Source of the DNA: Dehalococcoidia bacterium
GTDB taxonomy: Bacteria; Chloroflexota; Dehalococcoidia; Lucifugimonadales; UBA3495
Assembly (NCBI GenBank): GCA_963664375.1
Contig: OY761449.1
Coordinates: forward strand, 1,547,087 to 1,611,086
Length of the DNA: 64,000 bases
Reading direction: 5' to 3'
Shown here: positions 1 to 64,000 of the stretch, piece after piece
Layout of the letters: every line of letters begins with the position of its first letter
How positions within the stretch are numbered: the first letter of the stretch is position 1
The notes under the pieces: generated by a model
The model's input: the letters and a program-made list of their open reading frames with translations, nothing else
Database searches by the model: none
What the model was told of the DNA's origin: nothing
Program-made: the position numbers and the translations under genes

Positions 1-159
1 CGCAGGTGCGTCACGTACAGCAGCAGGCGATCACCCTGCGAGATTCGCTGTACCTTTCTCCGGTGCTGGGATTTCAGGCCCAGGACATCGAAACCGCGCC
101 CCTGGGTAATGCGAAAATTCCGCTCGTTGTTGGCAATCATCCAGAAGTTGCTTGGCATA
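1..159 (-). CDS. hypothetical protein, 5' end only (possible PUA/EVE-like fold)
   Basis: ATG at 159 on the minus strand opens a GC3-rich frame that runs off the window edge (MPSNFWMIANNERNFRITQGRGFDVLGLKSQHRRKVQRISQGDRLLLYVTHL). Only 53 codons are visible. It looks more protein-like than the antisense ORF 6..206. Confidence 0.3.
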
Positions 160-409
160 GCCCCTCTGGGAGCAAATTGACCGCTAGAGTCTTGGATTTG
201 GACTAAAGCACCATTCTACCACGCAACCCAGAAGGGCATGGCTTGCCAAGCGCGCTTGATACAGCCCATATCGCTGGCCCGTCGAAAGCGCGATGCGCAA
301 TCACGTCCTTGTAAAAAATAAGCCGCGCATGCTAACCTGATGTGTCTATCGACGATCAAGTTGCGGGCATTGCTATGCTTCCGGTCCGCGAAGAGAGAGA
401 TTTCCGAAA

Positions 410-619
410 ATGCGTTGCCAGATTTGTTTGAAGTCAGGGATGAGCGGCAATAACGTCAGCCACTCCAACCGGCACACCAAGACGCGCTTCAAGGCCAACG
501 TCCACAAGCAGACCATCGACCGCGACGGCACCCCGGTCACGGTCAAAATATGCAGCCGCTGCCTGCGCTCCCTCCACAAGTCCCCCAAGGTCCGCAAGGC
601 GTTCGCCGCGATCAAGTAG
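410..619 (+). CDS. rpmB: 50S ribosomal protein L28
   Basis: 69 aa, basic. The N-terminus MRCQICLKSGMSGNNVSHSNRHTKTRFKANVHK matches the L28 pattern (C..TGK....GNNVSHS...TKRRF.PN). Confidence 0.85.
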   Translation: MRCQICLKSGMSGNNVSHSNRHTKTRFKANVHKQTIDRDGTPVTVKICSRCLRSLHKSPKVRKAFAAIK

Positions 620-716
620 CGCCTGCGCCGCGGCGATTATCGTCCACTGGGTAAGGCCGTGGCGATTGCCGTGGCCGCTAGTCGTGCTTACCCATTGCTG
701 GCGAATTGGAGGAACA

Positions 717-1046
717 ATGGAAGAGGGCGCCCGGAAGTTCACTGTGATTCTGGAGCCGGACGAGAGAGTCGGGTATGCCGTTCACTGTCCGGCACTGCCC
801 GGCTGCTCCAGCCAGGGGGAGGATCGAGAGGACGCTCTGGCAATGATTAAGGAAGCGATTGAGCTTGTACTCGAAGTGATCGAGGAACGTAAGCCGCAAG
901 AACCCGACCTGGAATTTGTGCTGGAAGAAACCCCTGCTTTGCTGGCGGAAGAAGTGCGCGAGATCTTGGAATATCGTGCGGAGTGTGATTTGCCTTTGAT
1001 TGTCGAATTCGCAGAGGTTACCGTGTCAACAGCCGTTCCGGTGTGA
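717..1046 (+). CDS. hicB: HicB-family antitoxin (UPF0150)
   Basis: Internal ATG at 717. FTVILEPDERVGYAVHCPALPGCSSQGEDREDALAMIKEAIEL is the typical HicB N-terminal domain. Its stop lies 1 nt before the hicA start. Confidence 0.8.
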   Translation: MEEGARKFTVILEPDERVGYAVHCPALPGCSSQGEDREDALAMIKEAIELVLEVIEERKPQEPDLEFVLEETPALLAEEVREILEYRAECDLPLIVEFAEVTVSTAVPV

Positions 1047-1047
1047 A

Positions 1048-1275
1048 ATGCCACGCACACCCGTAGTATCCGGGCGCGAGGCGGTTCGGGCCTTTGAGCG
1101 GGACGGATGGCAGTTCGTGCGGCAAACTGGCAGCCATGTAATTCTGACAAAGACGGGAGTTGCCCCGCATCTATCCATCCCCAATCACCGGGAAGTTTCG
1201 ACCCACACTCTTGCGCGGGAAATCAGGAAAGCCGGACTGACTACTGCCGAATTCATTGCGCTGCTCAACCGCTAA
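1048..1275 (+). CDS. hicA: HicA-family mRNA interferase toxin
   Basis: 75 aa. The SGREAVRAFERDGWQFVRQTGSHVIL....HLSIPNHREV motif belongs to the YcfA/HicA family. ATG at 1048 directly follows the hicB stop. Confidence 0.85.
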   Translation: MPRTPVVSGREAVRAFERDGWQFVRQTGSHVILTKTGVAPHLSIPNHREVSTHTLAREIRKAGLTTAEFIALLNR

Positions 1276-1994
1276 AGCAGCCCGGCCAGGCACCCGCGCA
1301 TACCCCGCATTGCCTCCGGAACCGATTCCCTGTTGTTGAAAATCGCGCTCCCTGCTACCAGGATTGTCGCCCCGGCCTTCACGGATTCCTGCGCCGTCCA
1401 GTCGGCCTTGACTCCCCCGTCGACCTCCACCTTTGCAGACAAACCACCGTCGTCAATCGCCTTCCGCAGCCTTCGAATCTTGTTCACGCTTTCGGGGATG
1501 AATGACTGACCAGCAAACCCCGGGTTGACCGACATCACCATCACGATGTCGAGAATAGAGAGCACCTCCTCAACCGCTGCGACCGGCGTGGCCGGGTTGA
1601 TGGCAACCCCCACCTGATTGCCCTGTTCCTTAACGTTGGACACGGTGCGATGCAGGTGCTGGCAGGCCTCCGCGTGCACCAGGATCTGGTCGGTCTCGGA
1701 CTTCAGGAACGTGGACATCAGGGCGTCCGGTTCCCTGACCATCAGGTGAATGTTCAAGGGCAGGTGCGTAGCGGCGCGAATGGCGTCCACCACCACTTCG
1801 CCGAAGGAAATGTTGGGGACAAACACCCCGTCCATAACGTCCACGTGGATGAGGTCGGCGCCCGCTTCGGTGGCGGCCTGCACCTGCTCAGCCAGCCGGC
1901 CAAAGTCGGCAGACAGCACCGACGGAGCGATTAAGATTCCTGGATTCCCGCTTTCTCTGGAATGACGGGAAATATCAGCCGCCATTGCCCGCAC
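1272..1994 (-). CDS. rpe: ribulose-phosphate 3-epimerase
   Basis: IAPSVLSADFGRLAEQV......GADLIHVDVMDGVFVPNISFG and VNPGFAGQSF motifs. The N-terminal ~20 codons run through a REP2 element and overlap the argH stop, so the start (1994 or 1985) is uncertain. Confidence 0.9.
   Translation of the reverse strand: MRAMAADISRHSRESGNPGILIAPSVLSADFGRLAEQVQAATEAGADLIHVDVMDGVFVPNISFGEVVVDAIRAATHLPLNIHLMVREPDALMSTFLKSETDQILVHAEACQHLHRTVSNVKEQGNQVGVAINPATPVAAVEEVLSILDIVMVMSVNPGFAGQSFIPESVNKIRRLRKAIDDGGLSAKVEVDGGVKADWTAQESVKAGATILVAGSAIFNNRESVPEAMRGMRGCLAGLL
1934..1968. repeat. REP2 hairpin element within the 5' end of the rpe ORF
   Basis: gattcctggattcccgctttctctggaatgacggg is translated as SRHSRESGNPG. 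Confidence 0.65.
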
Positions 1995-3363
1995 TCTCCA
2001 AATTTATCTCCGCCCTCGCCAGCGCCTCGGCCACCCGGTTTGGAGCCGTGCCTCCGGGAACATCCCGGGCCGCCGCAGAGGACTCCGCGGTGATCTTGTA
2101 CACATCGCTTTGGAACAGCGGCGAGTACTTGTGATATTCGGCAATCGGCAGGTCTTGCAAGCCGATTCTCTGCTCATCGCAGTGGCGGCACAACTCACGC
2201 ATAATGCCGTGGGCTTCCCGGAACGGCACCCCCTTGCCCACCAGGTAGTCGGCCAGGTCGGTGGCCAGCATGCCGCTCTCCCCGGCCAGCGACTCCACCC
2301 TGTCCGCGTTCAGGGTCAGCCCCGGAAGCATGGCCGCGAAGACTTCGATGGTAGTTTGGAGGGTATCCACCGTGTCGAAGAACCCTTCCTTGTCTTCCTG
2401 AAGGTCGCGGTTGTAGGTCAATGGCAGGCCCTTCAGCGTTGTCAGCAGCCCCATCAGGTCGCCGTAAACCCGCCCGGTCTTGCCGCGCGCCAACTCCGCG
2501 AAATCCGGGTTGCGCTTCTGGGGCATGATGCTGCTGCCGGTGGTGAATTCGTCGGCCAGCCGGATAAATCCGAACTCGCCGCTGGACCAGAGGATAAGTT
2601 CCTCCGACATCCGCGAGAAGTGCATCATGCAAAGCGCCGCCGCGGACATGAACTCCACCACGAAATCGCGGTCGGACACCGCGTCCATGCTGTTGGCGCT
2701 GATGGCGGCGAAGCCCAGTTCGCGGGCCAGGAATTCGCGGTCAGTGGGATAGGGCACCCCCGCCAGCGCCCCGCTGCCCAGGGGCAAAACGTCCGCCCGC
2801 TTGCGGCAGTCCTCCATCCGTCCGATGTCCCGCTGGAACATTTCGAAGTAGGCCAGCATGTGATGGGCAAAGAGCACCGGCTGAGCTCTCTGCAAGTGCG
2901 TGTACCCGGGCATCACCACGCCCTGGTATCCCCTCGCCAGGCCCAGCAACGCCCGCTGCACGCCGCGCAGGCCAAAAGTAGCGTCGGCTATGACCTCACG
3001 GGCGTACAGGCGCATGTCCAGCGCGATCTGGTCGTTGCGGGAGCGTCCCGTGTGCAGCCGTCCGGCCGCCGGGCCGATGAGCTGGTGCAGGCGGCGCTCT
3101 ACGTTCATGTGCAGGTCTTCGAGCGCGGCGTCCCAAGGGAAGACGCCGCTCTCGATTTCCCGCTTGACCAGCTCCAACCCGCCGACGATGGCCGCGGCGT
3201 CTTCCTCGGCGATGATGTCCTGCCGCGCCAGCATGCGGGCGTGGGCCATCGACCCGGCGATGTCCTGCCGGTAGAGGCGCCGGTCGTAGTGGATGGAAAC
3301 CGTGTAGGCTGAGAAATCTGTCATACGATTGCCCACTATAACCCGGCGGGATTGGCGGCTCAA
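1975..3363 (-). CDS. argH: argininosuccinate lyase
   Basis: 462 aa. HTGRSRNDQIALDMRLY and GSSIMPQKRNPD are fumarate-lyase/ASL signatures. Confidence 0.95.
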   Translation of the reverse strand: MSRQSRRVIVGNRMTDFSAYTVSIHYDRRLYRQDIAGSMAHARMLARQDIIAEEDAAAIVGGLELVKREIESGVFPWDAALEDLHMNVERRLHQLIGPAAGRLHTGRSRNDQIALDMRLYAREVIADATFGLRGVQRALLGLARGYQGVVMPGYTHLQRAQPVLFAHHMLAYFEMFQRDIGRMEDCRKRADVLPLGSGALAGVPYPTDREFLARELGFAAISANSMDAVSDRDFVVEFMSAAALCMMHFSRMSEELILWSSGEFGFIRLADEFTTGSSIMPQKRNPDFAELARGKTGRVYGDLMGLLTTLKGLPLTYNRDLQEDKEGFFDTVDTLQTTIEVFAAMLPGLTLNADRVESLAGESGMLATDLADYLVGKGVPFREAHGIMRELCRHCDEQRIGLQDLPIAEYHKYSPLFQSDVYKITAESSAAARDVPGGTAPNRVAEALARAEINLESAGNGG

Positions 3364-3549
3364 GTGGCAAGGTGGTATGCTGGTAACGTCACAACCGCGC
3401 CCGGATGGTTTCCCGGTTCATTCGCAAGGGATTGACTCCTCGTCACTGAGGGGCGACGTGGCTTGCCACTCGCCCCCGAGTGGTCCCTTGCGGGAACGGA
3501 ATGCGGTTGTGACGAATTGCAGTCTGCGCCACGAGGGGGCACTTTCATT

Positions 3550-4029
3550 ATGCGCAAGGTATTGAAATGGGGATCCATTGGCTGCGGTGGTCTGATTGGA
3601 CTAATCGTCGTAGTGATAATTATCGTGGCAGTAGCTGGTGGTGTCGAGGATGCTCAGAAGTCAGAGGTAGATCCCACTGCTGTCGCAATTGACTGGAACA
3701 CACTTAAAGACACGGCGGAAAGAGTCTCCTATGAAAACCTCTTCAGGAATAACGAGGAATGGAAAGGGAGGAGAGTATATTACAGAGGTAAAATCATTCA
3801 GGTAATTGAAGATAGCGGCAACGAGTTTCAGTTGCGAGCGAATGTCACGAAAGGAGAATTTTCTTGGGATGATACCGTATTTCTACGGTATTCAGGCGAG
3901 CGGCTTTTGGAAGACGACGTAATCGAGTTTGTAGGGAGAGTCAATGGTCTAATAAAGTATGAGGCCATCTTTGGAAACGAAGTCACTATCCCAGACATCA
4001 CTATCATCCAATCCCGAAGGATGCCGTGA
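3550..4029 (+). CDS. hypothetical membrane-anchored protein
   Basis: Start taken at MRKVLKWGS. It has one N-terminal TM helix (GLIGLIVVVIIIVAVAGG) followed by a soluble domain. The DNA is visibly more A/T-rich than its neighbours. Confidence 0.5.
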   Translation: MRKVLKWGSIGCGGLIGLIVVVIIIVAVAGGVEDAQKSEVDPTAVAIDWNTLKDTAERVSYENLFRNNEEWKGRRVYYRGKIIQVIEDSGNEFQLRANVTKGEFSWDDTVFLRYSGERLLEDDVIEFVGRVNGLIKYEAIFGNEVTIPDITIIQSRRMP

Positions 4030-4206
4030 GGCAGGGTCCGATACTCGCAATGAGTGGACGAACGTCAACAATGGCACAGCGTGAACAAATTTGGCGGCGG
4101 TGGCTTCCGAATCCCGCTATGCGATGGCTTTCCGGTCTGATATGCTGAATATACTGCAACAACGGGAGTTGCTGGGGAGATTCAATCTCGGTCTCTGGAG
4201 GAATCG

Positions 4207-4512
4207 ATGGAAGAAAAACAGTGGCCGCTTGGCGAATCCGAAGCCGGATTCGGGAAAATGCTAAGAAACCAATGGCAACTTGAAGAGGCCGAAACCAGGT
4301 TCCGGGAAATGCTGGCGGAAAGCGACGAGAAAGGCCCCATTATCATCGTCGAAAACGGTGTTAAGATGGGTGCGCTCTTGCCCTTTGAGCATTGGCGCCG
4401 ACTGGAGCTGAGGGCCGGGCCGGATCCGCTCCTGGCAGCGGAGCCACGCACCGAGAACTTGGCCGCGCCGCGCCGTCCGCTCCCAATGCGGCCGCCGCCT
4501 GTTTTTGATTAA
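4207..4512 (+). CDS. Phd/YefM-type antitoxin (VapB-like)
   Basis: GGAGG RBS 6 nt upstream. The W.LEEAETRFREML....GPIIIVENGVKMGALLPFEHWRRLE pattern fits this family. Its stop is 3 nt before the PIN toxin gene. Confidence 0.6.
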   Translation: MEEKQWPLGESEAGFGKMLRNQWQLEEAETRFREMLAESDEKGPIIIVENGVKMGALLPFEHWRRLELRAGPDPLLAAEPRTENLAAPRRPLPMRPPPVFD

Positions 4513-4515
4513 CAA

Positions 4516-4920
4516 ATGTTCCTCATGGACACCAACGTGATCTCCGAACTCCGTCGGCAACGCCCGCACGGAGGGGTATTGGCGTGGCTTGACAGCACAC
4601 CCCGCCATATCGTATTCCTGCCCGCGGTGGTTATCGGAGAAATACAGTCTGGAATAGAAATAACGCGCGAACAAGATACTTACCGAGCAAGGGAACTGGA
4701 GTCTTGGCTGGAGACATTGATATTGGCTTACCGGGTATTGCCGATGGACTTTCAGATTTTTCGGGCGTGGGCACGTCTCATGCACCGGAAATCAAACACC
4801 CTCAACGCCGATGCGATGATTGCCGCCACTGCCATCGTCCATGGCTTTACCGTCGTAACCCGCAACGTCAAGGACTTCGAGCAGTTCGGTGTCGCTTTGC
4901 TAAACCTTTTCGAAGGTTAG
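4516..4920 (+). CDS. vapC: PIN-domain toxin VapC (FitB-like)
   Basis: MFLMDTNVISELRR....L.....D.MIAATAIVHGFTVVTRNVKDF shows the canonical PIN acidic residues. Confidence 0.85.
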   Translation: MFLMDTNVISELRRQRPHGGVLAWLDSTPRHIVFLPAVVIGEIQSGIEITREQDTYRARELESWLETLILAYRVLPMDFQIFRAWARLMHRKSNTLNADAMIAATAIVHGFTVVTRNVKDFEQFGVALLNLFEG

Positions 4921-5000
4921 CTTGCTGCGTGCTATCAAGACGTCCGCTAATCCTTCCACATCGGGAGCTGATTCCCGTTGGGGCAACAACTGCGCGACGC

Positions 5001-5363
5001 TTACAGGGCCAGAGGAACGACCGTCGACGCCCGCAGCCTGCGATCGCGGGTAAGCAGAGGAACACGGTGGACGACACTGGTAGCTGCGATCAATTCGTCA
5101 GCGGGGTCGCTCCTGAAGTCGAGTTGGGTTGAGGCCCGGGCAATTGCCAGGTCAATAGGCCACACGTGCAAGCGGTCCAATAGGTCAATCACTTCTCGAT
5201 CTTCAAAGTCCAAGTGGATTCGGCTCAGTTGGACTAGTTTCGCTAGCTCCCACAGTACAACCGCCGAGATTGACCATTCTTCCCGATCCAGTAACACTTT
5301 TTCATCAGCCCTGAGCGTTCCATTAACGATGTAGACCACTATCTGAGTGTCCAGATTCAGCAT
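5001..5363 (-). CDS. PIN-domain toxin (VapC-like)
   Basis: MLNLDTQIVVY...WEL....DPADELIAATSVVHRVPLLTRDRRL fits a PIN fold. It overlaps the upstream antitoxin gene. Confidence 0.75.
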   Translation of the reverse strand: MLNLDTQIVVYIVNGTLRADEKVLLDREEWSISAVVLWELAKLVQLSRIHLDFEDREVIDLLDRLHVWPIDLAIARASTQLDFRSDPADELIAATSVVHRVPLLTRDRRLRASTVVPLAL

Positions 5364-5598
5364 CCCAGCGAATCCCCGTAGAAAAAATGTCGCCGTGTAT
5401 CTTGATTTTGTCCCGCAGGCTGCCGTTCAGGATATCTTGCCTCCACTGATAGTCCTGTTGCAGGTCGGGGACTTCGCTCAGTGGGGTGACTTTGGCGATG
5501 GGCTTGCCGTCTTGGGTAATGGTCAAGCCCTCGGCACTTAGCTGGGCCAGCAACTCCAGGCAATGTTCTTTGAAGTAGGCCGCTCCGACAGATTTCAT
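5323..5598 (-). CDS. antitoxin partner of the PIN toxin (Phd/YefM-like)
   Basis: 91 aa, MKSVGAAYFKEHCLELLAQLSAEGLTITQDGKPIAKVTPL. It lies immediately upstream of and overlaps the PIN gene. Confidence 0.6.
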   Translation of the reverse strand: MKSVGAAYFKEHCLELLAQLSAEGLTITQDGKPIAKVTPLSEVPDLQQDYQWRQDILNGSLRDKIKIHGDIFSTGIRWDAESGHSDSGLHR

Positions 5599-5677
5599 AA
5601 TCCTCTCCCTATAATGTGGATGGTATCATACGCCAGATGTTGCCGGTAAACTACGGCAAGCCGCCTGGAGTTCTTGC

Positions 5678-6697
5678 ATGAGAGTAACGCACCGCCTGGC
5701 ATCGAGTTCGCTGGCCGCCATTCCCGCCGAGGCCGCTTGGGCCGAGGCCATCGGCTACGACGCGCTGTCGAAGAACGAGACGGCCCACGACTCGTTCATC
5801 CCGCTGACGTTGGCCGCAACGTCCACCACCAGGGCCATGCTGCAAACCAGCGTGGCCATCGCCTTCCCGCGGTCGCCGATGATCGCCGCCTATACCGCCC
5901 GCGACCTGCAAGACCTGTCCCAAGGCCGGTTCCGGCTGGGGTTGGGAACGCAGGTGAAGGGGCACATCGAACGGCGGTTCTCCACGTCGTGGGAATCGCC
6001 GGGGCCTCGCCTGCGGGAGTACGTGCAGGCGCTGAAGGCCATCTGGTCGGCGTGGGAAACCGGGGAGCGCCTGAATTACCAGGGCAAACATTACCAGTTT
6101 ACCCTGATGACCCCGTTCTTCAGCCCGGGTCCCGGCGAATTTCCTCCCCCGCCGGTGTTTGCCGCCGCGGTCAACGCCTACAACTGCCAGGTGGCCGGTG
6201 AGGTGGCCGACGGACTGATGTTGCACAGCCTAACGTCGCCGGAATACGTCCGCGACGTGGTGCGCCCGGCGCTGGCCCGCGGCGCCGAACGCGCTGGCCG
6301 CGACGCTGGCGGGATCACGGTGAGCGGCGGCGGGTTCCTCATCACTGGCCCAAACCGCGCGTCCCTCAGAGCCGCCCAAGCCGAGGTGCGGCGGCGAATC
6401 GCCTTTTATGCCTCTACCCGCACCTACCACACGGTGCTGGCGGCTCATGGATTTGAGGAAATCGGCCAGCGGCTCCACGAAATGTCGCTGCGCGGAGAGT
6501 GGGCGGAGATGGGCGAGCTGGTCAGCGACGAAATGCTGCACGCATTCGCGGTTTCCGGTGAATACGACGAGATTGCCGGTGAATTCGCCAGGCGGTACGG
6601 GGGACTGCTGGACGAAGCGAGCTTTACGCTATATTCTGAGCAACCTCTTGGTGAATCGGACTTGCGGAGGATTGTCCGAGACTTTCGGGAGTTGTGA
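5678..6697 (+). CDS. LLM-class (luciferase-like) probable F420-dependent oxidoreductase
   Basis: 339 aa. The AEAIGYDALSKNETAHDSFIPLTLAA...GRFRLGLGTQVKGHIERRF pattern is typical of F420-dependent LLM oxidoreductases. Confidence 0.8.
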   Translation: MRVTHRLASSSLAAIPAEAAWAEAIGYDALSKNETAHDSFIPLTLAATSTTRAMLQTSVAIAFPRSPMIAAYTARDLQDLSQGRFRLGLGTQVKGHIERRFSTSWESPGPRLREYVQALKAIWSAWETGERLNYQGKHYQFTLMTPFFSPGPGEFPPPPVFAAAVNAYNCQVAGEVADGLMLHSLTSPEYVRDVVRPALARGAERAGRDAGGITVSGGGFLITGPNRASLRAAQAEVRRRIAFYASTRTYHTVLAAHGFEEIGQRLHEMSLRGEWAEMGELVSDEMLHAFAVSGEYDEIAGEFARRYGGLLDEASFTLYSEQPLGESDLRRIVRDFREL

Positions 6698-7761
6698 CTG
6701 AAATGCCTGCCGATTCCAGCTTCGCCCACCTCGTGGGTTCAGTGCCCCTTGCCGACTCGGAGACCGTCTTCCGCACGGTGGCTGGCACTCTGGGCCCGCA
6801 CCTGCGGCGAATACCCGACGGCGAGACCGGCGAGCGTATCCGCTGGATATGGTTCCAGCGCGAGATGCTGCTCAATCATCCCGACATGGAAATCGACGAG
6901 GACGCGGGCCTTTTCGCCGTATACCAGTGGGACGGCGTACTGTTGCGGGAGTCGCCCTACGTCCGATTCAAACCCTCCGTTGACCCGGACAAGGTACGCT
7001 TTCCCACTGGTTACGCGGAAGCTGCCACTGCGTCCTACGCCACTTTTTCGCGGCTGCGAGACGAGGGAGCCATCGGGCAGGAGGTTCTCTTTCAAGTCTC
7101 CCTGCCCACGCCCATGGCGACAGGTTTCATGTACGTCAGCGACGCCGCGCGCGATGCCTACCTGCCCGCGTACGAGCGGTCGCTGACGGAGGCGCTGGAC
7201 GGAATTCTCGCCGCGGTGCCGCACGAACGGCTCTCCATCCAGTGGGACGTGTGCCAGGAGGTGCTGCTTTTCGAGGACTACTTTTCGTACCGTCCTGACG
7301 ATTACAAGGAACAGGTATTCGATGAACTGGGTAGGCTGGGCGGGAAGGTGCCGGAGCCGGTGGACCTCGGCTTCCACCTCTGCTACGGTTCGCCCGCCGA
7401 CGAGCACCTGGTAATGCCGGAAGGCATGGGGATCCTCGTCGAGATCGGCAATGGGCTGGCATCCCGTTTGCAACGGCGGCTGGACTTCCTGCACTTGCCG
7501 GTGCCGAGAGACCGCACCGACCGGGAATACTTCCTACCCTTGCAGGGCCTGGACATTTCCGGGGACACCGGCATCATTCTGGGACTCATCCACCACGATG
7601 ACGCGCAGGGCGATGTCGCAAGGATAACGGCGGCGCGGGAATTCCTGCCCACCTTTGGCGTAGCCAGCGAGTGCGGCTGGGGACGCACCGACCCCACGCG
7701 CGTTCCGGGCCTGCTGGAAAGCCACCGCCGGGCCGTGGAGCACCTGAACCGGGCGGGCTAG
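6694..7761 (+). CDS. hypothetical protein, MetE-C-terminal/UROD-like with putative Zn motif
   Basis: GTG at 6694 overlaps the LLM stop (GTGA); ATG at 6703 is an alternative start. FHLCYGS and ASECGWGR resemble the His/Cys...Cys Zn ligands of cobalamin-independent methionine-synthase-like proteins. Confidence 0.5.
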   Translation: MTEMPADSSFAHLVGSVPLADSETVFRTVAGTLGPHLRRIPDGETGERIRWIWFQREMLLNHPDMEIDEDAGLFAVYQWDGVLLRESPYVRFKPSVDPDKVRFPTGYAEAATASYATFSRLRDEGAIGQEVLFQVSLPTPMATGFMYVSDAARDAYLPAYERSLTEALDGILAAVPHERLSIQWDVCQEVLLFEDYFSYRPDDYKEQVFDELGRLGGKVPEPVDLGFHLCYGSPADEHLVMPEGMGILVEIGNGLASRLQRRLDFLHLPVPRDRTDREYFLPLQGLDISGDTGIILGLIHHDDAQGDVARITAAREFLPTFGVASECGWGRTDPTRVPGLLESHRRAVEHLNRAG

Positions 7762-7796
7762 CGGTTCAACTCATCGGAATTGATGGCTTTCTATCC

Positions 7797-7860
7797 GCTT
7801 ACCCTGAGCCTGTCGAAGGGCTGTCTGTTCGTGGTTCGACAAGCTCACCATGAACGGACT
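7797..7860. repeat. REP-like element, family 4 (translates as PEPVEGLSVRGSTSSP / ...RQAHHER)
   Basis: The intergenic sequence accctgagcctgtcgaagggc...gttcgtggttcgacaagctcaccatgaacgg is a repeat type widely seen as junk ORFs in many genomes. Only one copy is in this window. Confidence 0.5.
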
Positions 7861-7898
7861 TCCGTTTTCCATCAAATCAACGGGGATGGTCTGCTAGC

Positions 7899-8711
7899 TC
7901 AGGAATAGAGGAAACGCCACTCCGTGCTGCCCAGTCCGAACCGGATGCGGCGGAAGGCCTCCGTGTATGGCACGCCGCTCTTTTCGCTGTAGCGGGTGGC
8001 GTTGTTGCTGATGCGCGACAGCCGCTCCTCGGTGGTCGCTGGCGACATCTGGCTGGCGTGCGCCTCTAGCGAGAGGGTCTTGGCCTCCAGGTAGTTGCCT
8101 ATCTCGACAAACACGTCGGGCGACTCGCTGCCCCACATGTAGGCCTGTTCCACCATGTGGGGTTCCAGCCCCTCCCCGGTAATCTGTTCCGGGAAATGCA
8201 GGTAGCTCCAGGCATAGGTGAACGCCGCATCCAGGGCAACCTGCCCGCTCTTGCGGTGGTCCCTGTGCGTGTGGCTGGTGCTGCGGTACGGGTCGATGCA
8301 CAGTATGGTGTCGGGCTTATAGCGTCGGATCTCCCGCACCACCTGGCTGCGGAACAGTTCGGTGTCCTCCAGCCCGCCGTCGGGGTGGCGGAGGAACACC
8401 ACGTCCTTGGCTCCAATGATCTCGGATGCGGCCAGTTGCTCCTCCTCTCGAATCGCGGCCAGCCTCTCCGGGGTAAGATCGCGCTCCTGGGTGCCCTTGT
8501 TGCCGTTGGTGCACATCACCACCACGGCCTGGGTGCCGAATTCCCTAACCCACTTGGCCAGCGCGCCGCCGCAACCGCCCTCGCAATCATCGGGGTGCGG
8601 CGTGACCGCCAGGGCCACCCGGGGCGCCGTGGTCAGTATCTCGAAATCCTCGCCATCGTTTCCGGCTGACGGGACAGGACCGGACATGCCGAATTGCGTG
8701 TTCTGGAGCAT
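7899..8711 (-). CDS. PIG-L/LmbE-family N-acetylglucosaminyl deacetylase
   Basis: ALAVTPHPDDCEGGCGG and HTHRDHR motifs. Start chosen at MLQNTQF (8711); the longer ORF to 8816 runs toward a REP element. Confidence 0.8.
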   Translation of the reverse strand: MLQNTQFGMSGPVPSAGNDGEDFEILTTAPRVALAVTPHPDDCEGGCGGALAKWVREFGTQAVVVMCTNGNKGTQERDLTPERLAAIREEEQLAASEIIGAKDVVFLRHPDGGLEDTELFRSQVVREIRRYKPDTILCIDPYRSTSHTHRDHRKSGQVALDAAFTYAWSYLHFPEQITGEGLEPHMVEQAYMWGSESPDVFVEIGNYLEAKTLSLEAHASQMSPATTEERLSRISNNATRYSEKSGVPYTEAFRRIRFGLGSTEWRFLYS

Positions 8712-8816
8712 AAACTGGTTCCTTTTCCCATTTTTCTCGGAAGGTGGGCCTATCGCCTTATGCCGAAGACATGCCGAACATGACAGCATCCGATGTTCCT
8801 GAAAAAGCAGAGGCAC

Positions 8817-8853
8817 GCCCTCACCCTAACCCTCTCCCGGAGGGAGAGGGAAA
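8817..8853 (+). repeat. REP1 hairpin element (CCCTCACCCTAACCCTCTCCC-GGA-GGGAGAGGGAA)
   Basis: Intergenic copy. Stem CCTCTCCC/GGGAGAGG. Translates as [11 protein letters not shown] in junk ORFs. Confidence 0.8.
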
Positions 8854-8868
8854 ATGAAACATGCTCTC

Positions 8869-9528
8869 TCAGCCGGACAGGGTGGTGGACCGGCCCACCT
8901 CAGTGGCCGCGTAGCGCCCGGAGCGGCCGGGGATACGCTCCAGCCAGCCGAACTTTGATCTGGCGGCGTTGCGGATGGTCTGGGTGAAGTTGTTGGCGCG
9001 GCGCCATCCTATCAGGTCGAACAATTCGCCAGCCTCGTCGGCCGTGACCCCTTCCAGGCCGAAGAACCGGTCGGCGGCCTCGGTGGCGACGACGACCCTC
9101 CGCATGTCGCCCGTCGGATTTATCGCCTCGCAGAAGGCGACGAAGTCCTGCTTGGACTGCGGAGAGTAGCCGCCCAAGTCCAGCGTATCGTCCCCGGATT
9201 CCCCGTGATAGGCCCCGTTCGCGCCGTTCCCGGAAGGCGCGTAACTTGCAGAGGGATTCGCCCCGCGTCCAGGATGCTGGCCCAGGCCATTGGCAGGATC
9301 CCTCGATACTTCGGCCACTCTGGGCGAAACGTATCCGGGTACACCGATACTTTTTTCCGCTACGCGCTCTACTTCAACTGCCGAACCGGACTGGGCCTCT
9401 CCGGCCTGCTGGCCGTCCGTCTGCATGGTGCTCAAGACCTGGGCCAACACCTCGTGTACTGGCTCGGCGCCGTCCGATTCCAGCGTAACAAGGGCGCCGT
9501 TAGGCAGCGTTATGGACAATTTCAGCAT
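8869..9528 (-). CDS. hypothetical protein
   Basis: 219-aa ORF with coding-like GC3 bias. No family recognised. Confidence 0.45.
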   Translation of the reverse strand: MLKLSITLPNGALVTLESDGAEPVHEVLAQVLSTMQTDGQQAGEAQSGSAVEVERVAEKSIGVPGYVSPRVAEVSRDPANGLGQHPGRGANPSASYAPSGNGANGAYHGESGDDTLDLGGYSPQSKQDFVAFCEAINPTGDMRRVVVATEAADRFFGLEGVTADEAGELFDLIGWRRANNFTQTIRNAARSKFGWLERIPGRSGRYAATEVGRSTTLSG

Positions 9529-9714
9529 GCCTTTCCCGTTACCCGGACATACCTCACCCGGCTACCCTAGGTATATGATACCCGCGGGTAATAGTCAAGA
9601 CATAATGCAACGTGTTACCAATTTCCCCGTTATGTAAACCAGGGACTCTTGCGAGTCCCGGGTCGGCGCGCTGGGGGGTACGGGCGCGGGGCCTCTGGCA
9701 ATTGAGTACCGCCG

Positions 9715-11601
9715 CTAGATGGTCTGCTTGAGGCGTATCGCCAGCGACCGCGTCATTCCCGGCACGGCGGCAATCTCGTCCACCGCGGCCTCCTTGATGC
9801 CCTTGAGAGAACCGAAGCGGCGCATCAGCATGCGCTTGCGTTTCGGGCCTATCCCGCTGACCAGGTCGATGGGCGATCCCAGACTGCCCTTGCTCCGCAG
9901 GTTGCGGTGATAGGTGATGGCAAAGCGGTGCGCCTCGTCTCGAATCCTCTGCACCAGGTACAGGGCCTGGGAGTCTCTCGGCAGTATGATCGGTTCAGGC
10001 GTATGGGGCACGAAAAGCCACTCGTTTTCCTTGGCCAGGGACGCCAGCGGGATATCTTCCAGCCCCAGCTCAAGCATGACCTCCAGGGCGGCGGAAAGCT
10101 GGCCCTTGCCCCCGTCGATCAGCACCAGGTCCGGGACGGCAGCCCAGCCGGTATCGGCGGCCGCTTCGGTTTCCCCGCTGTCCTTGGTATTCCTGGCGGC
10201 GGCCAGACGCTTGAAACGTCGGCGAAGCACCTCGCGCATGCTCTCGAAATCGTCCACGCCGTCAACGGTCTTTACCTTGAAACGGCGGTACTGCGAACGC
10301 TTTGACTGGCCGTCCTCGAACACCACCATGCTGCCCACGGAGTTGCTGCCCTGGATGTGCGAGATGTCGTAGCACTCCATGCGGCGCAGCGGCAGGGGCA
10401 ATGAAAGTTCCTCTTCGAGTTCCGACATGGCCTGCTGGATTACGTCCAGGTTGTCCAGCCACTTGATGCGGTGCTGGGCCAGGCCCTGCCGGGCGTTGTC
10501 GGCCACCGTTTCCACAAGCTGCCGGTGCAAGCCCCTCTGCGGCCATACCAGCCGTACCGCGCCCTGCCGGAGACCGCGCAGCCACTCGGTAACCACCTCT
10601 TCGTCCTCAACCTGATGCTGGGTGACGATGCGGGGCGGGATGGTCTGGGCCGAGCCGTAGAACTGCTTGATGAACTGCCCAATGACGACGGCGGCGGAAT
10701 CGTCCTGCGCTCCCTCCATGAAGAAATGATCGCGGCCTATGAGCTTGCCCTTGCGGATGAAGAACACCTCGACCCAAGCCTCGGCGGAACCCTGCGCCAC
10801 GGCGATCACGTCCATTCCCGCCTGCCACGTGGGGTTGCCGCCAGCGGCCGGGTTTGAATCGACCTTGATACGCCGCTCCTCGGCCACCCTTTCCACGGCC
10901 TTGATCCGGTCGCGCAACACCGCCGCCCGCTCGAACTCCAGCTCCTCCGCGGCCCGGTTCATGTTTTCTTCCAGGTCTTGCGTTACCGAGTCGGTGTCGC
11001 CCTCCATGAACATGACGACCTGGTCGATGACCTTGGCGTATTCCTCGCGGCTGGCAAAGCCCGTGCATGGAGCCACGCACCGGTTGATGTAGTACTCCAG
11101 GCAGGGGCGCGGATCGGTCCCGGTGATCTTCTTGGTGCAGGAGCGGTAGGGGAAGAGCCGCTTCACCAGGTCCATGGACTTCCGCACTGTGTTGGCGGTG
11201 GCGAAAGGCCCGAAATACCTTGCGCCGTCCTTGGCAACCCGGCGGGTGATGTAGACCCTGGGGAATTCCTCGTTCAGGTCGATTTTCAGGTAGGGGTAGG
11301 TCTTGTCGTCCTTGAGGCGGGCGTTGTAGCGGGGCTTGTAGCGCTTGATCAGCGTGTTTTCCAGAATGAGCGCCTCTGCCTCCGTGTCCGTGACGATGTA
11401 CTCGAAGTCGTGGACATGCCCCATCATGCGGCGCGTCTTGTTGGCCTGGGCGGAAGGCGAGCCAAAATACGTTCGGAGCCGGTTGCGCAGTACGCTGGCC
11501 TTTCCCACGTACAGCACCGTGCCGCGGGCGTCCTTCATGAGGTACACGCCCGGGCGCTCCGGGGTGGCTTGCAGCCGTTGTTCAACCAGTGGCAGGGGCA
11601 T
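9715..11601 (-). CDS. uvrC: excinuclease ABC subunit C
   Basis: 628 aa. GIY-YIG N-terminus (PGVYLMKDARGTVLYVGKA), a UvrBC domain and a C-terminal HhH (GIGPKRKRMLMRRFGS). Confidence 0.95.
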   Translation of the reverse strand: MPLPLVEQRLQATPERPGVYLMKDARGTVLYVGKASVLRNRLRTYFGSPSAQANKTRRMMGHVHDFEYIVTDTEAEALILENTLIKRYKPRYNARLKDDKTYPYLKIDLNEEFPRVYITRRVAKDGARYFGPFATANTVRKSMDLVKRLFPYRSCTKKITGTDPRPCLEYYINRCVAPCTGFASREEYAKVIDQVVMFMEGDTDSVTQDLEENMNRAAEELEFERAAVLRDRIKAVERVAEERRIKVDSNPAAGGNPTWQAGMDVIAVAQGSAEAWVEVFFIRKGKLIGRDHFFMEGAQDDSAAVVIGQFIKQFYGSAQTIPPRIVTQHQVEDEEVVTEWLRGLRQGAVRLVWPQRGLHRQLVETVADNARQGLAQHRIKWLDNLDVIQQAMSELEEELSLPLPLRRMECYDISHIQGSNSVGSMVVFEDGQSKRSQYRRFKVKTVDGVDDFESMREVLRRRFKRLAAARNTKDSGETEAAADTGWAAVPDLVLIDGGKGQLSAALEVMLELGLEDIPLASLAKENEWLFVPHTPEPIILPRDSQALYLVQRIRDEAHRFAITYHRNLRSKGSLGSPIDLVSGIGPKRKRMLMRRFGSLKGIKEAAVDEIAAVPGMTRSLAIRLKQTI

Positions 11602-11625
11602 CGTCAGCCTGCGCCGGCTCGATTA

Positions 11626-12000
11626 TCAGAGAACGAACGACAGCGCCACCAGCGCCGCCACGGCCACCGTAGCCAGCACGCCGATGCGGCGCAATTCGGA
11701 TCCCACGTAATTGTAGGCCGCCGGGCGTTCTCCCCTGACGCGGGCCTGGGGTCGAGTCGGGGCGGCCGGTTGGGGCGCAACGGCGGCGACGGGAGCCGAC
11801 TGCGGGGGATCGGCTACGGCAGTGCTGCCGGAGACGGCCCCGCCCGCCTCCATTGCCAGCGCGGCCCCTCCGCCATTCGAGGCCTGAGGAGCGGGACGGG
11901 GCGCCGTGGCTGGGACTCCGTTCGGGCCTCGCTGTCCCTTCTTTCTGCGTCGGCCCAATTCGCCTTGGCGGGCTGCTACCCGCTTGGATTTTCCTGCCAT
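11626..12000 (-). CDS. hypothetical small protein, basic N-terminus and C-terminal TM anchor
   Basis: Start taken at MAGKSKRV (12000). The longer ORF to 12387 only extends through the MITE copy. The C-terminus IGVLATVAVAALVALSFVL is hydrophobic. Confidence 0.4.
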   Translation of the reverse strand: MAGKSKRVAARQGELGRRRKKGQRGPNGVPATAPRPAPQASNGGGAALAMEAGGAVSGSTAVADPPQSAPVAAVAPQPAAPTRPQARVRGERPAAYNYVGSELRRIGVLATVAVAALVALSFVL

Positions 12001-12132
12001 GATTATGCACCTCCCGGGAGGTTGCGGGCGCCGGACTGACGCGGCCATCGGCGATAAGTCCAGCGTTTTTTTCTTTATATCAACATCTACTATATCAGCA
12101 ATGAGGGGAAAAAGGCAGTGCGCAGCCAGCGG

Positions 12133-12304
12133 GGTATTCTCAGTATGTGTTGGTATTCCCATGTAGGGGCGCACAGCCGTGCGCCCTGGCCCCGGTTCCA
12201 GCACAATTCTCTCCTGCGCAGACACGGGCGCACGGCTGTGCGCCCCTACGCGGCGGGGCCAAGCAGACAAATCGCATCCAATAACAGCACATGTTGAGAA
12301 TGCC
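12133..12304 (+). mobile_element. MITE copy A (172 bp; 25-bp TIRs; 8-bp TSD GCCAGCGG)
   Basis: Left end ggtattctcagtatgtgttggtatt, right end aataacagcacatgttgagaatgcc. GCCAGCGG is present at 12125-12132 and again at 12305-12312. The interior holds two GGGGCGCAC-N4-GTGCGCCCC hairpins around a ~40-bp core. Confidence 0.85.
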
Positions 12305-12370
12305 GCCAGCGGCGAACGGCACGATTTGGGGCTGTTCCGGGGAGTCGTGCGGGACGGCGGGAAGTATACA

Positions 12371-12397
12371 AAAAAGAGGCCCGTCACCTGACGGGCC
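12371..12397 (-). terminator. intrinsic terminator downstream of the recombinase gene
   Basis: The GGCCCGTCA/TGACGGGCC stem is followed on the minus strand by a TTTTT run (aaaaa at 12371-12375). Confidence 0.7.
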
Positions 12398-12425
12398 CCT
12401 CGGAAATGTCGAGTCGATTACACGA

Positions 12426-13352
12426 CTACGCGCGGGGGTGACTCTTTTCGTATTCCTCCCGCATGTAGGGGTCGGTCAGGTGCGTGTAGACCTGGGTGGT
12501 CGAGATGCTGGAGTGCCCCAGCAGTTCCTGGACGTGGCGCAGCGACGCGCCGTTCTGGAGCAGATGGGTGGCGAAGCTGTGGCGCAAGGTGTGGGGCGTG
12601 ATGCTCGTCTTGATTCCGGCGGCCTGGGCGTAGTTCTTGAGCACCGACCAGACCCATTGCCGGGTCAGGCGTTCCCCGCGGTGGTTCACGAACAGGGCCT
12701 GCTCGTCCTTTCGCTTGCCCAGCAACATGGGACGCGAGTTTCTCATGTAGTTCCTGAGTTCCTGCAAAGCCTTGGGGTAGAGATGCACGATGCGTTCCTT
12801 GGAACCCTTCCCCAGGCAGCGCACGTACGATTCCTCGGGGTTAACGTCGCCCACGTTCAGCGACACCAGTTCGCCGACCCGCAGCCCGGTGGCATAGAGC
12901 AGTTCCATCATCACCGCATCGCGCTGCCCTTCGTTGGTGCCGGGCTTGTAGCCCTCATCCAGCAGCCTGCCGATCTCTTCCTCGGTGAGGTACTTCGGCA
13001 GCGATCTGCCAACCTTGGGCGTGCCCAGTGACTCGGTCGGATCCTCGGTGATGATGCCGTTCTCCGCCATAAACCCAAAGAACGACTTGACCGAGGCGAC
13101 CTTGCGGGCAGTGGTGGCGTTCCGGTACCCCTTCCGTTCTCTAAGGTCAGTGATGTACAGGTTCAGGGTGTCGATACTGACGGAAGTCCAGTTGAAAGCG
13201 CTTGAGCCGTTTTCTCCCGCCTTGCCCACGCCATTCGGTTGGAGAAACTCCACGAATTGTGAGAGGTCGTTGCGGTAGGCAGAACAGGTGTTTTGGGAAA
13301 ATCCCTTTTCCACGAGGAGATGCTGAAGAAAAGACGACACAGTACGGTCCAT
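12426..13352 (-). CDS. site-specific tyrosine recombinase XerC/XerD family
   Basis: The N-terminal core-binding domain (FLQHLLVEKGFSQNTCSAYRNDLSQFVEFL) and the C-terminal LRHSFATHLLQNGASLRHVQELLGHSSISTTQVYTHL carry the catalytic R..H..R..Y pattern. Confidence 0.85.
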   Translation of the reverse strand: MDRTVSSFLQHLLVEKGFSQNTCSAYRNDLSQFVEFLQPNGVGKAGENGSSAFNWTSVSIDTLNLYITDLRERKGYRNATTARKVASVKSFFGFMAENGIITEDPTESLGTPKVGRSLPKYLTEEEIGRLLDEGYKPGTNEGQRDAVMMELLYATGLRVGELVSLNVGDVNPEESYVRCLGKGSKERIVHLYPKALQELRNYMRNSRPMLLGKRKDEQALFVNHRGERLTRQWVWSVLKNYAQAAGIKTSITPHTLRHSFATHLLQNGASLRHVQELLGHSSISTTQVYTHLTDPYMREEYEKSHPRA

Positions 13353-13516
13353 GGTGCGTATCCTTTCGCCGTAGCGTAAAACAGATGAACAAGTCATCAA
13401 TGGGACGATGCCTGTTCAGTACTTGAGGGGATACTAGCACACCTATGGATGTTCACTGCTATGGGACAAAAACCGGAATTTGACCAAATTAGAGTTCTGT
13501 CAACCATCGCCGGTAA

Positions 13517-13549
13517 CAAAAGGAGCGCCCCGGCAACCGGCCGGGGCGT
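13517..13549 (-). terminator. intrinsic terminator downstream of the thiolase-like gene
   Basis: The CGCCCCGG/CCGGGGCG stem is followed by a T-rich tract on the minus strand (tccttttgtt). Confidence 0.6.
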
Positions 13550-13579
13550 TCAGTTCAGGCGAGGACTCCACAGGGCCGT

Positions 13580-14752
13580 TCAGGTCGCCAGAAGCACGGT
13601 GCCGGTGGAGGACAGGGAACCCCCGGTGCCGTTGACGATGGCCGTCTTGGCCGCGTCACCGGAAGAGCGTTTGCTCATCACCTGCCGGTCGCCGCACTCT
13701 CCCCGCAACTGCCTGACCGCCTCCACCAGCAGGAAAATGCCGTACATCCCCGGGTGGGTGTAGGATAGTCCGCCGCCGCTGGTGTTGAGCGGGAAATCGC
13801 CGCCGGGAGCGGTGCGCTGGTCGGCCACGAAGTCCGCCGCCTCGCCCCGTCCACAGAAGCCCAGCGACTCCAGCGTGACCATCACGGTGTAGGTAAACGA
13901 ATCGTAAATCATCGCCAGGTCCAGGTCGTCGTGGGACAACCCGGCCCGCGCCATCGCCCGCGGCCCCGACTCCCGCGCCGGGGTGATGGTGTAGGAAGGC
14001 ATCTGGCTGATGATGTTGTGGTCGTGGGACTCGCCGCCGCCCAGCACCCACACTGGCTGCTTGCGGCAACTGGCGGCGCGCTCGGCGGTGGTCACGATCA
14101 CGGCGGCCCCGCTGTCCGTGACCAGGCAGCAGTCCAGCAGGTGGAAGGGCCACGACACCCACCGGGAGTTGTGGTAGTCGTCAAAGCTCATGGGCGTGTC
14201 ATGCATCTGCGCCACAGGGTTCAGGTTTGCCCACTTGCGCGTCGCCACGGCGATCTCGGCCATGCCCTGGCGGGTCTTGTCCTCGCCGTACTCGTGCATG
14301 TACCGCGTGCATGCCATGGAGTAGTTGATGGGTGCGCCGATGATGCCGTAGGGTGCCTCGTACATCGCAGCGGGCAGGTTGCCGTCGGTCGGAACGCGCA
14401 CCCGTGTCGAGCGGCCCGCCTGGCCGTGGGTGATCAGCGCGGTCTCGCAGTATCCGGCGCGGATGGCGGCGATGGCATGGGCCACGTGGATGATGAAGGA
14501 CGACCCGCCCACGGAGGTGCTGTCGGTAAACAACGGCTCAATGCCGAAGTATTCAGCCGTGGCCAGCGTGGAGAACCCGGCGGTCAGAACGCCGTCGATG
14601 TCGCTCATCTGGAGGCCGGCGTCGTCCAGCGCGTTGTAAGCCGCCTCGGCGTGGTGTTGCAGCGATGACTTTCCGGGCACGTTGCCCATGACGTCCGACT
14701 CGGCAACCCCCACGATCGCTATATCCCTTGACGCGGAACCGTTTGTAGCCAC
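13580..14752 (-). CDS. thiolase-like protein of the SCP-x/lipid-transfer (Ltp) type
   Basis: Thiolase fold motifs (LLDCCLVTDSGAAVIV, NTSGGGLSYTHPGMYG). The expected nucleophile position reads VGGSS with no Cys. The start is uncertain (GTG 14752 or ATG 14839). Confidence 0.75.
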   Translation of the reverse strand: MATNGSASRDIAIVGVAESDVMGNVPGKSSLQHHAEAAYNALDDAGLQMSDIDGVLTAGFSTLATAEYFGIEPLFTDSTSVGGSSFIIHVAHAIAAIRAGYCETALITHGQAGRSTRVRVPTDGNLPAAMYEAPYGIIGAPINYSMACTRYMHEYGEDKTRQGMAEIAVATRKWANLNPVAQMHDTPMSFDDYHNSRWVSWPFHLLDCCLVTDSGAAVIVTTAERAASCRKQPVWVLGGGESHDHNIISQMPSYTITPARESGPRAMARAGLSHDDLDLAMIYDSFTYTVMVTLESLGFCGRGEAADFVADQRTAPGGDFPLNTSGGGLSYTHPGMYGIFLLVEAVRQLRGECGDRQVMSKRSSGDAAKTAIVNGTGGSLSSTGTVLLAT

Positions 14753-14862
14753 GATAACCCCCCGACCGGCTGAGAAAATTCGCGGTGAAACCACCGCGCA
14801 GATACTACAACACGGCGGGCATGCCCACAAGCATAGCAATCAGTAAGATGGTGTGTGCAAAG

Positions 14863-14898
14863 TTCCCTCTCCCTCCGGGAGAGGGTTAGGGTGAGGGC
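14863..14898 (-). repeat. REP1 hairpin element (inverted orientation)
   Basis: ttccctctccctccgggagagggttagggtgagggc lies in the divergent intergenic region. Confidence 0.8.
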
Positions 14899-15122
14899 GT
14901 CCCCCTTACTCTCGCAGGAACGAAGGATACCGCCTTGGCGTCCACCTTGTCCGCAAAAGGCGATAGTCACACCCCCTCTGAGTCAATGTCTACAAACGTG
15001 AAAGCTTATTGCGCCTCGCGTACCGCGTGCCCGCCCTGAGCAAACCGGGTCGCGCTACAAGGATGGTAAAATTCATTTGACTACTACATCGGGATTTCAG
15101 TCCACTGACAGGACAACGGAGC

Positions 15123-15710
15123 ATGACTATGTTGGACGCGAATCAGACGGTGGCCTTCACCAGCATGGCGGAAGGCACCCGCGAGGACTACGAACTGCTG
15201 GAGGGGCTGGAGGCGAAGTTCGCTGAGGGCACGGCCGACCGGGTGCTGGAACAACTCCGCGCCCTGGCGGGATCGCTGTCAGGATACAAGGTGGACCGGC
15301 TGGAGCACTCTCTGCAAAGCGCCACGCGGGCCTACCGCGACGGGGCCGACGAGGAGATGGTTGTGGCCGCCCTGCTCCACGACATCGGCGACCTGCTATC
15401 GCCCTACAATCACAGCGAGATGGCCGCGGCGGTGTTGCGCCCGTACGTGTCGGAAAAGACCTGCTGGATCGTGCGCCACCACGGGCTGTTCCAGAGCTAC
15501 TACTACGCCCACCATACCGGCGGCGACCGCAACGCCCGCGACGCCTACCTCGACCACCCCTGGTACCAGGACACGGTGGACTTCTGCCACCGCTGGGACC
15601 AGTCGTCCTTTGACCCGGACTACGAGTCGCTGCCACTGGAGTTCTTCGAGCCTATGGTGCGGCGGATTTTCGCCCGGGAACCGTTCAGCGCGGCGAAACG
15701 GGAAGGCTAA
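15123..15710 (+). CDS. HD-domain protein (PhnZ/MIOX-like HD family)
   Basis: 195 aa with an LLHDIGD HD motif and additional His (RHHG, HH). Size and layout resemble PhnZ-type HD oxygenases/phosphohydrolases, but the specific function is not determinable. Confidence 0.65.
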   Translation: MTMLDANQTVAFTSMAEGTREDYELLEGLEAKFAEGTADRVLEQLRALAGSLSGYKVDRLEHSLQSATRAYRDGADEEMVVAALLHDIGDLLSPYNHSEMAAAVLRPYVSEKTCWIVRHHGLFQSYYYAHHTGGDRNARDAYLDHPWYQDTVDFCHRWDQSSFDPDYESLPLEFFEPMVRRIFAREPFSAAKREG

Positions 15711-15765
15711 TCAACTATCTCAAAACCAGCGAATTCAACTTAGGCGGCTCACTGGACTGCCTTTT

Positions 15766-15803
15766 AACCCACACCATAACCCTCCCCCTCAAGGGAGAGG
15801 GAA
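15766..15803 (+). repeat. REP1 hairpin element (degenerate)
   Basis: aacccacaccataaccctccccctcaagggagagggaa lies between convergent genes. Confidence 0.65.
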
Positions 15804-15821
15804 TTGCCGAGACTATGTAGC

Positions 15822-16403
15822 CTACGACCGCCGAGGCAAAGCGTCTTTCAGTTCCTCGCTGGTCTTCCAGGCGGGTTGCGGCGTTTCCCGGCCTTCGTGA
15901 GGCACGTATTCCGACGGTTCCACAAAGCGGTACTTGTGGACGTAGCGCGGGCAGTTCTTGTAGACCTCGGTCACTTCGACCCGCACGATGAACTGCGCCT
16001 CCGCGTATTCGGCCAGCAGCGCGTCGTCTTCCTCGATGCGGGCGACGCCCTGGACGCGCAACCGCTGGCTGCCCTCGAAGTCCACGAACAGCAGGCCGAC
16101 GTTGGGGTTGCGCAGCAGGTTGCCCATGGACTGGTATTTGCCGTTGCCGTCGTAGTTCGGAAAGGCCAGCGTTTCCTCGTCTACGACTCGCACAAACCCC
16201 GGATCGCCGCCTTTGTAGGAGCAGGTGGGCAACCCCCGGTCGTCGCAGGTGGCGAGGAAAAACATCCGCGCCTCCTCGATGATCGCCCGCGCTTCGTGGC
16301 CGATAGTATCGGTGACCCGCTCTTTCAACCGGTCGGCAAGCCTGCGGGTGTCGAACCGCTCCTGCAACCGGAGATTGCCGTCGTGGTAGTCGTGTACTTT
16401 CAT
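15822..16403 (-). CDS. pyridoxamine 5'-phosphate oxidase-family FMN-binding protein
   Basis: The ARMFFLATCDDRGLPTCSYKGGDPGFVRVVDEETLAFPNYDGNG pattern is typical of PNPOx-like split-barrel proteins. Confidence 0.75.
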   Translation of the reverse strand: MKVHDYHDGNLRLQERFDTRRLADRLKERVTDTIGHEARAIIEEARMFFLATCDDRGLPTCSYKGGDPGFVRVVDEETLAFPNYDGNGKYQSMGNLLRNPNVGLLFVDFEGSQRLRVQGVARIEEDDALLAEYAEAQFIVRVEVTEVYKNCPRYVHKYRFVEPSEYVPHEGRETPQPAWKTSEELKDALPRRS

Positions 16404-16474
16404 TTCTTTCGCTCACGTGGATGTACAGGATGAGATAACGGCAGCGCGAGGACGGTATTTTGCAAACACCCCGG

Positions 16475-16849
16475 TTATGGCATTTCCTCGCGGGCGCGGT
16501 GAATTTGGACGGCGGCTGACTCAATGGACGACCCGCGCACCGGCGGGTTTGGCTTCTTTACAGTGACCGAGACGGCATCCACCGGAAACTCGGCCAGCAC
16601 CCGCTTGGCGATGGCTTCGGCCGCCGACTCCAGCAGGTTTCGGGGTTCGCCCTCGATTACGGCGCGCACCGAACGATATATGTGGGAGTAGCTGACCGTG
16701 TCGTCCAGCCTGTCAGATGCGCCCGCCTGTCTCAGGTCCAGGTCGACAGTCAGGTCAACGACGTACCGCTGTCCCAGCACTCGTTCCTCCGGGTTCACTC
16801 CGTGGTACCCGTAGAACTGCATGCCTTGCAGGATAATCTGATCAGACAT
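16475..16849 (-). CDS. folB: dihydroneopterin aldolase
   Basis: 124 aa. ILQGMQFYGYHGVNPEERVLGQRYVVDLTVDLDL is the FolB signature. Confidence 0.85.
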   Translation of the reverse strand: MSDQIILQGMQFYGYHGVNPEERVLGQRYVVDLTVDLDLRQAGASDRLDDTVSYSHIYRSVRAVIEGEPRNLLESAAEAIAKRVLAEFPVDAVSVTVKKPNPPVRGSSIESAAVQIHRAREEMP

Positions 16850-16861
16850 GTTCGGCGGCTA

Positions 16862-17740
16862 CTATGAGCCAGCTTGAGCGATAGAGTCGGCGAGGGCCAG
16901 CAGGTTCTGGGCCCGCTTGACCACTGGCACATCGACCATCCGTCCGTCCAGCGCCAGAGATCCCCGTCCCGCGGCCTCAGCCGCGTCCCAGGCCTCGACG
17001 ATGCGGCGGGCGTACTCGATTTCCTCGTCGGAAGGGCTGAAAGTCTCGTTGATGATCTCCAACTGGGCGGGATGGATGGCGAACTTGCCAGTGTAGCCCA
17101 TCCGCCGCGCCCACTGTGCGTCGTCCCGCAAGGCGTCCGGGTCGCGGAAGCGGACGAAGGGGGAATCCAGGCCGCCCACCCCGGCGGCTCGCGCCGCAAC
17201 CGGGACCAGCGATCTGGGAACAGTCACCTCCTCCCCTGTATCAGTGCGCTCAATGCCCATGTCGTTGGTGAAGTCCTCTGCGCCGAAGGCGATGGCCGCA
17301 ATGCGCGGCGACGACTCGGCGACGGCGCGGGCGTCCCACATGGCCTTGGCCGTTTCGATCCAGGGAATGATGCGCAGAGTACCGACCTCGATTCCAGCCG
17401 CGGCCTCCAGCGGGGCAAGGAGGCTGTCCACGGTGCGGATGTCGCGCACCGACTCGACCTTGCCCAGGCTGATGCCGTGCAGCGACGGGGAGACGACAGC
17501 CTCAAGCTCCGCCCGCGTGAGGCCGGTGTCCAGCGAGTTCACCCGCACCATGACCCGCTTGCCTTCAGCGCGCAGAGAGGGCACCCACTCACGCGCCATC
17601 TCGCGCGCGGCTGCCTTTTCGCCCGGAGGCACCGAGTCCTCCAGGTCAACCATGATTACGTCGGCGTCGAAGGAGCGGGCCCGCTCCAGCATGTTCTCCC
17701 GGTTCCCGGGAACAAAGATAAGGCTGCGGATAAGTTCCAT
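16862..17740 (-). CDS. HpcH/HpaI aldolase-citrate lyase beta (CitE-like) acyl-CoA lyase
   Basis: RSLIFVPGNRENMLERA....DADVIMVDLEDSV is the CitE/malyl-CoA lyase N-terminal signature. Confidence 0.85.
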   Translation of the reverse strand: MELIRSLIFVPGNRENMLERARSFDADVIMVDLEDSVPPGEKAAAREMAREWVPSLRAEGKRVMVRVNSLDTGLTRAELEAVVSPSLHGISLGKVESVRDIRTVDSLLAPLEAAAGIEVGTLRIIPWIETAKAMWDARAVAESSPRIAAIAFGAEDFTNDMGIERTDTGEEVTVPRSLVPVAARAAGVGGLDSPFVRFRDPDALRDDAQWARRMGYTGKFAIHPAQLEIINETFSPSDEEIEYARRIVEAWDAAEAAGRGSLALDGRMVDVPVVKRAQNLLALADSIAQAGS

Positions 17741-17753
17741 TGGTTTCTCTCAC

Positions 17754-18113
17754 CTACAGGATGTACGGCGGATGAATTTCATCATCCGGCACTTTCTCAA
17801 TTTCGTGAGTAACCGGGTTCACCTTGAAGCGAAGGTTCTGCAAGAGTTCGTAGCCAAGCAAGGGCGTGGCCGCTGGCACCAGAATAGCGCCAAACCCTTG
17901 GCTCTTGAGTTCGCCGCGCACAAAGTATGTCGGAACATCCACCCATCCTGTTGCGCTCATTAGCCTGACCGTACCTCCGGTGAGGCTGAGTCCAAGTGCC
18001 TCGATTTCCTGCACCGGAAGAGCCAGGTAGGTTGACCCAGTATCAACCATAAACTCGTAATCCCGGGACCCCAGTTCTCCGAACACCCTGGCTTGTACGG
18101 TCGTAACTCCCAT
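17754..18113 (-). CDS. retropepsin-like (clan AA) aspartic protease
   Basis: 119 aa with the catalytic-type motif FMVDTGSTYLALP. The C-terminus LRFKVNPVTHEIEKV parallels the paralog at 37242. Confidence 0.65.
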   Translation of the reverse strand: MGVTTVQARVFGELGSRDYEFMVDTGSTYLALPVQEIEALGLSLTGGTVRLMSATGWVDVPTYFVRGELKSQGFGAILVPAATPLLGYELLQNLRFKVNPVTHEIEKVPDDEIHPPYIL

Positions 18114-18147
18114 TTGTTCAATCCTCTCGGTTATTGTTGCACAAGGG

Positions 18148-20901
18148 CTACTCCATATCGCCCCAGTTGTCGGCCCACTTGGCGTCTACCTTGAGCGTGA
18201 CGTCCATGTCCATGGCGGCAGGCATCTCGTCGAAGACCAGGTCGCGGAGGGCATCCATTTCCTCCCGCGGAGTCTCGAAGACCAGCTCGTCGTGGACTTG
18301 GAGCAGCATCTTCGTCGCCATTTCCTCGGCGTCTAGGCGGCACTGCACCCGCACCATGGCCAGCTTCATGATGTCAGCCGCCGTGCCTTGGATAGGCATG
18401 TTGATGGCCATGCGCTCGGCTGCGCCGCGAGTGTTGAAGTTGGAGCTATTGATCTCCGGCAGGTAGCGGCGGCGGCCCATCAGGGTATCCACGTACTGGT
18501 CGGCGCGAGCCTGGGCCTTCACCCGCTCCAGGTATTCGCTGATGCCCGGATACCTGGAAAAGTAGGTGTCGATGAATTCCTTGCCCTGCTCGCGGGTAAA
18601 TCCGGTCTGCTGGGCTATGCCGTGGGGCGACAGGCCATAGATCACGCCGAAGTTCAGCACCTTGGCGATACGGCGCATGTCTGAGTCCACCTCGTTCAGC
18701 GGCACCTCGAACATCAGCGAGGCGGTGGAAGAATGAATGTCCTCGCCCCGCCGGAAGGCGTCCAGCAACCCGGGATCCTGCGACATGTGCGCCAGCACCC
18801 GCAATTCGATCTGCGAGTAGTCGGCAGAAAAGAGTTGCCAGTCGGGCGCGCCTTCGGCCACGAAGGCGCGGCGTACCTGCCGCCCCGTCTCGGTGCGGAT
18901 GGGGATGTTTTGAAGGTTGGGGTCGCTGCTGGAAATTCGGCCAGTGGCCGAACCAGTCTGGTTGTAGCTGGTGTGCACCCGGCCCGTGTGGGGATTGACC
19001 ATATCCGGCAGCGCGTCGACGTAGGTGGACTTGAGTTTAGACACTTGCCGGTATTCGAGGATACCGTCCACCACCGGGTGAATCCCTTTCAGCCCTTCCA
19101 GTGCGTTGGCGTCGGTGGAGTATCCGGTTTTCGTCCTGCGGGTCTTGGGCAATCCCAGTTCCCCGAACAGCAGGTCGCTCAACTGCTTCGGCGAATCCAG
19201 ATTCACCTCGTGGCCCACGGATTCGTAGATCCCGGACTTCATCTGCTCCAACTGCCGGAACATGTCGGCGGACATTTCGTGCAGCACACCCGCGTCCATC
19301 TTGATGCCGTGCCGTTGCATCCGTACCAGCACGGGCAGTAGAGCCATCTCGGTGTAGTCCATCAGCCCGCGAAGTTCCTGCCGTTCAAGTTGCGGCTCGA
19401 ACACCTCGCGCAGGCGCCAGGTGATGTCGGCATCGGCGGCGGCATAGTCGGACGCATCGGCGATGTCCACCTGGTCGAAGGTAACCTGTTTTCTTCCCCG
19501 GCCGATGAGATCGGTGATGGGCGTCATCTCGTGGCCCAATTCGTTGAGCGACAGGTCCTTGAGGCCAAGCTGGTTGTAGCTCTTGCCCAGCAGGTGGGCC
19601 GCGATCATGCTGTCGAAGTCCACGTTCTGGAAGCGCACGCCGTGGTTCGCCAGCACGGTCATGTCGTAGTTGGCGTTATGGGCGCACTTGGCGATGCCCG
19701 GCGACTCGAACAGCGGACGCACGGCAGCCAGCACCGACTCCAGCGGCATCTGCGCGCCCTCGCGGTGGCCCACCGGCACGTACCAGGCGCGTCCCGCGGC
19801 GGTGGCGAAGCTCAGCCCTACCAGGTCGGCCCGCATGGCGTCCAGGTCGGTGGTCTCGGTGTCAAAGGTAAAGGCGCCGGTTTCCTCGATGGCGGCAATC
19901 ATCGATTCCAACTGCCCGGCGCTCTGCACTACGGTGTAGTCGGTTGCTACTTCCTCCCTGCCGGAATCGGCCTCGGCCATATCGGAACCGTCGGGGCTGG
20001 GAACCCGGGACACTACGCTGAAAAACTCCAGCTCCGTGAGCAAGGCAACCACGTCGCGGCGGTCATAGTTCCAGAATCGGCACTGCTCCAAGTCCAGCGA
20101 GACCGGCGCTTCCCGGTCGATGGTCATGAGGCGGCGGTTCTCGAATGCCCGCTCGCGGTTTTCTTCAAGCGCGGCCTTGACGCTGGGGGGCTTGATTCCC
20201 TCAAGGTTTTCGTAAATCCCTTCCAGACTGCCGTACTCGCCGAGAAGCGCAGTAGCGCGTTTCTCTCCGACACGGGGGACGCCGGGAATATTATCGGACG
20301 AGTCGCCTACCATTGCCTTGAAATCGGGTTGTTGCGCCGACGTGAGGCCGGAGTAGCGTTCGGCCAACTCGGACTCGTCGTAGACCCGGCGGTCCTGGAT
20401 GCTGGACGCCAGGTCAACCCTAACCCTGGGCGAGATGAGCTGGAAGGTATCGCGGTCGCCGGTCAGGATTACCGAATCGATGCCCGCCTCCTCCGCCTGC
20501 CGGGTGAGGGTTCCGATAACGTCGTCCGCCTCCCAACCATCCAGCTCGAACACGGGAACGCCGAAAGCGGCCATCAACTGCTTAACCCGGTCGAACTGGG
20601 GGCGCAGCTCCGGCGGCGTTGGGGGGCGCTGCGCCTTGTACTCCTCGAATTGCAGGTGCCGGAAGGTAGGGGCCGAGGTGTCAAAGGCGATGGCGCAGTA
20701 GGCCGGATTCCATTCCTGCAACGCCCGCAGGAACACGTTGGTGAACCCGTATACGCCGGTGGTGTCCTCGCCCGTGGCGCTGCTGGTCAGGTTGCGCTGC
20801 GTGGAGATGGCGCGGAACGACCGGTGCACCATGGCGTGGCCGTCCATAATCATCAGGAGCGGCTGGCGTTCGGCAGCAAAGAGGGGCATGGACATGGTCA
20901 T
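18148..20901 (-). CDS. polA: DNA polymerase I
   Basis: It has a 5'-3' exonuclease N-terminus, a 3'-5' exonuclease domain (FDTETT) and Pol A motifs (DYSQIELRVLAH, QVHDELVFE). Start chosen at MTMSMPLF; the ORF extends to 20976. Confidence 0.95.
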   Translation of the reverse strand: MTMSMPLFAAERQPLLMIMDGHAMVHRSFRAISTQRNLTSSATGEDTTGVYGFTNVFLRALQEWNPAYCAIAFDTSAPTFRHLQFEEYKAQRPPTPPELRPQFDRVKQLMAAFGVPVFELDGWEADDVIGTLTRQAEEAGIDSVILTGDRDTFQLISPRVRVDLASSIQDRRVYDESELAERYSGLTSAQQPDFKAMVGDSSDNIPGVPRVGEKRATALLGEYGSLEGIYENLEGIKPPSVKAALEENRERAFENRRLMTIDREAPVSLDLEQCRFWNYDRRDVVALLTELEFFSVVSRVPSPDGSDMAEADSGREEVATDYTVVQSAGQLESMIAAIEETGAFTFDTETTDLDAMRADLVGLSFATAAGRAWYVPVGHREGAQMPLESVLAAVRPLFESPGIAKCAHNANYDMTVLANHGVRFQNVDFDSMIAAHLLGKSYNQLGLKDLSLNELGHEMTPITDLIGRGRKQVTFDQVDIADASDYAAADADITWRLREVFEPQLERQELRGLMDYTEMALLPVLVRMQRHGIKMDAGVLHEMSADMFRQLEQMKSGIYESVGHEVNLDSPKQLSDLLFGELGLPKTRRTKTGYSTDANALEGLKGIHPVVDGILEYRQVSKLKSTYVDALPDMVNPHTGRVHTSYNQTGSATGRISSSDPNLQNIPIRTETGRQVRRAFVAEGAPDWQLFSADYSQIELRVLAHMSQDPGLLDAFRRGEDIHSSTASLMFEVPLNEVDSDMRRIAKVLNFGVIYGLSPHGIAQQTGFTREQGKEFIDTYFSRYPGISEYLERVKAQARADQYVDTLMGRRRYLPEINSSNFNTRGAAERMAINMPIQGTAADIMKLAMVRVQCRLDAEEMATKMLLQVHDELVFETPREEMDALRDLVFDEMPAAMDMDVTLKVDAKWADNWGDME

Positions 20902-21009
20902 GGCGGCACCTCGGCGCGGCTGGGCTACGGTGGCCGCATTATACACCGGGGACAGGGCCGGGCGGTTTCGCTCCATCGCCCCGGCTGGCGCAGTCGTCCG
21001 TACCGGGCG

Positions 21010-21603
21010 TCACCGGCCCGGACGGCGGGGGTGGCGAAACACGTCGGCCAGCGGGATGGCCAGGCCGGGCAGCAGCGGCGTGGTCAGAATGCCGGTGGCG
21101 TCCAGCACGGCCCGCTCCACGTACTCGCCGTCCCGCAGTTCCAGCAGGGTGGCGGTGTCCGCTCGCGCGTCGAAAATCCAGTATTCCGGCACGCCCGCCT
21201 GGGCATACACCTGCCGCTTGCGCACCAAATCCCGGCGGCGGTCGGAAGAAAGAATCTCGACCACGATGTCCGGCGCGCCCTCGACCGTCCGGTCAGTTAT
21301 GGTAGCCACGTTGCCTTGCAGGATGATGACCAGGTCCGGCGCGTAGAGTATCCGGGTCTCCAGCGACAGTGCGACGATGACGTCGTGCAGGGCTTGGGCT
21401 GGCGGGGAGTCAAAAGACCTGAGATACCCTTGAAAATACCAAATCAAATCTCCCTGCAAAGACTGGTGTCTGATTCGTGGTCGGGGCATGATGTACAGCT
21501 CCCCCTCGTCCAGTTCCATCTTCCGCCTGTCGAACGTTTCGGGCAGTTCGAGGAACTCTTCGATGGACAGCCGCGTCCCGGTGCGCGGTTTCAGCGTCGC
21601 CAT
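21010..21603 (-). CDS. Uma2-family (DUF820) endonuclease
   Basis: LSIEEFLELPE....MELDEGELYIMP......H and the PDIVVEILS....RRD...K...Y..AGVPEYWIFD pattern. Confidence 0.8.
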   Translation of the reverse strand: MATLKPRTGTRLSIEEFLELPETFDRRKMELDEGELYIMPRPRIRHQSLQGDLIWYFQGYLRSFDSPPAQALHDVIVALSLETRILYAPDLVIILQGNVATITDRTVEGAPDIVVEILSSDRRRDLVRKRQVYAQAGVPEYWIFDARADTATLLELRDGEYVERAVLDATGILTTPLLPGLAIPLADVFRHPRRPGR

Positions 21604-21606
21604 GCC

Positions 21607-22140
21607 TTACGCATCCTCCAGTTCGGCGATGATCTTCTCCAGCCGCGGGTTGAACACGTCCTTGAACTTGAGCAGTTTTTCCGACATCCATGCGCGGATT
21701 TCTTCTTGCCTTTCGGGTGGGTCGTCGATGGAGCCGCAGGTAAACAGAGTCACGTTTGGCCCATTGCGCCGGTCGCCATCATACCAATCGAGTTCAGAAC
21801 CGACTTCGGCGTCAATCTCCTCTATGTTGCGCTTTTTGTGAGTTGTAGAACCGCGCGGGCAAAGAATCCCCGATCTTGATTGCATGTACTTCGACGGCAT
21901 AGAACCGGACCCTGTCAGGCGCCATCCCATTCAGCCAGTCAATAGCAGCCCGGTGCTCCGGCCTGAAACGCGCCGCGATCCAGACAACGTACCCACCTCG
22001 TGTTGTGCAGCGTAGGTGATCGACTGCCCAAGATGTCTGTGAACGGTTTGTTCCCGCTGATTTTCTGTCGCAACAAGCCGACCGTCGCTGGGGAGTGTTT
22101 TGCAAACTATAACCCTTGATAACCCGTCAAATCTCCTCGC
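21607..22140 (-). pseudogene. decayed DUF4268-type gene (frameshifted, N-terminally truncated)
   Basis: Three overlapping minus-strand ORF pieces in different frames. They read ...HLGQSITYAAQ..., then VVWIAARFRPEHRAAIDWLN...RFYAVEVHAIKIGDSLPA, then WYDGDRR....VTLFTCGSIDDPPERQEEIRAWMSEKLLKFKDVFNPRL. Joined, they read like one DUF4268-containing protein. Confidence 0.55.
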
Positions 22141-22212
22141 CCCACACACCCCACCTCCCATATCAGCCTGTCTCTTCCAGTTTAGGCCCCTCCATTGGTT
22201 TGCAAACACGCC

Positions 22213-23031
22213 CTAAGCGGCCTCCCTGCCGAATTCCTTCAGGCTGCGGCGCAGCTCGGAGGCGATCTGGGAGTATTCCTCTCTGACCTCTTCGTCGGCC
22301 ATGACGGTCGGCAAGGCGCTGTTCCGGTACGAAGGACGCAATTCCATGCTGCCCAGGTAGGGCGCGTCTACCTCTTCGGCCAGGGCACGGCCACCGCCTT
22401 GGCCAAAAATCGCACCGGTGTAATTCTCGACAACCCCCACGACGTCCAGGTTCAGCTTGCGAATCATGTTGATGCAGCGTTTGGCGTCCAACACCGCCAA
22501 GTCCTGCGGCGTGCTGACCACGACAAACCCGTCCATGGGCAGGCTTTGCATCACGGTGAGAGGAGAGTCCGAGGTGCCAGGGGGCAGGTCCACGACGAGA
22601 TAGTCGAGTTCGCCCCAGTCGGTGTTCTGGAGGAACTGGTTGATGGCGTTGTGGATCATGGGGCCGCGCCAGATGATCGCCTCTTCCTGATTCTCCTGGA
22701 AGTATGCCATCGAGACGACCTTAACCCCCCAGTCTTCGGCGGGCACGATCTCCCCGCCCTGGTATTCGGGCCAAGAGGAGGCGGCCAGTACCTTTGTAAC
22801 ATTGGGGCAGTCGATGTCAACGTCCAGTATGCCGACGCGGGCGCCCTCCTGGGCGAGGGTTACAGCCAGGTTGACGGCGACGGTCGTTTTCCCCACCCCG
22901 CCCTTGCCGCTGTAGACGCCGATCTTGGTCTTGATCTTGTCCAGCCGCTCGCCGATCTGGCGTTTCTGCTGCCAGCTCCGCTTGATCTGTTCCAGCCTAG
23001 CGTTCTGGGCATTCTGCTGGGGAGTTGTCAT
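22213..23031 (-). CDS. Mrp/NBP35/ApbC-family Fe-S cluster carrier ATPase
   Basis: KIGVYSGKGGVGKTTVAVNLA deviant Walker A and DLPPGT.D motifs. Confidence 0.9.
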   Translation of the reverse strand: MTTPQQNAQNARLEQIKRSWQQKRQIGERLDKIKTKIGVYSGKGGVGKTTVAVNLAVTLAQEGARVGILDVDIDCPNVTKVLAASSWPEYQGGEIVPAEDWGVKVVSMAYFQENQEEAIIWRGPMIHNAINQFLQNTDWGELDYLVVDLPPGTSDSPLTVMQSLPMDGFVVVSTPQDLAVLDAKRCINMIRKLNLDVVGVVENYTGAIFGQGGGRALAEEVDAPYLGSMELRPSYRNSALPTVMADEEVREEYSQIASELRRSLKEFGREAA

Positions 23032-23156
23032 CGTACCCCTCGACTATGGACGGCCCTTGCCGGGCCGCTCAAATAAAATCAGGCAAAATTTGGGAGGAAG
23101 TCCCGGCAGGCCCTTCCTCCCCAAACATGGCACGGTCGGCGAGAATCGCCCTGGGC

Positions 23157-23465
23157 CTAGATGCCCAGTTGGTTGCGGGCCTCTTCGCTTATCAGGTCGG
23201 GAGACCAGGGGGGATCGAACACCAGCTCGATCTGCACTTCCTCAACCCCGTCGAGCTCCTGGATGGCCCACTCGGCCTGCTGGCCGATGTAGGGCCCCAT
23301 GCCGCAGCCGGGAAAGGTCAACGTCATCTGCACGTACACGTCGGATTCGTTGACCTGCACGTCGTAGATGAGGCCCAGATCGACAACGTTCACCGGGATT
23401 TCGGGGTCGTACACCGTGCGCAGTGCGTTGAACACCTCGTCCCTCGATATAACTGCCTCTGCCAT
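23157..23465 (-). CDS. DUF59/MIP18-family (SufT-like) Fe-S assembly protein
   Basis: 102 aa. VFNALRTVYDPEIPVNVVDLGLIY.....V.MTLT.PGC is the DUF59 signature. Confidence 0.8.
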   Translation of the reverse strand: MAEAVISRDEVFNALRTVYDPEIPVNVVDLGLIYDVQVNESDVYVQMTLTFPGCGMGPYIGQQAEWAIQELDGVEEVQIELVFDPPWSPDLISEEARNQLGI

Positions 23466-23542
23466 TTCAGCCTCCTGGCCGTCGCTAATCTGGAACTGAT
23501 TATAGCAAGAAACCGCGGGCGGGGCGCTGCGGCTTGGGATAG

Positions 23543-23715
23543 GGCATTCTCAACGTGTGTTGGTATTGGACGCGATTTGTCTGCTTGGCCCCGCCGCGTA
23601 GGGGCGCACAGCCGTGCGCCCGTGTCTGCGCAGGAGAGAATTGCGACGGAACCGGGGGCCAGGGCGCACGGCTGTGCGCCCCTACATGGGAATACCAACA
23701 CACGTTGAGAATACC
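23543..23715 (-). mobile_element. MITE copy B (173 bp, opposite orientation to copy A)
   Basis: TIRs ggcattctcaacgtgtgttggtatt / aataccaacacacgttgagaatacc. The flanks tgggatag / tgggaaaa form a 6-of-8 degenerate TSD. Its reverse complement has the same arm and core arrangement as copy A. Confidence 0.85.
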
Positions 23716-23738
23716 TGGGAAAAGGGCAAGGCTTTTGA

Positions 23739-23776
23739 TTCTCCCTCTCCTTAAAGGGAGAGGGTTGGGGCGAGGG
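23739..23776 (-). repeat. REP1 hairpin element
   Basis: ttctccctctccttaaagggagagggttggggcgaggg. Confidence 0.75.
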
Positions 23777-23818
23777 AGACACCGCTGGTATCGGCAATTT
23801 TGCGGCCATATAGAGGAC

Positions 23819-23854
23819 GCCCCCACCCTAACCCTCCCCCGGAGGGAGAGGGAA
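23819..23854 (+). repeat. REP1 hairpin element
   Basis: ccccaccctaaccctcccccggagggagagggaac. Confidence 0.8.
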
Positions 23855-23863
23855 CTAAAGGCG

Positions 23864-23896
23864 CCCCCACCCTGACACCCTTCCCCGGAGGGGGAA
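23864..23896 (+). repeat. REP1 hairpin element (degenerate)
   Basis: cccccaccctgacacccttccccggagggggaac lies directly after the previous copy. Confidence 0.6.
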
Positions 23897-23940
23897 CTAT
23901 TGGAAGGCCTTGGCGAATGACGGGCGGTTTGACGACACGC

Positions 23941-24909
23941 CTAGGGGATTAGCAGCAGCTTGCCGGTGGTGGCCCGGCTTTCCAGCAGACGATGGGCCTC
24001 GGGCGCGTCGGAAAGCGGCAGTTCGTGCCCTATGTGCAGCTTTATCTGGCCGGAGGCCACCCAGCCCAGCACGTCGCCAGCGCGCTGTTCCAGTTCCGCC
24101 CGGTCGACGGTGTAGTCGCCCAGCCCGGGCCGCGTCAGGAACTTGGACCCGGCCGAGAATATTCGCGGGTCTACGGGATCGGGGTTGCCGCTGGCGGCCC
24201 CGTACAGCGCCATCACTCCCCGGCGGCCCAGACTGCTGACGCTCTGGTCGAAGGTGGTCTTGCCCACGCCGTCGTATACCACCCGGACACCCTCTCCGTT
24301 GGTGGCTTCCTTGACCACCTCGGCGAAATCTTCTTTCGTGTAGTTGATCGCGTGGTCGGCCCCGGCCTGGCGGGACATTTCGGCCTTTTCCTCGGTGGAA
24401 ACGGTGGTGAACACGTATCCGCCCAGCATCTTTATCATCTGGGTCAGGATCAGCCCCATGCCTCCGGCGCCAGCGTGAACTATCACCCGGTCGCCCGGCT
24501 GCACCGGGTAGGTGGCGTGGCACAGGTAGTGCGCGGTCATCCCCTGCAACATGGCCGCTGCGCCCGCTTTCGCGTCGAGGCCCGACGGACGCTTGATCAG
24601 CCGCCAGGCGGGAACCAGCGCCTGCTCGGCGTAGGAGCCGTTGACGCTGCAATACACGACCTCGTCGCCCACGGCCACCTCGGAGACGCCGCTGCCCACG
24701 GCAGCCACCACGCCCGCGCCTTCGACGCCGATGGTGCGAGGGAGAGGAGGGCCTGGATTGATGCCCGCGCGGCTGTATACGTCGGTGTAGTTGACGCCCG
24801 CCGCCTGGATCCGCACCACTGCCTCACCTTCACCGGGAACCGGGTCGGAAACATCCTGGTACTTCATCGCCTCCGGCCCACCGAAATCGTTAATCTGCAC
24901 GGCTTTCAT
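23941..24909 (-). CDS. qor: NADPH:quinone oxidoreductase (zinc-type ADH/MDR superfamily)
   Basis: MKAVQINDFGGPEAMKYQDV..PVPGEGEAVVRIQAAGVNYTD and the HAGAGGMG Rossmann motif. Start taken at MKAVQ. Confidence 0.85.
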   Translation of the reverse strand: MKAVQINDFGGPEAMKYQDVSDPVPGEGEAVVRIQAAGVNYTDVYSRAGINPGPPLPRTIGVEGAGVVAAVGSGVSEVAVGDEVVYCSVNGSYAEQALVPAWRLIKRPSGLDAKAGAAAMLQGMTAHYLCHATYPVQPGDRVIVHAGAGGMGLILTQMIKMLGGYVFTTVSTEEKAEMSRQAGADHAINYTKEDFAEVVKEATNGEGVRVVYDGVGKTTFDQSVSSLGRRGVMALYGAASGNPDPVDPRIFSAGSKFLTRPGLGDYTVDRAELEQRAGDVLGWVASGQIKLHIGHELPLSDAPEAHRLLESRATTGKLLLIP

Positions 24910-25003
24910 TCCGAGTTCTCCTTTCGCTTCCGTATTTCTTGATTCGTGGGTGATTTTGCGTGGCAAGTATACACCCCAAGTCAGACTTGTCCGCCCGGCT
25001 AAC

Positions 25004-25032
25004 CGTCATTCCCGCTTTCGCGGTAATCCAGG
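25004..25032. repeat. REP2 hairpin element (GTCATTCCCGC-N-GCGGGAATCC type)
   Basis: cgtcattcccgctttcgcggtaatccagg. Confidence 0.65.
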
Positions 25033-25270
25033 AACCCTTTGCCTGCTGACACTCCCCTGTTGCCAGGCCCCGTGTCGCCCCCCTAGCATGAGTCCGTAAT
25101 TGCATCGTCTGGCGTTCTGTTCCCGCTTGCCAAAACCCGGCGCCTGCGATGAATGAGAGTGAATAAGAGGAAATGAGAGGGAAATCAATTTTTCAGCCCC
25201 TCAGGACGGGCATGGTCCGCCCCGGAAAACATACCTGCCCGTCCTCTGTGTTTGACCCGGCGCCGGGCGA

Positions 25271-25298
25271 CTGGATTCCGGCTTCCGCCGGAATGACG
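25271..25298. repeat. REP2 hairpin element
   Basis: ctggattccggcttccgccggaatgacg. Confidence 0.7.
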
Positions 25299-25344
25299 CG
25301 TTGTGCGGAAATGACAGCGTTCCGAAATAGGCGATGTGAACCCC

Positions 25345-25374
25345 GTAGGGGCAGGTTTCAAACCCGCCCCTACA
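25345..25374. repeat. REP-like hairpin, family 3 (GTAGGGGCaGGTTTCAAACCCGCCCCTAC)
   Basis: gtaggggcaggtttcaaacccgcccctaca is a near-perfect palindrome. The terminator hairpin at 62762 is related. Confidence 0.65.
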
Positions 25375-25441
25375 CCACACCGGGATGATGACTCGAAACT
25401 CGACCACCTAATTCGGAACGCTGTTTTGCCTTGACCGCAAA

Positions 25442-25470
25442 TTGCCATGTATTACATGAACTGATACTAT
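25442..25470 (+). promoter_or_regulatory. putative sigma70-type promoter for pckA
   Basis: TTGCCA (25442-25447), a 17-nt spacer, then TACTAT (25465-25470), about 130 nt upstream of the pckA ATG. Confidence 0.4.
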
Positions 25471-25599
25471 GGCTAGGCCTAAATTTCCGGCCACAAATGC
25501 TTTGCCGGTATGCCGGGCAAACGGCACACTGATAGAGGGTAGCGGGGCGCCCCTTGCGGCGCTGGCCTGTTTCTGATAACTAGCGAGGAACCTGAACGT

Positions 25600-27222
25600 A
25601 TGGCTGAGAGTTTCCTGGATTTCGTAAAGACCCTGCCGGAGCAGGGGAATGTCCGCACCGTGACCATCGGCGAGCTGGACGACGAGGCCTTCAAGCATGG
25701 CCGCGTCACCAGCACCGGCGGACGCAGCTTTTATTCCAACGTTCGCAACCGCAGCGCCGGAATCGCCGTCGTGTTCGGCAGCGACCGGGTTGCCACCAGG
25801 AATTTCAATCCTGCCCAGGAACGAATCAGGGACAACAAGGAGAAAACGCTGGAGGAAGTCCGGCAGTATCTCCTGCGTGCTCCCATGATTCGGGTACAGC
25901 GGACTATCGGCGACAACTCCGAGTTCAACCCCAAGTGCAACCTTTTCCTGTCGCTGCAACGCCCCGACAATGCCCGGCAGGCGTGCCTCTGGAGCCATAC
26001 CCTCCGCGACTACGACCCGGCGTCACCGGGGCCGGACCTCTATGAAGTCTGCATCCCCGAGTGGCCCGAAAACGACAGCCAGGTGCTGGTGTTCCCGGAG
26101 GACAACCTGACCGTCATCCTCGGCATCGACTATGTCGGTGAAGTGAAGATGGGGTTCCTGCGGATGGCCATGTGGGACGCCAAAGAGGAGGGGATGCTCA
26201 GCCTGCACGCCGGTTCCAAGGTTGTTACCGCGCAACAGCCGGATGGCGATTCCAGGCGTTACGGGATGCTCTTCTTTGGCCTTTCCGGGACGGGAAAGAC
26301 CACCCACGCCTGCCACGGCCACGGCATGGAGGCGCCGGGCGAGGTGATGGACATCCTCCAGGACGATATCGTCGCCCTTCGCACGGACGGCGGCGCCCTT
26401 GGCACCGAACGGGGCTTTTACCTGAAGACCGAAGGAATGAGGGCCGACACCCAGGCCCTGATCTACAACGCCCTGCGTCAGCCCGAGGCGCTTTTCGAAA
26501 ACGTGATGATGACTCATGACGGCGAGATTGACTACGCCGACCTGTCGCTGGGCGGCAACGGTCGCGCGGTCATTCCCCGCACCAGCTTCGGCGACTACGT
26601 GGGCAGCGACATCAACATGCCTTCCCTGGACCAGCTCGACGGAATGGTCATCGCCTTCATCACTCGCCGGATGACGGTGCTGCCGCTGGTTTCAAAGCTA
26701 AACCCGGAGCAGGCCGCAGCCGCCTTCATGCTGGGCGAAAGCGTCGAGACATCGGCTGGCGACCCCCGCCGGGCCGGAGAGTCGGTTCGCGTTGTCGGAA
26801 CCAACCCGTTCCTGATCGGCTCCGAGGCCGAGGAAGGCAACTGGTTCTACGATTTCGTCAAGAACAACGAAGGCAAGGTGCAGTGCTACCTGCTGAACAC
26901 CGGCGGCGTCGGCGAGATACTGGAGCGCGATGACCAGGGCCGCGCCAGCGTAAAGCAGCCGGTCACGCGGGTTCCCATTCCCGAAATGTCGGCGATGATT
27001 CGCGGCATTCTGCGCAACTCAATGGAATGGGGCGACGATCCCCTGTTCGGCTCGGAAGTGCCCGTTTCGATTGAGGGTGTCGATATAACGAAATACGCCC
27101 TTTCCAACTTCTACACCGATGAGCAAATCCAGGAATTCGCAGAGCGGCTGAAGGAAGAGCGGAAAGCGCACTTGGCCCGATTCCCCGGCCTGAACCCCAA
27201 GATACTGGAAGCCGTCAACTAA
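25600..27222 (+). CDS. pckA: phosphoenolpyruvate carboxykinase (ATP)
   Basis: 540 aa. FFGLSGTGKTT kinase-1a motif and PEPCK-ATP layout. Confidence 0.92.
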   Translation: MAESFLDFVKTLPEQGNVRTVTIGELDDEAFKHGRVTSTGGRSFYSNVRNRSAGIAVVFGSDRVATRNFNPAQERIRDNKEKTLEEVRQYLLRAPMIRVQRTIGDNSEFNPKCNLFLSLQRPDNARQACLWSHTLRDYDPASPGPDLYEVCIPEWPENDSQVLVFPEDNLTVILGIDYVGEVKMGFLRMAMWDAKEEGMLSLHAGSKVVTAQQPDGDSRRYGMLFFGLSGTGKTTHACHGHGMEAPGEVMDILQDDIVALRTDGGALGTERGFYLKTEGMRADTQALIYNALRQPEALFENVMMTHDGEIDYADLSLGGNGRAVIPRTSFGDYVGSDINMPSLDQLDGMVIAFITRRMTVLPLVSKLNPEQAAAAFMLGESVETSAGDPRRAGESVRVVGTNPFLIGSEAEEGNWFYDFVKNNEGKVQCYLLNTGGVGEILERDDQGRASVKQPVTRVPIPEMSAMIRGILRNSMEWGDDPLFGSEVPVSIEGVDITKYALSNFYTDEQIQEFAERLKEERKAHLARFPGLNPKILEAVN

Positions 27223-27259
27223 CAGGGCGGCCCACATCCTTACCGTCGGAGGTTACTCC

Positions 27260-28102
27260 ATGCCAACCCAGTCCACCCCAAAAGTTTCCCAGGCGCTCAG
27301 CCAATTCGAGACCGACCCGAATAGAAAAGGCAAGAAGGACGCCAGGGAAGGCAGCCAGGAATTGAGGAAGTTCCTGAGATGGAGTGGAGACCGGGAGGTG
27401 GGTAGGTTCACACCCCACGACATGGAGCAGTACGCCAAGGAGGTGGGCCAGAGTGGGGCCGATTCGGCGCAACAACGCCTCCAGCCGGTCAAGGCCTTTG
27501 TGGAATACTGGAAGACCCAGGGCTGGACCGACAAGAAACTGGCTACCCACCTGCGGCCGCCCCGCAGCAAGACCCGGGGAACCTCAAGGTCGTCGGCCCG
27601 CCCCGCCGCTCCCCGGCCCGCTGATGACGAGCCGACGTACCTTTCTCAGGAAGGCTACGACCGGATAGTGCAGCAACTGGAGGAACTCAAGGCTGACCGG
27701 GTGACTGTGACCCAGGAAATCCGGAGGGCGATGGCCGACAAGGACTTCCGGGAAAACGCGCCCCTGGATGCGGCCAAGGAAAGGCAGGGGCGGATCGAAA
27801 CGCAGATACGTCAGCTCGAATCCACCGTTGCCAACGCCCGGATCCTGTCCGGCTCGGACAACGGCGGCGTGATTGCGCGTTCCGCCGTGGGCACGCGCAT
27901 CACCGTAAGGGACAAGGATTCCGGCGAGACGCTGGACTATACCCTGGTGGACGCCCGGGAGGCGGACACCGGCCTGCGGCGAATATCGATCCAGTCTCCC
28001 GTTGGGCAGGCCCTGCTGGACTTGGGGACAGGCGACGAGGTGGCGGTTCCCACCCCCGCGGGAACGCTGACCTACGTGGTGGAGAGCATTACTTCAGTCT
28101 AG
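27260..28102 (+). CDS. greA: GreA-family transcript cleavage factor with ~120-aa N-terminal extension
   Basis: The C-terminal ~160 aa form a GreA coiled-coil (LSQEGYDRIVQQLEELKADRV....AMADKDFRENAPLDAAKERQ) plus the FKBP-like domain (ISIQSPVGQALLDLGTGDEV). GGAGG RBS lies upstream of ATG 27260. The N-terminal extension is not typical of GreA. Confidence 0.8.
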   Translation: MPTQSTPKVSQALSQFETDPNRKGKKDAREGSQELRKFLRWSGDREVGRFTPHDMEQYAKEVGQSGADSAQQRLQPVKAFVEYWKTQGWTDKKLATHLRPPRSKTRGTSRSSARPAAPRPADDEPTYLSQEGYDRIVQQLEELKADRVTVTQEIRRAMADKDFRENAPLDAAKERQGRIETQIRQLESTVANARILSGSDNGGVIARSAVGTRITVRDKDSGETLDYTLVDAREADTGLRRISIQSPVGQALLDLGTGDEVAVPTPAGTLTYVVESITSV

Positions 28103-28126
28103 CTGCGTTGCGACCCTGGAAAGTCA

Positions 28127-28160
28127 AATAGGGGCGCACTTAGCGCGCCCCTATTCTTTG
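28127..28160. terminator. bidirectional terminator hairpin between convergent greA-like and prx genes
   Basis: An 11-bp stem AATAGGGGCGC/GCGCCCCTATT is followed by cttt. Confidence 0.65.
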
Positions 28161-28191
28161 TGCCGGATCGTGTTCCGTGTTACGGAAGAGG

Positions 28192-28659
28192 TTATGAGTT
28201 CAGCTTCGCAACCTCTTCAATGATGTCGTTCGGATCAGGCAACTGGCCGGGCACGTAAGTCTCGCGGAACCTGATTACTCCGTCCTTGTCCACGATGATG
28301 ATTGCCCGGTTGCCCGCCCCACGCTCCGCGTTCCACAGGTCGTAGGCCATGGTGGTCTCGCCCTTGGGATGGAAGTCGGAGAGCTCTGGGTAGGGCAGCC
28401 CGCCCATGGCCGTGCTCCATGCCTTGTGAGAGTGTACCGTATCGCAACTGATGCCCAGAACCTGGGCATTGTTCTCCTCGAACCGGCCGTGAGCCTGCCG
28501 GAAGAGGGTGGCCTGGCTGGTTCAACCGGAGGTGAAGTCAAAGACGTGGAAGGACAGCACCACCGTCTTTTCCCCGCGGTACTGGCCCAGGGTTATTTCA
28601 CCGTGGTCGGGGGATGGCAGTTTGAAATCCGGGGCTACATCGCCAACTTCTGCAGGCAT
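28192..28659 (-). CDS. peroxiredoxin (AhpC/TSA-BCP type) with in-frame UGA at the peroxidatic position: probable selenoprotein
   Basis: ATG 28659 is preceded by aaaggag. Reading through TGA (28524-28522) gives a 155-codon frame. It reads MPAEVGDVAPDFKLPSPDHGEITLGQYRGEKTVVLSFHVFDFTSG[U]TSQATLFRQAHGRFEENNAQVLGISCDTVHSHKAW... and joins ORF 28192..28407. The TGA sits exactly where Prx proteins have Cys in the FT..C motif. Confidence 0.8.
28481..28518 (-). promoter_or_regulatory. candidate bacterial SECIS hairpin
   Basis: The mRNA from +4 to +41 after UGA (AGCCAGGCCACCCUCUUCCGGCAGGCUCACGGCCGGUU) can pair AGCC(A)GGCC with GGCCGGUU. This leaves an apical region containing CCGG about 20 nt from the UGA. 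It was folded by eye only. Confidence 0.35.
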
Positions 28660-28818
28660 ATCCACACTCCTTTGGATTAGGGCAAAAAGGGAGCTTCCCC
28701 CCTGTTCGCCGGTTGGATTATAACGCAGAATTGTCCGGCGTGTTATACAGGAACGGGACAGGCAGCGGTGCTATACTGCCGGGAGAATGCTGGACGCAGT
28801 GTCAAATAGAGGGACAGC

Positions 28819-29808
28819 GTGGAGGTAGTGTTTGACCGGGGAATATATCTCCCCGAACTTGATCTGTGGCTGGATTCCACCCGAAAGCGCGCAAGCAGCG
28901 TCATATCGCACGCTCATTCCGACCACACGGCGCGGCACAGCCGCCCGATTGTCACCCCCAACACTCTCCTGCTCCTCCGCGATTACCTGAAAAAGGCCGA
29001 TCCCATCGTGCTTCCCTACGGCGAACCGCTAGAGACCGAAACCCACACCATCACCTTGCACCCGGCAGGACACTGCCTCGGGTCGGCGCAGACGCTGGTC
29101 GTCTCCAAGACTACGGGGCACCGGCTGCTTTACACCGGCGACATCAAGACGCGCTCCAGCCCGACCAACGAACCGGCAGAGCCGGTGCAGGCCGACACGC
29201 TGGTCATCGAATGCACCTACGGCCGGCCGGAGTACGTCTTCCCCAGCCAGGAGCAGACGCTGTCCACCGCCACCCGTACACTGCAAGCCTGGCTGTCCAG
29301 AGGCGAGCGGCCCGTTGCGCTGGGCTGGCGGCTGGGCAAGGCGCAGGAGATGCTATACCACCTGCTGTCGGATGGTTTTGAGGTAGTGGCGGAGGAAGGA
29401 ATCTACCGCGCAGTCGAAGCCTACCGGGAGGCCGGTGTTGAGCTTCAGGGCAACGTAACCGCATTCGACGGTCACTGGCCCGATGGCGCCGTGGCCCTCT
29501 TTCCTCCGGGAAAGAGCGTGCAGGCACTGAGGGGATTTCGCAATCAGCGAACGATGGAGTTGACCGGCTGGGCGGTGTCGGAGACCAGGCATCACTGGCA
29601 CCGTCCCGCCGACGCAAGCCTGCCCTTCAGCGACCACGCCGACTACAACGACCTGCTGGCCTACGTGAAGGCAGTGAACCCGAGCCGGGTGTACACGGTC
29701 TACGGCTTTCCCGAGTTTGCGGCCAAGCTGCGCTCCTTGGGGTACCCTGCGGTGCATCTGGACGGCAAGGGCGGCGGAGGTGAAGGGTTTCAGATGGGGT
29801 TGTTGTAG
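28819..29808 (+). CDS. MBL-fold/beta-CASP exonuclease (ligase-associated DNA-damage-response exonuclease type)
   Basis: GTG start. IYLPELDLWLDS......VISHAHSDH resembles the N-terminus of the ligase-associated exonuclease family. HAD and H motifs occur later. Confidence 0.7.
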   Translation: MEVVFDRGIYLPELDLWLDSTRKRASSVISHAHSDHTARHSRPIVTPNTLLLLRDYLKKADPIVLPYGEPLETETHTITLHPAGHCLGSAQTLVVSKTTGHRLLYTGDIKTRSSPTNEPAEPVQADTLVIECTYGRPEYVFPSQEQTLSTATRTLQAWLSRGERPVALGWRLGKAQEMLYHLLSDGFEVVAEEGIYRAVEAYREAGVELQGNVTAFDGHWPDGAVALFPPGKSVQALRGFRNQRTMELTGWAVSETRHHWHRPADASLPFSDHADYNDLLAYVKAVNPSRVYTVYGFPEFAAKLRSLGYPAVHLDGKGGGGEGFQMGLL

Positions 29809-29829
29809 GGCTTCGCAGCGAAGTTGAGG

Positions 29830-30198
29830 CTAACGCGGTTCTATCAGGACTTCTCCGCCGTCCCATGCCTGAATGGTCACCGTACTGTTTTCGAGGAGGG
29901 CCATACCGATGACAGACTCCCGTCGGGTTTCCAAAACTTCCACAACTGTCAATTGCCCATGCCAGGACGCTATTCCTCTATAGATTGGCAGTTGGACTAC
30001 ATCACCATTTGCAAGGGCAGAGTTGCGAGAACCCATCGGAATCAAACCCAACCTCCGAACCACAGTCGATGGCAATGCGATGTCTCCATTGTATCCGCTG
30101 TCCAAAACGCATTGGAAATAGTGTAGGTCATGGGCAGCATCCTGGACCCCAACTCGAACGGTGGCTTCTAGAAGCCAGTTAACCCTCCCATTCATCAT
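29830..30198 (-). CDS. retropepsin-like clan AA aspartic protease
   Basis: 122 aa. CVLDSGYNGDIALP and VIGMALLENS motifs are typical of the small archaeal/bacterial clan AA family. It overlaps the upstream small gene by 20 nt. Confidence 0.65.
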   Translation of the reverse strand: MMNGRVNWLLEATVRVGVQDAAHDLHYFQCVLDSGYNGDIALPSTVVRRLGLIPMGSRNSALANGDVVQLPIYRGIASWHGQLTVVEVLETRRESVIGMALLENSTVTIQAWDGGEVLIEPR

Positions 30199-30481
30199 CG
30201 TCCGATATCCAGTTCCTCCCTCCCATGCGATAGGCAGCCAAAAAACCCACTCTTACCCCATAGGTCATTGCTCCCGGGCGTCGTTCAAGTAATCTGTCGG
30301 TGGCAACAATGTCGCGCTTGTCGATTTCGTAGTCGCCCGTTTCGACGTCGATTACTACGAACTTGCCGTAGTGGAGTGGGTCGACCACAGGCTTGATTTT
30401 CTCCTGGTACAGGGCTTCACCTTTCCGGCCAATCTCTTCGGCCCATTGGAAACTGCTGCTCATTGTGACTTCCTCATCCAA
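30179..30481 (-). CDS. small hypothetical protein (DUF5678-like), partner of the retropepsin-like gene
   Basis: 100 aa. YGKFVVIDVETGDYEID pattern. It is translationally overlapped with the downstream protease-like gene. Confidence 0.45.
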   Translation of the reverse strand: MDEEVTMSSSFQWAEEIGRKGEALYQEKIKPVVDPLHYGKFVVIDVETGDYEIDKRDIVATDRLLERRPGAMTYGVRVGFLAAYRMGGRNWISDDDEWEG

Positions 30482-30553
30482 AAACGTATGTGGGAACGCC
30501 TGCGATTATACCGCGAATATGAGGGCGGCCTAACACGTATCGGAAAATCTAGA

Positions 30554-30571
30554 GGCGCACGCAAGTGCGCC
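30554..30571 (-). terminator. terminator hairpin downstream of leuA
   Basis: GGCGCAC-GCAA-GTGCGCC lies 32 nt after the leuA stop and is followed on the minus strand by a tctagatttt tail. Confidence 0.55.
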
Positions 30572-30602
30572 CCTTTCAAACGACCTCGCTACTGTGCGTT
30601 GC

Positions 30603-32171
30603 CTAGTCCGGCGTCGATCCCAGGGCCGGGACGTTGGCCGATTCGTCGGAGGCGAGCTGGCGGTTGACGGCGCTGAGGTATGCCTTGGCGCTGGCAACCA
30701 CGATGTCGGTGTCTGCGCCGCGGCCGGTGTAGGTCTTGCCATCCTTCTCGATTCGGATGGTGACCGTGCCGAGGGAGTCGCGGCCTTCAGTGGCGGCCTG
30801 CACGTTGAAATCCACCAGCCGGTTGACCACGCCGATGGCCCGGTCGATGGCGTTGCAGATGGCGTTGACCGGCCCGTTGCCGGTGGCGGCGTCGGTGATG
30901 GGGATGCCCTCCGGGTCAATCAGCCGCACGGTGGCCGTGGCGATGCCGTGGTCGCCGCCGCTGAACTGCACCTGGTCGAGGGTGTAGCTGATGGGCTCGC
31001 TGGACTCCCGCGATTCCTCGTCCATCAGGATTTCCAGATCGCGGTCGGTGACCTCGCGCTTGCGGTCGGCCAGAACCTTGAACGATTCGAACACCCGGGA
31101 GACTTCCTCGCGGGTCAGGCTGTATCCCAGCGCCTCCAGCCGGGCCTGCAAACCGGCGCGGCCGCTTAGCTTGCCCAGCACCAGGCTGTTGCCGGGCACG
31201 CCGACGCGCTCCGGCTGCATGACCTCGTAGGTGGAGCGGTCCTTGAGCACGCCGTCCTGGTGAATGCCGGAGGCGTGGCGGAAGGCGTTTTCGCCCACCA
31301 CGGCCTTGTTCGCCTGCACCGCCATGCCGGAAATGCGGCTGACCATGCGGCTGGACGGGTAGATCTGGGTGGTGTCTATGCCGATGTCCACCCCGAAGTG
31401 GTCCTTCCGGGTGTCCAGGGCCATGATGATCTCTTCCAGCGAGGCGTTGCCAGCGCGTTCGCCGATGCCGTTGATGCAGCCCTCTACCTGCCGTGCGCCG
31501 GTCTCGATGGCGGTGAGGCTGTTGGCCACGGCCAGCCCCAGATCGTTGTGGCAGTGGACGCTGAGGGTCACGTTCTCAATGCCCGGCACGTTGGTCTGGA
31601 TTTCGCGCAGCAGCTGGGCGAAGCCGTTGGCCGACGGGATGGCGTAGCCCACGGTGTCGGCGATGTTGATGGTGGTAGCGCCAGCCCGGATGACCTCGGC
31701 CAGCATCTGGTACAGGTACTCCGGGTTGGTGCGGGTGGCGTCCATGGGCGAGAACTCGACGTCGGGGCAGTAGCCCTTGGCCCGCTCCACCATGGTCACG
31801 GCCATCTCCATGACCTCTTCCCGATTCTTGCGGAGCTGGTGCATCTGGTGAATCTCCGAGGAGGAGAGGAACACGTGGATGCGGGGCCGCTCCGAGTGCT
31901 CGACGGCGCGCCAAGCCTGGTCTACGTCGTTGGGATGGGCCCGGGCCAGCGAGGCGATGATGGGTCCCTTGACCTCGCGGGCGATGGCGGAAACCGCCTC
32001 GAAGTCGCCGGGGGAACTGGCGGCGAACCCCGCCTCGATGATGTCCACGTTCATCCGCTGGAGCTGCCGGGCGATTTCCATCTTTTCGGCGCCGGTCATT
32101 CCGATGCCAGCCGACTGCTCGCCGTCGCGGAGGGTGGTGTCCAGGAGCAGAACTTTGTCGTTGCTTGCCAT
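30603..32171 (-). CDS. leuA: 2-isopropylmalate synthase
   Basis: 522 aa. LLDTTLRDGEQSAG and HCHNDLGLAVANS motifs plus a LeuA dimerisation/regulatory C-terminus. Confidence 0.95.
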   Translation of the reverse strand: MASNDKVLLLDTTLRDGEQSAGIGMTGAEKMEIARQLQRMNVDIIEAGFAASSPGDFEAVSAIAREVKGPIIASLARAHPNDVDQAWRAVEHSERPRIHVFLSSSEIHQMHQLRKNREEVMEMAVTMVERAKGYCPDVEFSPMDATRTNPEYLYQMLAEVIRAGATTINIADTVGYAIPSANGFAQLLREIQTNVPGIENVTLSVHCHNDLGLAVANSLTAIETGARQVEGCINGIGERAGNASLEEIIMALDTRKDHFGVDIGIDTTQIYPSSRMVSRISGMAVQANKAVVGENAFRHASGIHQDGVLKDRSTYEVMQPERVGVPGNSLVLGKLSGRAGLQARLEALGYSLTREEVSRVFESFKVLADRKREVTDRDLEILMDEESRESSEPISYTLDQVQFSGGDHGIATATVRLIDPEGIPITDAATGNGPVNAICNAIDRAIGVVNRLVDFNVQAATEGRDSLGTVTIRIEKDGKTYTGRGADTDIVVASAKAYLSAVNRQLASDESANVPALGSTPD

Positions 32172-32367
32172 TTCTTCCTATACCTCAAATTTCCTTTCTG
32201 AATTTTGTTTCGTGATGACCGATACCGCTAACTGCGGTGTTCAGAAAGGCACGGCAGGGTCACGTAGTCCACCACACCCAGCCCGGCCAGGACCAGCGTG
32301 TGACGGTGAACTACACTCAACGTCTCCTGCTGCATAGATTTTCGCTCCTCTGATTGGCTTGCCGCTT

Positions 32368-33066
32368 TCAGTGTTCGGGTTTGAGACGGCGCAGTTGCTC
32401 CCTGAGCCGTTCCGCTTCCCTCTGGGCCTCGTCGCGTTGGGCCTTCAGTTCCAACTGCGTGGGCAGGTAAATTCCCTCTACCGGGTCGTAGAAGAGCAGT
32501 TCCTGGTCCACCCAGCACAGGGCCAATTCCAAAGTCGGGCTGTAGCCCCAAATCATCCCGTCCGTTTCCAGGGTTGTCGGAAAAGGCACGTAGGAGCCGT
32601 CGACCAGCCGGTCTCCGGCCAGGGCAACGTCGTGATATTGCCCACCGGAGTAGTCGAAACGCCAGTATTCGCCGACGCCCAGACTGGCGTAACTTACCCT
32701 TTTTTGTATGTAGTCCCGCTTTCCGGTAGTCTTGGAAGCCACTTCCAGGACGAACTCCGGCGGCTTGCCTACCTCGCTGATGACGTAACCGTTGCTGTCG
32801 GTGATGCGCCTGGCGTCCACGTCGAAAGCTACGACACAGTCGGGGTGCGGCGAACGGCGGGCGTCCCGCCGCTCCCGGCAGAGGTAGCCTTGCCCGTTGA
32901 CCAAGACACGCTCGCGGCGTCCATGGAACCAGGTCTCCAGCGTCTGGTCTGTACGGGCGATATGCTTGTTCTGTTGCATATCGTAGCTTCGCGGCGGGTC
33001 AGGCAGTGGCTCAAGGTCTTCCTGCCCCCCCCTCAATATCGTTCCCAATGACCGTTCGGTAGTCAT
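32368..33066 (-). CDS. Uma2-family (DUF820) endonuclease
   Basis: PDCVVAFDV......GKPPEFVLEVASKTT..RDY..K...Y..LGVGEYWRFD. Start taken at MTTERS. It lies between ilvC and leuA on the same strand. Confidence 0.75.
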   Translation of the reverse strand: MTTERSLGTILRGGQEDLEPLPDPPRSYDMQQNKHIARTDQTLETWFHGRRERVLVNGQGYLCRERRDARRSPHPDCVVAFDVDARRITDSNGYVISEVGKPPEFVLEVASKTTGKRDYIQKRVSYASLGVGEYWRFDYSGGQYHDVALAGDRLVDGSYVPFPTTLETDGMIWGYSPTLELALCWVDQELLFYDPVEGIYLPTQLELKAQRDEAQREAERLREQLRRLKPEH

Positions 33067-33195
33067 CGTGGCCCTCCAGTCGACCGGCGGCGCCCCGTAT
33101 TGGGCATTTCTCCATGAATTGGAACGAAGGACGGGCGGCGCCACGGTCAAATTCAGAACGGCGAGCCAATGGCTTTTGCGCTTGTTGCCACCAAT

Positions 33196-34191
33196 CTACT
33201 TGGGGTCCATCCAGGGCATCATGCCGCGCAGTTCCTTGCCGATGCCTTCGATGGGAGCGTTCTGCGCGGCCTCGCGCATGGGCACGAATCGGGGGCGGCC
33301 CTCGTCGTTCTCCGCGATCCACTCGCGGGCGAAGGTGCCGTCCTGGATTTCCCGCAGCACCGCGCGCATGTTCTCGCGGACGTGCTCGTCGATGATGCGG
33401 TCGCGGCGGCTGAGCGAGCCGTACTCGGCGGTGTCGCTGACCGAGAAGTGCATGTAGTTGTGGCCGCCCTGGTACATCAGGTCGACGATCATCTTGAGCT
33501 CGTGCAGGCACTCGAAGTAGGCGATCTCCTGCGGGTATCCGGCCTCGACCAGCGTCTCGAAGGCGGCGTTGACCAGGGCGGTCACGCCGCCGCAGAGGAT
33601 GCTCTGCTCGCCGAACAGGTCGCTCTCGGTCTCGTCCTTGATGGTGGTCTCCAGCACGCCGGCTCCGGTGCAGCCGATGCCCTTGGCGTAGGCCAGGCCG
33701 ATCTGCTTGGCGTTGCCGGTGGCGTCCTGGTGCACGGCCAACAGGCTGGGAACGCCGACGCCTTCGACGAACAGTTCCCGCATGCGGTGGCCCGGGGCCT
33801 TGGGCGCGACCATCATCACGTCCATGTTGTCGGGAAGCACGATCTCGCGGTAGTGAATGCTGAAGCCGTGGGCCACCATGAAGGCGCTGCCCGGCTTGAG
33901 GTTGGGCGCGATCTGGTCGCGGTAGATGCGGCCCTGGATGTGGTCGGGGATGACCATCATGATCACGTCCGCCTCTTTCGCCACCTCGGGCACATCGGCG
34001 ACGCGCAGTCCCGCGCCCTCGGCCGTAGCGATGGACGAGCTGCCGGGGTACAGGCCCACCACTACGTTTTGGCCGTTGTCCTTCAGGTTCAGGGCGTGGG
34101 CGTGGCCCTGGCTGCCGTAGCCGATGATGCCGATGGTCTTTCCTTCGAGAACTCCCAGGTCGGCGTCCTGGTCGTAGTAGACGTTTACCAT
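33196..34191 (-). CDS. ilvC: ketol-acid reductoisomerase
   Basis: [40 protein letters not shown] is the class I KARI signature. Confidence 0.95.
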
Positions 34192-34230
34192 ATTCGACTG
34201 TTCCTTCCTTATCCTAGTTTGATGCTGCCC

Positions 34231-34257
34231 CGTCATTCCCGCGGAAGCGGGAATCCT
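34231..34257. repeat. REP2 hairpin element
   Basis: cgtcattcccgcggaagcgggaatcct lies in the ilvN-ilvC spacer. Confidence 0.75.
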
Positions 34258-34276
34258 TGTTGCCTTGAAGAGGACG

Positions 34277-34311
34277 CCCTCACCCTAACCCTCTCCCGAA
34301 GGGAGAGGGAA
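34277..34311 (+). repeat. REP1 hairpin element
   Basis: gccctcaccctaaccctctcccgaagggagagggaa lies in the ilvN-ilvC spacer. Confidence 0.8.
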
Positions 34312-34321
34312 CTCTTGGGAG

Positions 34322-34885
34322 TTATATCCCGCTGTCCATCCGAATTGTACTCACTGGAACACCCAGGTTTTCCGCTTCCATGCCGCTTTCCTGGCCCCGC
34401 ACCATGGCCACCAGCCCGGTGCGGACCATTTCGGTGATGCCAAAGGGATGCAGGAGGTCCTCCAGGGCGTTTACTTTCTGCTCGCCGCCGGTGATTTCGA
34501 TCACCACGTAGGTTGAGCCGACGTCAACGATGTTCGCGCTGAAAAGCTCGGCGAACTGCATTATCTCGCCGCGGGTCGAGGGACTGGTGGTCACTTTCAT
34601 GAGCGCCAGTTCCCTGGCCACCACCTGGTGAGTCGAGATGTAGGAGACCTGGATAACGTCGACCAGCTTGTCGAGCTGCCGGGTTACCTGTTGTACGGTG
34701 GGCAGGTCGCCGTTGACCACGAAGGTCATCCGGGACATCCCCCTCTTTTCGCTGCGGCCGACCGCCAGGCTTTCGATGTTGAAGCCGCGGCGCCGGAACA
34801 TGCTGGAGATACGGGTCAGCACCCCCGGCTTGTCCTCCACCAGGGCGATGATGGTGTGCTGCTCCGGCTGGGATGACTGCACCAT
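34322..34885 (-). CDS. ilvN: acetolactate synthase small (regulatory) subunit
   Basis: The HTIIALVEDKPGVLTRISSMFRRRGFNIESLAVG ACT domain. Its ATG lies 1 nt after the ilvB stop. Confidence 0.9.
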   Translation of the reverse strand: MVQSSQPEQHTIIALVEDKPGVLTRISSMFRRRGFNIESLAVGRSEKRGMSRMTFVVNGDLPTVQQVTRQLDKLVDVIQVSYISTHQVVARELALMKVTTSPSTRGEIMQFAELFSANIVDVGSTYVVIEITGGEQKVNALEDLLHPFGITEMVRTGLVAMVRGQESGMEAENLGVPVSTIRMDSGI

Positions 34886-34886
34886 C

Positions 34887-36584
34887 CTAGTACGGGCCTC
34901 CCTGGGACGGCTGGACCTCGATCATTTCGTGAACCGATTCGCCAGCGGGAATCCAGGGGTAGACCTGCTCGTCGGGCTTGACGACAAAGTCGATGATGAC
35001 CGGGCCCGACACCTCCATGGCGTGGCGCACGGCGTCGTCCACCTCGTCCTTGCGTGTTACGCGCATCCCGTCGATGCCGTAAGCCGCGGCCAGCTTGACG
35101 AAATCCGGGTTGCCGGAGTATTCCACGGCGTAGTACTCGCGGTCGTAGAATACGTCCTGCATCTGCTTGACCATGCCCAGGCTCTGGTTGTTCAGGATGG
35201 CGAACTTGATGTCCACGTTGTTCTCGACGGCCGTGGCCAGGTCGCACATGGTCATCTGGAACCCGCCGTCCCCGGCCACGGACCAGACGGTCTTGTCGGG
35301 CCGGCCCATCCGGGCCCCCAGGGCGGCGGGAACCTCGTAGCCCATTGACCCCAGGCCGCCGGAAGTGATGAGGGTATTGGGTTCCCGGAACTTGCAGTGC
35401 TGGGCCGCCCACATCTGGTGCTGGCCGACGCCGGTGACCACGATGCAGTCGCCTCCGGCCACCTCGGAAAGGCGGTTGAGCACGTGCTGGGGAAGCAGCT
35501 CCTCCGACTCCCTGATATGAAGGGACGGATGTTCCGCCTTCAGCTCCGCCAGACGGCGGTGCCAGTCGAGATGCACGTTGGGCTCCACCAGGGGAATCAA
35601 CTGGTTCAGCACCATCCTGAGGTCGCCCACTACCGGCACGGTGGCCTTGACGTTTTTGTCCAGTTCCGAGGCGTCCACGTCGACGTGTACCACCTTGGCG
35701 TTGGGGGCGAAGTCGCGCAGCCGGCCGGTAACGCGGTCGTCGAAGCGCATTCCCAGCGCAATCAGCAGGTCGGCCTGGTCGATGGCGAGATTGTTGTAGG
35801 CCATGCCATGCATGCCGGGCATGCCCATATTGAGGATATGGTCGGTGGGCAGGGAACTGATGCCCAAAAGCGTGGTAATCACCGGAATCTGCGCCTTCTC
35901 GGCCAGCTCGATCAGCTCGCCGTAAGCCTGCGAAATTAGGACGCCGTGTCCGGCCATGATAACGGGGCGTCTGGCCTCGTTTATGAGCTGGGCGGCGCGC
36001 GCCACCTGGGACGCAGGGGCCTCGCCGGGCGGGTGATAACCGGGCAGGTTGGGCTTGTCCGGCCAGATGAATTCGGTCTTCAGGTCCTGCAAGACATCCT
36101 TGGGAATGTCCACCAGCACCGGCCCCGGACGCCCCGTGCGCGCGATGTGGAACGCTTCCTTGATAGCCGGGGCCACGTCTTCCACTTCCATCACCAGGAA
36201 GTTGTGCTTGGTGATGGGCAGGGTGATGCCGGTTACGTCGGTTTCCTGGAAGGCGTCGCGGCCAATGGCGGCGCGGGGCACCTGGCCGGTGACTGCCACC
36301 AGCGGCACGGAGTCCATCTGGGCCGTGGCGATTCCGGTAACGAGATTCGTGGCGCCGGGGCCGCTGGTGGCCGAGCAAACGCCGACGCGGCCCGTGGCGC
36401 GGGCGTAGCCGTCTGCGGCCATGGCGGCGGCCTGCTCGTGCCGCACCAGCACGTGGCGCAGCTCCGGGTACTTGGCCATGGCGCCGTACAACGGCAGCAC
36501 CGCCCCGCCGGGCAGCCCGAACACTATGTCGACCCCCTCCTTGAGGAGGCTTTCGCAGACAATTTCAGCGCCGCTAAGTTTCAT
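34887..36584 (-). CDS. ilvB: acetolactate synthase large subunit
   Basis: MKLSGAEIVCESLLKEGVDIVFGLPGGAVLPLY and the GLGSMGYEVPAALGA ThDP motif. AGGAAG RBS lies upstream of ATG 36584. Confidence 0.95.
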   Translation of the reverse strand: MKLSGAEIVCESLLKEGVDIVFGLPGGAVLPLYGAMAKYPELRHVLVRHEQAAAMAADGYARATGRVGVCSATSGPGATNLVTGIATAQMDSVPLVAVTGQVPRAAIGRDAFQETDVTGITLPITKHNFLVMEVEDVAPAIKEAFHIARTGRPGPVLVDIPKDVLQDLKTEFIWPDKPNLPGYHPPGEAPASQVARAAQLINEARRPVIMAGHGVLISQAYGELIELAEKAQIPVITTLLGISSLPTDHILNMGMPGMHGMAYNNLAIDQADLLIALGMRFDDRVTGRLRDFAPNAKVVHVDVDASELDKNVKATVPVVGDLRMVLNQLIPLVEPNVHLDWHRRLAELKAEHPSLHIRESEELLPQHVLNRLSEVAGGDCIVVTGVGQHQMWAAQHCKFREPNTLITSGGLGSMGYEVPAALGARMGRPDKTVWSVAGDGGFQMTMCDLATAVENNVDIKFAILNNQSLGMVKQMQDVFYDREYYAVEYSGNPDFVKLAAAYGIDGMRVTRKDEVDDAVRHAMEVSGPVIIDFVVKPDEQVYPWIPAGESVHEMIEVQPSQGGPY

Positions 36585-36608
36585 ACTTCCTGCCCGCTGG
36601 TAGCTCGC

Positions 36609-36650
36609 AATTCCCGGGGAATTCGGCGTTCCCGCAAAAGCGGGAATCCG
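36609..36650. repeat. REP2 hairpin element(s) inside the ilvB leader
   Basis: aattcccggggaattcggcgttcccgcaaaagcgggaatccgg lies between the T-box terminator and the ilvB start. Confidence 0.65.
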
Positions 36651-36730
36651 GCGCCAATCTGGCGGTTGGTGGCTGGTGACCAAGGCTGTGAGGTGGCCCC
36701 TGCCTAATATTCACTGGCCACAAAGGGCAT

Positions 36731-37001
36731 AAAAAAACACCCATCCCAACATGAAGGGACGGGTGTGGGCCCGCGGTACCACCCTTCTTCCCCGATGCCC
36801 GGCAGTCTTATGCCGGGTCCGGGGCTGCTTTCGGACTCTGTAACGGTGTCACCCGCCGCGCCCTGCTGTCAGGATTCGATCCGGACCATCAGGCGGGCCG
36901 CTCCCGGGCGAGTTCGCGACGCTACTGCCACCGGCTCGCACCAACCGCCGGTTCTCTGACGCAGGCTACCGCTACTACTCCCGCTCAGCGCGGAATTTCG
37001 T
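36731..37001 (-). promoter_or_regulatory. T-box riboswitch leader (putative Leu, CUC specifier) with intrinsic terminator
   Basis: The minus strand reads ...GCGCUGAGCGGGAGUAG...CAGAGAA...UGGUGCGAGCC...GCAGUAGCGUCGCGAA-CUC-G... and then GAAGAAGGGUGGUACCGCGGG, the conserved T-box sequence (36770-36790). A 10-bp terminator stem CACCCGUCCC/GGGAUGGGUG and U7 (36731-36768) follow. Confidence 0.85.
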
Positions 37002-37007
37002 GGGGAA

Positions 37008-37036
37008 ATCTTATCAGCGCCCCTCCCCCGTGTCAA
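37008..37036 (-). promoter_or_regulatory. sigma70-type promoter of the ilv-leu operon
   Basis: The minus strand has TTGACA (37036-37031), a 17-nt spacer, then TAAGAT (37013-37008), directly upstream of T-box stem I. Confidence 0.6.
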
Positions 37037-37051
37037 CGAACAATTTGCCGT

Positions 37052-37224
37052 GGCATTCTCAACGCGTGCTGGTATTCCCATGTAGGGGCGCACAGCCGTG
37101 CGCCCCTGTCTGCGCAGGAGAGAATTGTGCTGGAACCGGGGGCCAGGGCGCACGGCTGTGCGCCCCTACGCGGCGGGGCCAAGCAGACAAATCGCGTCCA
37201 ATACCAACACACGTTGAGAATACC
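37052..37224 (+). mobile_element. MITE copy C (173 bp; perfect 8-bp TSD TTTGCCGT; core inverted relative to copies A and B)
   Basis: TIRs ggcattctcaacgcgtgctggtatt / aataccaacacacgttgagaatacc. TTTGCCGT is present at 37044-37051 and at 37225-37232. The core ctgtctgcgcaggagagaattgtgctggaaccgggggcca is the reverse complement of the copy A core. Confidence 0.9.
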
Positions 37225-37241
37225 TTTGCCGTTCAACGGCA

Positions 37242-37847
37242 TCAAATCAACATTTCAACACGGTCGAGTTCGCCCGCTACCGGATTCACGTTGAACCCCA
37301 GCGATTCGAGAGCCGTGACACCCATTACCGTGGGGTCGCCGTCTTCGCCGAAGACCACCGTCACCCCTGCCACTTCGCCACCATAGGTCAGAATGACCGT
37401 TCCCGTGGCCCGCGTAATGAAGCCGCCGAAGCCTCGCAGCCTCCGCTGGCCGGTCCGCTGGATTCCCAGGCGGTCCAGCAGGCTGGCCGGGAAAACGCTA
37501 AGCGTAGCTCCGGCATCCACCAGAACGTTGACTTCCTCGGCGCTGCCCGGCGCCGATGGATTCGACAAACCGACGTTGACGTGAACGAAACCCATACTTA
37601 CAGCTCCAAGGGATGGTTTGACAGGGATACCCGCGAGCGGGTCGGAAAAGACTTTGCTTATAGGTTCGCACACCCCGGCCCTGTCCCCGCGCCCTTTGAT
37701 AGCGCCGAGATTAACGACCTTTCGGTCTTCCGTCCACTTTCTGCTCTGGAGGTAAGCAACGAGGGCTTTTGCGTCATGCCCGTGCTCTTCCGAGATGCTG
37801 TCTTTGATTCGCCAGAGTTCCCTGATGATTTCATCAGACATAACCAA
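37242..37847 (-). CDS. fusion ORF: antitoxin-like N-terminal segment plus retropepsin-like aspartic protease domain
   Basis: 201-aa uninterrupted frame. Residues 1-50 (MVMSDEIIRELWRIKDSISEEHGHDAKALVAYLQSRKW) resemble small partners of the upstream PIN family. Residues ~86-201 (MGFVHVNVGL...VLVDAGATLSVFP...LGFNVNPVAGELDRV) are paralogous to 17754..18113. Confidence 0.6.
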   Translation of the reverse strand: MVMSDEIIRELWRIKDSISEEHGHDAKALVAYLQSRKWTEDRKVVNLGAIKGRGDRAGVCEPISKVFSDPLAGIPVKPSLGAVSMGFVHVNVGLSNPSAPGSAEEVNVLVDAGATLSVFPASLLDRLGIQRTGQRRLRGFGGFITRATGTVILTYGGEVAGVTVVFGEDGDPTVMGVTALESLGFNVNPVAGELDRVEMLI

Positions 37848-38364
37848 AGTCTCCCATCAACTCGCGCGGGGAGCATATTTCAGGGCTGGTGCAACCTTGC
37901 TGAGCGCATACTTCTCGGACAATGGGTCTTGATGCCGCATTCGCAAGATGACGAAAATTCCAAGTCAAAAGATAATCTACACCATGCGCCGCTGACACAG
38001 CAATGTGAAGGGCATCCGCTTCGGATCTCGCCGGGACCGCCCCGTTTTCCAGGAGCGCAACCATCAATCCGGTCACTCGCCCGGTGAGTGTCAGGATGGG
38101 AATGCCGTCCAATGCTTCAAGGCGGCGCGCAGCCGCTTGCGGGTCGCCCTTGCCCGCTTCCTCGATGGTTAGGTCGGAGGTATAGAGGTCGAACCGGGTT
38201 CTATGCGATTCCCACCAGTCAATTGTAATCTTTTGCCAGGCGGCCGCCAACAAGTCGCTCGAAGGCCGCGCCGTCAGATAAGACACGACTGATGTCTCGA
38301 TATAGACCGTGCGCTTGGGTATTTCCGTTCGTTCCGTGGAAGTTTCGCTGTCTGGAAGGAGCAT
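37834..38364 (-). CDS. PIN-like domain protein (VapC-type, TWNF.H motif family)
   Basis: VYIETSVVSYL...EADALHIAVSAAHGVDYLLTWNFRHLAN fits this family. Its ATG at 38364 shares one base with the upstream gene's TGA. Confidence 0.7.
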   Translation of the reverse strand: MLLPDSETSTERTEIPKRTVYIETSVVSYLTARPSSDLLAAAWQKITIDWWESHRTRFDLYTSDLTIEEAGKGDPQAAARRLEALDGIPILTLTGRVTGLMVALLENGAVPARSEADALHIAVSAAHGVDYLLTWNFRHLANAASRPIVREVCAQQGCTSPEICSPRELMGDFGYV

Positions 38365-38804
38365 CACGACTCCGCCGCATCCCGCCACATGGCGCAGCCG
38401 GTTGCGCCCAGGACCAGCGGCAGCAGAGTGTCCACCACCGCCCAGATTACCCACGCCTGGTGGTTGTTCGATTCAAGCCCCACCTTCAGGAAGGCAATCC
38501 AGTTGTGAAGGAACAGGATTGTGATCCCGGCCGTCAGGTAAAGGGCAACGTTTGCCTCCAGGTACCTGCGGGTGATCCCGTCGCCGGAATACTGGGAGTC
38601 CATCCTTCGCTTCCGGTCGAAATTGTATGCCAGTCCCACAACCAACCCAACCGCCATCAGGATGTCCAGGACGAACCAGACGTCCGACACGTCCAGGTTG
38701 TCGAGGAAAAGAATATTGATACTGAACCAGACGGCCACCGCCACGGCGACGCCTATCAGATATACCGCCCCCAGCCGTTTCAGCCCGGTCATGCCTGCCT
38801 CCAT
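38364..38804 (-). CDS. hypothetical integral membrane protein (about 4 TM helices)
   Basis: Hydrophobic segments GAVYLIGVAVAVAVWF, VWFVLDILMAVGLVVGLAY, ALYLTAGITILFLHNWIAF and VIWAVVDTLLPLVLGATG. Start chosen at MEAGMTG; the ORF extends to 38927. Confidence 0.5.
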   Translation of the reverse strand: MEAGMTGLKRLGAVYLIGVAVAVAVWFSINILFLDNLDVSDVWFVLDILMAVGLVVGLAYNFDRKRRMDSQYSGDGITRRYLEANVALYLTAGITILFLHNWIAFLKVGLESNNHQAWVIWAVVDTLLPLVLGATGCAMWRDAAES

Positions 38805-38988
38805 TGACGCTCCGTATCCAGTCCCGGGAACGTCCCATGCCGGAGACGCCGCCTTTGGGTAAAGGGCCGGAATCTCCTGCATCGCGCGTATATTCTGCCA
38901 CTTCCGTATGCTAAAATTATTCCCCACGGAACCACGGTTTCTACCGTATTTTCAGACCTCACGCCACCGCGCGTTATGGATTAGCCCT

Positions 38989-40674
38989 GTGTCTGAGAGC
39001 ATTCTCGTCGCCGTCGCCTGGCCCTACGCCAATGGCCCGTTGCACCTCGGCCACGTCGCCGGGTGCTACCTGTCCGCCGACATTTTCGCCCGCTATCACC
39101 GGCTCAAGGGCAACCGCGTGCTGATGGTATCCGGCAGCGACACCCACGGCACGCCCATTACCATCAGGGCCGACCAGGAGGGCATAACTCCGGCCGAGGT
39201 GGTCGACCGCTATCATGCGCTGTTCCTGGATTCATGGGAGAAGCTGGGCATCTCGTTTGACCTTTTCACCCATACCAACACGGAGAATCACGAGGCAGTC
39301 ACCCACGATATTTTCAAGACGCTGCTGGACAAGGGATACATCTACACGGACACTACGCTGCTGGCCTATTGCGCCGAATGCGCCCGGTTTCTTCCCGACC
39401 GCTACGTGGAGGGTACCTGCCCCCACTGCGCCAACACCCGCGCGCGCGGCGACCAGTGCGACGCCTGCGGCAGAACGCTGGACCCCCTCGACTTGCTGGA
39501 ACCCCGTTGCGCTCTGAGCGGCGACACTCCCGAATTCCGGGAGTCGGAGCACTTCTTCCTGCGCCTGTCGGCTTTCCAGGAGCCGTTGCTGGAATGGGTG
39601 AACAGGCAATCGCACTGGCGCGCCAACGTGCTCAATTTCACCCGCCGTTTCCTGGAGGACGGCCTGCACGACCGGGCCATTTCCCGGGACCTGGACTGGG
39701 GCGTGTCCATCCCCATTGAGGGATACGAGGCCAAGAAAATATACGTCTGGTTCGAGGCGGTCATCGGCTATCTTTCGGCGGCCGTCGAATGGGCAAAGAT
39801 TCACGGAGAGCCGGAGTGCTGGCAGGACTTTTGGAAGGATCCCAACAGCCGCTCCTACTACTTCATCGGGAAAGACAACATTCCTTTCCACAGCATCATC
39901 TGGCCAGCCATGCTGATGGGCTATGGGAACGGTCTGAATTTGCCTTACGACGTGCCAGCCAACGAATTCCTGAGCCTGGAAAACCAGAAGTTTTCCACCA
40001 GCCAGAACTGGGCCGTCTGGGTGCCGGACTACCTTGAACGTTACGATCCGGACCCGCTGCGCTACCTGCTGTCCGTCAACATGCCGGAATCGGCAGACTC
40101 GGACTTCTCGTGGGGCGAGTTTGTCCGCCGCAACAACGATGAGCTGGTGGCGACCTACGGGAACCTGGTGAACCGGGTGCTGACCTTCGCCTACCGCAAC
40201 TTCGATGGCTGCGTGCCTGCGCCGGGAGAACTGGATGAGGACGACAGGGCGCTGCTGGAGGCGGCGCGCTCGGCCATGGACGACGTGGACGCCAGCCTGG
40301 ACGCCTGCCGTTTCAAGGCCGCCATTTCCCGCATCTTCGCGCTGGCCCAGGACGCGAACCGCTACCTGGACGCTCAGGCGCCCTGGCGCGCCATCCGCGA
40401 GGACCGTCAGGACGCGGCCACCAGCCTGTGGGTTTGCATCGCCGTCATCAACTGCCTGAAGACGCTGTTGCACCCCTTCATGCCGTTCAGTTCGCAGAGG
40501 CTCCATGAGTTCCTGGGGCAGGACGGTCGGGTCGAGGACGGCAGTTGGGACTTCGATGCCGTGGTAGCCTCGGTTCCGGGCGGGCGGGAGTTGCAGCGTC
40601 CCGCTCCGCTGTACGCCAAGTTGGAGACCGAGGTGGTAGACCAGGAAGTGGCCCGTCTGGGCGTGGCAACGTAG
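38989..40674 (+). CDS. metG: methionine--tRNA ligase
   Basis: WPYANGPLHLGHVAG (HIGH), a CPHC....C..CG zinc knuckle and KFSTSQ (KMSKS). GTG 38989 is chosen as start to avoid overlap with the divergent gene. Confidence 0.93.
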   Translation: MSESILVAVAWPYANGPLHLGHVAGCYLSADIFARYHRLKGNRVLMVSGSDTHGTPITIRADQEGITPAEVVDRYHALFLDSWEKLGISFDLFTHTNTENHEAVTHDIFKTLLDKGYIYTDTTLLAYCAECARFLPDRYVEGTCPHCANTRARGDQCDACGRTLDPLDLLEPRCALSGDTPEFRESEHFFLRLSAFQEPLLEWVNRQSHWRANVLNFTRRFLEDGLHDRAISRDLDWGVSIPIEGYEAKKIYVWFEAVIGYLSAAVEWAKIHGEPECWQDFWKDPNSRSYYFIGKDNIPFHSIIWPAMLMGYGNGLNLPYDVPANEFLSLENQKFSTSQNWAVWVPDYLERYDPDPLRYLLSVNMPESADSDFSWGEFVRRNNDELVATYGNLVNRVLTFAYRNFDGCVPAPGELDEDDRALLEAARSAMDDVDASLDACRFKAAISRIFALAQDANRYLDAQAPWRAIREDRQDAATSLWVCIAVINCLKTLLHPFMPFSSQRLHEFLGQDGRVEDGSWDFDAVVASVPGGRELQRPAPLYAKLETEVVDQEVARLGVAT

Positions 40675-40729
40675 GGGCGCCTCTTGCGGGCGCCCACGAA
40701 GGACGCTCGCACTTGGGATTGACGATTTA

Positions 40730-41728
40730 ATGCCTTACGGACTCGACGAGCGCACGGCGTCCATCTACGCCCCGATTCAGGCCGAGCTGGCCCTGGTTGA
40801 CGAGAAGCTGCGCGGCCTTGCCCCTGCCGAAGTCGGGCACCTGCGCCCTCTCCTCGATTACGTTGCGGAGACTGGCGGCAAGCGTGTCCGGCCCGCGATT
40901 ACGCTGCTGGCCGGGCAGTTGGGCGCCCACAAGGGACGCCCCTACGATTCCGAAAAGCTGGTGCTCATGGCCGGGGCCGTCGAACTGCTGCACCTGGCTA
41001 CGCTGATCCATGACGACACCGTAGACGACTCGCCAACCCGCCGGGGGCAGGCCACCGTGGGCAGCGTGTGGGGGAATCAGGTGGCCGTCCTGTTCGGCGA
41101 TTACGTTTTCGCCACGTCGGCGACTTTTGTCTGCGACACGGACAATATCCGCATCATGCGCCGGTTTTCCGAAACGATAATGGACCTCGCCAGTGGCGAG
41201 CTTATCGAGTACTTCGGCTCCTTTGACGCCACCCAGGCCAGGGAACACTACAACGACCGCATCTACCGCAAGACCGCATCCCTCTTCTGCACCGCCGGTG
41301 AATCGGGCGCCCTGCTCGGCGGCGGCCCCGAGAACGAAGTCCAGGCCATGCGCCGTTACGGCTACAACATCGGCATGGCCTACCAGGTCGGCGACGACCT
41401 GCTGGATTTCGAGGGAGACGAGAGCGACCTGGGCAAGCCGGTAGGCTCCGACCTGCTGCATGGAGTGTTGACGCTGCCCACCATCATGCTGGAGGAGCGC
41501 AACCCGGCCGATAGGCCGGTGTCCCAGTTCTTCAGCGACCGCGACAACCCGGCCAAGCTCCAGCGCGTCGTTGACATGATCCACAATTCCAGCATCATCG
41601 GCGACTGCGAGCAGGTGGTAAAGGACTATTGCCACCGGGCATGTGAGGAGCTGAACGCAATGCCCGACGGAGAGGCCCGCCGCTCCCTCCAGGAACTCGC
41701 CGAATACGTCTACAACCGCAGGCGATAG
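40730..41728 (+). CDS. polyprenyl diphosphate synthase (trans-IPPS, hepta/octaprenyl type)
   Basis: LIHDDTVDD (FARM) and GDDLLDF (SARM) motifs. Confidence 0.9.
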   Translation: MPYGLDERTASIYAPIQAELALVDEKLRGLAPAEVGHLRPLLDYVAETGGKRVRPAITLLAGQLGAHKGRPYDSEKLVLMAGAVELLHLATLIHDDTVDDSPTRRGQATVGSVWGNQVAVLFGDYVFATSATFVCDTDNIRIMRRFSETIMDLASGELIEYFGSFDATQAREHYNDRIYRKTASLFCTAGESGALLGGGPENEVQAMRRYGYNIGMAYQVGDDLLDFEGDESDLGKPVGSDLLHGVLTLPTIMLEERNPADRPVSQFFSDRDNPAKLQRVVDMIHNSSIIGDCEQVVKDYCHRACEELNAMPDGEARRSLQELAEYVYNRRR

Positions 41729-41798
41729 TCGCGCATTCCCGTTGATTCCCGGGACGTGATACCATCGGTAGCAGCCGGATGCTCAAGGTGCTTCAATA

Positions 41799-43130
41799 AT
41801 GGAAAGCGTAACCGTCAAAAATTTCCGTTGCTTCCGTGAGGAACAGACGGCCCGGCTGGCGCCTCTGACCTTCCTCGTCGGCGAGAACAGCACGGGCAAG
41901 ACATCGTTCCTGGCCTTGCTAAGGGCGCTTTGGGATGTGGCGTTCCGGGAGGTTGCCCCTGATTTCCGTGAACCGCCCTATGACTTGGGCAGTTTCGGTG
42001 ACATTGTGCATGACCGCGGGAGGGATGAAGCCCAAGAATCGGACGGTTTCGAAGTCGGCTTTGAATGCCTGAAGTCTAAAGCCGATGCGAAGATGACCTA
42101 TCACGACAGTCTTTTTTTCCGTGCGACTTTTAGGGAGAAACAGAGTGTTCCCTTTCCAGTATCGCGGAGCTTTTCTTGTAGTGGCCATTGGGTAAAAACC
42201 TATGCAACAGAGGACGGCGGTATTGCCGTTCATTTCGGAACGCCCGAAAAGGAATGGGAGCGCAAAATCACCCCTGCCTTTCCTTTTTCGCAAGGTGACA
42301 GACTAACCGGGCTAATGCCAATCCTAGACGCCTTGACTCCCTCGAAATCTTCAGAAGGCCGGCCGGAGTCGGACGAATCTGTATCCAGGGCTGATATACA
42401 GATGATATTTGACTCTTTGCTTCCACTTGATTTCTTTGGATACCCGTATGCTGGATCGCCCGTCCGCTCCTCCCCCAAGCGAACCTACGACCCCATTCGC
42501 CCGTCGCGAGACCCGGAAGGGGAGTACATACCGACATACCTTGCGAATATGGCGCGACGAAATCCCAGAATATGGGCAACCCTCAAGTCGGATTTGGAAA
42601 AATTCGGAAAGCAGTCCGGCTTGTTTGACGAAATTGAGATCAATTCCTTTGGCAATACCGCGGGCGGGCCTTTCCAGGTACACATCGGGAAGCGTGGTAA
42701 GAAATCCGGCGGGAATGCTCGAAACCTGATCGACGTCGGCTACGGCGTCAGCCAGGCGTTGCCGCCCATCACCGAATTGTTCAATCCCGACCCGACCCCG
42801 CTGTTCCTGTTGCAGCAGCCGGAGGTTCACCTGCACCCCAGCGCGCAGGCCGCCCTCGGAACGCTGTTCTGCTCCATCGCCGGTCCAGAGCGGCAGTTGG
42901 TGGTGGAAACACACAGCGACTTCATCCTCGACCGCGTGCTTATGGACATCCGGGACAAAACGACGGACTTGAGGGCGGATGACGTTTCGATACTCTACTT
43001 CGAGCCGAACGATGACCGGGACGTTACCATCCACTCGCTGCGGTTGGACGAGCGGGCAAATATCCTGAACGCGCCCCCCGGCTATCGACAGTTTTTCGCC
43101 GATGAATTGTGGCGCTCCGTAGGGTTGTGA
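41799..43130 (+). CDS. ABC-type AAA ATPase (AAA_15/21, DUF3696-like)
   Basis: 443 aa. VKNFRCF....L.PLTFLVGENSTGKTS is Walker A, DVGYGVSQ is signature-like, LFLLQQPEVHLHP is Walker B/D-loop and VETHSD is the H-loop. The DNA is more A/T-rich than its flanks. Confidence 0.8.
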   Translation: MESVTVKNFRCFREEQTARLAPLTFLVGENSTGKTSFLALLRALWDVAFREVAPDFREPPYDLGSFGDIVHDRGRDEAQESDGFEVGFECLKSKADAKMTYHDSLFFRATFREKQSVPFPVSRSFSCSGHWVKTYATEDGGIAVHFGTPEKEWERKITPAFPFSQGDRLTGLMPILDALTPSKSSEGRPESDESVSRADIQMIFDSLLPLDFFGYPYAGSPVRSSPKRTYDPIRPSRDPEGEYIPTYLANMARRNPRIWATLKSDLEKFGKQSGLFDEIEINSFGNTAGGPFQVHIGKRGKKSGGNARNLIDVGYGVSQALPPITELFNPDPTPLFLLQQPEVHLHPSAQAALGTLFCSIAGPERQLVVETHSDFILDRVLMDIRDKTTDLRADDVSILYFEPNDDRDVTIHSLRLDERANILNAPPGYRQFFADELWRSVGL

Positions 43131-43597
43131 TGTGCGCCATTGTAGACGCCAATGTCCGGGACGAAGTATTTGGCGGCGCTTCCTCAGAGGCGGGGAAGTT
43201 TTTCCTGGACTGGTTGCGGAGGCCAAACGGCGGCCTGTTAGCATTGGGCGGCAAGCTAAGACAGGAACTAAGCGGGTTGGAGAATTTCCGGAGAATTTAT
43301 GATCTGCTGCGACTGAATGGCCGCATTGTGGATATAGACGACGATGTGGTTGACGCCGAAACCGCAGCCCTCGAAGCCCTGCGAATCTGCCGCTCCAACG
43401 ACGCCCACGTGCTCGCGCTGGCCCGGGTGAGTGGCGCCCGGTTGCTGTACACCAACGACCAGTCGCTTCAGGATGACTTCGGCGACCCTAGGATTGTCGC
43501 CAACCCAAGGGGCCGGGTCTATACCACCCGCCTGCGCAGCGATGTGAGGCCAACCCACCGCGAGTTGCTGGAGCGCGCCGACCTCTGCGCCCGCTGA
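43130..43597 (+). CDS. PIN-like nuclease domain protein
   Basis: The ATG shares its A with the ATPase TGA (TGATG). MCAIVDANV...., ...CRSNDAHVLALARVSGARLLYTNDQSL gives a PIN-like Asp pattern. Fold assignment is from motif reading only. Confidence 0.6.
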   Translation: MCAIVDANVRDEVFGGASSEAGKFFLDWLRRPNGGLLALGGKLRQELSGLENFRRIYDLLRLNGRIVDIDDDVVDAETAALEALRICRSNDAHVLALARVSGARLLYTNDQSLQDDFGDPRIVANPRGRVYTTRLRSDVRPTHRELLERADLCAR

Positions 43598-43705
43598 CTC
43601 GCCGCGCTTGACGTATTCCCAACCCCTTGGCTACACTTTCGCCAGCATCAGGCGGCCTGCCCCTGTTGTTTTTCCGTACCTGAAAATTTAACTGCGGACG
43701 GATTT

Positions 43706-44638
43706 ATGTGCGGCGTTAGCGGCATCCTTCACAAGTCCGCTGGTTTTGCCTCCGGGCTTTCCCCCGTGGGCGAACAGCTCATCCGTATGCTGGAACCGAT
43801 GACTCACCGCGGCCGGGATTCCAGCGGCGTGACCGTAGTCGGCGAGGACCTTGAAGGCGATTTGGTGGTGCGTCTCTGGACCGGGAGCGTACGGGAGGCG
43901 GCCGATGTCCTGGCCCGCGCCGAAGAGACCGTGCGCCGTGCGGGCGGGGTGGTATGCTCCAGCCATCACACCGGGCAGTTCCTGAGATTGGTCGTCAACT
44001 TTGAAGGAGAAACATCGGAACTCGCCGCCGCCCTGCTCGAAACCCCCGGGGTGGCCCTCCATAGCATCGGGCACACCTCCGAGGTCATAAAGGACGTGGG
44101 TACGCCGGTTGCCATGGACCAGCGGCACGACATCGGCGCTATTCGCGGCACCCACGGCATCGGGCACGTTCGGATGGCAACGGAAAGCCGCGTTGACGTA
44201 AATCACGCGCACCCCTTCTGGGCCTACCCGTTCCCCGACGTGTCGGTGGTGCATAACGGCCAGCTGACCAACTATCACAAGCTGCGCCGGATGTACGAGG
44301 ATCAGGGCCACCACTTCCAGACGGGCAACGATTCGGAGTTGATCGCGGTCTACCTTGCTGACAAGCTGGCCCATGGAGAGCAGCTTGACGACGCGCTTCG
44401 CTCCTCCCTGGACGATCTGGACGGGACGTTCACCTACCTGGTAGCCACCAGGGAAGGCTTGGGCTACGCCAAGGACGAATGGTCGGCCAAGCCACTGGTG
44501 ACCATGGAAACCGACGACGTCATCGCAATAGCATCCGAAGAAGTGGCCCTGCGCGGAATTCTGCCGCCCGGCATGGAAGGCGAGGAGATTGACCGGGTTG
44601 AGCCTCAGAAAAGCGAGGTAATGACCTGGTTACTATAG
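43706..44638 (+). CDS. class-II glutamine amidotransferase, glutamate-synthase-like (MgsA-type)
   Basis: MCGVSGIL has the N-terminal nucleophile Cys2. HRGRDSSG and the HVRMATES...HPF...VVHNGQLTNY Ntn-GATase pattern are present. Confidence 0.8.
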   Translation: MCGVSGILHKSAGFASGLSPVGEQLIRMLEPMTHRGRDSSGVTVVGEDLEGDLVVRLWTGSVREAADVLARAEETVRRAGGVVCSSHHTGQFLRLVVNFEGETSELAAALLETPGVALHSIGHTSEVIKDVGTPVAMDQRHDIGAIRGTHGIGHVRMATESRVDVNHAHPFWAYPFPDVSVVHNGQLTNYHKLRRMYEDQGHHFQTGNDSELIAVYLADKLAHGEQLDDALRSSLDDLDGTFTYLVATREGLGYAKDEWSAKPLVTMETDDVIAIASEEVALRGILPPGMEGEEIDRVEPQKSEVMTWLL

Positions 44639-44670
44639 ACGCCGCCGAACTGGACACCAGGGCAATCAAC

Positions 44671-45309
44671 GTGCAGCTCAAGGAGCTGGCGGCTCCGGGT
44701 AGCGAAATCACGGTTGCCAATCCCAACGCCCGGCACAACTTGGGCGTGGGCATTTTCGAGGACTGCGCCATCAGGTTTGCTGGCAGTGTCGGCTATTACG
44801 CCGCAAGCCTTCTGGACGGCCCTGAAGTGCTGATCGAAGGCAACGCTGGCTGGGCGGTCGGCGACAACATGATGAGCGGCAAGATTACGGTGACCCGCGA
44901 CGCCGGCGCATCGGCTGGCTCCACGATGCGGGGGGGCGAGCTGTTTATCGGCGGAAACGCGGGTGCCAGGGCTGGCATATCAATGAAAGGCGGCTCGCTG
45001 GTCATCGGCGGAAACGCGGGTTTCCTCACTGGCTTTATGATGCAGAAAGGCCGCATCATAATTTGCGGAGACGCTGGCGAGGCCCTCGGCGATTCCATGT
45101 ACGAAGGCGCCATCTACGTGGCCGGAAACATCGCCTCCCTCGGCGCAGACGCCACGGTCGAGGAAATGACCGAGGACGAACTGATCGACGTGCTGACGGT
45201 CCTGGAGGCGCGGGGCATCACCGACAAGCGCAGTTTTACCAAGGTGGTATCGGCCAAGCGATTCTACAATTACGATTCCCTGGAACGGCTGGAAAAATCG
45301 GCGCTGTAA
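44671..45309 (+). CDS. GXGXG-motif protein (glutamate synthase alpha C-terminal domain-like, MgsB-type)
   Basis: Repeated G.AG....G..M.GG beta-helix repeats. The listed GTG start probably truncates the protein, because the in-frame upstream peptide LVTIDAAELDTRAIN looks like part of it. Confidence 0.8.
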   Translation: MQLKELAAPGSEITVANPNARHNLGVGIFEDCAIRFAGSVGYYAASLLDGPEVLIEGNAGWAVGDNMMSGKITVTRDAGASAGSTMRGGELFIGGNAGARAGISMKGGSLVIGGNAGFLTGFMMQKGRIIICGDAGEALGDSMYEGAIYVAGNIASLGADATVEEMTEDELIDVLTVLEARGITDKRSFTKVVSAKRFYNYDSLERLEKSAL

Positions 45310-45378
45310 AATCGCGGGGCAGGTTCGAGCAGGCACAGCAACCGGAAGGCGGGAAACTGAGGGGGACGTAACGCTTCT

Positions 45379-46680
45379 ATGGTAATGGGCAGCAGTCAGA
45401 TCTGGTCTCCCTGGATCATTGACGACATCCACGCCAAGGCCGAGTTGGGCCGCTACCGCATTCGCGGCTTTTCTTCTTTCCAGAAGGTAACTCACTTCGA
45501 CGACCTCACGTTCCTGTCCACCGGCCTGACGCGCTTTCCCCTGGAAGGATACAAGGAGCGGTGCAACACCCGCACCGTCATCGGCGGCCTCCACTGCGAG
45601 AACCCGCTGGTGCTGGAAACGCCGGTGTACATCAGCGGCATGAGCTACGGCGCGCTGTCGGCCAACGCCAAGGTGGCGCTGGGCAAGGCCGCCGCCATGG
45701 TGGGTTCGGCGAGCTGCACCGGGGACGGCGGCATGCTCCCGGGCGAGCGGGCGGCGTCGGACAAGCTGATTTACCAGGTACTGCCCAGCCGCTACGGGTT
45801 CAACCCGCACCACCTGGTCGATGCTCAAGCCATCGAGATCGTGGTCGGCCAGGGCGCAAAGCCCGGCACCGGCGGCATGCTCATGGGCGTCAAGGTGCAG
45901 GACGACGTAGCCGAAATGCGCGACCTGCCGCTGGGCATTGACCAGCGCAGTCCGGCGCGGCACCCGGACTGGCTCGGCCCCGACGACCTGGCCATTAAGA
46001 TCGAACAGTTGCGGGAGGCCACCGACTGGCGGCTCCCGGTTCACGTCAAGCTGGGCGCATGCCGTGTGGATGACGACGTGAAACTGGCGGCCAAAGCCGG
46101 GGCCGACGCCATCGTTATCGACAGCATGATGGCTGGCACCGGGGCGTCGGCGGAGGTGCTGCTGGAGCACAGCGGCATTCCTACGGTCCCGGCAATCGTT
46201 ATGGCGCGGGAGGCCCTGCGGGAACTGGGACTGTACGGCAAGGTCAGCCTCATCGCGTCGGGCGGCATACGAAGCGGCGCGGACGCGGCCAAGGCGCTGG
46301 CGCTGGGCGCAGATGCCGTCGCCATCGGCATAGGCGCACTGGTCGCGCTGAACTGCAACAAGGAAATCCCCGAAAGCAATTTCGAAGAGGAAGTAGGTGT
46401 TCCCGCCGGGTATTGCCGTTTCTGTCAGACGGGCAAATGCCCGGTCGGTATTGCCACACAAGACCCGGTTTTGATGTCCCGACTGGACCCTGATGAGGGC
46501 GCTGAACGGGTAGCCAACTTCATCAACTCCATGACCATGGAAATGACCCTTCTCACCCGGTCTCTGGGGAAAGGCGACGTGCACAGCCTGGAGCCCGAAG
46601 ACCTGGCCGCCCTGACCATCGAGGCGTCGGCAATGGCGAGGGTGCCGCTGGTTGGCACCAACAAGGTTTTCGGCGAGTAG
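45379..46680 (+). CDS. FMN-binding glutamate synthase family protein (MgsC-type)
   Basis: 433 aa. ISGMSYGALS, VGQGAKPGTGGML and ASGGIRSGADAAKALALGADAV motifs of the GltB FMN domain. Confidence 0.85.
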   Translation: MVMGSSQIWSPWIIDDIHAKAELGRYRIRGFSSFQKVTHFDDLTFLSTGLTRFPLEGYKERCNTRTVIGGLHCENPLVLETPVYISGMSYGALSANAKVALGKAAAMVGSASCTGDGGMLPGERAASDKLIYQVLPSRYGFNPHHLVDAQAIEIVVGQGAKPGTGGMLMGVKVQDDVAEMRDLPLGIDQRSPARHPDWLGPDDLAIKIEQLREATDWRLPVHVKLGACRVDDDVKLAAKAGADAIVIDSMMAGTGASAEVLLEHSGIPTVPAIVMAREALRELGLYGKVSLIASGGIRSGADAAKALALGADAVAIGIGALVALNCNKEIPESNFEEEVGVPAGYCRFCQTGKCPVGIATQDPVLMSRLDPDEGAERVANFINSMTMEMTLLTRSLGKGDVHSLEPEDLAALTIEASAMARVPLVGTNKVFGE

Positions 46681-46726
46681 GGGCGCCTCTCGTGGGTGCC
46701 GGACAGCTAGGCCACTGCGGTAAAGA

Positions 46727-47650
46727 ATGCAGTTCTTTAATCGAAATGAGGAACTGGACCGGTACCGGGGAGCCCTGTTGGGGTTGGCCGTGGGAGATGC
46801 CTTGGGCGCGCCAGTGGAATTCATGCGACCGGGAACGTTCGATCCCGTGACCGAGATGCTCGGCGGCGGCCCCCACGGGCTGATGCCCGGCGAATGGACC
46901 GACGACACCTCCATGGCCCTCTGCCTGGCGGAAAGTCTGATCGAATGCCGGGGATTCAACGCCGTGGACCAGTTGCAGCGGTACGTCCGGTGGTGGCGCA
47001 ACGGACACCTGAGCAGCACCGGCTTCTGTTTCGACATTGGAAATACTACCAGGGCCGCCTTGGAAGCCTTCGAATCATCGGGAGAACCTTCCGGACTGAC
47101 ATCGCCGGACACGGCTGGCAACGGGTCGATCATGCGGCTTGCTCCTATCCCAATGTACTATGTCCTGAACCTAGAGGATGCCATTGAGTTCGCTGGCCAG
47201 AGTTCGATGACCACCCACGCCGCTGATGAGTCGGTAAGCGCCTGCCGCTACATGGCTGCCGTGATTGCCAGGGCGCTCCGCGGCCGCGAGAAAGAGGACG
47301 TCCTCGCGCCCCCGCGGTCTGCCGGTCTGGCGGACGGCGTAAAGAGAGTCGCGTTCGGGTCGTTCAGGATTTTCAATCCTCCTCAAATCAGGGGGAGCGG
47401 CTACGTGGTGGAATCGCTGGAGGCGGCCCTGTGGGCTTTCCATCACACGGACAACTTCGCCGACGGCGCTTGCATGGCGGTAAGCCTGGGCGAGGACTCC
47501 GACACCACGGCGGCGGTTTACGGCCAGATCGCCGGGGCCTTTTACGGGGCCAACTGCATACCCGCGCGGTGGGCCAATGCGGTGGTTCGAAAGGAATTGA
47601 TCATTGATTTCGCCGACCAGCTTTATCACCTGCGCCATGAGACGCTGTAA
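46727..47650 (+). CDS. ADP-ribosylglycohydrolase family protein (DraG-like)
   Basis: YRGALLGLAVGDALGAPVEF and GEWTDDTSMALCLAESL motifs. Confidence 0.85.
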   Translation: MQFFNRNEELDRYRGALLGLAVGDALGAPVEFMRPGTFDPVTEMLGGGPHGLMPGEWTDDTSMALCLAESLIECRGFNAVDQLQRYVRWWRNGHLSSTGFCFDIGNTTRAALEAFESSGEPSGLTSPDTAGNGSIMRLAPIPMYYVLNLEDAIEFAGQSSMTTHAADESVSACRYMAAVIARALRGREKEDVLAPPRSAGLADGVKRVAFGSFRIFNPPQIRGSGYVVESLEAALWAFHHTDNFADGACMAVSLGEDSDTTAAVYGQIAGAFYGANCIPARWANAVVRKELIIDFADQLYHLRHETL

Positions 47651-47725
47651 TATGCTTGTTGCCTGCTCCGCTCAGCAGCGGACGCCCGGAGTCGCCGGGC
47701 GCGCGTCCTCACTCCAATCCTGGGA

Positions 47726-49093
47726 GTGCTCCAGATGACCACCAGAAATGAAATAGAAAAGAGAATGCGGGACGACGGCATCCGTTTCCTGCTGGCCCAG
47801 TTCGTAGACCTTAACGGGTCCCCAAAGGTCAAGATGGTGCCGGTTGAGCACTTCGAGGATGTCCTGGACGAGGGGGCCGGGTTTGCCGGGGCCGCTCTCC
47901 CCGGCATGGGGCAGGGGCCTCACTCCCACGACATGCTCGCCCGCATTGACCTTGATTCCTACACGCGGGTGCCTTGGGACGACGGTCTGGCCCGCTTCGC
48001 CAGCGACCTGTTCGTGGACGGCGAACCTCACCCCTACTGCCCGCGTCAGCATTTCAAGTCGGTGCTGGCCAGCGCCCGCGGCGAAGGCTACGTCTTCAAC
48101 GTTGGCATAGAGCCGGAACACTTTCTGGTAACCAGGAAAGATAACGGATCCATTGAAGTGTGGGATCCTAACAACATCGACAGCCTGCGCAAGCCCTGCT
48201 ATGACTTCAAGGGCATCGCCAACGTCATGGGATACCTGCGGGACATGATGGACGCAATGCGCAGCATCGGCTGGGACGCCTATCAGTCCGACCACGAGGA
48301 CGCCAACGGTCAGTACGAGATCAACTTCCATTACTCCGATGCGCTCACCACCGCTGACCGGTACACCTTTTTCAAGATGATGACCAGCCAGTACGCCCAG
48401 CGGCACGGGGCCATCGCCACCCACATGGCCAAGCCGTTCACCGACCGCACCGGCAGCGGCGGCCACATCCACTACCACCTGGCGGACTCGGAAACCGGCG
48501 AAAACCTGTTCCTGGACAATGATGACCGGCGCGGGCTTGGGCTGTCCCAGATGGCCTATCACTTCATCGGGGGCGTTTTCGCCCACGCTCCGGCCCTCTG
48601 CGCTGTGATGTCGCCCACCGTCAACTGCTACAAGCGGTTGCAGGTCGGCCCGGCGCTGATGGGTTCCACGTCCGGTTTCCTTTGGACACCGGCTTTCGTG
48701 TCATACGGGGACAACAACCGCACGCAGATGATCCGAACGGCGGGGCCTGGTCATCTTGAGGACAGGACAATGTCGGCCGCCTGCAACCCCTACCTCGCCT
48801 TTGGCGCATACCTGTCCGCAGGTCTGGACGGCATCCGGCGCCAGCTTGATCCCGGCGAGCCACACCTCGGCAACCTGTACGACCTGGGCCTGGAGGAAAT
48901 TCGCCGCCGCGGCGTGCGCATGCTGCCCCAGTCCCTGGCTGAATCGCTGGAGGAATTGAAAGCCGACTCAGTGGTGCGCGACTCCCTGGGCGTAATCTAC
49001 GGCGAGTTCGTGGAGCAAAAGGAGGCCGAATGGCGCGAGTACCACCGGCAGGTAACCCCGTGGGAAATCGAGCGCTACCTTACGCTATTCTAA
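47726..49093 (+). CDS. glutamine synthetase family protein, probable gamma-glutamylmethylamide synthetase by context
   Basis: GS catalytic-domain layout (beta-grasp N-terminus FLLAQFVDLNGSPKVKMVP; HHEDANGQYEINF; GSGGHIHYHL). The GmaS assignment rests only on neighbouring genes. Confidence 0.8.
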   Translation: MLQMTTRNEIEKRMRDDGIRFLLAQFVDLNGSPKVKMVPVEHFEDVLDEGAGFAGAALPGMGQGPHSHDMLARIDLDSYTRVPWDDGLARFASDLFVDGEPHPYCPRQHFKSVLASARGEGYVFNVGIEPEHFLVTRKDNGSIEVWDPNNIDSLRKPCYDFKGIANVMGYLRDMMDAMRSIGWDAYQSDHEDANGQYEINFHYSDALTTADRYTFFKMMTSQYAQRHGAIATHMAKPFTDRTGSGGHIHYHLADSETGENLFLDNDDRRGLGLSQMAYHFIGGVFAHAPALCAVMSPTVNCYKRLQVGPALMGSTSGFLWTPAFVSYGDNNRTQMIRTAGPGHLEDRTMSAACNPYLAFGAYLSAGLDGIRRQLDPGEPHLGNLYDLGLEEIRRRGVRMLPQSLAESLEELKADSVVRDSLGVIYGEFVEQKEAEWREYHRQVTPWEIERYLTLF

Positions 49094-49129
49094 CCTCTGC
49101 AACTGGCCCGGGAAATTGAGGATGATGGT

Positions 49130-49501
49130 ATGGAAGATTCTCAGCTAGAAAGGTACAAGCTGGCTACCCTGGAAGTCCTTGAGTCCTTGGGCGGTATCGC
49201 CGACACTCGCCATTTGGCCGACTCGGTGTTCCTGAGTCTGGACGATGTGCCGCCCGAAGACCTTGATTATGACTATGCCGGTTTGTCACGCAATCTGCGT
49301 CTAGCCCGGGAGTCCCTGTTAAAGGAAGGGAATGTCACATTGACCGACGGAAGGATATGGCGCCTGGCTCGTCCTCAGCGTGCTCCCACAGCCGAGTCGT
49401 TTCAGCCAGACTTGGGGGAGGATGAATTCTGGGATCGTTTGACAATAGAGCAGTTCTTTGCAGGGTACTCTGAAGAGGATGCCCTGTATGACACAATCTA
49501 G
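49130..49501 (+). CDS. hypothetical protein, putative antitoxin of the MazF-like toxin
   Basis: 123 aa. It lies upstream of and overlaps the toxin gene. The C-terminal WDRLTIEQFFAGYSEEDALYD tail is antitoxin-like. The DNA is A/T-richer. Confidence 0.4.
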   Translation: MEDSQLERYKLATLEVLESLGGIADTRHLADSVFLSLDDVPPEDLDYDYAGLSRNLRLARESLLKEGNVTLTDGRIWRLARPQRAPTAESFQPDLGEDEFWDRLTIEQFFAGYSEEDALYDTI

Positions 49502-49829
49502 AAGTACCCGGAGATACTTGCTTGGTGACGTTGTAACTCTGGTGGACCCTGTAGCAGGTGGAGGTGTGCCTCGTCCGGCTTTAATTCTGGCGGATACTGG
49601 GGATGACGATGTTGTTGTTGCCCGTATCACTACTCACCAGACCAGGGATCCTTTCGATGTTTCACTTAACGACTTGTCGCACGCTAGACTGAACCGCCCG
49701 TCCGTAGTCAGGCCGCATAAGCTAGCCACAATACAGAGGAACAGAGTAAATCGCAAAATAGGCACTCTGTCAGACGCAGACTTAGGAAGGGTACAGGAAT
49801 CCTTTAGCCGGTTGGGTATAGTTGAATAG
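49488..49829 (+). CDS. MazF/PemK-family toxin
   Basis: YLLGDVVTLV.......PRPALILADTGDDDVVVARITTH......DV.L.....GL.RPSVVRPHKLATI.....NRKIGTLS pattern. Confidence 0.7.
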   Translation: MTQSRSTRRYLLGDVVTLVDPVAGGGVPRPALILADTGDDDVVVARITTHQTRDPFDVSLNDLSHARLNRPSVVRPHKLATIQRNRVNRKIGTLSDADLGRVQESFSRLGIVE

Positions 49830-49834
49830 CCATC

Positions 49835-50110
49835 ATGTCCTTCCTCCTGAAATGCCCCAACTGCGGGGAACGCAGCGTCAACGAGTTCCGCTTCGGCGGG
49901 GAGATCGTTTCCCGTCCGTCCCCGGATGCCGGAGCGGACGAATGGAGCAGCTATTTTTTCATGCGTCCTAACGTCGCTGGCATTCAGAGGGAGTGGTGGA
50001 ACCATCGGTACGGTTGCCGCCGCTGGTTCCAGGCCCTCAGGGACACCACGGGCAATTCAGTGCAGGCGACCTTCTGGCCCGGCCAGCAGCCGCCCGCGAC
50101 GGCTGGCTGA
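49835..50110 (+). CDS. soxD: sarcosine oxidase delta-subunit family protein (N-methylglutamate dehydrogenase delta-like by context)
   Basis: LLKCPNCGERSVNEFRFGGE.....W..YFFMRPNVAGIQREWWNHRYGCRRWF is the SoxD signature. Confidence 0.85.
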   Translation: MSFLLKCPNCGERSVNEFRFGGEIVSRPSPDAGADEWSSYFFMRPNVAGIQREWWNHRYGCRRWFQALRDTTGNSVQATFWPGQQPPATAG

Positions 50111-50154
50111 CCATCGCATCTCCGAACTCCACTCACGGCTGGGATACGCCCGAT

Positions 50155-53007
50155 ATGGAAGACCGCCGCAATTCCCGACTGGAAGCCCGGCCTGGGGAGC
50201 AAATCGACCGCTCTCAGGCTGTTGAGTTCGAATTCGACGGCCAGTCGGTTATGGGTTTCAAAGGCGACACGATAGCGTCGGCGCTGTTTGCCGGTGGTCA
50301 ACGGGTATTCAGCCGCAGTTTCAAGTACCACCGGCCGCGCGGGCTCCTCTGCTGCTCCGGCAACTGTCCCAACTGCCTGGTAACGGTGGGCGACGAGCCC
50401 AACGTTCGCTCCTGCACCCGGCCCATCGAGCCGGGCCTGCAAGTCCAGAGCCAAAACGCCTGGCCCTCCCTGCGATTCGACATCCTCTCCGTTCTCGACC
50501 GGATGCACTGGCTGATGCCGGTGGGCTTCTACTACAAGGCCCTGCACCGGCCCAAGGCCCTTTGGCTGCTGGCCAGGCAACTGATACGGCGTGTAGGGGG
50601 GCTGGGCAGCATCGACATCAATGCGACTCACGATGATCATTTCATCACGGTGAACAGGCACGCGGATGTGGTCGTGGTAGGGGGCGGTCCCGCCGGGATG
50701 GCGGCCGCACTTGCTGCTGCGGACGGCGGCGCTAACGTCATACTCGTCGACGATCAGCCCAGCCTGGGAGGCCATCTCCGCTACAACGGTCAGGTTGTGC
50801 CCGACTCGTCGGACGGTGAGTCTAGGCCCGCTGTCGAGGTGGCCCGGTCAATGGCGGATGCGGTCGCACAGTCGCCGAATGTAGAGGTACTGAACGACGC
50901 GACTGTTTTCGGCCTCTACCAGGACAGGCTGGTGGCCGTTCTTACTGGCGAGGGTGTTGTACGGGTGCGGGCCAAACGGGTTGTGCTTGCTACCGGGTCT
51001 CAGGAAACGCCCCTGCTGTTTGAAAACAACGACCTTCCCGGGATCATGCTGTCATCAGCGGCTCGCCGTCTGATTTCGCTGTATGGCATTCGACCGGGAC
51101 GCCGGGTAGTCATCGCCACCGAGACCGGGGACGGCTACGAGACGGCGCTGGAACTGGTTGAGGCCGGTGTGCAGGTGACGGCTGTCGTGGACTCTTCGGA
51201 TACCCCACCTGGCGACGTTGCGGAAGCGGTGCGCGAGAAAGGCGTCACGGTGTTGCAGGGACACCAGGTCATCAAAGCCGTTGGCCGCGGGCGCGTAAAG
51301 GCGGCGCTGGTCGCGCCGATAGATGGCGTCGGTGGGGGGACTGCCCGCAGGATTCGCTGCGACCTGCTCTGCATGTCCGGGGAAGCACAGCCGGTTGATG
51401 CCCTCTTGCATCAGATGGGCGCCACTCAGCCCGGAGTTTCGCTGGCCGGGCAGGTTTGCGGCGCCGTCGGGTTGACGGAGATTGTCAGTCAAGGCCGAGA
51501 GGCCGGGCAACGTGCGGTTGCCGCTCCGTCACCCGAATCGGAGGACGTTCCACAACTTCAGGGTGAACCTGTCGAATCCCGTCCTGCAACAATCCTGCTG
51601 GCCCCCGGAGGAGGGGAACGCACCTACGTCTGTTTCTGCGAGGACGTATCGGCGCACGATGTAGACCAGGCCATCGACGAGGGGTTTGCAGACGTTCAGA
51701 TTCTCAAGCGTTATACCACCGTAACCATGGGGCCTTGCCAAGGGAAAATGTGTGGCAGGACGCTGGCAGGAATGTGCGCGGCCCGCAACGGGTCGAGCGA
51801 CAGCGTCGGCGACACCTACACCACGTTCCGTCCGCCCTACCAGCCGGTCACTTTGGCGGCTCTTGCAGGCCGGGAGCGGATGCCCTTCAAGCGGACATCC
51901 CTTGACCGCGTCCACCGCGACCTGGGGGCCAGGATGGTCGAATCGGGGCCGTGGCTGCGCCCTCACAGCTACGGCTCGCCTGCCGACGAATGTGCCGCGG
52001 TGCGGGAGCGTGTCGGCATCATCGACGTTGGCACCCTGGGCAAGCTGGAGGTTGTGGGCGGCGACTCGGGGCAGTTGCTCGACCGCCTGTACACCCACCG
52101 CTTTTCCGACCTCCCCACAGGCCGCATACGCTACGGGCTGATGACCTCCGACAACGGGGTCATCATGGACGATGGTACCGTTGCCCGCCTGGCGGAGGAC
52201 CGTTACTTTGTCACCACCACCTCGGGTAATGCCGATGTCATCGAGGAATGGTTCAACTGGTGGAACGCCGGCGCCGGCGCCGGGAATTGCGCCCACGTCG
52301 TCAACGTAACGGCAGCATACGGAGCGGTCAACGTCGCTGGCCCGCGGGCGCGCGAAACGTTGTCCAAGCTGACCGGTATCGACCTTTCGCCGCGAGCATT
52401 CCGTTACATGCGTTCGGCACGGGGAGAGTTGGCGGGTGTCCCCTGCCTGCTGCTGCGCATCGGCTTCGTCGGGGAGGCCGGGTGGGAGGTGCACTTCCCG
52501 GCAGAGTATGGCGAGCACATGTGGAACTCGATTATGGAGGCGGGCGAAGAGTTCGGCATATCCCCCTTCGGGCTGGAGGCGCAGCGTATCCTGCGGCTGG
52601 AAAAAGGACACGTCATCGTGGGGCAGGACACCGACGCCATTTCCACCCCGATGGACGTGGGGTCGGATTGGGCCGTTCGCTTTGACAAGCCGGACTTTAT
52701 CGGCCGTGGCGGGCTGGCCATCGCCGCCGAACGCGGCTTGCAGCAACAACTGGTGGGGTTCGTCATGCCCGGAACGCCGTTCCCGGAGGATGGTACGCCC
52801 GTACTGTCGGGTGCGAGACCGGTCGGCCGCGTTACCAGCGCGCGTCTCAGCCCGACCCTGGGCCGCGGCTTTGGCCTGGCTTTCGTGCCTCCATATCTGG
52901 CGGTCGAGGGCGAGACCATCCAGGTGCTGGTTGCCGACCATCCCGTGGCCGCCCGCGTAACGCTGGAGCCCGTCTACGACCCCGAGGGTCTGAGACTGCG
53001 GAGTTGA
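50155..53007 (+). CDS. soxA: sarcosine oxidase alpha-subunit family protein (NMG dehydrogenase alpha-like by context)
   Basis: 950 aa. It has a 2Fe-2S_4-like N-terminus (F.FDGQSVMGFKGDTIASAL), a DVVVVGGGPAGMAAAL Rossmann motif and a C-terminal GcvT-like folate-binding domain. Start chosen at MEDRRNS. Confidence 0.9.
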   Translation: MEDRRNSRLEARPGEQIDRSQAVEFEFDGQSVMGFKGDTIASALFAGGQRVFSRSFKYHRPRGLLCCSGNCPNCLVTVGDEPNVRSCTRPIEPGLQVQSQNAWPSLRFDILSVLDRMHWLMPVGFYYKALHRPKALWLLARQLIRRVGGLGSIDINATHDDHFITVNRHADVVVVGGGPAGMAAALAAADGGANVILVDDQPSLGGHLRYNGQVVPDSSDGESRPAVEVARSMADAVAQSPNVEVLNDATVFGLYQDRLVAVLTGEGVVRVRAKRVVLATGSQETPLLFENNDLPGIMLSSAARRLISLYGIRPGRRVVIATETGDGYETALELVEAGVQVTAVVDSSDTPPGDVAEAVREKGVTVLQGHQVIKAVGRGRVKAALVAPIDGVGGGTARRIRCDLLCMSGEAQPVDALLHQMGATQPGVSLAGQVCGAVGLTEIVSQGREAGQRAVAAPSPESEDVPQLQGEPVESRPATILLAPGGGERTYVCFCEDVSAHDVDQAIDEGFADVQILKRYTTVTMGPCQGKMCGRTLAGMCAARNGSSDSVGDTYTTFRPPYQPVTLAALAGRERMPFKRTSLDRVHRDLGARMVESGPWLRPHSYGSPADECAAVRERVGIIDVGTLGKLEVVGGDSGQLLDRLYTHRFSDLPTGRIRYGLMTSDNGVIMDDGTVARLAEDRYFVTTTSGNADVIEEWFNWWNAGAGAGNCAHVVNVTAAYGAVNVAGPRARETLSKLTGIDLSPRAFRYMRSARGELAGVPCLLLRIGFVGEAGWEVHFPAEYGEHMWNSIMEAGEEFGISPFGLEAQRILRLEKGHVIVGQDTDAISTPMDVGSDWAVRFDKPDFIGRGGLAIAAERGLQQQLVGFVMPGTPFPEDGTPVLSGARPVGRVTSARLSPTLGRGFGLAFVPPYLAVEGETIQVLVADHPVAARVTLEPVYDPEGLRLRS

Positions 53008-53011
53008 TGCC

Positions 53012-53734
53012 TTGATCACCACAACACCGGAACGCCGCACCGCCATGTATCACTCCCAGTTGGAGATGGGAGCAGTGATGGATGACGCCGATGGCTGGCA
53101 GTTGCCCCTGCATTATGGTGATGCCGGGCAGGAATCTACATGGCTGTGGGAAACCGTGGGCGTCTCGGACGTTAGTTCAATCGGAAAGGTCAGGGTAGTC
53201 GGCAGGGAGGCGGCCAGCGTCGTAGCCATGCTGGTGGCCGTGGCTGGTGGGCAGGGTATCAACACCGTCGCCGAGGTAGACTCAACGCTGGAAAGGGGCG
53301 GCAAGTTACTCTCGGCCAGGCTGGCTGGCGACGAGTTCCTGGTCTTGACTCCGCCAGGTGTGGCTGCTTCCGCCGTGGCAGCGGTGCGACAAGCCGACAC
53401 CGGTTGCGCTTACGCCATCGACGTTACCTCCGGGCTGTGCGGCGTGGCCATCGTCGGGCCGGACACCCAGGCACTGATGAGCCGCATCACCGACGTGAAC
53501 ACCTCGTCGGCTGCCCTGCGGGATCTCACCTGCGTACAGTCCCGCTTTGCCGACGTTCAGGGCCTGTTGCTGCGTCGCGATGTCAACGGCATCGCCATGT
53601 ACCAGTTGTACGCTGGCCGGGAATTCGGGGAATACCTGTGGGAGGCGCTGGTGGAGACGGCCAAGGAACTCGGCGGCGGCCCCGTCGGCACACAAGCCTT
53701 GTTAAGTCTGAGAAGGCAAAACGGAGCGGAGTGA
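53012..53734 (+). CDS. soxG: sarcosine oxidase gamma-subunit family protein
   Basis: A GcvT-like small subunit (DVSSIGKVRVVGRE, GVAIVGPD) positioned after the alpha subunit. The start is uncertain (TTG 53012 or ATG 53045). Confidence 0.7.
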   Translation: MITTTPERRTAMYHSQLEMGAVMDDADGWQLPLHYGDAGQESTWLWETVGVSDVSSIGKVRVVGREAASVVAMLVAVAGGQGINTVAEVDSTLERGGKLLSARLAGDEFLVLTPPGVAASAVAAVRQADTGCAYAIDVTSGLCGVAIVGPDTQALMSRITDVNTSSAALRDLTCVQSRFADVQGLLLRRDVNGIAMYQLYAGREFGEYLWEALVETAKELGGGPVGTQALLSLRRQNGAE

Positions 53735-54990
53735 AAGAAGTGTTTCAACTGTTCCGGAAAAACCGAATGTGGCAACCCCGGCCTCTCAAGGACCGGTATC
53801 GCGTCGTCATCATCGGCGGCGGAGTGCACGGGCTGGCCACCGCCTACTACCTGACCAAGCTGGGCGTCAAGGACATCGCCGTTCTTGACAAGGGGTATCT
53901 GGGCGGCGGGGCCAGCGCCCGCACCACGGCCATCATCCGCTCCAACTACCTGACCCTCGAGGGCATCCCGTTTTTCGACGAAAGCGTCAAGCTCTACGAG
54001 GGCCTGGCGAAAGAGCTGAACTTCAACATGCTTTTCAACCAGATGGGACGCCTGGACTTGGGCCACACCGACGCCGCCCTCTATGCGCTCCGCATGCGCA
54101 CCGAATTCAACCGCATACTGGGCGTGGACAGTAGGATGGTCGGGCCGCAGGAAATCAAGCAGCTAGTCCCGTCAATGAGTCTCCGCGAAGGGCTGCCCTA
54201 CCCGATCCTCGGCGCACTGTACCACCCGCCGTGCGGCGTAATCCGGCACGACGCCGTGGTCTGGGGATTCGGGCGGGCCGCTGACCAGGGCGGCGCCGAG
54301 TTGCATCCGTTTACCGAGGTCACCGCTATCGACGCGGCCAACGGGCGGGTGACCGGCGTCGAGGTGAAAGTTCCCTCTCCCTACGGGGAAGGATCAGGGT
54401 GTGGGCGTACCATCCAGGCCGACGTGGTGCTCAGCGCCACCGCTGGCTGGAGCAGCGAAGTGGCCCGGCTAGCTGGCGTTGATCTGCCCATTACGACTCA
54501 TCCGCTACAGGCCATGGTCACGGAGCCGCTGAAACCGTTCCTGGACAAGACGATTTCGTCGGCCAACCTGCACGCCTACGTCTACCAGACCGACCGCGGC
54601 GAGGTGGTCATCGGCGGCGGGGTTGACCCCTACCCTTCATACAGCATGCGGTCGGCGTTGCTGCCCATGGAGCAACTCGCCGGCCACGCGCTGGAGATGT
54701 TCCCCTGCCTGTCCAAGGTGAAGGTGCTGCGGCAATGGGCCGGGCTTTGCGATATGACCCCCGACTATGCGCCGATAATGGGGCCGGTGGACGGGCTGGA
54801 CGGGTTCATCGTTTCCTGCGGCTGGGGAAGCTGGGGCTTCAAGGCGGCCCCGGCGGCGGGCAAGAACATCGCCCAGCTAATCGCTACGGGTGAGACTCCC
54901 GACCTGATAAAGCCCTTCCGTCTCTCGCGGTTCCACGAGGGCAAGCTGGTCAACGAGCGCGCCGCCGCCCCCGCCGCCGCCATCCACTAG
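53731..54990 (+). CDS. soxB: sarcosine oxidase beta-subunit family FAD oxidoreductase (NMG dehydrogenase beta-like by context)
   Basis: GTG overlaps the gamma-subunit stop (GTGA). YRVVIIGGGVHGLATAYYLTK is a DAO-type Rossmann motif. It contains an in-frame REP1-derived segment at 54371-54406. Confidence 0.9.
   Translation: MKEVFQLFRKNRMWQPRPLKDRYRVVIIGGGVHGLATAYYLTKLGVKDIAVLDKGYLGGGASARTTAIIRSNYLTLEGIPFFDESVKLYEGLAKELNFNMLFNQMGRLDLGHTDAALYALRMRTEFNRILGVDSRMVGPQEIKQLVPSMSLREGLPYPILGALYHPPCGVIRHDAVVWGFGRAADQGGAELHPFTEVTAIDAANGRVTGVEVKVPSPYGEGSGCGRTIQADVVLSATAGWSSEVARLAGVDLPITTHPLQAMVTEPLKPFLDKTISSANLHAYVYQTDRGEVVIGGGVDPYPSYSMRSALLPMEQLAGHALEMFPCLSKVKVLRQWAGLCDMTPDYAPIMGPVDGLDGFIVSCGWGSWGFKAAPAAGKNIAQLIATGETPDLIKPFRLSRFHEGKLVNERAAAPAAAIH
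54371..54406 (-). repeat. REP1-like element inside the soxB-like CDS (in frame)
   Basis: ttccctctccctacggggaaggatcagggtgtgggcg compares with the intergenic copy ttccctctccctccgggagagggttagggtgagggcg (14863). It is translated as VPSPYGEGSGCGR. Confidence 0.6.
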
Positions 54991-55027
54991 GCAGGCACCG
55001 GTATCGGTTTCCTTTCGTACAAGAAAA

Positions 55028-55063
55028 TCCCCTCTCCCTTGAGGGAGAGGGTTAGGGTGAGCG
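55028..55063 (-). repeat. REP1 hairpin element
   Basis: tcccctctcccttgagggagagggttagggtgagcg lies between the soxB-like and amidase genes. Confidence 0.8.
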
Positions 55064-55116
55064 GTGAAATCCCACAGTAGTAACGACGTTTCCATTCCCA
55101 CTACCGGAGGCCAACC

Positions 55117-56520
55117 ATGACCGAAGAAATAATCTACGCCGATGCCGCCACCCTGGCGCAGCGCATACGCGACCGGGAGTTGTCGCCGGTGGAGGTGGCG
55201 CAGGCGCACCTGGACCGTATCGAGGCAGTCAACCCCAAGCTGAACGCGCTCATAGCATTCCCCGACGGCGTAATGGAGCGGGCGCGGGAGGCCGAGGCCG
55301 CCGCCGCGCGCGGCGAGTTCTGGGGGCCGCTCCACGGCGTTCCCTTCACCGTCAAGGACTGCGTGGATACCGAGGGCGTGGTTACGACGCGAGGCTCCAA
55401 GCTGTTCGAGAACCACGTCCCCCACGCCGATGCCACTGTGGTCAAACGGCTCAAGGACGCTGGCGGCATATTCATTGCCAAGTCCAATATGCCGGAGTTC
55501 GCCCTGTGGTGGGAGACCGACAACCTGGTCTACGGGCGCACGGAAAACCCGTGGATGATCGGACGCACGCCCGGCGGCTCCAGTGGTGGTGAGGCCGCCG
55601 CCGTCGCGTCGGGCATGTCGCCGCTGGGAATCGGCAGCGACGTGGGCGGCTCCATCCGCGAGCCAGCCAACTACTGCGGAATCGTCGGCCTCAAGGCCAC
55701 CCACGGGCGTATCCCCCTGACCGGCCACTGGCCCGAGACCCTGCTGCGGTTCATGCACGTTGGCCCCATCGTCCGCAGCGTGGGCGATGCTGCTCTCGCC
55801 CTTAGTCTCATGGCCGGCCCCGACGGCGTAGACCACTACGCCCTGCCCGTGCCGGTCGCCGACGTGTCGCAATTCGGCTCGCCAGCGGGATTGCGGGTTG
55901 CCTGGTGCCCGGAGGGGCCATTCGCTCCCGTTGACCGGCAAGTGCAGGACACGGTGACATCGGCGGCGACCGCGCTTGGCGAGCTTGGCTGCACTGTCGA
56001 AGAGGTTGGGCTGGAGGGTTGGGAGAGCTGGCCGGGGCAGCAGATTTCGGCCCGCATTTTTGCCGCCGAGGGCAACGTCTACCTTCACCCCATCATAGAG
56101 GGCCGCAAGGACATGCTGGCACTGTCCATGCAACGCCGCCTCCAGATCCCAGGCCCTAGCTACGACGAATACCTGGAGGCCATGGAGCAGGTCGAACAGC
56201 TGCGGGCGGCGTGTATCAAGCTGTTCCAGGACTACGACGTTTTGCTCCTGCCCGCCGGCCCCGTCATTGCCCACCCCCATGACACGCGGCGCCATGAGGT
56301 GGGCGGGGATACCGCGCCTGCGCGCCACGCCCTGACCTGCACCGTGCCGTTCGACCTCACCGGGTCACCTGCGCTCTCGTTGCCCTTCGGCGCAAGCAGC
56401 GAGGGCCTGCCCATCGGCGTGCAGATCGTGGGGCGCCATTACGAGGAAGCCACCGTCCTCCGCGCTGGCGCGGCGCTGGAGGAACTGCACCGCCCCCGCC
56501 GTGGCCGTCCGTCGCTGTGA
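55117..56520 (+). CDS. amidase (amidase-signature family)
   Basis: 467 aa. GGSSGGEAAAVASGMSPLGIGSDVGGSIR is the AS signature. Confidence 0.88.
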   Translation: MTEEIIYADAATLAQRIRDRELSPVEVAQAHLDRIEAVNPKLNALIAFPDGVMERAREAEAAAARGEFWGPLHGVPFTVKDCVDTEGVVTTRGSKLFENHVPHADATVVKRLKDAGGIFIAKSNMPEFALWWETDNLVYGRTENPWMIGRTPGGSSGGEAAAVASGMSPLGIGSDVGGSIREPANYCGIVGLKATHGRIPLTGHWPETLLRFMHVGPIVRSVGDAALALSLMAGPDGVDHYALPVPVADVSQFGSPAGLRVAWCPEGPFAPVDRQVQDTVTSAATALGELGCTVEEVGLEGWESWPGQQISARIFAAEGNVYLHPIIEGRKDMLALSMQRRLQIPGPSYDEYLEAMEQVEQLRAACIKLFQDYDVLLLPAGPVIAHPHDTRRHEVGGDTAPARHALTCTVPFDLTGSPALSLPFGASSEGLPIGVQIVGRHYEEATVLRAGAALEELHRPRRGRPSL

Positions 56521-56611
56521 TGCGGTCATTCCGGGAAGTATATGCCGGTAGGCTGTGGTAAACTTCGGCGCAGCAGATGACACGAATTACGAAAAATATG
56601 GAGGAAAAGGA

Positions 56612-58291
56612 ATGCCTGAATACGACCTCGTAATCCGCGGCGGCACCGTAATCGACGGCACCGGCATCCCCCGCGTTCGCGCCGACCTCGCCATCAAGGA
56701 CGGGCGGGTGGCCATGATCAGCGGGCGCATCCACGGCGGCGGAGCGAAGGAACTGGACGCCAGCGGCTGCATCGTTGCTCCGGGCGCCGTAGACCTGCAC
56801 ACCCATTACGACGCGCAACTCAACTGGGATCCCTACGCTTCTCTGTCAGGACAGTTCGGCGTAACTTCGCTCACTGTCGGACAGTGCGGCTTCGGCTTTG
56901 CCCCCACCCGTCCCGAAGACCGCGACCTGAACATGCGGATGATGAACCGCATCGAGGCCATTCCACTGGAATCCATGCGCCAGGGAATGCGCTGGGACTG
57001 GGAGACATTCCCGGAATACATGGATAGCCTTGACCGTCAGGGTTTGGGCGTCAACGTGGGCTGCCTGGTGCCTTTCTCGCCGCTGCGGGGCTATGTCCTG
57101 GGCATGATCCCGGCCCGCGAGCGCACATCGGTCACCGAGGGCGAACTGAATCAGATGAAGCAAATACTGTTCGAGGCGATGCAGGCTGGCGCCTTCGGAC
57201 TGTCTGCTGACAAAAACCTGGAGGACCGGCCCGAGGATGGCAGTTGGCTGCCCAGCCACGTTGCGTCTAAGGAGGAGTTCCTGGCGCTGTCGCAGGTGCT
57301 GTCCCAGTTCGGCGTGGGTCACCTAGGCTGGACCATCGGCATCTCCGACGACCAGGCCGGACAGCGGGACATGCTCGCCGAGATGGTGCGCATGAGCGGC
57401 CGCCCGCTGCACGTGGCCCTGGGCAGCGACCCCGACAGCTATAACTGGCTGAATGCCATGCGCAACGAGGGGCTGCCGGTAGTCTCCCAGGAGCTGGCGG
57501 TGCCGCTGATTTCCGAGTTCAAATTGTCGGAATACAACCTGTTCGACTACATGCCCACTTGGGTGCAGCCGCTGGTTGGCACCAAGGAAGAGCGGATTGC
57601 CAAGCTGTCCGAGGACGGAATCCGGGTTGGCATGAAGCGCGACGTGATTGAGCGCCCGCACCCGCGGACCGACTGGAAGCAGGTGCAGGTTGTTGAGGTG
57701 GCTCACGAGCGCAACCTGAAATACGAGGGGCTGAGCATCGCCGACATTGCCGAGGCCGAAGGCAAGGACGGCCTGGACGTGTTCCTCGATCTGGCCCTGG
57801 ACGAGGACCTGGAGACCGAATTCGCCCACCCCGCGGGCGCCACTCCCATGGACCAGATGGGGCAGGCCATCTCCAACGACTATGCCCACATTTCCGTGTC
57901 CGACGGCGGCGCTCACACCCGGTTCTTGGTCAACAGCATCTGGCCGGTTTACTTCCTGGCCCACTGGATCCGGGAGGAAAACCTGATGAGCCTGGAGCGT
58001 GCCCACCAGAAGATGAGCGCGCTGCCAGCCTGGTTCTCCGATATGAAGAACCGCGGCACCCTTCGGATTGGCGACTTCGCCGACGTCATGATCTACAACA
58101 TGGACGAGCTGGGCCTGCTCTTTGACAAGCCCCAGTTCGCCACCGACTTCCCCGGCGGCGAGAAGCGCCTGATCCAGATGCCCACCGGCATCCGCTACAT
58201 CCTGGTCAACGGCACGGTCACGTTCCAGGAAAACGAGTGCACCAACGCCCTGCCCGGCAAGCTGCTCCGCAGCTACGAACAGGTCGGATAG
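56612..58291 (+). CDS. N-acyl-D-amino-acid deacylase (D-aminoacylase) family amidohydrolase, copy 1
   Basis: YDLVIRGGTVIDGTGIPRVRADLAIKDGRVAMI......LDASGCIVAPGAVDLHTHYD. Start taken at MPEYDL. Confidence 0.85.
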   Translation: MPEYDLVIRGGTVIDGTGIPRVRADLAIKDGRVAMISGRIHGGGAKELDASGCIVAPGAVDLHTHYDAQLNWDPYASLSGQFGVTSLTVGQCGFGFAPTRPEDRDLNMRMMNRIEAIPLESMRQGMRWDWETFPEYMDSLDRQGLGVNVGCLVPFSPLRGYVLGMIPARERTSVTEGELNQMKQILFEAMQAGAFGLSADKNLEDRPEDGSWLPSHVASKEEFLALSQVLSQFGVGHLGWTIGISDDQAGQRDMLAEMVRMSGRPLHVALGSDPDSYNWLNAMRNEGLPVVSQELAVPLISEFKLSEYNLFDYMPTWVQPLVGTKEERIAKLSEDGIRVGMKRDVIERPHPRTDWKQVQVVEVAHERNLKYEGLSIADIAEAEGKDGLDVFLDLALDEDLETEFAHPAGATPMDQMGQAISNDYAHISVSDGGAHTRFLVNSIWPVYFLAHWIREENLMSLERAHQKMSALPAWFSDMKNRGTLRIGDFADVMIYNMDELGLLFDKPQFATDFPGGEKRLIQMPTGIRYILVNGTVTFQENECTNALPGKLLRSYEQVG

Positions 58292-58316
58292 AAGACCGGC
58301 AAGCAATTGCGATTTC

Positions 58317-58340
58317 CGGGGCGCACAACTGTGCGCCCCG
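58317..58340 (+). terminator. terminator-like hairpin after D-aminoacylase copy 1
   Basis: CGGGGCGCAC-AACT-GTGCGCCCCG forms a 10-bp stem. It is the same module as the internal hairpins of the MITE. There is no strong T-run. Confidence 0.5.
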
Positions 58341-58463
58341 TCGCATTTCGTAGCGGCACAGCCATCCCGATGCCGTAGTTTGACACGGGCATGCGGCAAG
58401 CCTAAACTGCCTTCAATCCCCGTATAGCTGCCCTTACCACCATCCATTCTAAAGGAGATTGGC

Positions 58464-60140
58464 ATGCCTGAATTCGATCTTGTGATTCGAGGCGGCACCG
58501 TAATCGACGGCACCGGAATACCCCGCGTGCGCGCCGACCTGGGCATCAAGGACGGCCGCGTGGCGATGATCAGCGGGCGCATCCACAGCGGCGGCGCCAA
58601 TGAAATTGACGCCAGCGGGTGCATTGTCGCGCCCGGCGCCATTGACCTGCACACCCATTACGACGCGCAGCTCAACTGGGACCCGTATGCCTCGCTGTCG
58701 GGCTGGTTCGGCGTGACGTCCCTGACCGTCGGCCAGTGTGGCTTCGGCTTCGCGCCCACGCGCCCGGACGACCGCGACCTGAACATGCGGATGATGAACC
58801 GCATCGAGGCCATTCCGCTGGAGTCCATGCGCCAGGGCATGCGCTGGGACTGGGAGACCTTCCCCGAATACATGGACAGCCTTGACCGACAGGGCCTCGG
58901 CGTCAACGTGGGCTGTCTCGTTCCCTTCTCCCCGCTGCGCGGCTATGTGCTGGGCATGATTCCGGCCCGTGAGCGCACCTCGGTCACCGACGCCGAGCTG
59001 AACCAGATGAAGCAGATTCTCCACGACGCGATGAAGGCCGGCGCATTCGGCATCTCCGCCGACAAGAACCTGGAAGACCGCCCCGAGGACGGCAGTTGGC
59101 TCCCCAGCCACGTCGCCTCCAAAGAGGAGTTCCTGGCGCTGTCGCAGGTGCTTTCCCAGTTCGGCGTCGGGCACCTCGGCTGGACAATCGGCATCTCCGA
59201 CGACCGCGCCGGGCAGCGCGACATGCTGGCCGAGATGGTGCGGATGAGCGGCCGCCCGCTCCATGTGGTGCTGGGCGACGACGAGGGTTACGACTGGCTG
59301 AACCAGGTGCAGGCCGAGGGCCTTCCGGTGCTGGCGCAGCTCGGTCCGGTGCCGACCATTTCCGAGTTCAAGCTGTCCGAGTACAACCTGTTCGACTACA
59401 TGCCCCACTGGGTGCAGCCGCTGGTCGGCACCAAGGAGGAGCGCATCGCCAAGCTGTCCGAGGATGGCGTGCGCGTCGGCATGAAGCAGGACGTTATTGA
59501 CCGTCCACACCCTCGCACCGACTGGACCAGGCTGCAAGTGGTCGAGGTGGCCGAAGAGCGCAACCTGAAGTACGAGGGCCTCAGCATCGCCGACATCGCC
59601 GAGGCCGAGGGCAAGCACCCGCTGGACGCCTTCCTCGACATCGCCCTGGACGAGGACCTGGAGACCGAATTCGCCCATCCCTCCAACAACCGCGGCGACG
59701 ATGTTACGGCGGAGCGGCTGAAGAACCCCTACGTGCACATCTCCGTGTCCGACGGCGGCGCGCACACCCGCTTCCTGGTCAACAGCGTATGGCCGGTCTA
59801 CTTCCTGGGTTCCTGGGTGCGGGACCGGGGGCTGATGTCCCTGGAGCAGGCGCACTACAAGATGAGCGCCCTGCCCGCCTGGTTCTCCGACATGAAGAAC
59901 CGCGGCACGCTGCGGGTTGGCGACTTCGCCGACATCATGGTCTACGACTATGACGAGCTGGGCCTGCTGTACGACAAGCCCCAGTTCGCCACCGACTTCC
60001 CCGGCGGAGAGCGGCGGCTGATCCAGAAGCCGACTGGCATGCGCTACATCCTGGTCAACGGCGCAGTGACCTTCCAGGATAACGAATGCACCGGCGCCCT
60101 GCCCGGCAAGCTCCTCCGCAGCTACGAACAGGTTGCCTAG
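58464..60140 (+). CDS. N-acyl-D-amino-acid deacylase family amidohydrolase, copy 2 (tandem paralog)
   Basis: MPEFDLVIRGGTVIDGTGIPRVRADLGIKDGRVAMI... is collinear with copy 1 over the full length. Confidence 0.85.
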   Translation: MPEFDLVIRGGTVIDGTGIPRVRADLGIKDGRVAMISGRIHSGGANEIDASGCIVAPGAIDLHTHYDAQLNWDPYASLSGWFGVTSLTVGQCGFGFAPTRPDDRDLNMRMMNRIEAIPLESMRQGMRWDWETFPEYMDSLDRQGLGVNVGCLVPFSPLRGYVLGMIPARERTSVTDAELNQMKQILHDAMKAGAFGISADKNLEDRPEDGSWLPSHVASKEEFLALSQVLSQFGVGHLGWTIGISDDRAGQRDMLAEMVRMSGRPLHVVLGDDEGYDWLNQVQAEGLPVLAQLGPVPTISEFKLSEYNLFDYMPHWVQPLVGTKEERIAKLSEDGVRVGMKQDVIDRPHPRTDWTRLQVVEVAEERNLKYEGLSIADIAEAEGKHPLDAFLDIALDEDLETEFAHPSNNRGDDVTAERLKNPYVHISVSDGGAHTRFLVNSVWPVYFLGSWVRDRGLMSLEQAHYKMSALPAWFSDMKNRGTLRVGDFADIMVYDYDELGLLYDKPQFATDFPGGERRLIQKPTGMRYILVNGAVTFQDNECTGALPGKLLRSYEQVA

Positions 60141-60168
60141 CGACTCTTAGGGCACTCGGCAACGCAAA

Positions 60169-60199
60169 AGGGGCGGCCATTTGGCCGCCCCTCTGTTTT
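60169..60199. terminator. bidirectional intrinsic terminator
   Basis: The AGGGGCGGCCA/TGGCCGCCCCT stem is flanked by caaaa upstream and ctgtttt downstream. It lies between convergent genes. Confidence 0.75.
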
Positions 60200-60225
60200 A
60201 GGGAGTCGTAACATTTGAGACTCGG

Positions 60226-60474
60226 CTAGCCGTGCTGGGCTTTTGCTCTCGCCTTCATTGCTTCGAAGAGATGGGGGAAAAGAACTTCGGAGGCGTTGGA
60301 AAGCACGAAGAAGACCACCTCTCCCTCTTCGGTGGTATGCGCCGTAAGATTTTCTGCTACGTCTTCACCGTAGCACGCCTGACGCCCGTTCCCTATGTCG
60401 AGAGTGTCGGTTTCGGCGTCGTAGAAAATGTCCAGTTTTTCCAGCGCAAGCGGTATTGCCTTTTCCCCTTTCAT
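60226..60474 (-). CDS. DUF2283-family small protein (putative antitoxin)
   Basis: 82 aa. KLDIFYDAETDTLDIGNG matches the Y.D.E.D.L.I pattern of DUF2283. It has a 4-nt overlap with the upstream gene. Confidence 0.6.
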   Translation of the reverse strand: MKGEKAIPLALEKLDIFYDAETDTLDIGNGRQACYGEDVAENLTAHTTEEGEVVFFVLSNASEVLFPHLFEAMKARAKAQHG

Positions 60475-60758
60475 GGAATCCCCCAGAGGTTCAGCTTGTT
60501 GCGATCAGGAAAGGCATTGAACAGCCTTCCGTTGTCCACCACGACCCTAAGCCAGCGTCCTTCTTCTCCCCATTCAGGAATGAATCCCCAGTACCTTACC
60601 CTTCCGTTGGGTTCTATCTCCACCCGGTGAGGGTTGGTCAAGACCCGCTCAATCCATTCAGAATCAATTCCGATGTGTTTGAGGCGGGCTCTTTCGGTGT
60701 AGTACCAGTGCGCATTTTCGATTATGCGACGCGCCGCCAAGTGTCTATCTTCGGGCAA
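60471..60758 (-). CDS. DUF4258-family protein (putative toxin)
   Basis: 95 aa. H...R..ERGI-like segment (ARLKHIGIDSEWIERVLTNP) and a WLRVVV core. The DUF4258-DUF2283 pairing is a recurrent TA-like arrangement. Confidence 0.55.
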   Translation of the reverse strand: MPEDRHLAARRIIENAHWYYTERARLKHIGIDSEWIERVLTNPHRVEIEPNGRVRYWGFIPEWGEEGRWLRVVVDNGRLFNAFPDRNKLNLWGIP

Positions 60759-60774
60759 CTAAACTCTCCACGCG

Positions 60775-61143
60775 CTACTCGTCGGGGACCAGCGCCACCA
60801 GGCGGCCCTCCTGCTGGGTTACGAGGAACACCTTCATCCGCAGTTCCGGGTTGTTGAGGCACCGCCCGTCGCCCTTTTCGTACTCGTAGCCGTGGGTGTC
60901 GCAGACGAATACGTCCTCGCCGACGTCCTCCACCTCGCCGCCCTGGTGGGGGCATAGCGTGGACAGCATGCGATAGCCCTCGCTGCCCTTGACCAGGAAG
61001 TAGTTGGCCGATCCTACCTTGACCAGCTTGGGAAGGTGGGCGAATTCGGATTCGTCGCCCAAGTCCACCCGCACCTTCTTGGAGCGGGCCGAACCGCTGA
61101 TCTGCCGCATCGTTATCCTGTTGACCTGCCTCTCAGTCGTCAT
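60775..61143 (-). CDS. Rieske (2Fe-2S) domain protein
   Basis: CPHQGG...(17)...CDTHG is the Rieske ligand pattern. Start taken at MTTERQ. Confidence 0.75.
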   Translation of the reverse strand: MTTERQVNRITMRQISGSARSKKVRVDLGDESEFAHLPKLVKVGSANYFLVKGSEGYRMLSTLCPHQGGEVEDVGEDVFVCDTHGYEYEKGDGRCLNNPELRMKVFLVTQQEGRLVALVPDE

Positions 61144-61293
61144 TTGAGCATTTCCTCGACGCAAAGTTTTGGGCAAGTATAGCAGACTCAAGGACTCGCA
61201 CCCGTGGGCGTTTCCGGGCGTTGACGTAATCGTGGTGATTGATTCGGTTTGCATCTCGTGGCAGAATGTCCGGACTGGTAACAGGAGGTTGCT

Positions 61294-62733
61294 ATGACTA
61301 CTGAAGCCAACTTTGCTGATCGCTACGGACTTCCCCTTACCACAAACTCACAGACCGCCCTGGGTCATTACGCCGAGGGGCTTGATCTCGCGCTTTCCCA
61401 GAACTTCGGGGCCGAAGAAGCCTTTGCCAGCGCAACCGAGGCCGACGACGGCTTTGCGCTCGCCTATGCCGCGCAGGCGTTCCTGGACTTTCTCCGGGTC
61501 AACGTGCCGGAGGCGCGGGCCAACGCCGAGAAAGCCGTGAAGCTGTCCTCCGGGTTGAGCAGCCGCGAACGCGGTTTCGTCGACGTGGTGTCCAAATTCG
61601 TCAATGGGCAGAACCACGCCGCCACCGCCGCCGTGCACGAGCACGTAAAGGAATTCCCCCGGGACGCCTTGATGTTGCGCCTGACCCAGCGGCTCTATAC
61701 CCAGGGCTGCGTGGGCATCGGCGCGCCGGACTATCCGCCCCGGTTCTACAAACTGATGAGCGAGGCGGCGCCGCACTACGGAGAGGACTGGGCTTTTATG
61801 GGCCAGTACTCCTGGGCTAACCACGAGGTTGGCAAGATGGAAGAGGGCATGGACCTGGCCCAGCGTTCGCTGGATCTTAACCCGGAAAACGGCGTGGCCG
61901 CTCACTCCGTGGCCCACGTGTTCTACGAAATGAGCCAGGACGACGAGGGGGCGGCCTTCCTGGGCGGCTGGCTGGAGGACTACGACCGTCGTTCCACTTA
62001 CCGCGTGCATCTGTCCTGGCACCAGGCGCTGTTCGAACTGGCCATGGGCCGCTACAACCAGGCGCTGGGCTGGTACGAGCGGGACATTCGCCCTTCGGTG
62101 CAGGAACTCAAGTACGCGGCCCTGGCCGACAGCGCGTCGCTGGTCTGGCGGATGAAGGTCTACGGAGACGTTTCTCCGCAGGCTCCCTGGAGCGAACTGG
62201 TCGCGCTGGCCGCGCCCGCTGCCGACCGGCCCGGCCCGTCCTTCCGCGACGCCCACGCCGCGCTGGCCTTTACCGCCGCTGGCGACGGCGAGTCCTTCGG
62301 ACGGCTGGTTGATGGTCTCCAGGCCATGGCCGATAACGGCGACGCCACCGCCCGCGAGGCCACGCTGCCCCTGATCAAGGGCATCGGCGCGTTCGGGCAG
62401 GGCGACTACGCCGAGGCGGTGCGCCTGATGGAGCCGGTCTATCCGCAGCTCACCCGTGTCGGCGGCAGCCACGCGCAGCGGCTGGTGTTCGAGGACACGC
62501 TGCTGGAGGCTTACCTGCGGGCCGATGAGTTCGACAAGGCCACCGACATGCTCCGCGAACGGCTGTCCCGCCGCGAGTCCCCGCGCGAGCTCTACTGGCT
62601 GGCGCGCGCCCAGTCAGCGCAGGGCAAGACGGACGAGGCGCAGGGTAACCTGTCCAGCGTCAAGGAACACTGGGCGGAGGCCGACACCAACACCCCGGAG
62701 TACGCCCGCCTGGCGCAACTGGCCGCTGACTAG
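61294..62733 (+). CDS. tetratricopeptide-repeat protein (TTC38-like)
   Basis: 479 aa, all-helical and TPR-like. The overall layout resembles the TTC38 family. Confidence 0.65.
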   Translation: MTTEANFADRYGLPLTTNSQTALGHYAEGLDLALSQNFGAEEAFASATEADDGFALAYAAQAFLDFLRVNVPEARANAEKAVKLSSGLSSRERGFVDVVSKFVNGQNHAATAAVHEHVKEFPRDALMLRLTQRLYTQGCVGIGAPDYPPRFYKLMSEAAPHYGEDWAFMGQYSWANHEVGKMEEGMDLAQRSLDLNPENGVAAHSVAHVFYEMSQDDEGAAFLGGWLEDYDRRSTYRVHLSWHQALFELAMGRYNQALGWYERDIRPSVQELKYAALADSASLVWRMKVYGDVSPQAPWSELVALAAPAADRPGPSFRDAHAALAFTAAGDGESFGRLVDGLQAMADNGDATAREATLPLIKGIGAFGQGDYAEAVRLMEPVYPQLTRVGGSHAQRLVFEDTLLEAYLRADEFDKATDMLRERLSRRESPRELYWLARAQSAQGKTDEAQGNLSSVKEHWAEADTNTPEYARLAQLAAD

Positions 62734-62761
62734 ATTCAGCGAAGGGATGACTGGCATGTAC

Positions 62762-62795
62762 AGGGGCGGGTCGAAAACCCGCCCCTAACTGTTTT
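62762..62795. terminator. bidirectional terminator hairpin between convergent genes
   Basis: The AGGGGCGGGT-cgaaa-ACCCGCCCCT stem is followed by aactgtttt. It overlaps the amidohydrolase stop codon. Confidence 0.6.
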
Positions 62796-64000
62796 CCCAA
62801 ACAACCGAGCCACCGATGACGGTCAATACCGTCTTGATGCCGGGCAGGTTCTCGGCGTCCACGGTCAAGGGGTCGGAGTCCACCAGCGCCAGATCGGCTA
62901 GCTTGCCGGGAACAATGGAGCCTTTTCCCTCATCCATAACTTCCGCCCCTGCGGCTCCGAGGGTGTACATTCGGAGCGCCTGCTCCACGCTCACCGCTTG
63001 TTGGTCAGCGTCCGCCAAGGGCTTCCCGTCGGATGCGCGGCGGGTCACGGCGCTGTAAATCGCGGGCCACGGGTTCGGGTCGATTACCGGAGCATCAGAG
63101 CCGAACGCCGTCGCCACGCCCGCGCGCACGAGGCCGCCTGCCGGATACAGGTGAGGCAGCAGGCGCGGACCGACATTTTCCCGGTATGACATCCCATTGT
63201 AGTAGACGAAACCCGGCTGGGTAACGACCAATGCACCCGACTGGCGTACCGCTGCAATGAGTTCCGGCGTGCCCTCCGCGCAGTGCTCAATGCGGTCGTC
63301 GGCAATGATTCCCTCCCCCTCAGGGGGAGGGTTAGGCCGGGGGTGTGACTTTGCTAGAGAGTTCTTGTTGTCCGCTAGCATGGTTGTGGCCGCTGCGATG
63401 GCATGTTCCTCTATGCAATGAATCGCTACCGGAAAGCCCATTCGGTGCGCATCGACGATCATCTTTTCCAGTTCATCTATCGAGGGGTGGAGCCTGCCCG
63501 ACGTAAGGGTCAGCACTATCTTGGCGTGCCCCAGCCGTAGCGTATCGTCGCCTGAACCGTAACTAAGGCCAGCGTCGGTAAGCTCCTCCAGCCGCCGGAT
63601 TCCGGCGAACATGGTGATCCGGCATGGCAGCGGCCCGTCCGACTGCAATCGCCGGAAGGTATCCCAGCGTTCAATCCCGTTGTCCGCTCCGGCGTCCTGC
63701 ACCGATGTGACGCCGTAGCTTGCCAGCAACAGGCCAGCATCTCGCATTCCGTCGTCAAATTCCCCGGCCTTTCGAATCCTGCCCAGGCGATGGCGCAGGA
63801 ACGACTCGCATTCGAGCATCACCCCAGTCGGCTCGCCGGTCAATTCGTCCCGTTCGATCACACCGCCCGGAGGATCAGGCGTCTCGCGATGGATAGCAGC
63901 GGCTTCCAAGGCCAGGCTGTTCAGGACGGAGGCGTGGCCGCTGCGGTGTTGCAGCCAGACGGGATGGCGGGAGGACGCTGCGTCCAGATCGCGGCGGTCG
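62785..64000 (-). CDS. amidohydrolase-3 (YtcJ-like) metal-dependent hydrolase, 5' end outside window
   Basis: The frame stays open upstream of the listed start to the window edge (...HPVWLQHRSGHASVLNSLALEAAAI...). It carries FPVAIHCIEE, DRIEHC and FGSDAPV motifs. An in-frame REP1-derived insert lies at 63309-63346. Confidence 0.8.
   Translation of the reverse strand, partial: DRRDLDAASSRHPVWLQHRSGHASVLNSLALEAAAIHRETPDPPGGVIERDELTGEPTGVMLECESFLRHRLGRIRKAGEFDDGMRDAGLLLASYGVTSVQDAGADNGIERWDTFRRLQSDGPLPCRITMFAGIRRLEELTDAGLSYGSGDDTLRLGHAKIVLTLTSGRLHPSIDELEKMIVDAHRMGFPVAIHCIEEHAIAAATTMLADNKNSLAKSHPRPNPPPEGEGIIADDRIEHCAEGTPELIAAVRQSGALVVTQPGFVYYNGMSYRENVGPRLLPHLYPAGGLVRAGVATAFGSDAPVIDPNPWPAIYSAVTRRASDGKPLADADQQAVSVEQALRMYTLGAAGAEVMDEGKGSIVPGKLADLALVDSDPLTVDAENLPGIKTVLTVIGGSVVWENS
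63309..63346 (-). repeat. REP1-like element inside the amidohydrolase CDS (in frame)
   Basis: ttccctccccctcagggggagggttaggccgggggtg is translated on the minus strand as HPRPNPPPEGEGI. Confidence 0.65.

Follow-up and report, generated by a model that had tools for sequence, protein, structure and literature searches.

On the minus strand of the window, the 64,000-nucleotide stretch of Dehalococcoidia DNA analysed here, we identified one intact monocistronic gene that very probably encodes a 155-residue AhpE-type peroxiredoxin (Prx) with selenocysteine (Sec, U46) as its peroxidatic residue. The prx coding sequence (28192..28659) is a single frame of 155 sense codons, running from ATG at 28659-28657 to TAA at 28194-28192. 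Its sole in-frame TGA is codon 46 at 28524-28522, the proposed Sec codon of a T43-S-G-U46 motif, within ...SFHVFDFTSG-TGA-TSQATLF.... In the ORF track the gene appeared as two pieces, 28522..28665 (47 aa) and 28192..28407 (71 aa). The first-pass annotation of this DNA had proposed that a complete 155-codon Prx starts at ATG 28659 behind an aaaggag ribosome-binding site, and that its frame runs on through the TGA into the second of these pieces. Direct reading bore out both proposals: AAAGGAG is located at 28667..28673 on the minus strand with a 7-nt spacer to the ATG, and one frame continues up to the TAA.

A promoter-like site (ATAACA, 18 nt, TATAAT; 28717..28746, minus strand) was found about 58 nt upstream of the prx ATG. 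As a consensus match only, it agrees at 10 of 12 positions and is unique within 28000-28900, where shuffles gave an average of 0.3. Past the prx stop, a GC-rich perfect hairpin of 14 bp (28126..28156, minus strand) separates prx from the greA-like gene that converges on it; the 83-nt stretch containing it folds with -38.2 kcal/mol (z -6.6). This hairpin failed the T-run rule of the terminator scan, and is a probable bidirectional terminator. With the promoter-like site upstream and the 14-bp hairpin downstream, the prx unit looks monocistronic. The TGA itself was covered by contigs of four independent public runs at depths between 20 and 280 with zero alternative letters, indicating that it is not an assembly error. 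In four runs, the unitig depth increased 2-4-fold over the segment 28442-28569 that includes the TGA and the hairpins downstream, and loose ends were present at 28554 and 28569. Several co-resident relatives in the same samples appear to share this core of conserved nucleotide sequence.

The enzyme family was determined by profile and structure searches. With Cys placed at codon 46, the translation matched Pfam AhpC-TSA (PF00578) with 114.8 bits against a cut-off of 26 (E 3e-33), over residues 5-131 and profile positions 1-123 of 124. The best match among solved structures was AhpE (Rv2238c) of Mycobacterium tuberculosis (E 5.5e-27, residues 4-144 of 155), and all seven top PDB matches were AhpE entries, six of them from M. 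tuberculosis. In this alignment codon 46 falls on the peroxidatic Cys45 of M. tuberculosis AhpE (MtAhpE), while T43 and R118 fall on its catalytic Thr (FT-x-x-C45) and Arg (N-R); T43, U46, and R118 were invariant in 81 orthologues. AhpE-type (1-Cys) enzymes have a length of approximately 153 aa and carry no resolving Cys in the C-terminal arm or at CP+5. The protein shares the length and has no C-terminal resolving Cys, and it may belong to this subfamily. Some homologues carry the JGI name 'mycoredoxin-dependent peroxiredoxin'. The first-pass annotation had put the TGA exactly at the peroxidatic Cys of an AhpC/BCP-type Prx: the position was correct, as seen from MtAhpE Cys45 and from the Cys of Cys-form homologues, and the subfamily had to be changed, the closest being AhpE rather than AhpC, BCP, or PrxU. 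Assignment as a PrxU orthologue was also rejected, since the PrxU equivalog NF040737 (NCBIfam) gave 60.2 bits, below its cut-off of 270.

Two positions of the protein depart from the reference sequences. The Pro of the PxxxTxxC motif is replaced by Val39 (SFHVFDFT) in this protein and likewise in the Cys forms, a family-specific deviation that leaves the PF00578 profile match unaffected. Cys72 (GISCD; codon at 28444..28446, minus strand) is invariant in both Sec and Cys forms, being encoded by TGC in 74 and by TGT in 7 of 81 sequences, at a site where MtAhpE has Val. As judged from this sequence conservation, Cys72 is a candidate resolving cysteine, in which case the protein could be an atypical 2-Cys enzyme.

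Comparison of orthologues indicated that the TGA is translated. A scan of one genome per species yielded 305 relatives, of which the best 80 loci were analysed, all of which belong to Dehalococcoidia, Chloroflexota, or SAR202 MAGs (species-representative genomes). The start (MPAEVGD...), the length, and the TGA were common to these best 80 of 305 loci; the aligned codon was TGA in 80/80, with 72-97% amino-acid identity on either side. Neither a non-Cys sense codon nor a frameshift, both named beforehand as evidence against Sec, was detected in these close orthologues. Likewise, TGA was present in 81/81 Sec-form sequences in the per-codon analysis. Retention of TGA at this frequency is not due to chance. 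By the Nei-Gojobori method against the window sequence, dN/dS was 0.10 for codons 1-45 and 0.115 for codons 47-146, at a dS of about 1. Such a combination of a conserved TGA with purifying selection on both halves could not have arisen from an error, or from a gene that is dead or split.

Full-length relatives recovered by protein search carried either Cys or 'W' at the codon-46 site. The Trp residues (P0001 and P0003-P0010) were rejected as an artefact of short contigs translated by genetic code 4; the DNA of P0001 has TGA at the site, and its locus gives no re-translation to the query under table 11. Such spurious Trp calls in public databases would mislead Sec/Cys alignments. Genuine Cys forms, with TGC or TGT at the aligned codon, were identified in five loci (L083, L084, L086, L087, and L088), and P0011, P0012, P0013, and P0060 represent more distant Cys forms. 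The alignment to Cys-containing Prx that had been called for thus matched U46 to Cys in all five loci as well as to MtAhpE Cys45. The Cys form P0002 (L083:3001-3462, TGC) is syntenic with the window gene, lying in the same LeuA...Prx-GreA-PEPCK neighbourhood. When compared with the Sec form of a SAR202 genome (L073), the sole difference within 66 nt from the Gly45 codon onward was TGAAC to TGCTC, and both hairpins described below are still carried by this Cys form. P0002 looks like a very recent Sec-to-Cys conversion. Selenoproteins are typically recognized by this very feature, an exchange of Sec and Cys at a catalytic residue that is redox-active.

In addition to the TGA, the nucleotide sequence around it was found to be under constraint. 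Per-codon analysis of 81 distinct coding sequences revealed suppressed synonymous variation for codons 44-69 (28453..28530, minus strand). The codon for G45 was GGT in 81/81, although GGT is rare in window genes (8% of Gly codons), and N64 was AAT in 81/81, with AAT representing 19% of Asn codons. F53 (TTC) and Q66 (CAG) were also fixed in 81/81, and both R54 and R59 were nearly always CGG. Elsewhere in prx, codons for Gly, Arg, and Ala vary freely with 1.5-2.0 bits of entropy. Most of the constraint on codons 44-69 is explained by two hairpins. The 66-nt segment 28510-28445 folded better than shuffles (z -2.84), and when the first 22 nt were kept single-stranded, as under a ribosome standing on the UGA, the MFE structure was exactly hairpin 1 plus hairpin 2. 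The longest single-sequence fold including the UGA was no better than shuffles (z -0.44), and Rfam gave zero matches in the prx region at both the gathering and the E<=10 thresholds. A long MFE helix in which the UGA is paired (UUGAACC/GGUUCGA) was also considered as SECIS, and was rejected on finding covariation not beyond that of shuffles; as this helix must melt during decoding of the UGA, it was not used as SECIS.

Hairpin 1 (28476..28507, minus strand) is a SECIS candidate at the canonical distance. It begins 14 nt past the UGA, in line with the earlier claim of a hairpin at a SECIS-compatible distance after the TGA, and consists of a lower stem (CCUC/GAGG), an internal loop, an upper stem (CCGGC/GCCGG), and a 9-nt apical loop, AGGCUCACG, at +29 to +37. 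Across the sequences, this organization is kept as a 4-bp lower stem, a 5-bp upper stem, and an apical loop of 7-9 nt, with a mean pairing probability of 0.62-0.74 for the upper stem. Pairing was observed for 81-88% of cells against at most 53% for slid controls, and compensatory changes at 3-4 pairs amounted to 24 cells against 10 +/- 2.5 in shuffles. The MFE of hairpin 1 was -15.7 in comparison with -10.0 +/- 2.75 for synonymous recodings, exceeding 97% of the recodings in stability; the mean value was -15.5 kcal/mol for 73 Sec forms, in contrast to -4.6 to -10.8 for four diverged Cys forms. RNAalifold under default settings on 73 sequences did not return hairpin 1 but only a trivial 4-pair structure; the hairpins were recovered by averaging of pair probabilities, explicit pair counting, and RNAalifold with a relaxed penalty. 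In the 2005 model of Zhang & Gladyshev, a canonical SECIS reportedly has its apical loop 16-37 nt from the UGA and a G within the first two loop bases. The window's hairpin 1 has its loop at +29 to +37 beginning with AG; the loop sequence is not conserved, often being without G or GU, and the loop G is not conserved in all clades. Because of its position, hairpin 1 is the likeliest SECIS candidate.

Hairpin 2 (28451..28469, minus strand) was more strictly conserved. It is formed by AUGCCCAG-GUU-CUGGGCAU with an 8-bp stem, and all 624 cells (100%) were paired in 78 distinct sequences. Its variants were synonymous and wobble-compatible only, and the third loop base was free (GTT/GTC/GTG/GTA); once the closing G-C pair opens, the loop reads GGUNC. 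Hairpin 2 starts 53 nt past the UGA; counted from the U of this codon it spans +56 to +74, which is beyond the canonical range. Its 6-bp core forms also in three of four diverged Cys forms, and hairpin 2 is therefore not strictly Sec-specific. Taken together, the rare and invariant GGU before the UGA, the two conserved hairpins, and a GGU loop at a non-canonical distance make this extended constraint mildly unusual. A bipartite, non-canonical signal, in which hairpin 2, about 55-70 nt past the UGA, would bind SelB with hairpin 1 serving as a folded spacer that brings it to the ribosome entrance and the rare GGU codon as a further part, appears doubtful to us; if this reading were true, the distance rule for bacterial SECIS elements would be extended. 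A related possibility of the same kind is that Cys72 would make the protein the first AhpE-type enzyme working via a selenenylsulfide.

The arrangement was compared with the SECIS of E. coli fdhF, re-read from the genome. Both are stem-loops within the coding sequence downstream of the UGA, starting after 14 nt for hairpin 1 and after about 11 nt for the fdhF hairpin, and the apex of hairpin 2, CAG-GUN-CUG, resembles GCA-GGUC-UGC of fdhF. The G23/U24 loop of fdhF is located 23-24 nt from the U of UGA, whereas the sole invariant GGU loop of prx lies at +63 to +65. Unlike in fdhF, the loop of the canonically spaced hairpin is variable (7-9 nt), and the conserved hairpins are two instead of one.

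Our preferred reading is accordingly that of a Sec-Prx, for which the following mechanism is proposed. The UGA at 28524-28522 would be recoded during translation by Sec-tRNA(Sec) delivered by SelB. SelB would be recruited by a structure of the mRNA that lies inside the coding region a short way past the UGA. The likeliest such element is hairpin 1 (28507-28476), which would be positioned at the mRNA entrance of the ribosome while the UGA occupies the A site, and the invariant hairpin 2 (28469-28451) may contribute. The selenolate of U46, activated by T43 and R118, is predicted to reduce hydroperoxides. The resulting selenenic acid would then be recycled by a thiol partner, either through a selenenylsulfide with Cys72 followed by thioredoxin, or through an external thiol as in 1-Cys AhpE.

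The Sec machinery was then searched for in the DNA at hand. By tblastn with the E. coli proteins from NC_000913, none of selA, selB, and selD was detected in the 64-kb window or in the 80 loci (+/-6 kb); by Pfam, no SelA, SelB, or SelD domain was present among the 56 window genes, all of which have housekeeping or mobile functions. ARAGORN scans of the window and of 60 loci (the first of the 80) gave no tRNA(Sec), and no tRNA of any other kind. Two TGA read-through scans of the window yielded no selenoprotein gene other than prx. When the 80 loci were scanned in the same way, most hits were antisense artefacts, and one good candidate emerged, an ArsM-like SAM methyltransferase gene in a Chloroflexota MAG (L034:2574-3353, plus strand, TGA at 3180), located 3 kb from the Sec-Prx orthologue. 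Its TGA aligns with the As-binding Cys224 of C. merolae ArsM (CmArsM) within U-I-G-G, a UxxG motif, and an 8-bp hairpin with a GGA triloop follows 12 nt past the UGA. Both Prx with TxxU (PMC1794560, PMC13188914) and ArsM with UxxG (PMC13188914) are recognised selenoprotein families, and this neighbour gene, which lies outside the window, resembles the Sec-containing arsenite methyltransferase family. As far as the sequence goes, the ArsM-like gene is a candidate second selenoprotein, and would give lineage-level support for Sec decoding in a related genome. In BSepDB, Dehalococcoidia MAGs with 46-49 selenoprotein genes are included among the species possessing the Sec pathway (PMC13326102).

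These results bear on the identity of the residue inserted at the UGA. The comparative data tell that the codon is translated and leave the residue unspecified, homologues work with Cys at this position, and the Sec machinery was not seen in the window or the scanned loci. The UGA might then be read as Cys or another standard residue, either by a tRNA(Cys) with UCA anticodon together with a SelB-like factor or by near-cognate read-through stimulated by the hairpins, yielding a full-length but selenium-free protein. Recoding of UGA to Cys with SelB is known in a few bacteria. A costly recoding for Cys, a single base away from TGC, is hard to reconcile, however, with TGA in 80/80 of the best 80 of 305 loci at a dS of about 1. 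The lineage is moreover rich in selenoproteins and has the Sec pathway (PMC13326102), and a second TGA aligned with a catalytic Cys exists in the ArsM-like gene. We consider this reading to be very unlikely.

An even smaller chance is given to a split or dead gene, of which a 45-residue peptide would be made up to the TGA, the downstream part being left untranslated or expressed from an internal start. Standard ORF calling does give two pieces, and public annotations list 'redoxin domain' fragments of 87-104 aa. Our protein search recovered a small number of full-length relatives, alongside over 100 fragments (87-104 aa) starting just past the TGA position, a typical signature of gene calls truncated at a TGA; in line with the earlier remark that standard callers miss Sec-Prx, more than 100 homologues are stored either as such C-terminal fragments or with Trp. 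The internal starts chosen by the callers are inconsistent among orthologues (M52, M78, and M79), and neither piece alone has the complete T43/U46/R118 active site. Both halves stand in one frame under equal purifying selection, and no change of the TGA was seen across about 79 species, despite variation at neighbouring synonymous sites. A reassigned code with TGA as Trp or Gly, as the W given to some orthologues by metagenome pipelines might suggest, or a sequencing or assembly error, is effectively refuted, because TGA ends 11 of the 36 window genes with full-length Pfam matches and is thus an ordinary stop under a standard code with local recoding, the W calls come from short contigs with TGA in the DNA and no re-translation under table 11, homologues carry Cys rather than Trp or Gly, and four runs agree on the TGA.

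The Sec-containing reading places the protein within the known Prx (TxxU) selenoprotein family, as an AhpE-like member. The bacterial selenoprotein family 'Peroxiredoxin (Prx)' with the motif T/SxxU was described by Zhang et al. 2006 (PMC1794560) and in a 2026 review (PMC13188914); the latter cites PrxU of Eubacterium acidaminophilum (Sohling et al. 2001), the founding member of the family. In common with this family, the protein has the PF00578 fold, Sec in place of the peroxidatic Cys in T-x-x-U, Cys homologues interleaved with Sec forms, and a SECIS, here a candidate, inside the coding region right after the UGA. It differs from PrxU in length (155 aa against a PrxU profile of 233 positions), in having AhpE-type enzymes as nearest relatives, and in the replacement of the motif Pro by Val. 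Its lineage is Dehalococcoidia/SAR202, not Clostridia or Deltaproteobacteria. With MtAhpE (PDB 1XXU, 1XVW, and 5C04) it shares the length, the aligned CP, Thr, and Arg, and the absence of a C-terminal resolving Cys; it is unlike MtAhpE in carrying Sec for Cys45, the invariant Cys72 where AhpE has Val, and Val39 where AhpE has Pro. The reductant system of AhpE (mycoredoxin/mycothiol) is not expected in Chloroflexota.

As both the selenoprotein family and Dehalococcoidia rich in selenoproteins have been described before (PMC1794560, PMC13188914, PMC13326102), the main value of the present finding is the corrected annotation, and current concepts are unchanged by it. The AhpE-like Sec-Prx is widespread in Dehalococcoidia and is routinely mis-called. 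Because of such systematic mis-annotation, functional profiling misses an antioxidant enzyme that is abundant in sponge, coral, and marine Dehalococcoidia. An AhpE-like branch is added to the Sec-peroxiredoxins, and natural Sec/Cys pairs such as L073 and P0002 are suitable for tests of the catalytic advantage of Sec. The set of 81 sequences with clear constraint at the nucleotide level also provides a resource for refining bacterial SECIS models.

The gene belongs to a sponge- or marine-associated Dehalococcoidia bacterium. The window has a G+C content of 62% and shows about 90% DNA identity and synteny with a Dehalococcoidia MAG (L001). The runs holding the window sequence belong to one host-labelled study, and weaker matches were found in sponge, coral, and marine metagenomes. 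The neighbours of prx are PEPCK and the GreA-like gene (convergent), an MBL-fold hydrolase gene (divergent), and a T-box-controlled ilvB-ilvN-ilvC-leuA cluster. The T-box is the only Rfam family in the window: its leader (36752-36997, minus strand, 98.7 bits) lies upstream of the gene for the large subunit of acetolactate synthase, after which come ilvN, ilvC, a Uma2-family gene, and leuA. This cluster is a T-box-controlled operon for branched-chain amino acids with an inserted Uma2 gene.

Repeated elements and small mobile genes were observed elsewhere in the window. An intergenic palindrome of REP-like type, TTCCCTCTCCC...GGGAGAGGGTTAGGGTGAGGGCG, is present in both orientations in at least eight places (8798-8854, 14859-14903, 15762-15805, 23800-23856, 34257-34313, 54367-54411, 55025-55069, and 63305-63349). 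A MITE-like element of about 190 nt with GTAGGGGCGCACAGCCGTGCGCCC hairpins is present in three copies (12130-12321, 23543-23723, and 37044-37241) of 86-99% identity, one of which abuts the T-box leader; the GGGGCGC...GCGCCCC core of the hairpin past the prx stop is similar to this element. Small genes of mobile or defence type are scattered among the housekeeping ones (4207-4920, 21010-21603, 32368-33150, and 41799-43597), namely a Phd/PIN toxin-antitoxin pair, two putative endonucleases of the Uma2 family, and an AAA_15/AbiEii-like ATPase with a PIN-domain protein after it. Two Amidohydro_3 paralogues are arranged in tandem on the plus strand (56555-58291 and 58464-60140) with 82-87% DNA identity, and a third is located on the minus strand at 62785-63909.

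Follow-up and report, generated by a model that had tools for sequence, protein, structure and literature searches.

The element upstream of ilvB

The window, i.e. the whole 64-kb stretch of DNA that was analysed, is part of a single 3.91-Mb contig with a G+C content of 62% (G000 below), and contains three copies, A, B and C, of a short repetitive element bounded by terminal inverted repeats (TIRs). Copy C is flanked by the T-box-controlled ilvB gene on one side and by an aspartic-protease-like gene and a PIN-domain gene on the other side. The -35 box of the predicted ilvB promoter is separated from the target-site duplication of copy C by 8 nt, so that the element lies directly upstream of the promoter of a regulated branched-chain amino-acid operon. 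The module at the center of copy C is a REP-like doublet that consists of a GTAG-hairpin, a spacer (the core) and a hairpin-CTAC, and is set between two asymmetric arms that mark the polarity of the element. The relevant features, in window coordinates, are as follows.

36752-36997, minus strand: T-box leader 5' of ilvB (Rfam RF00230, 98.7 bits, above the gathering score)
37008-37036, minus strand: sigma-70-like promoter, TTGACA-17-TAAGAT
37044-37051, no strand: left 8-bp target-site duplication of copy C, TTTGCCGT, with its partner at 37225-37232
37052-37076, plus strand: left TIR of copy C, 25 nt, 88% complementary to 37200-37224
37077-37081, plus strand: short arm of copy C, CCCAT, an asymmetric polarity mark
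37082-37105, plus strand: left inner inverted repeat of copy C, the REP-like unit GTAG-GGGCGCAC-AGCC-GTGCGCCC, a hairpin by itself
37106-37145, plus strand: core (REP-doublet spacer) of copy C, 40 nt, in the rare flipped orientation
37146-37169, plus strand: right inner inverted repeat of copy C, the REP-like unit GGGCGCAC-GGCT-GTGCGCCC-CTAC, a hairpin by itself
37170-37199, plus strand: long arm of copy C, GCGGCGGGGCCAAGCAGACAAATCGCGTCC, 30 nt, an asymmetric polarity mark
37200-37224, plus strand: right TIR of copy C, 25 nt, pairs with the left TIR
37242-38454, minus strand: region upstream of copy C, with the aspartic-protease-like gene and the PIN-domain gene
12133-12304, plus strand: copy A, 172 nt, standard core, duplication GCCAGCGG
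23543-23715, minus strand: copy B, 173 nt, standard core

The two inner repeats of copy C, 37082-37105 and 37146-37169, are complementary over all 24 nt (100%). The hairpin pattern has 8 matches in the window, compared with none in 100 shuffles.

Copies A and B share the layout of copy C, and their core is the reverse complement of the copy C core, with the exception of one C/G indel and the junction base. The earlier note on this DNA had claimed that the core occurs in both orientations relative to the arms, and this holds: the core of copy C is reversed relative to those of A and B, with the arms unchanged. The same note had argued that the loops of the flanking hairpins stay fixed while the core flips and, on these grounds, had placed the breakpoints in the inner hairpin arms, which is a logical error. 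Since AGCC, the sequence of one loop, is the reverse complement of GGCT, that of the other, inversion of the whole 88-nt module looks identical to inversion of the core only, the constancy of the loops is uninformative, and the window data alone cannot place the breakpoints. A haplotype in which the entire module is inverted (see below) points to outer breakpoints.

Census of the MITE family

The copies were located genome-wide with blastn-short and hairpin patterns, and pairwise alignment was used as well. About 120 genomic loci have these termini, and 97 copies carry the core, in the following forms.

Standard core, 173 nt: 49 copies
Standard core, 189 nt: 39 copies, with a 20-nt loop, denoted E, in place of GGCT in the long-arm-side hairpin
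Flipped core: 7 copies, all of the 173-nt type
E (long-loop) hairpin on the short-arm side, core standard: 2 copies

The shorter forms comprise 111-120 nt, with one complete GTAG...CTAC hairpin, or 83-88 nt, without any. When the orientation of the core is catalogued in all the core-bearing copies, a check that had been proposed in advance, 7 of the 97 are found to be flipped, at six loci (G000 coordinates 1584138, which is copy C, 1759149, 2967118, 3912533, 3412384 and the tandem pair at 1963544-1963850), far from a 50:50 proportion (p ~ 1e-19). The flips are confined to copies with a perfect 24-nt inner repeat (7/56 vs 0/41, Fisher p = 0.02); here, cause and effect are not separable, as a template-switch flip would itself create the perfection. 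The core has never been found outside the MITE frame in G000.

The family is assigned to MITEs on the strength of the TIRs, the target-site duplication of fixed length, and presence/absence polymorphism with an intact empty site. The two 8-bp duplicates match perfectly in 47 of the 100 paired copies and with no more than one mismatch in 69, compared with 0 of 100 in a shifted control. A non-exhaustive search of the solo and long-range TIR matches in the genome yielded no transposase ORF bounded by matching termini. Elements whose interior is different and contains CCCGTCATTCCGGCGAAAGCCGGAATCC are bounded by these terminal repeats as well (G000 381092, 607944, 741081, 1173612, 1291117, 2209020 and others), so a single set of termini is apparently common to several non-autonomous families. 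At G000 509823, there is an 824-bp element that has both termini. Among the genomes of the genus that were examined, the complete TIR element is present only in G000, and in two other species (G018 and G020), the flanks of copy C align, with no element at its position.

The same insertion in coexisting strains

Exact-protein look-ups with IlvB and LeuA led to four contigs of the metagenome assembly ENA ERZ21830300 (L025-L028), which are strain-level haplotypes of the window organism, with most of the flanks differing by 1-3%; the look-ups with the PrpD-like, OadA-like, FAD oxidoreductase, LLM oxidoreductase and GroEL proteins returned no matches. In all four contigs, the element occupies the identical site, with the duplication and the arm orientation unchanged compared with copy C. 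Two of these haplotypes (L026 and L027) carry the flipped 173-nt form, as in the window, whereas the other two (L025 and L028) carry the standard 189-nt form, in which the right inner hairpin has the 20-nt loop in place of GGCT, so that, altogether, three haplotypes are flipped at locus C and two are standard. Given that the site and the duplication are the same and the core is not, the orientation of the core changed in place, after the insertion. We infer the direction of this change, from standard to flipped, from the commoner form, without an outgroup.

Among the three flipped haplotypes, the difference amounts to 2-5% within the adjacent 2 kb and 1.4-3.2% elsewhere, whereas that between the flipped and the two standard haplotypes is 9-10% in the same 2 kb. 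Because haplotypes that are 2-5% apart retain the same orientation, the flip has been stably inherited over a period that is long by the measure of strain divergence. At G000 2967118, the copy is flipped, as it is in another haplotype (L032). The orthologous comparison between haplotypes covers seven of the 97 loci.

An artefact of assembly or polishing that reverses a short palindrome-flanked segment would have the same appearance, and palindromic repeats are indeed hard for some assemblers. The chance that the flip is of this kind is nevertheless negligible: the flipped form is present in two more independently assembled contigs with different flanking SNPs (L026 and L027), the standard form in two other haplotype contigs, and, with its 173 nt, the element is well within any long read. 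Four sequencing runs contain locus C as k=31 contigs; these contigs end at the edges of the element, and the 'opposite strand' joints originate from other copies. Several weakly matching sequencing runs are sponge metagenomes.

The region upstream of copy C (37242-38454) differs by 9-10% between the two haplogroups among L025-L028, compared with 1-3% in the other flanks, and the gene calls differ as well. Strain divergence or exchange has a local hot spot in this region.

Loop replacement, module inversion and collapse

Orthologous loci also differ in the size of the element. Depending on the haplotype, locus B (23543-23715) contains the 173-nt form, the 189-nt form or a collapsed form of 83 nt. 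The junction of this collapse, CATGTAG/GGGCCAAGC, is identical at locus B in L025 and at 3096379 in G000, and a near-identical 83-nt collapse, with one substitution, is found at the recA-proximal locus in L029; this junction is thus shared by three independent loci, and its position is that of a GGGGC microhomology at the long-hairpin base. Near ftsH, the 83-nt form in G000 corresponds to the 173-nt form in L033, and another orthologous locus has a 40-nt internal deletion. Two of the 83-nt collapses are on one haplotype contig (ctg716373l). The GC-rich repeats CCCTCTCCC...GGGAGAGGG that adjoin copy B (23720-23860) vary in number between haplotypes.

The recA-proximal locus (G000 1759149) is occupied by a flipped 173-nt element in G000 and a collapsed one in L029, is empty in L030, and in L031 contains an element in which the whole module, including the E hairpin, is inverted relative to the arms. 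In L031, the long-loop hairpin is inverted along with the core, so breakpoints in the outer arms do occur. The comparison of L030:1830-2125 with G000 1759000-1759470 reveals an intact empty site with one copy of CGGAACGT. With the element present in G000, L029 and L031, this implies that the family has been mobile within the divergence of coexisting strains.

REP-like doublets in the genome and the genus

The GTAG-GGGCGCAC-NNNN loop-GTGCGCCC-CTAC units are represented in G000 by about 70 singlets and, additionally, by inverted doublets around unrelated spacers of ~38-42 nt. The REP-like matches in the window include those at 58319-58338 and 30553-30572. A second REP family (GTAGGGGCGCCCCTTGTGGGCGCCC) has the same construction, with doublets of ~92 nt. 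The hairpin unit, single and in doublets with other spacers, is found in many genomes of the genus, and both REP families are genus-wide. The architecture of REP/BIME/REPIN sequences matches that of the module (PMC3337134, PMC3116915), and GTAG-headed units are also known as the SMAG REPs of Stenotrophomonas (via PMC3184786). With respect to the REPIN-RAYT family, the GTAG-headed inverted doublets are present, and the cognate Y1 (IS200-like) RAYT transposase (PF01797) is missing: there is no match in G000, and the 40 genomes of the genus, G000 included, yield a single marginal hit of 21.8 bits, with the control genomes being positive. Because the defining RAYT gene is absent from the genome and the genus, the module is called REP-like here and is not filed in the RAYT-REPIN family.

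These observations bear on the possibility that the module is itself a mobile, REPIN-like element that, in either of its orientations, enters and leaves short MITE frames at their GTAG/CTAC site. Hairpin doublets with unrelated spacers are indeed free-standing in this genome and in other species of the genus, MITE frames exist without the module (83-88 nt) or with a single GTAG...CTAC hairpin (111-120 nt), and symmetric REP singlets that derive from doublets by central excision have been described for REPINs (PMC3337134). At G000 3676942-3677063, the left TIR and the short arm, which make up half of a MITE frame, continue at GTAG into a doublet of the second REP family, and the long arm and the right TIR are missing; this arrangement could be accommodated as well, and looks like a product of REP-to-REP recombination. 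Independent mobility of the module is nevertheless distinctly improbable: apart from the one marginal hit, no Y1/RAYT transposase is detectable in this genome or in the 39 other genomes of the genus, G000 contains no instance of this core without the MITE frame around it, and the 83-nt junction at the GGGGC microhomology is the expectation for hairpin slippage rather than for precise excision.

Origin of the flipped copies

With the core turned back, the flipped copies are 96-99% identical to their nearest relatives, all of which are standard copies. In a phylogeny that comprises 77 copies, 5 tips are flipped and 5 changes are required to account for them, the same number as with shuffled labels; the topology is star-like, none of the branches is strongly supported, and the tree alone is weak proof. 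Being scattered on the tree and this similar to the standard copies, the flipped copies do not form one of two old, diverged subfamilies. The inversion junctions fall at the ends of the repeat arms. The flipped tandem copy at 1963544-1963850 combines the diverged long arm, L2, with an L2-type core, CCAGCCCAATT, whereas the other flipped copies are of the L1 type. Because this copy is L2 in both the arm and the core, at least two of the inversions were independent, and only two such events, one in L1 and one in L2, are strictly demonstrated. A rare junction base, C, is common to copy C and the copy at 1759149, i.e. it is found in 2 of the 7 flipped copies, compared with about 1-3 of roughly 54-88 standard copies, which hints that some of the flipped loci could be of one origin rather than products of independent inversions.

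In the extreme version of this scenario, one ancient inversion would have produced a flipped master copy, and all the flipped loci would have originated from it by transposition or by conversion of the module, with no inversion at copy C itself. The shared junction base would be readily explained in this case, as would the consistently flipped state of the recA-proximal and 2967118 copies among the haplotypes in which they are present; furthermore, modules are replaced in place (173, 189 and 83 nt at one locus), which makes conversion from a flipped donor plausible at locus C. Such a history is unlikely, although by no means far-fetched, because the L2 tandem copy flipped independently of the L1 copies, the flipped copies have no derived substitutions in common beyond the junction base of the two copies, their TIR variants belong to different sublineages, and they adjoin different standard copies on the tree.

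Neighboring genes and regulatory signals

The earlier note had proposed a rearrangement between internal inverted repeats, and this part of its reading stands; its further suggestion, an active invertible switch, fares poorly in view of the skewed census, the stable inheritance, the lack of a recombinase that would accompany the copies and the lack of a promoter in the core. A programmed switch would involve a site-specific recombinase that acts on the hairpin repeats and flips the core, with phase-variable control of the neighboring genes as the outcome. Some of the evidence fits such a device: the core is bounded by perfect inverted repeats (24 nt around 40 nt), the population contains both orientations at a single insertion, and copy C is positioned 8 nt from the -35 box of the ilvB promoter. 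We consider it very improbable all the same, given that 7 of the 97 copies only are flipped and that the orientation is constant within haplogroups that are 2-5% apart as well as at locus 2967118. The search for an invertase or recombinase gene near copy C found none, the neighbors being the aspartic-protease-like gene, the PIN gene and ilvB, and no recombinase gene was found to accompany the copies elsewhere; the genome-wide survey, which covered serine recombinases, detected one gene, at 2.7155 Mb, and none of the flipped copies lies near it. A consensus scan, which is weak evidence, found no promoter-like or terminator-like sites in the core; the sole promoter-like site is outside the element, at 37036-37008. 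Rfam models match nothing in the element at threshold, with sub-threshold look-alikes of microRNA hairpins only. Moreover, copy C differs from the standard form at its locus not only by the flip but also by a non-conservative replacement of the 20-nt loop, and an invertase does not give rise to such a change.

The distance between copy A, a copy with the standard core, and a XerC/XerD-like tyrosine recombinase gene (12426-13400, minus strand) is ~120 nt; uvrC is on the other side. Given the ~120 copies in the genome, this adjacency is probably a coincidence.

A more speculative scheme, which we regard as a long shot, would have the hairpin doublet as the substrate of an unrecognised hairpin-specific enzyme, other than Y1/RAYT, that excises, flips and exchanges REP units inside and outside the MITE frames in this genus of uncultured, apparently sponge-associated bacteria, such that promoter-adjacent flips, as at the T-box-controlled ilvB, would tune expression at the population level.

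A probable passive, structure-driven flip

The reading that we prefer, with a probability of about 70%, is that this MITE of ~120 copies and 173/189 bp carries a REP-like doublet at its center, and that the core was flipped by a rare, passive event driven by DNA structure and was then inherited as a mutation; the flip would probably have no function. As single-stranded DNA, copy C is predicted to fold into one long hairpin (-56.8 kcal/mol, z = -6.9), as would be expected of a perfect 24-nt inverted repeat with the arms 40 nt apart, and, in such a hairpin, the spacer could occasionally be inverted without a dedicated enzyme. As with hairpin-mediated small inversions, the inverted segment is bounded exactly by repeat arms and the inversion recurs in independent lineages. 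The divergence from the consensus is 0.9-1.7% in the inner repeat arms, compared with 3.7% in the core, 3.4% in the long arm and 6% in the TIRs; mutual correction of the arms, or their correction from other copies, would be expected to result in such a two- to sixfold lower divergence.

There are three candidate routes to the flip, namely, a switch of template between the arms by the DNA polymerase during replication, recombination between the arms, and gene conversion, with another copy that pairs in the inverted register as the donor. In a template switch, the polymerase would copy the left hairpin, jump to the other strand, copy the core backwards along with the left hairpin, and jump back. 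A single event of this type would convert the standard 189-nt form into the flipped 173-nt form, which is exactly the difference observed at locus C. Alternatively, locus C could have been converted from an already existing flipped copy, a history favored by the shared junction base, or might have undergone a conservative inversion followed by a separate change of the loop, in which case L031 looks like an intermediate. The flip together with the loss of the 20-nt loop at locus C fits all three histories. The coupled loss of the loop was considered as an argument that would exclude conservative inversion; this argument was dropped, since loop changes are common elsewhere and a two-step history is plausible.

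The same instability would replace hairpin loops and delete the whole module at the GGGGC microhomology. Once made, a flip would be inherited like other mutations and could spread by transposition or by conversion between copies. Scaling the 7/56 flips against the mean divergence from the consensus of 3.6% suggests, under the assumption of neutrality, that the flip rate per element is a few times the substitution rate per site, which would be orders of magnitude below the rates of phase variation.

Significance

The asymmetric arms provide this element with a built-in compass, so that inversions between inverted hairpins, which otherwise are invisible, can be scored at ~100 loci and across coexisting strains. 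To a large extent, the 'size classes' of the MITE (83, 113, 173 and 189 nt) and its flipped form change into one another in place and do not represent distinct transposing subfamilies alone, which matters for the classification and dating of repeat families. The element is a natural system for measuring mutation driven by secondary structure (template switching, slippage and conversion) in an uncultured bacterium. In addition, REP-like doublets are documented here across a genus without the RAYT gene that is usually held responsible for them. The flipped core is not evidence of a new regulatory switch.

Comparison with known systems

Invertons, such as the fim switch and Hin/Gin, likewise consist of a short segment that is flanked by inverted repeats and exists in both orientations. 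Unlike these, the MITE core has no associated recombinase and contains no promoter, its orientation is strongly skewed and stably inherited, and the flip is accompanied by non-conservative changes.

The REP/BIME/REPIN sequences and the SMAG family resemble the module in being GC-rich, GTAG-headed palindromic units present in hundreds per genome. Further shared traits of REP/BIME/REPIN are the combination of singlets with inverted doublets, in which the length of the spacer is conserved and its sequence is variable, and symmetric singlets that can be obtained from doublets through the loss of the center. Unlike in the REPIN-RAYT system, there is no RAYT gene in the genome or the genus (one marginal hit notwithstanding), and the doublet is embedded in a transposon frame with TIRs and target-site duplications and multiplies with this frame.

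The Correia elements are bacterial MITEs that have been reported, in a 2017 study as cited in a review (PMC10969869), to invert in place by means of their inverted repeats. According to this citation, it is the whole Correia element that inverts, and the inversion may move promoters; in the family described here, the termini and the arms are fixed, only the inner module or core flips, and no promoter was found in the core.

The closest parallel to the reading that we prefer comes from small inversions in hairpins. Kelchner and Wendel reportedly described 'minute inversions' of chloroplast hairpin loops in 1996. Small inversions between inverted repeats and, in particular, template-switch events that invert hairpin loops in place are already established (PMC8794818, PMC5453318). 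In these events, as in the MITE, the reverse complement takes the place of a short segment whose ends coincide exactly with the arms of a perfect inverted repeat, and the changes are rare, recurrent and inherited, with loop replacements and homogenisation of the arms. The differences are that, in the MITE, 40 nt separate the 24-nt arms, which themselves are hairpins, that the segment resides within a multicopy transposon, whose asymmetric arms make the orientation scorable at ~100 loci, and that the route is one that we infer. What is new is the combination: the flip of an inner module in a fixed transposon frame, with ~100 scorable loci, polymorphic at one insertion among coexisting strains, and the frequent interconversion of the size forms in place.

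Follow-up and report, generated by a model that had tools for sequence, protein, structure and literature searches.

We identified a translationally coupled pair of genes, encoding an ABC-type ATPase and a PIN-domain protein, in a 64-kb stretch of Dehalococcoidia DNA (the whole stretch analysed, hereafter the window). The pair probably constitutes a mobile two-gene anti-phage system of the abortive-infection type with the architecture of HEC-03. It is a divergent HEC-03 relative whose architecture was already known, rather than a new kind of system. An earlier note on this DNA had found no named system that combines an ATPase with a PIN protein, which proved mistaken, as HEC-03 has that pair and has been shown to defend against phage. 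The match to a named system extends to architecture but not to current detection models: the PADLOC models for HEC-03 and Menshen would not call the pair, because its PIN protein finds no match and its ATPase scores only partially.

The stop codon of the ATPase and the start codon of the PIN gene overlap by one base in the sequence TGATG (43128–43132), and the coupled open reading frames were recovered as the earlier note had described them (Table 1). The cassette lies between a polyprenyl synthase gene and a GATase gene. On the left, homology with genomes in which the site is empty (L081, L082 and L117) ends at ~41728. The leader contains no sigma-70-like site, the nearest being at 41571–41598 within the upstream gene, and no convincing promoter or terminator belonging to the cassette was found. 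On the right, a conserved promoter-like element, TTGACG-N18-TACACT (43608–43637), stands 5′ of the GATase gene. Neither direct nor inverted repeats were found flanking the insertion, and no integrase or transposase adjoins it. The pair had been described as A/T-rich, which holds for ~41750–42750 (GC 0.51–0.54 vs 0.60–0.67 in the flanks) but not for the PIN gene or the 3′ portion of the ATPase gene (0.58–0.61). The window also holds further small toxin–antitoxin-like cassettes (a MazF pair and one more PIN open reading frame).

Table 1 Features of the ATPase–PIN cassette, in window coordinates.
Feature	Position	Strand	Evidence or remark
Cassette left edge	41729..41798	+	70-nt leader from polyprenyl synthase stop to ATPase start
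ABC ATPase, 443 aa, AAA_15/AAA_21 (OLD-ABC) type with DUF3696-like tail	41799..43130	+	Pfam, PADLOC, hhalign, BLASTP, AF2/Foldseek
Walker A / P-loop GENSTGKT (aa 28–35)	41880..41903	+	G28, N30, S31, G33, K34 and T35 invariant in 50 homologs
Insert-1, hypervariable (aa 81–215), candidate sensor surface	42039..42443	+	Conservation profile
Signature-like motif DVGYGVSQ (aa 312–319)	42732..42755	+	D312, G314, Y315, G316, S318 and Q319 invariant
Walker B / D-loop LLQQPEVHLHP (aa 337–347)	42807..42839	+	Invariant in 50 homologs
H-loop ETHSD (aa 370–374)	42906..42920	+	E370, T371, H372 and S373 invariant in 50 homologs
DUF3696-like C-terminal tail (aa 393–443), beta-hairpin and helix; predicted PIN docking site	42975..43127	+	Pfam sub-threshold, hhalign
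Stand-alone PIN-domain protein, 155 aa	43130..43597	+	Pfam, AF2, Foldseek, conservation
PIN catalytic residues D6; E46; D91; D110	43145–43147; 43265–43267; 43400–43402; 43457–43459	+	
Cassette right edge	43598..43605	+	Empty-site homology resumes at ~43606

The ATPase matches the Pfam families AAA_15 (5.6e-20) and AAA_21 (9.6e-18), and its AF2 model (pLDDT 80) has an ABC fold for which Foldseek returns Rad50/SMC heads, PtuA and GajA. Its description as DUF3696-like falls short in Pfam, where residues 393–428 score 15.9 bits (E 0.016) under a cut-off of 22 bits, but is borne out by hhalign, which aligns the protein with genuine NsnB from a related genome (L114) at 99.6% probability through the DUF3696 tail. 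The tail is homologous to that of Menshen NsnB. NsnB is also the best PADLOC match (2.8e-41, 140 bits, compared with 347 bits for true NsnB), ahead of the HEC-03B model (3.7e-27, 93.5 bits), which aligns in two partial stretches. The AriA, GajA and PtuA models match at the ABC core only (E 1e-22 to 1e-9), matches to RecF and SMC_N are weak, and an NCBIfam scan of both cassette proteins gave sub-threshold matches only. Judged from these comparisons, the ATPase belongs to a branch that is sister to NsnB of Menshen and to the ATPase of HEC-03.

The Walker A, Walker B and H-loop motifs on which the earlier note relied are all present, and they are invariant in 50 homologs. It had overlooked that Gln339-Gln340 (42813–42818) replace two acidic residues, the Walker B acid and the catalytic glutamate, and align with the EE of OLD 6p74 (IIEEPEMYLHP) and of GajA (LIEEPE) and with EN in true NsnB. 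This glutamine pair occurs in 75/75 and 76/77 ATPase homologs that adjoin PIN genes. The signature-like motif DVGYGVSQ corresponds to the GxG form that the ABC signature takes in NsnB (PMC12065111). Insert-1 is hypervariable, with the consensus residue present in 0.23–0.44 of 72 sequences vs 0.70–0.94 in the core; it is also the GC-poorest stretch (0.514 at 42000–42499) and is modelled with low pLDDT in parts.

The second protein passes the Pfam PIN gathering score (29.1 bits against 23.6). The acidic residues of the IVDANV, SNDAH and YTNDQ segments, from which a PIN-like pattern had been proposed, correspond to D6, D91 and D110. Among 72 homologs D6, E46, D91 and D116 are kept in every sequence and D110 in 70, and the D-E-D-D site, predicted to bind Mg2+, is intact. 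Because the N-terminal residues M1-C2-A3 are invariant among homologs, the start is the ATG at 43130 and not the GTG at 43109. Foldseek comparison of the AF2 model (pLDDT 92.7) returned mainly VapC/VapBC PIN toxins among its top 19 matches, together with a few uncharacterised archaeal PIN-type proteins (probability 0.98–1.0 for the first 12; TM 0.44–0.52). A PDB sequence search with the family profile returned nothing meaningful (best E 0.48, to TPR proteins), and no PADLOC model matched the PIN protein at E ≤ 1, that of the HEC-03 PIN included. Clustered at 50% identity, the family has ~1,900 representatives.

The two genes form a conserved operon and travel together across phyla. Two sets of loci, which share some members, were retrieved through the PIN protein; the ATPase gene immediately precedes the PIN gene on the same strand in 79/80 and 77/79 of them, and the loci without it are all at contig ends. 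Full-length, intact reading frames for both proteins occur in more than 12 bacterial lineages, patchily distributed over phyla, and in 71 loci the intergenic distance ranges from −17 to +21 nt. Pairwise identities among the ATPases correlate with those among the PIN proteins (r = 0.63, Mantel p = 0.001), and no third conserved gene was found among the 80 loci. When genomes were scanned again with a broader PIN alignment, the range of identities did not widen, and the synteny survey covers this range.

The closest tested relative by architecture is HEC-03 (Hma-embedded candidate 03) from Pseudomonas cichorii, comprising WP_025259138.1 and WP_025259137.1 (Payne et al. 2024, bioRxiv 10.1101/2024.01.29.577857). 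In HEC-03 a DUF3696 ABC ATPase gene is followed by an overlapping gene for a 157-aa VapC-like PIN protein (coordinates 322707–324092 and 324079–324552), and phage defence in E. coli required both genes (bioRxiv 10.1101/2024.01.29.577857). Gene order and sizes correspond closely (461 and 157 aa in HEC-03, 443 and 155 aa here), with the genes overlapping or abutting in both. Each ATPase is of the AAA_15/AAA_21 ABC type, that of HEC-03 being annotated as DUF3696-containing, and each partner is a stand-alone VapC-like PIN protein with its acidic catalytic residues in register. Both ATPases also carry Gln in place of the catalytic Glu after Walker B (MEQPE in HEC-03, LLQQPE here), although only the cassette family has Gln at both positions.

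The divergence from HEC-03 is considerable. The ATPases are 23% identical (BLASTP, E 2e-19), and the PIN proteins show no BLASTP match, the hhalign link between their families being weak (49.6% probability, E 1.7e-4) over 113 columns that keep the catalytic residues aligned. The conserved cysteine and histidine residues differ as well: C23, C27, C150 and H153 in the HEC-03 PIN, against C2, C153 and the less conserved C87 and H143 here. Whereas HEC-03 comes from Proteobacteria and is embedded in a Hachiman locus, the cassette lies outside any such locus and its family is found in uncultured Dehalococcoidia and other lineages known from marine metagenome-assembled genomes.

The cassette is an acquired accessory islet in a variable hotspot that also receives other defence and toxin–antitoxin cargo. 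In 38 syntenic Dehalococcoidia loci the polyprenyl synthase–GATase site is empty in 26 and holds the ATPase–PIN pair in six; the others contain VapBC pairs (L109, L111 and L112), a complete Menshen system (L114), an NsnA-like DUF262 gene (one locus) or an SLFN/AlbA_2 protein (one locus). Some of the empty-site genomes have flanking genes 91–99% identical to those of the window. Flank and cassette identities disagree, as in L122, where the flanks are 92–99% identical and the cassette only 64–67%. The earlier suggestion of an acquired islet is upheld by close relatives, in which the site is empty or filled with other cargo. Elsewhere, one homolog lies between DUF1156 and DUF499 and adjoins an AAA_21–DUF4276 pair, and others adjoin an SNF2 helicase and an MmeI-like methylase. 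Recognisable defence genes are the immediate neighbours of a minority of homologs, most being next to ordinary metabolic genes. Searches with the PIN protein against PLSDB plasmids and INPHARED phages (tblastn) gave no match, and a profile-based scan of IMG/VR gave no relative, so these collections provide no evidence of the pair on known mobile elements.

Turnover of cargo at the hotspot, the disagreement between flank and cassette identities and the presence of some homologs in defence loci all favour a role in defence, as does the ability of HEC-03, which matches the pair in gene order and sizes, to protect E. coli only when both genes are present. The principal alternative is a toxin–antitoxin-type addiction or stress module, self-stabilising or stress-responsive and with no dedicated anti-phage role, in which the ATPase replaces VapB as the neutraliser of a VapC-like toxin. 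We consider this unlikely. In its favour, the PIN model is closest to VapC toxins and shares their D-E-D-D residues, classical VapBC pairs occupy the same hotspot in three genomes, many loci lie among housekeeping genes, and the MazF pair and the other PIN reading frame are present in the same window. Here, however, an ABC ATPase of 443 aa that carries a hypervariable insert stands in place of a small DNA-binding antitoxin of the VapB type, HEC-03 provides phage defence that needs both genes, and the ATPase–nuclease pairs of this clade (PARIS, Septu and Menshen) are defence systems. Toxin–antitoxin behaviour and defence by abortive infection are, moreover, mutually compatible.

We think it very improbable that the genes are instead a core-genome pair for nucleic-acid processing or repair, consisting of a RecF/SMC-like ATPase and a nuclease. 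Such a role might be suggested by the weak RecF and SMC_N matches, the resemblance of the ATPase model to Rad50/SMC heads, and a position between housekeeping genes that is filled in several Dehalococcoidia. It is difficult to reconcile with a site that is empty in most syntenic loci, close relatives included, with the discordant relationships of cassette and flanks, with a patchy spread over phyla and with a hypervariable insert typical of conflict systems.

A further comparison is with Menshen (NsnABC; Millman et al. 2022). In Menshen, NsnB and NsnC represent an ATPase bound to an inactive PIN-like domain (Li et al. 2025, PMC12065111), and AF3 models show two DUF3696 tails clamping that domain (PMC12065111). 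The cassette resembles Menshen in the homology of its ATPase to NsnB over the whole length, tail included, in having a PIN-fold partner downstream, in the alteration of the canonical Walker B Asp-Glu dyad (EN in Menshen, QQ here) and in its location, since in a related genome this hotspot is filled by a genuine Menshen system. It differs in several respects. NsnA (ParB-DUF262 and ParBDB) is absent from the window and is not conserved in 80 related loci, and while NsnC joins a dead PIN-like domain to a C-terminal nuclease, the cassette PIN stands alone with D-E-D-D kept. Alignment of the cassette PIN family with NsnC of genuine Menshen by hhalign revealed no similarity, nor did PADLOC NsnC match. 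Literature searches on DUF3696, and on AAA_15 together with PIN, yielded little beyond the Menshen paper, and for the PADLOC candidate PDC-M55 the supplement gives anonymous family numbers only.

Decay of a Menshen system, in which the sensor NsnA and the effector at the C terminus of NsnC would have been lost and a non-functional NsnB and a PIN stub would remain, could be suspected from the PADLOC and hhalign matches to NsnB, the complete system in the same hotspot and the sporadic domain loss reported for Menshen (PMC12065111), but it is scarcely credible and already largely refuted by the conservation data, as both frames are intact and full-length without NsnA across lineages, the PIN keeps catalytic residues that Menshen inPIN domains do not have, the ATPase scores less than half the bits of true NsnB on the NsnB model and carries QQ rather than EN at Walker B, and similarity between the PIN protein and NsnC is undetectable.

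In PARIS (AriA/AriB), Septu (PtuA/PtuB) and Gabija (GajA), the current view is that the ATPase holds back or gates the nuclease until the cell is infected. Like the cassette, each of these systems combines an OLD-type ABC ATPase and a nuclease that serves as effector. In the cassette that nuclease is a PIN protein, in contrast to the Toprim domain of PARIS AriB and of the GajA C terminus and the HNH nuclease of Septu PtuB; the cassette ATPase is further distinguished by its DUF3696-like tail and QQ Walker B, and sequence similarity is confined to the ABC core motifs. The homology to NsnB and the HEC-03 ATPase agrees with the earlier proposal that an ATPase regulator acts with a nuclease effector encoded separately.

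We hypothesize that the ATPase binds ATP and that its ABC heads mediate self-association; the Walker A, signature-like and H-loop motifs are intact. With Gln in place of both the Walker B acid and the catalytic Glu, ATP is probably hydrolysed slowly if at all, and the protein would serve as a nucleotide-dependent switch rather than a motor. The DUF3696-like tails may keep the PIN protein inactive, by analogy with the predicted NsnB–NsnC interaction and with that seen between AriA and AriB in PARIS. A phage cue read by Insert-1 could then shift the conformation of the ATPase and free or activate the PIN protein. By analogy with VapC, the PIN would cut RNA, most likely tRNA, rRNA or mRNA, halting translation and preventing phage replication.

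A further and rather doubtful possibility concerns the origin of Menshen. A DUF3696-type ATPase with an active PIN might represent the ancestral, self-sufficient core of that system, in which the PIN later became a dead, nuclease-carrying adaptor and a ParB-like sensor was added. On this reading the cassette ATPase would be a natural “EQ-type” ABC protein, with Gln-Gln at Walker B, that senses infection through its hypervariable insert and regulates the PIN through the binding of ATP alone, without hydrolysis.

The polyprenyl synthase–GATase site offers a clear example of cassette turnover without obvious mobile-element genes at the site. The PIN–ATPase family represents an annotation blind spot, and adding it to detection models would fill a gap in Chloroflexota and other uncultured marine lineages. 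The family links the validated HEC-03 with Menshen, as it combines an NsnB-like ATPase and tail with a PIN that is nevertheless predicted to be active. Its glutamines at both hydrolysis positions provide a natural experiment on the roles of ATP hydrolysis and of binding alone in ABC-ATPase defence.

The two open reading frames proposed in the earlier note lie where it placed them and are coupled by TGATG at 43128-43132, in which one base is common to the ATPase stop and the PIN start. The start of the PIN gene was assigned to this ATG because M1-C2-A3 is invariant. The ATPase protein matches Pfam AAA_15 (5.6e-20) and AAA_21 (9.6e-18), while DUF3696 scores 15.9 bits, under the Pfam cut-off of 22 bits. 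The A/T-rich islet described for the pair is real but partial, since the dip in GC content (0.51-0.54) is confined to about 41750-42750, with flanks at 0.60-0.67 and the PIN gene at about 0.59-0.60. The PIN-like character of the second protein was borne out by a Pfam PIN match of 29.1 bits (gathering score 23.6), by a VapC-like structural model and by its conserved acidic residues. The top 19 PDB matches of the confident AlphaFold2 model (pLDDT 92.7; TM 0.44-0.52, the first 12 at probability 0.98-1.0) are mainly VapC/VapBC toxins, besides a few archaeal PIN-type proteins that are uncharacterised, supporting a predicted PIN fold of a divergent branch. D6, E46, D91 and D116 occur in 72/72 sequences and D110 in 70/72, in a homolog set with pairwise identity as low as 36%; D6, E46, D91 and D110 make up the canonical D-E-D-D set of active PIN nucleases.

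Coordinates of the ATPase-PIN pair in the window and occupancy of the hotspot between the polyprenyl synthase and GATase genes in syntenic loci
Feature	Location	Strand	Loci	Remarks
ABC ATPase gene	window 41799..43130	+		443 aa
PIN gene	window 43130..43597	+		ATG at 43130; 155 aa
Empty site	hotspot		26/38	spacer 90-401 bp
ATPase-PIN pair	hotspot		6/38	
VapBC-type PIN modules	L109 7006-7754; L111 7006-7757; L112 7090-7779		3/38	small upstream ORF and PIN toxin
Complete Menshen	L114 7076-10300	-	1/38	related Dehalococcoidia MAG
Lone NsnA-like GmrSD_N/DUF262 protein	L127 8274-9338	-	1/38	
SLFN_AlbA_2 + HATPase_c_4 protein	L115 7274-9019		1/38	581 aa; matches pAgo-associated PADLOC models

Scanning one genome per species revealed 126 loci with a relative of the PIN protein, and the best 80 of these, with PINs 42-77% identical to that of the window, were fetched. 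They belong to Dehalococcoidia, other Chloroflexota, Spirochaetia, Latescibacterota, Binatia, Rhodothermales, Nitrospirales, Nitrospinota, Gemmatimonadetes, Acidimicrobiales, Vicinamibacterales, Thermodesulfobacteriota, Alpha- and Gammaproteobacteria, Entotheonellaceae and others. Homologs of the two genes proved to be syntenic, with the ATPase immediately 5' of the PIN gene on the same strand in 79/80 loci; the sole exception has just 104 nt of contig upstream. In a second, partly overlapping locus set the ATPase was upstream in 77/79, both exceptions being contig ends. Intergenic distances range from -17 to +21 nt (71 loci), the pairwise identities of the two proteins are correlated (r = 0.63, Mantel p = 0.001), and reverse look-ups from ATPase homologs (n=2) found a PIN gene directly downstream each time. 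When all ORFs from the 80 loci were clustered, no third gene proved to be conserved. The ATPase and PIN genes thus form a conserved operon.

A PIN profile searched against 1.84 billion cluster representatives returned 1,914 proteins at E <= 1e-3, 1,334 of them at E <= 1e-10, and the best 150 matches are all stand-alone proteins, mostly of about 145-175 aa (range 116-208). The plasmid (PLSDB), phage (INPHARED) and IMG/VR collections yielded no homolog. Record titles place nearly all of the fetched loci L001-L239 in MAGs. Many of their isolate names (SB066x_bin, RHO1-3_bin, COS4_bin, Plut_, jk18x/p16x bins) resemble those of sponge or coral microbiome projects, as do the OZ/OY/CBD series with uuid isolate names.

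Only sometimes does the pair lie within defence loci; most loci have ordinary metabolic neighbours. One locus, L241 (1-9392), is a dense defence island, where a 53% identical ATPase homolog and a PIN truncated C-terminally to 128 aa sit between DUF1156 and DUF499 genes, together with an AAA_21 + DUF4276 (PARIS/HEC-01-like) pair, a HEPN gene and a DUF433/DUF5615 pair. In six Spirochaetia MAGs (L016, L019, L021, L022, L023 and L026, about 1260-10520) large genes flank the pair, one of about 1,090-1,140 aa directly upstream in most and one of about 1,080-1,350 aa downstream in all. Their number and sizes fit the SNF2/ResIII helicase and Eco57I/MmeI-type methyltransferase matches, suggesting an RM- or BREX-like locus around the pair.

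The ATPase homologs share an invariant Walker A, signature-like motif (DVGYGVSQ) and H-loop (ETHSD), and the modelled ATPase adopts an ABC fold that matches Rad50/SMC heads, PtuA and GajA. Its Walker B segment reads LLQQPEVHLHP, with QQ in place of the EE of the OLD nuclease 6p74 (IIEEPEMYLHP) and of GajA (HMMER alignment) and of the EN of genuine NsnB, the Menshen ATPase (hhalign). QQ is kept in 75/75 and 76/77 ATPase homologs. In ABC ATPases these two positions hold the Mg-coordinating acid and the catalytic base, and Glu-to-Gln mutants bind ATP and dimerise with barely any hydrolysis. Because QQ occupies these positions, we infer that the ATPase is a candidate nucleotide-binding switch. Insert-1 (aa 81-215) is hypervariable, with the consensus residue in 0.23-0.44 of sequences versus 0.70-0.94 in the core, and is encoded by the GC-poorest stretch. 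If the ATPase has a sensing surface, Insert-1 is the obvious candidate.

Among PADLOC models the ATPase best matches NsnB over its full length (2.8e-41), followed by the HEC-03 ATPase (3.7e-27) and then PDC-M55A and AriA; the PIN protein matches none. Menshen consists of a ParB-DUF262 sensor (NsnA), an ABC ATPase that ends in a DUF3696 tail (NsnB) and a nuclease joined to a PIN-like domain that is inactive (NsnC), and in AF3 models two NsnB tails clamp the NsnC PIN-like domain (PMC12065111). The window ATPase aligns to true NsnB along its whole length including this tail (hhalign 99.6%, E 8e-24). However, the pair comes without NsnA, its PIN is stand-alone with catalytic residues intact, whereas the NsnC domain is inactive and fused, and the NsnB model gives the ATPase 140 bits versus 347 for true NsnB.

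Closer in architecture is HEC-03 of Pseudomonas cichorii, in which the gene of a 461-aa 'DUF3696 domain-containing' ABC ATPase overlaps the next one, coding for a 157-aa VapC-like PIN, and phage defence in E. coli required both genes (Payne et al., bioRxiv 10.1101/2024.01.29.577857). An ATPase plus PIN, which the earlier note did not recognise as a named combination, therefore already has a described counterpart. The two ATPases share 23% identity over their full length (E 2e-19), and that of HEC-03 also lacks the catalytic Glu, as its Walker B reads MEQPE. The PIN families match weakly (hhalign 49.6%, E 1.7e-4, 113 columns) with catalytic residues in register. Given the absence of NsnA, the intact PIN, the low ATPase identity and the weak PIN match, we place the pair in a distinct family with HEC-03 architecture, putatively sister to HEC-03 and to the NsnB/NsnC module of Menshen but belonging to neither as these are modelled at present. 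Cys2 and Cys153 are invariant at the two termini of the window PIN family (C87 and H143 less conserved), and C23, C27 and C150 are invariant in the HEC-03 PIN family, H153 nearly so. The two families could thus differ in metal or disulfide sites.

Of 80 loci fetched via the upstream polyprenyl synthase, 38 keep the window synteny of metG, polyprenyl synthase and GATase. The closest relatives (L081, L082, L117) have an empty site, with flanking genes 91-99% identical to the window. Alignment to the empty sites ends near 41728 and starts again near 43606, so the inserted unit is just the two genes and a 70-nt leader; neither flanking repeats nor a recombinase were found at its edges. Cassette and flank identities are discordant: at L122, flanks with 92-99% identity to the window surround an ATPase at 64% and a PIN at 67%, and at L113, flanks with 70-90% identity surround a cassette at 73% and 77%. 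The complete Menshen at L114 scores 9.5e-67 and 1.1e-44 for NsnA in two pieces, 4.5e-104 for NsnB and 7.2e-101 for NsnC. Its NsnB Walker B reads LIENPEVHLHP, and the division of its NsnA between the ORFs 9689-10300 and 9175-9726 points to a frameshift or assembly error.

Directly 3' of the cassette lies a promoter-like TTGACG-N18-TACACT (43608-43637) that empty-site genomes conserve as well; it presumably serves the GATase (split glutamate-synthase-like) operon as its native promoter and was left intact by the insertion. An ADP-ribosylglycohydrolase gene (46727-47650, 4e-78) lies directly 3' of the three genes resembling split glutamate synthase. A second GC dip (0.53-0.55), between a glutamine synthetase-looking gene and sarcosine oxidase-looking genes, holds two overlapping ORFs, 49130..49501 (123 aa, without Pfam match) and 49458..49829 (123 aa, PemK/MazF toxin, 6.7e-13), and looks like another small TA-type islet. 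A third PIN/TA-like element of the window is a 206-aa ORF at 37834-38454 on the minus strand, just upstream of metG, which carries a PIN domain at aa 50-164 (25.5 bits) and lies in a GC dip (0.54-0.56).

We consider the cassette to be probably a defence module, as the earlier note proposed. The analysis shows the coupling of the ATPase to an active-type PIN, the joint inheritance of the two, the tail homology, the QQ substitution, the variable insert and the hotspot behaviour. A TA-type module without a dedicated phage role is an unlikely alternative. A housekeeping repair or processing pair is far less plausible, given its presence and absence among loci and the phylogenetic discordance of cassette and flanks. 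Least credible of all is a decayed Menshen, as intact pairs are conserved in many lineages and the PIN active-site residues are kept. For the defence module we propose, with less confidence than for the function itself, that an ATPase oligomer would hold the PIN via the DUF3696-like tails and that a phage cue read by Insert-1 would release or activate it. The PIN would then cleave RNA, leading to translation arrest and abortive infection.

The interest of the pair lies in its invariant Gln-Gln Walker B, in the link it provides between HEC-03 and Menshen, and in the failure of current models to pick up this ATPase-PIN family in uncultured lineages. If the sponge or coral origin is true, the family may be spreading among co-resident symbionts of different phyla.
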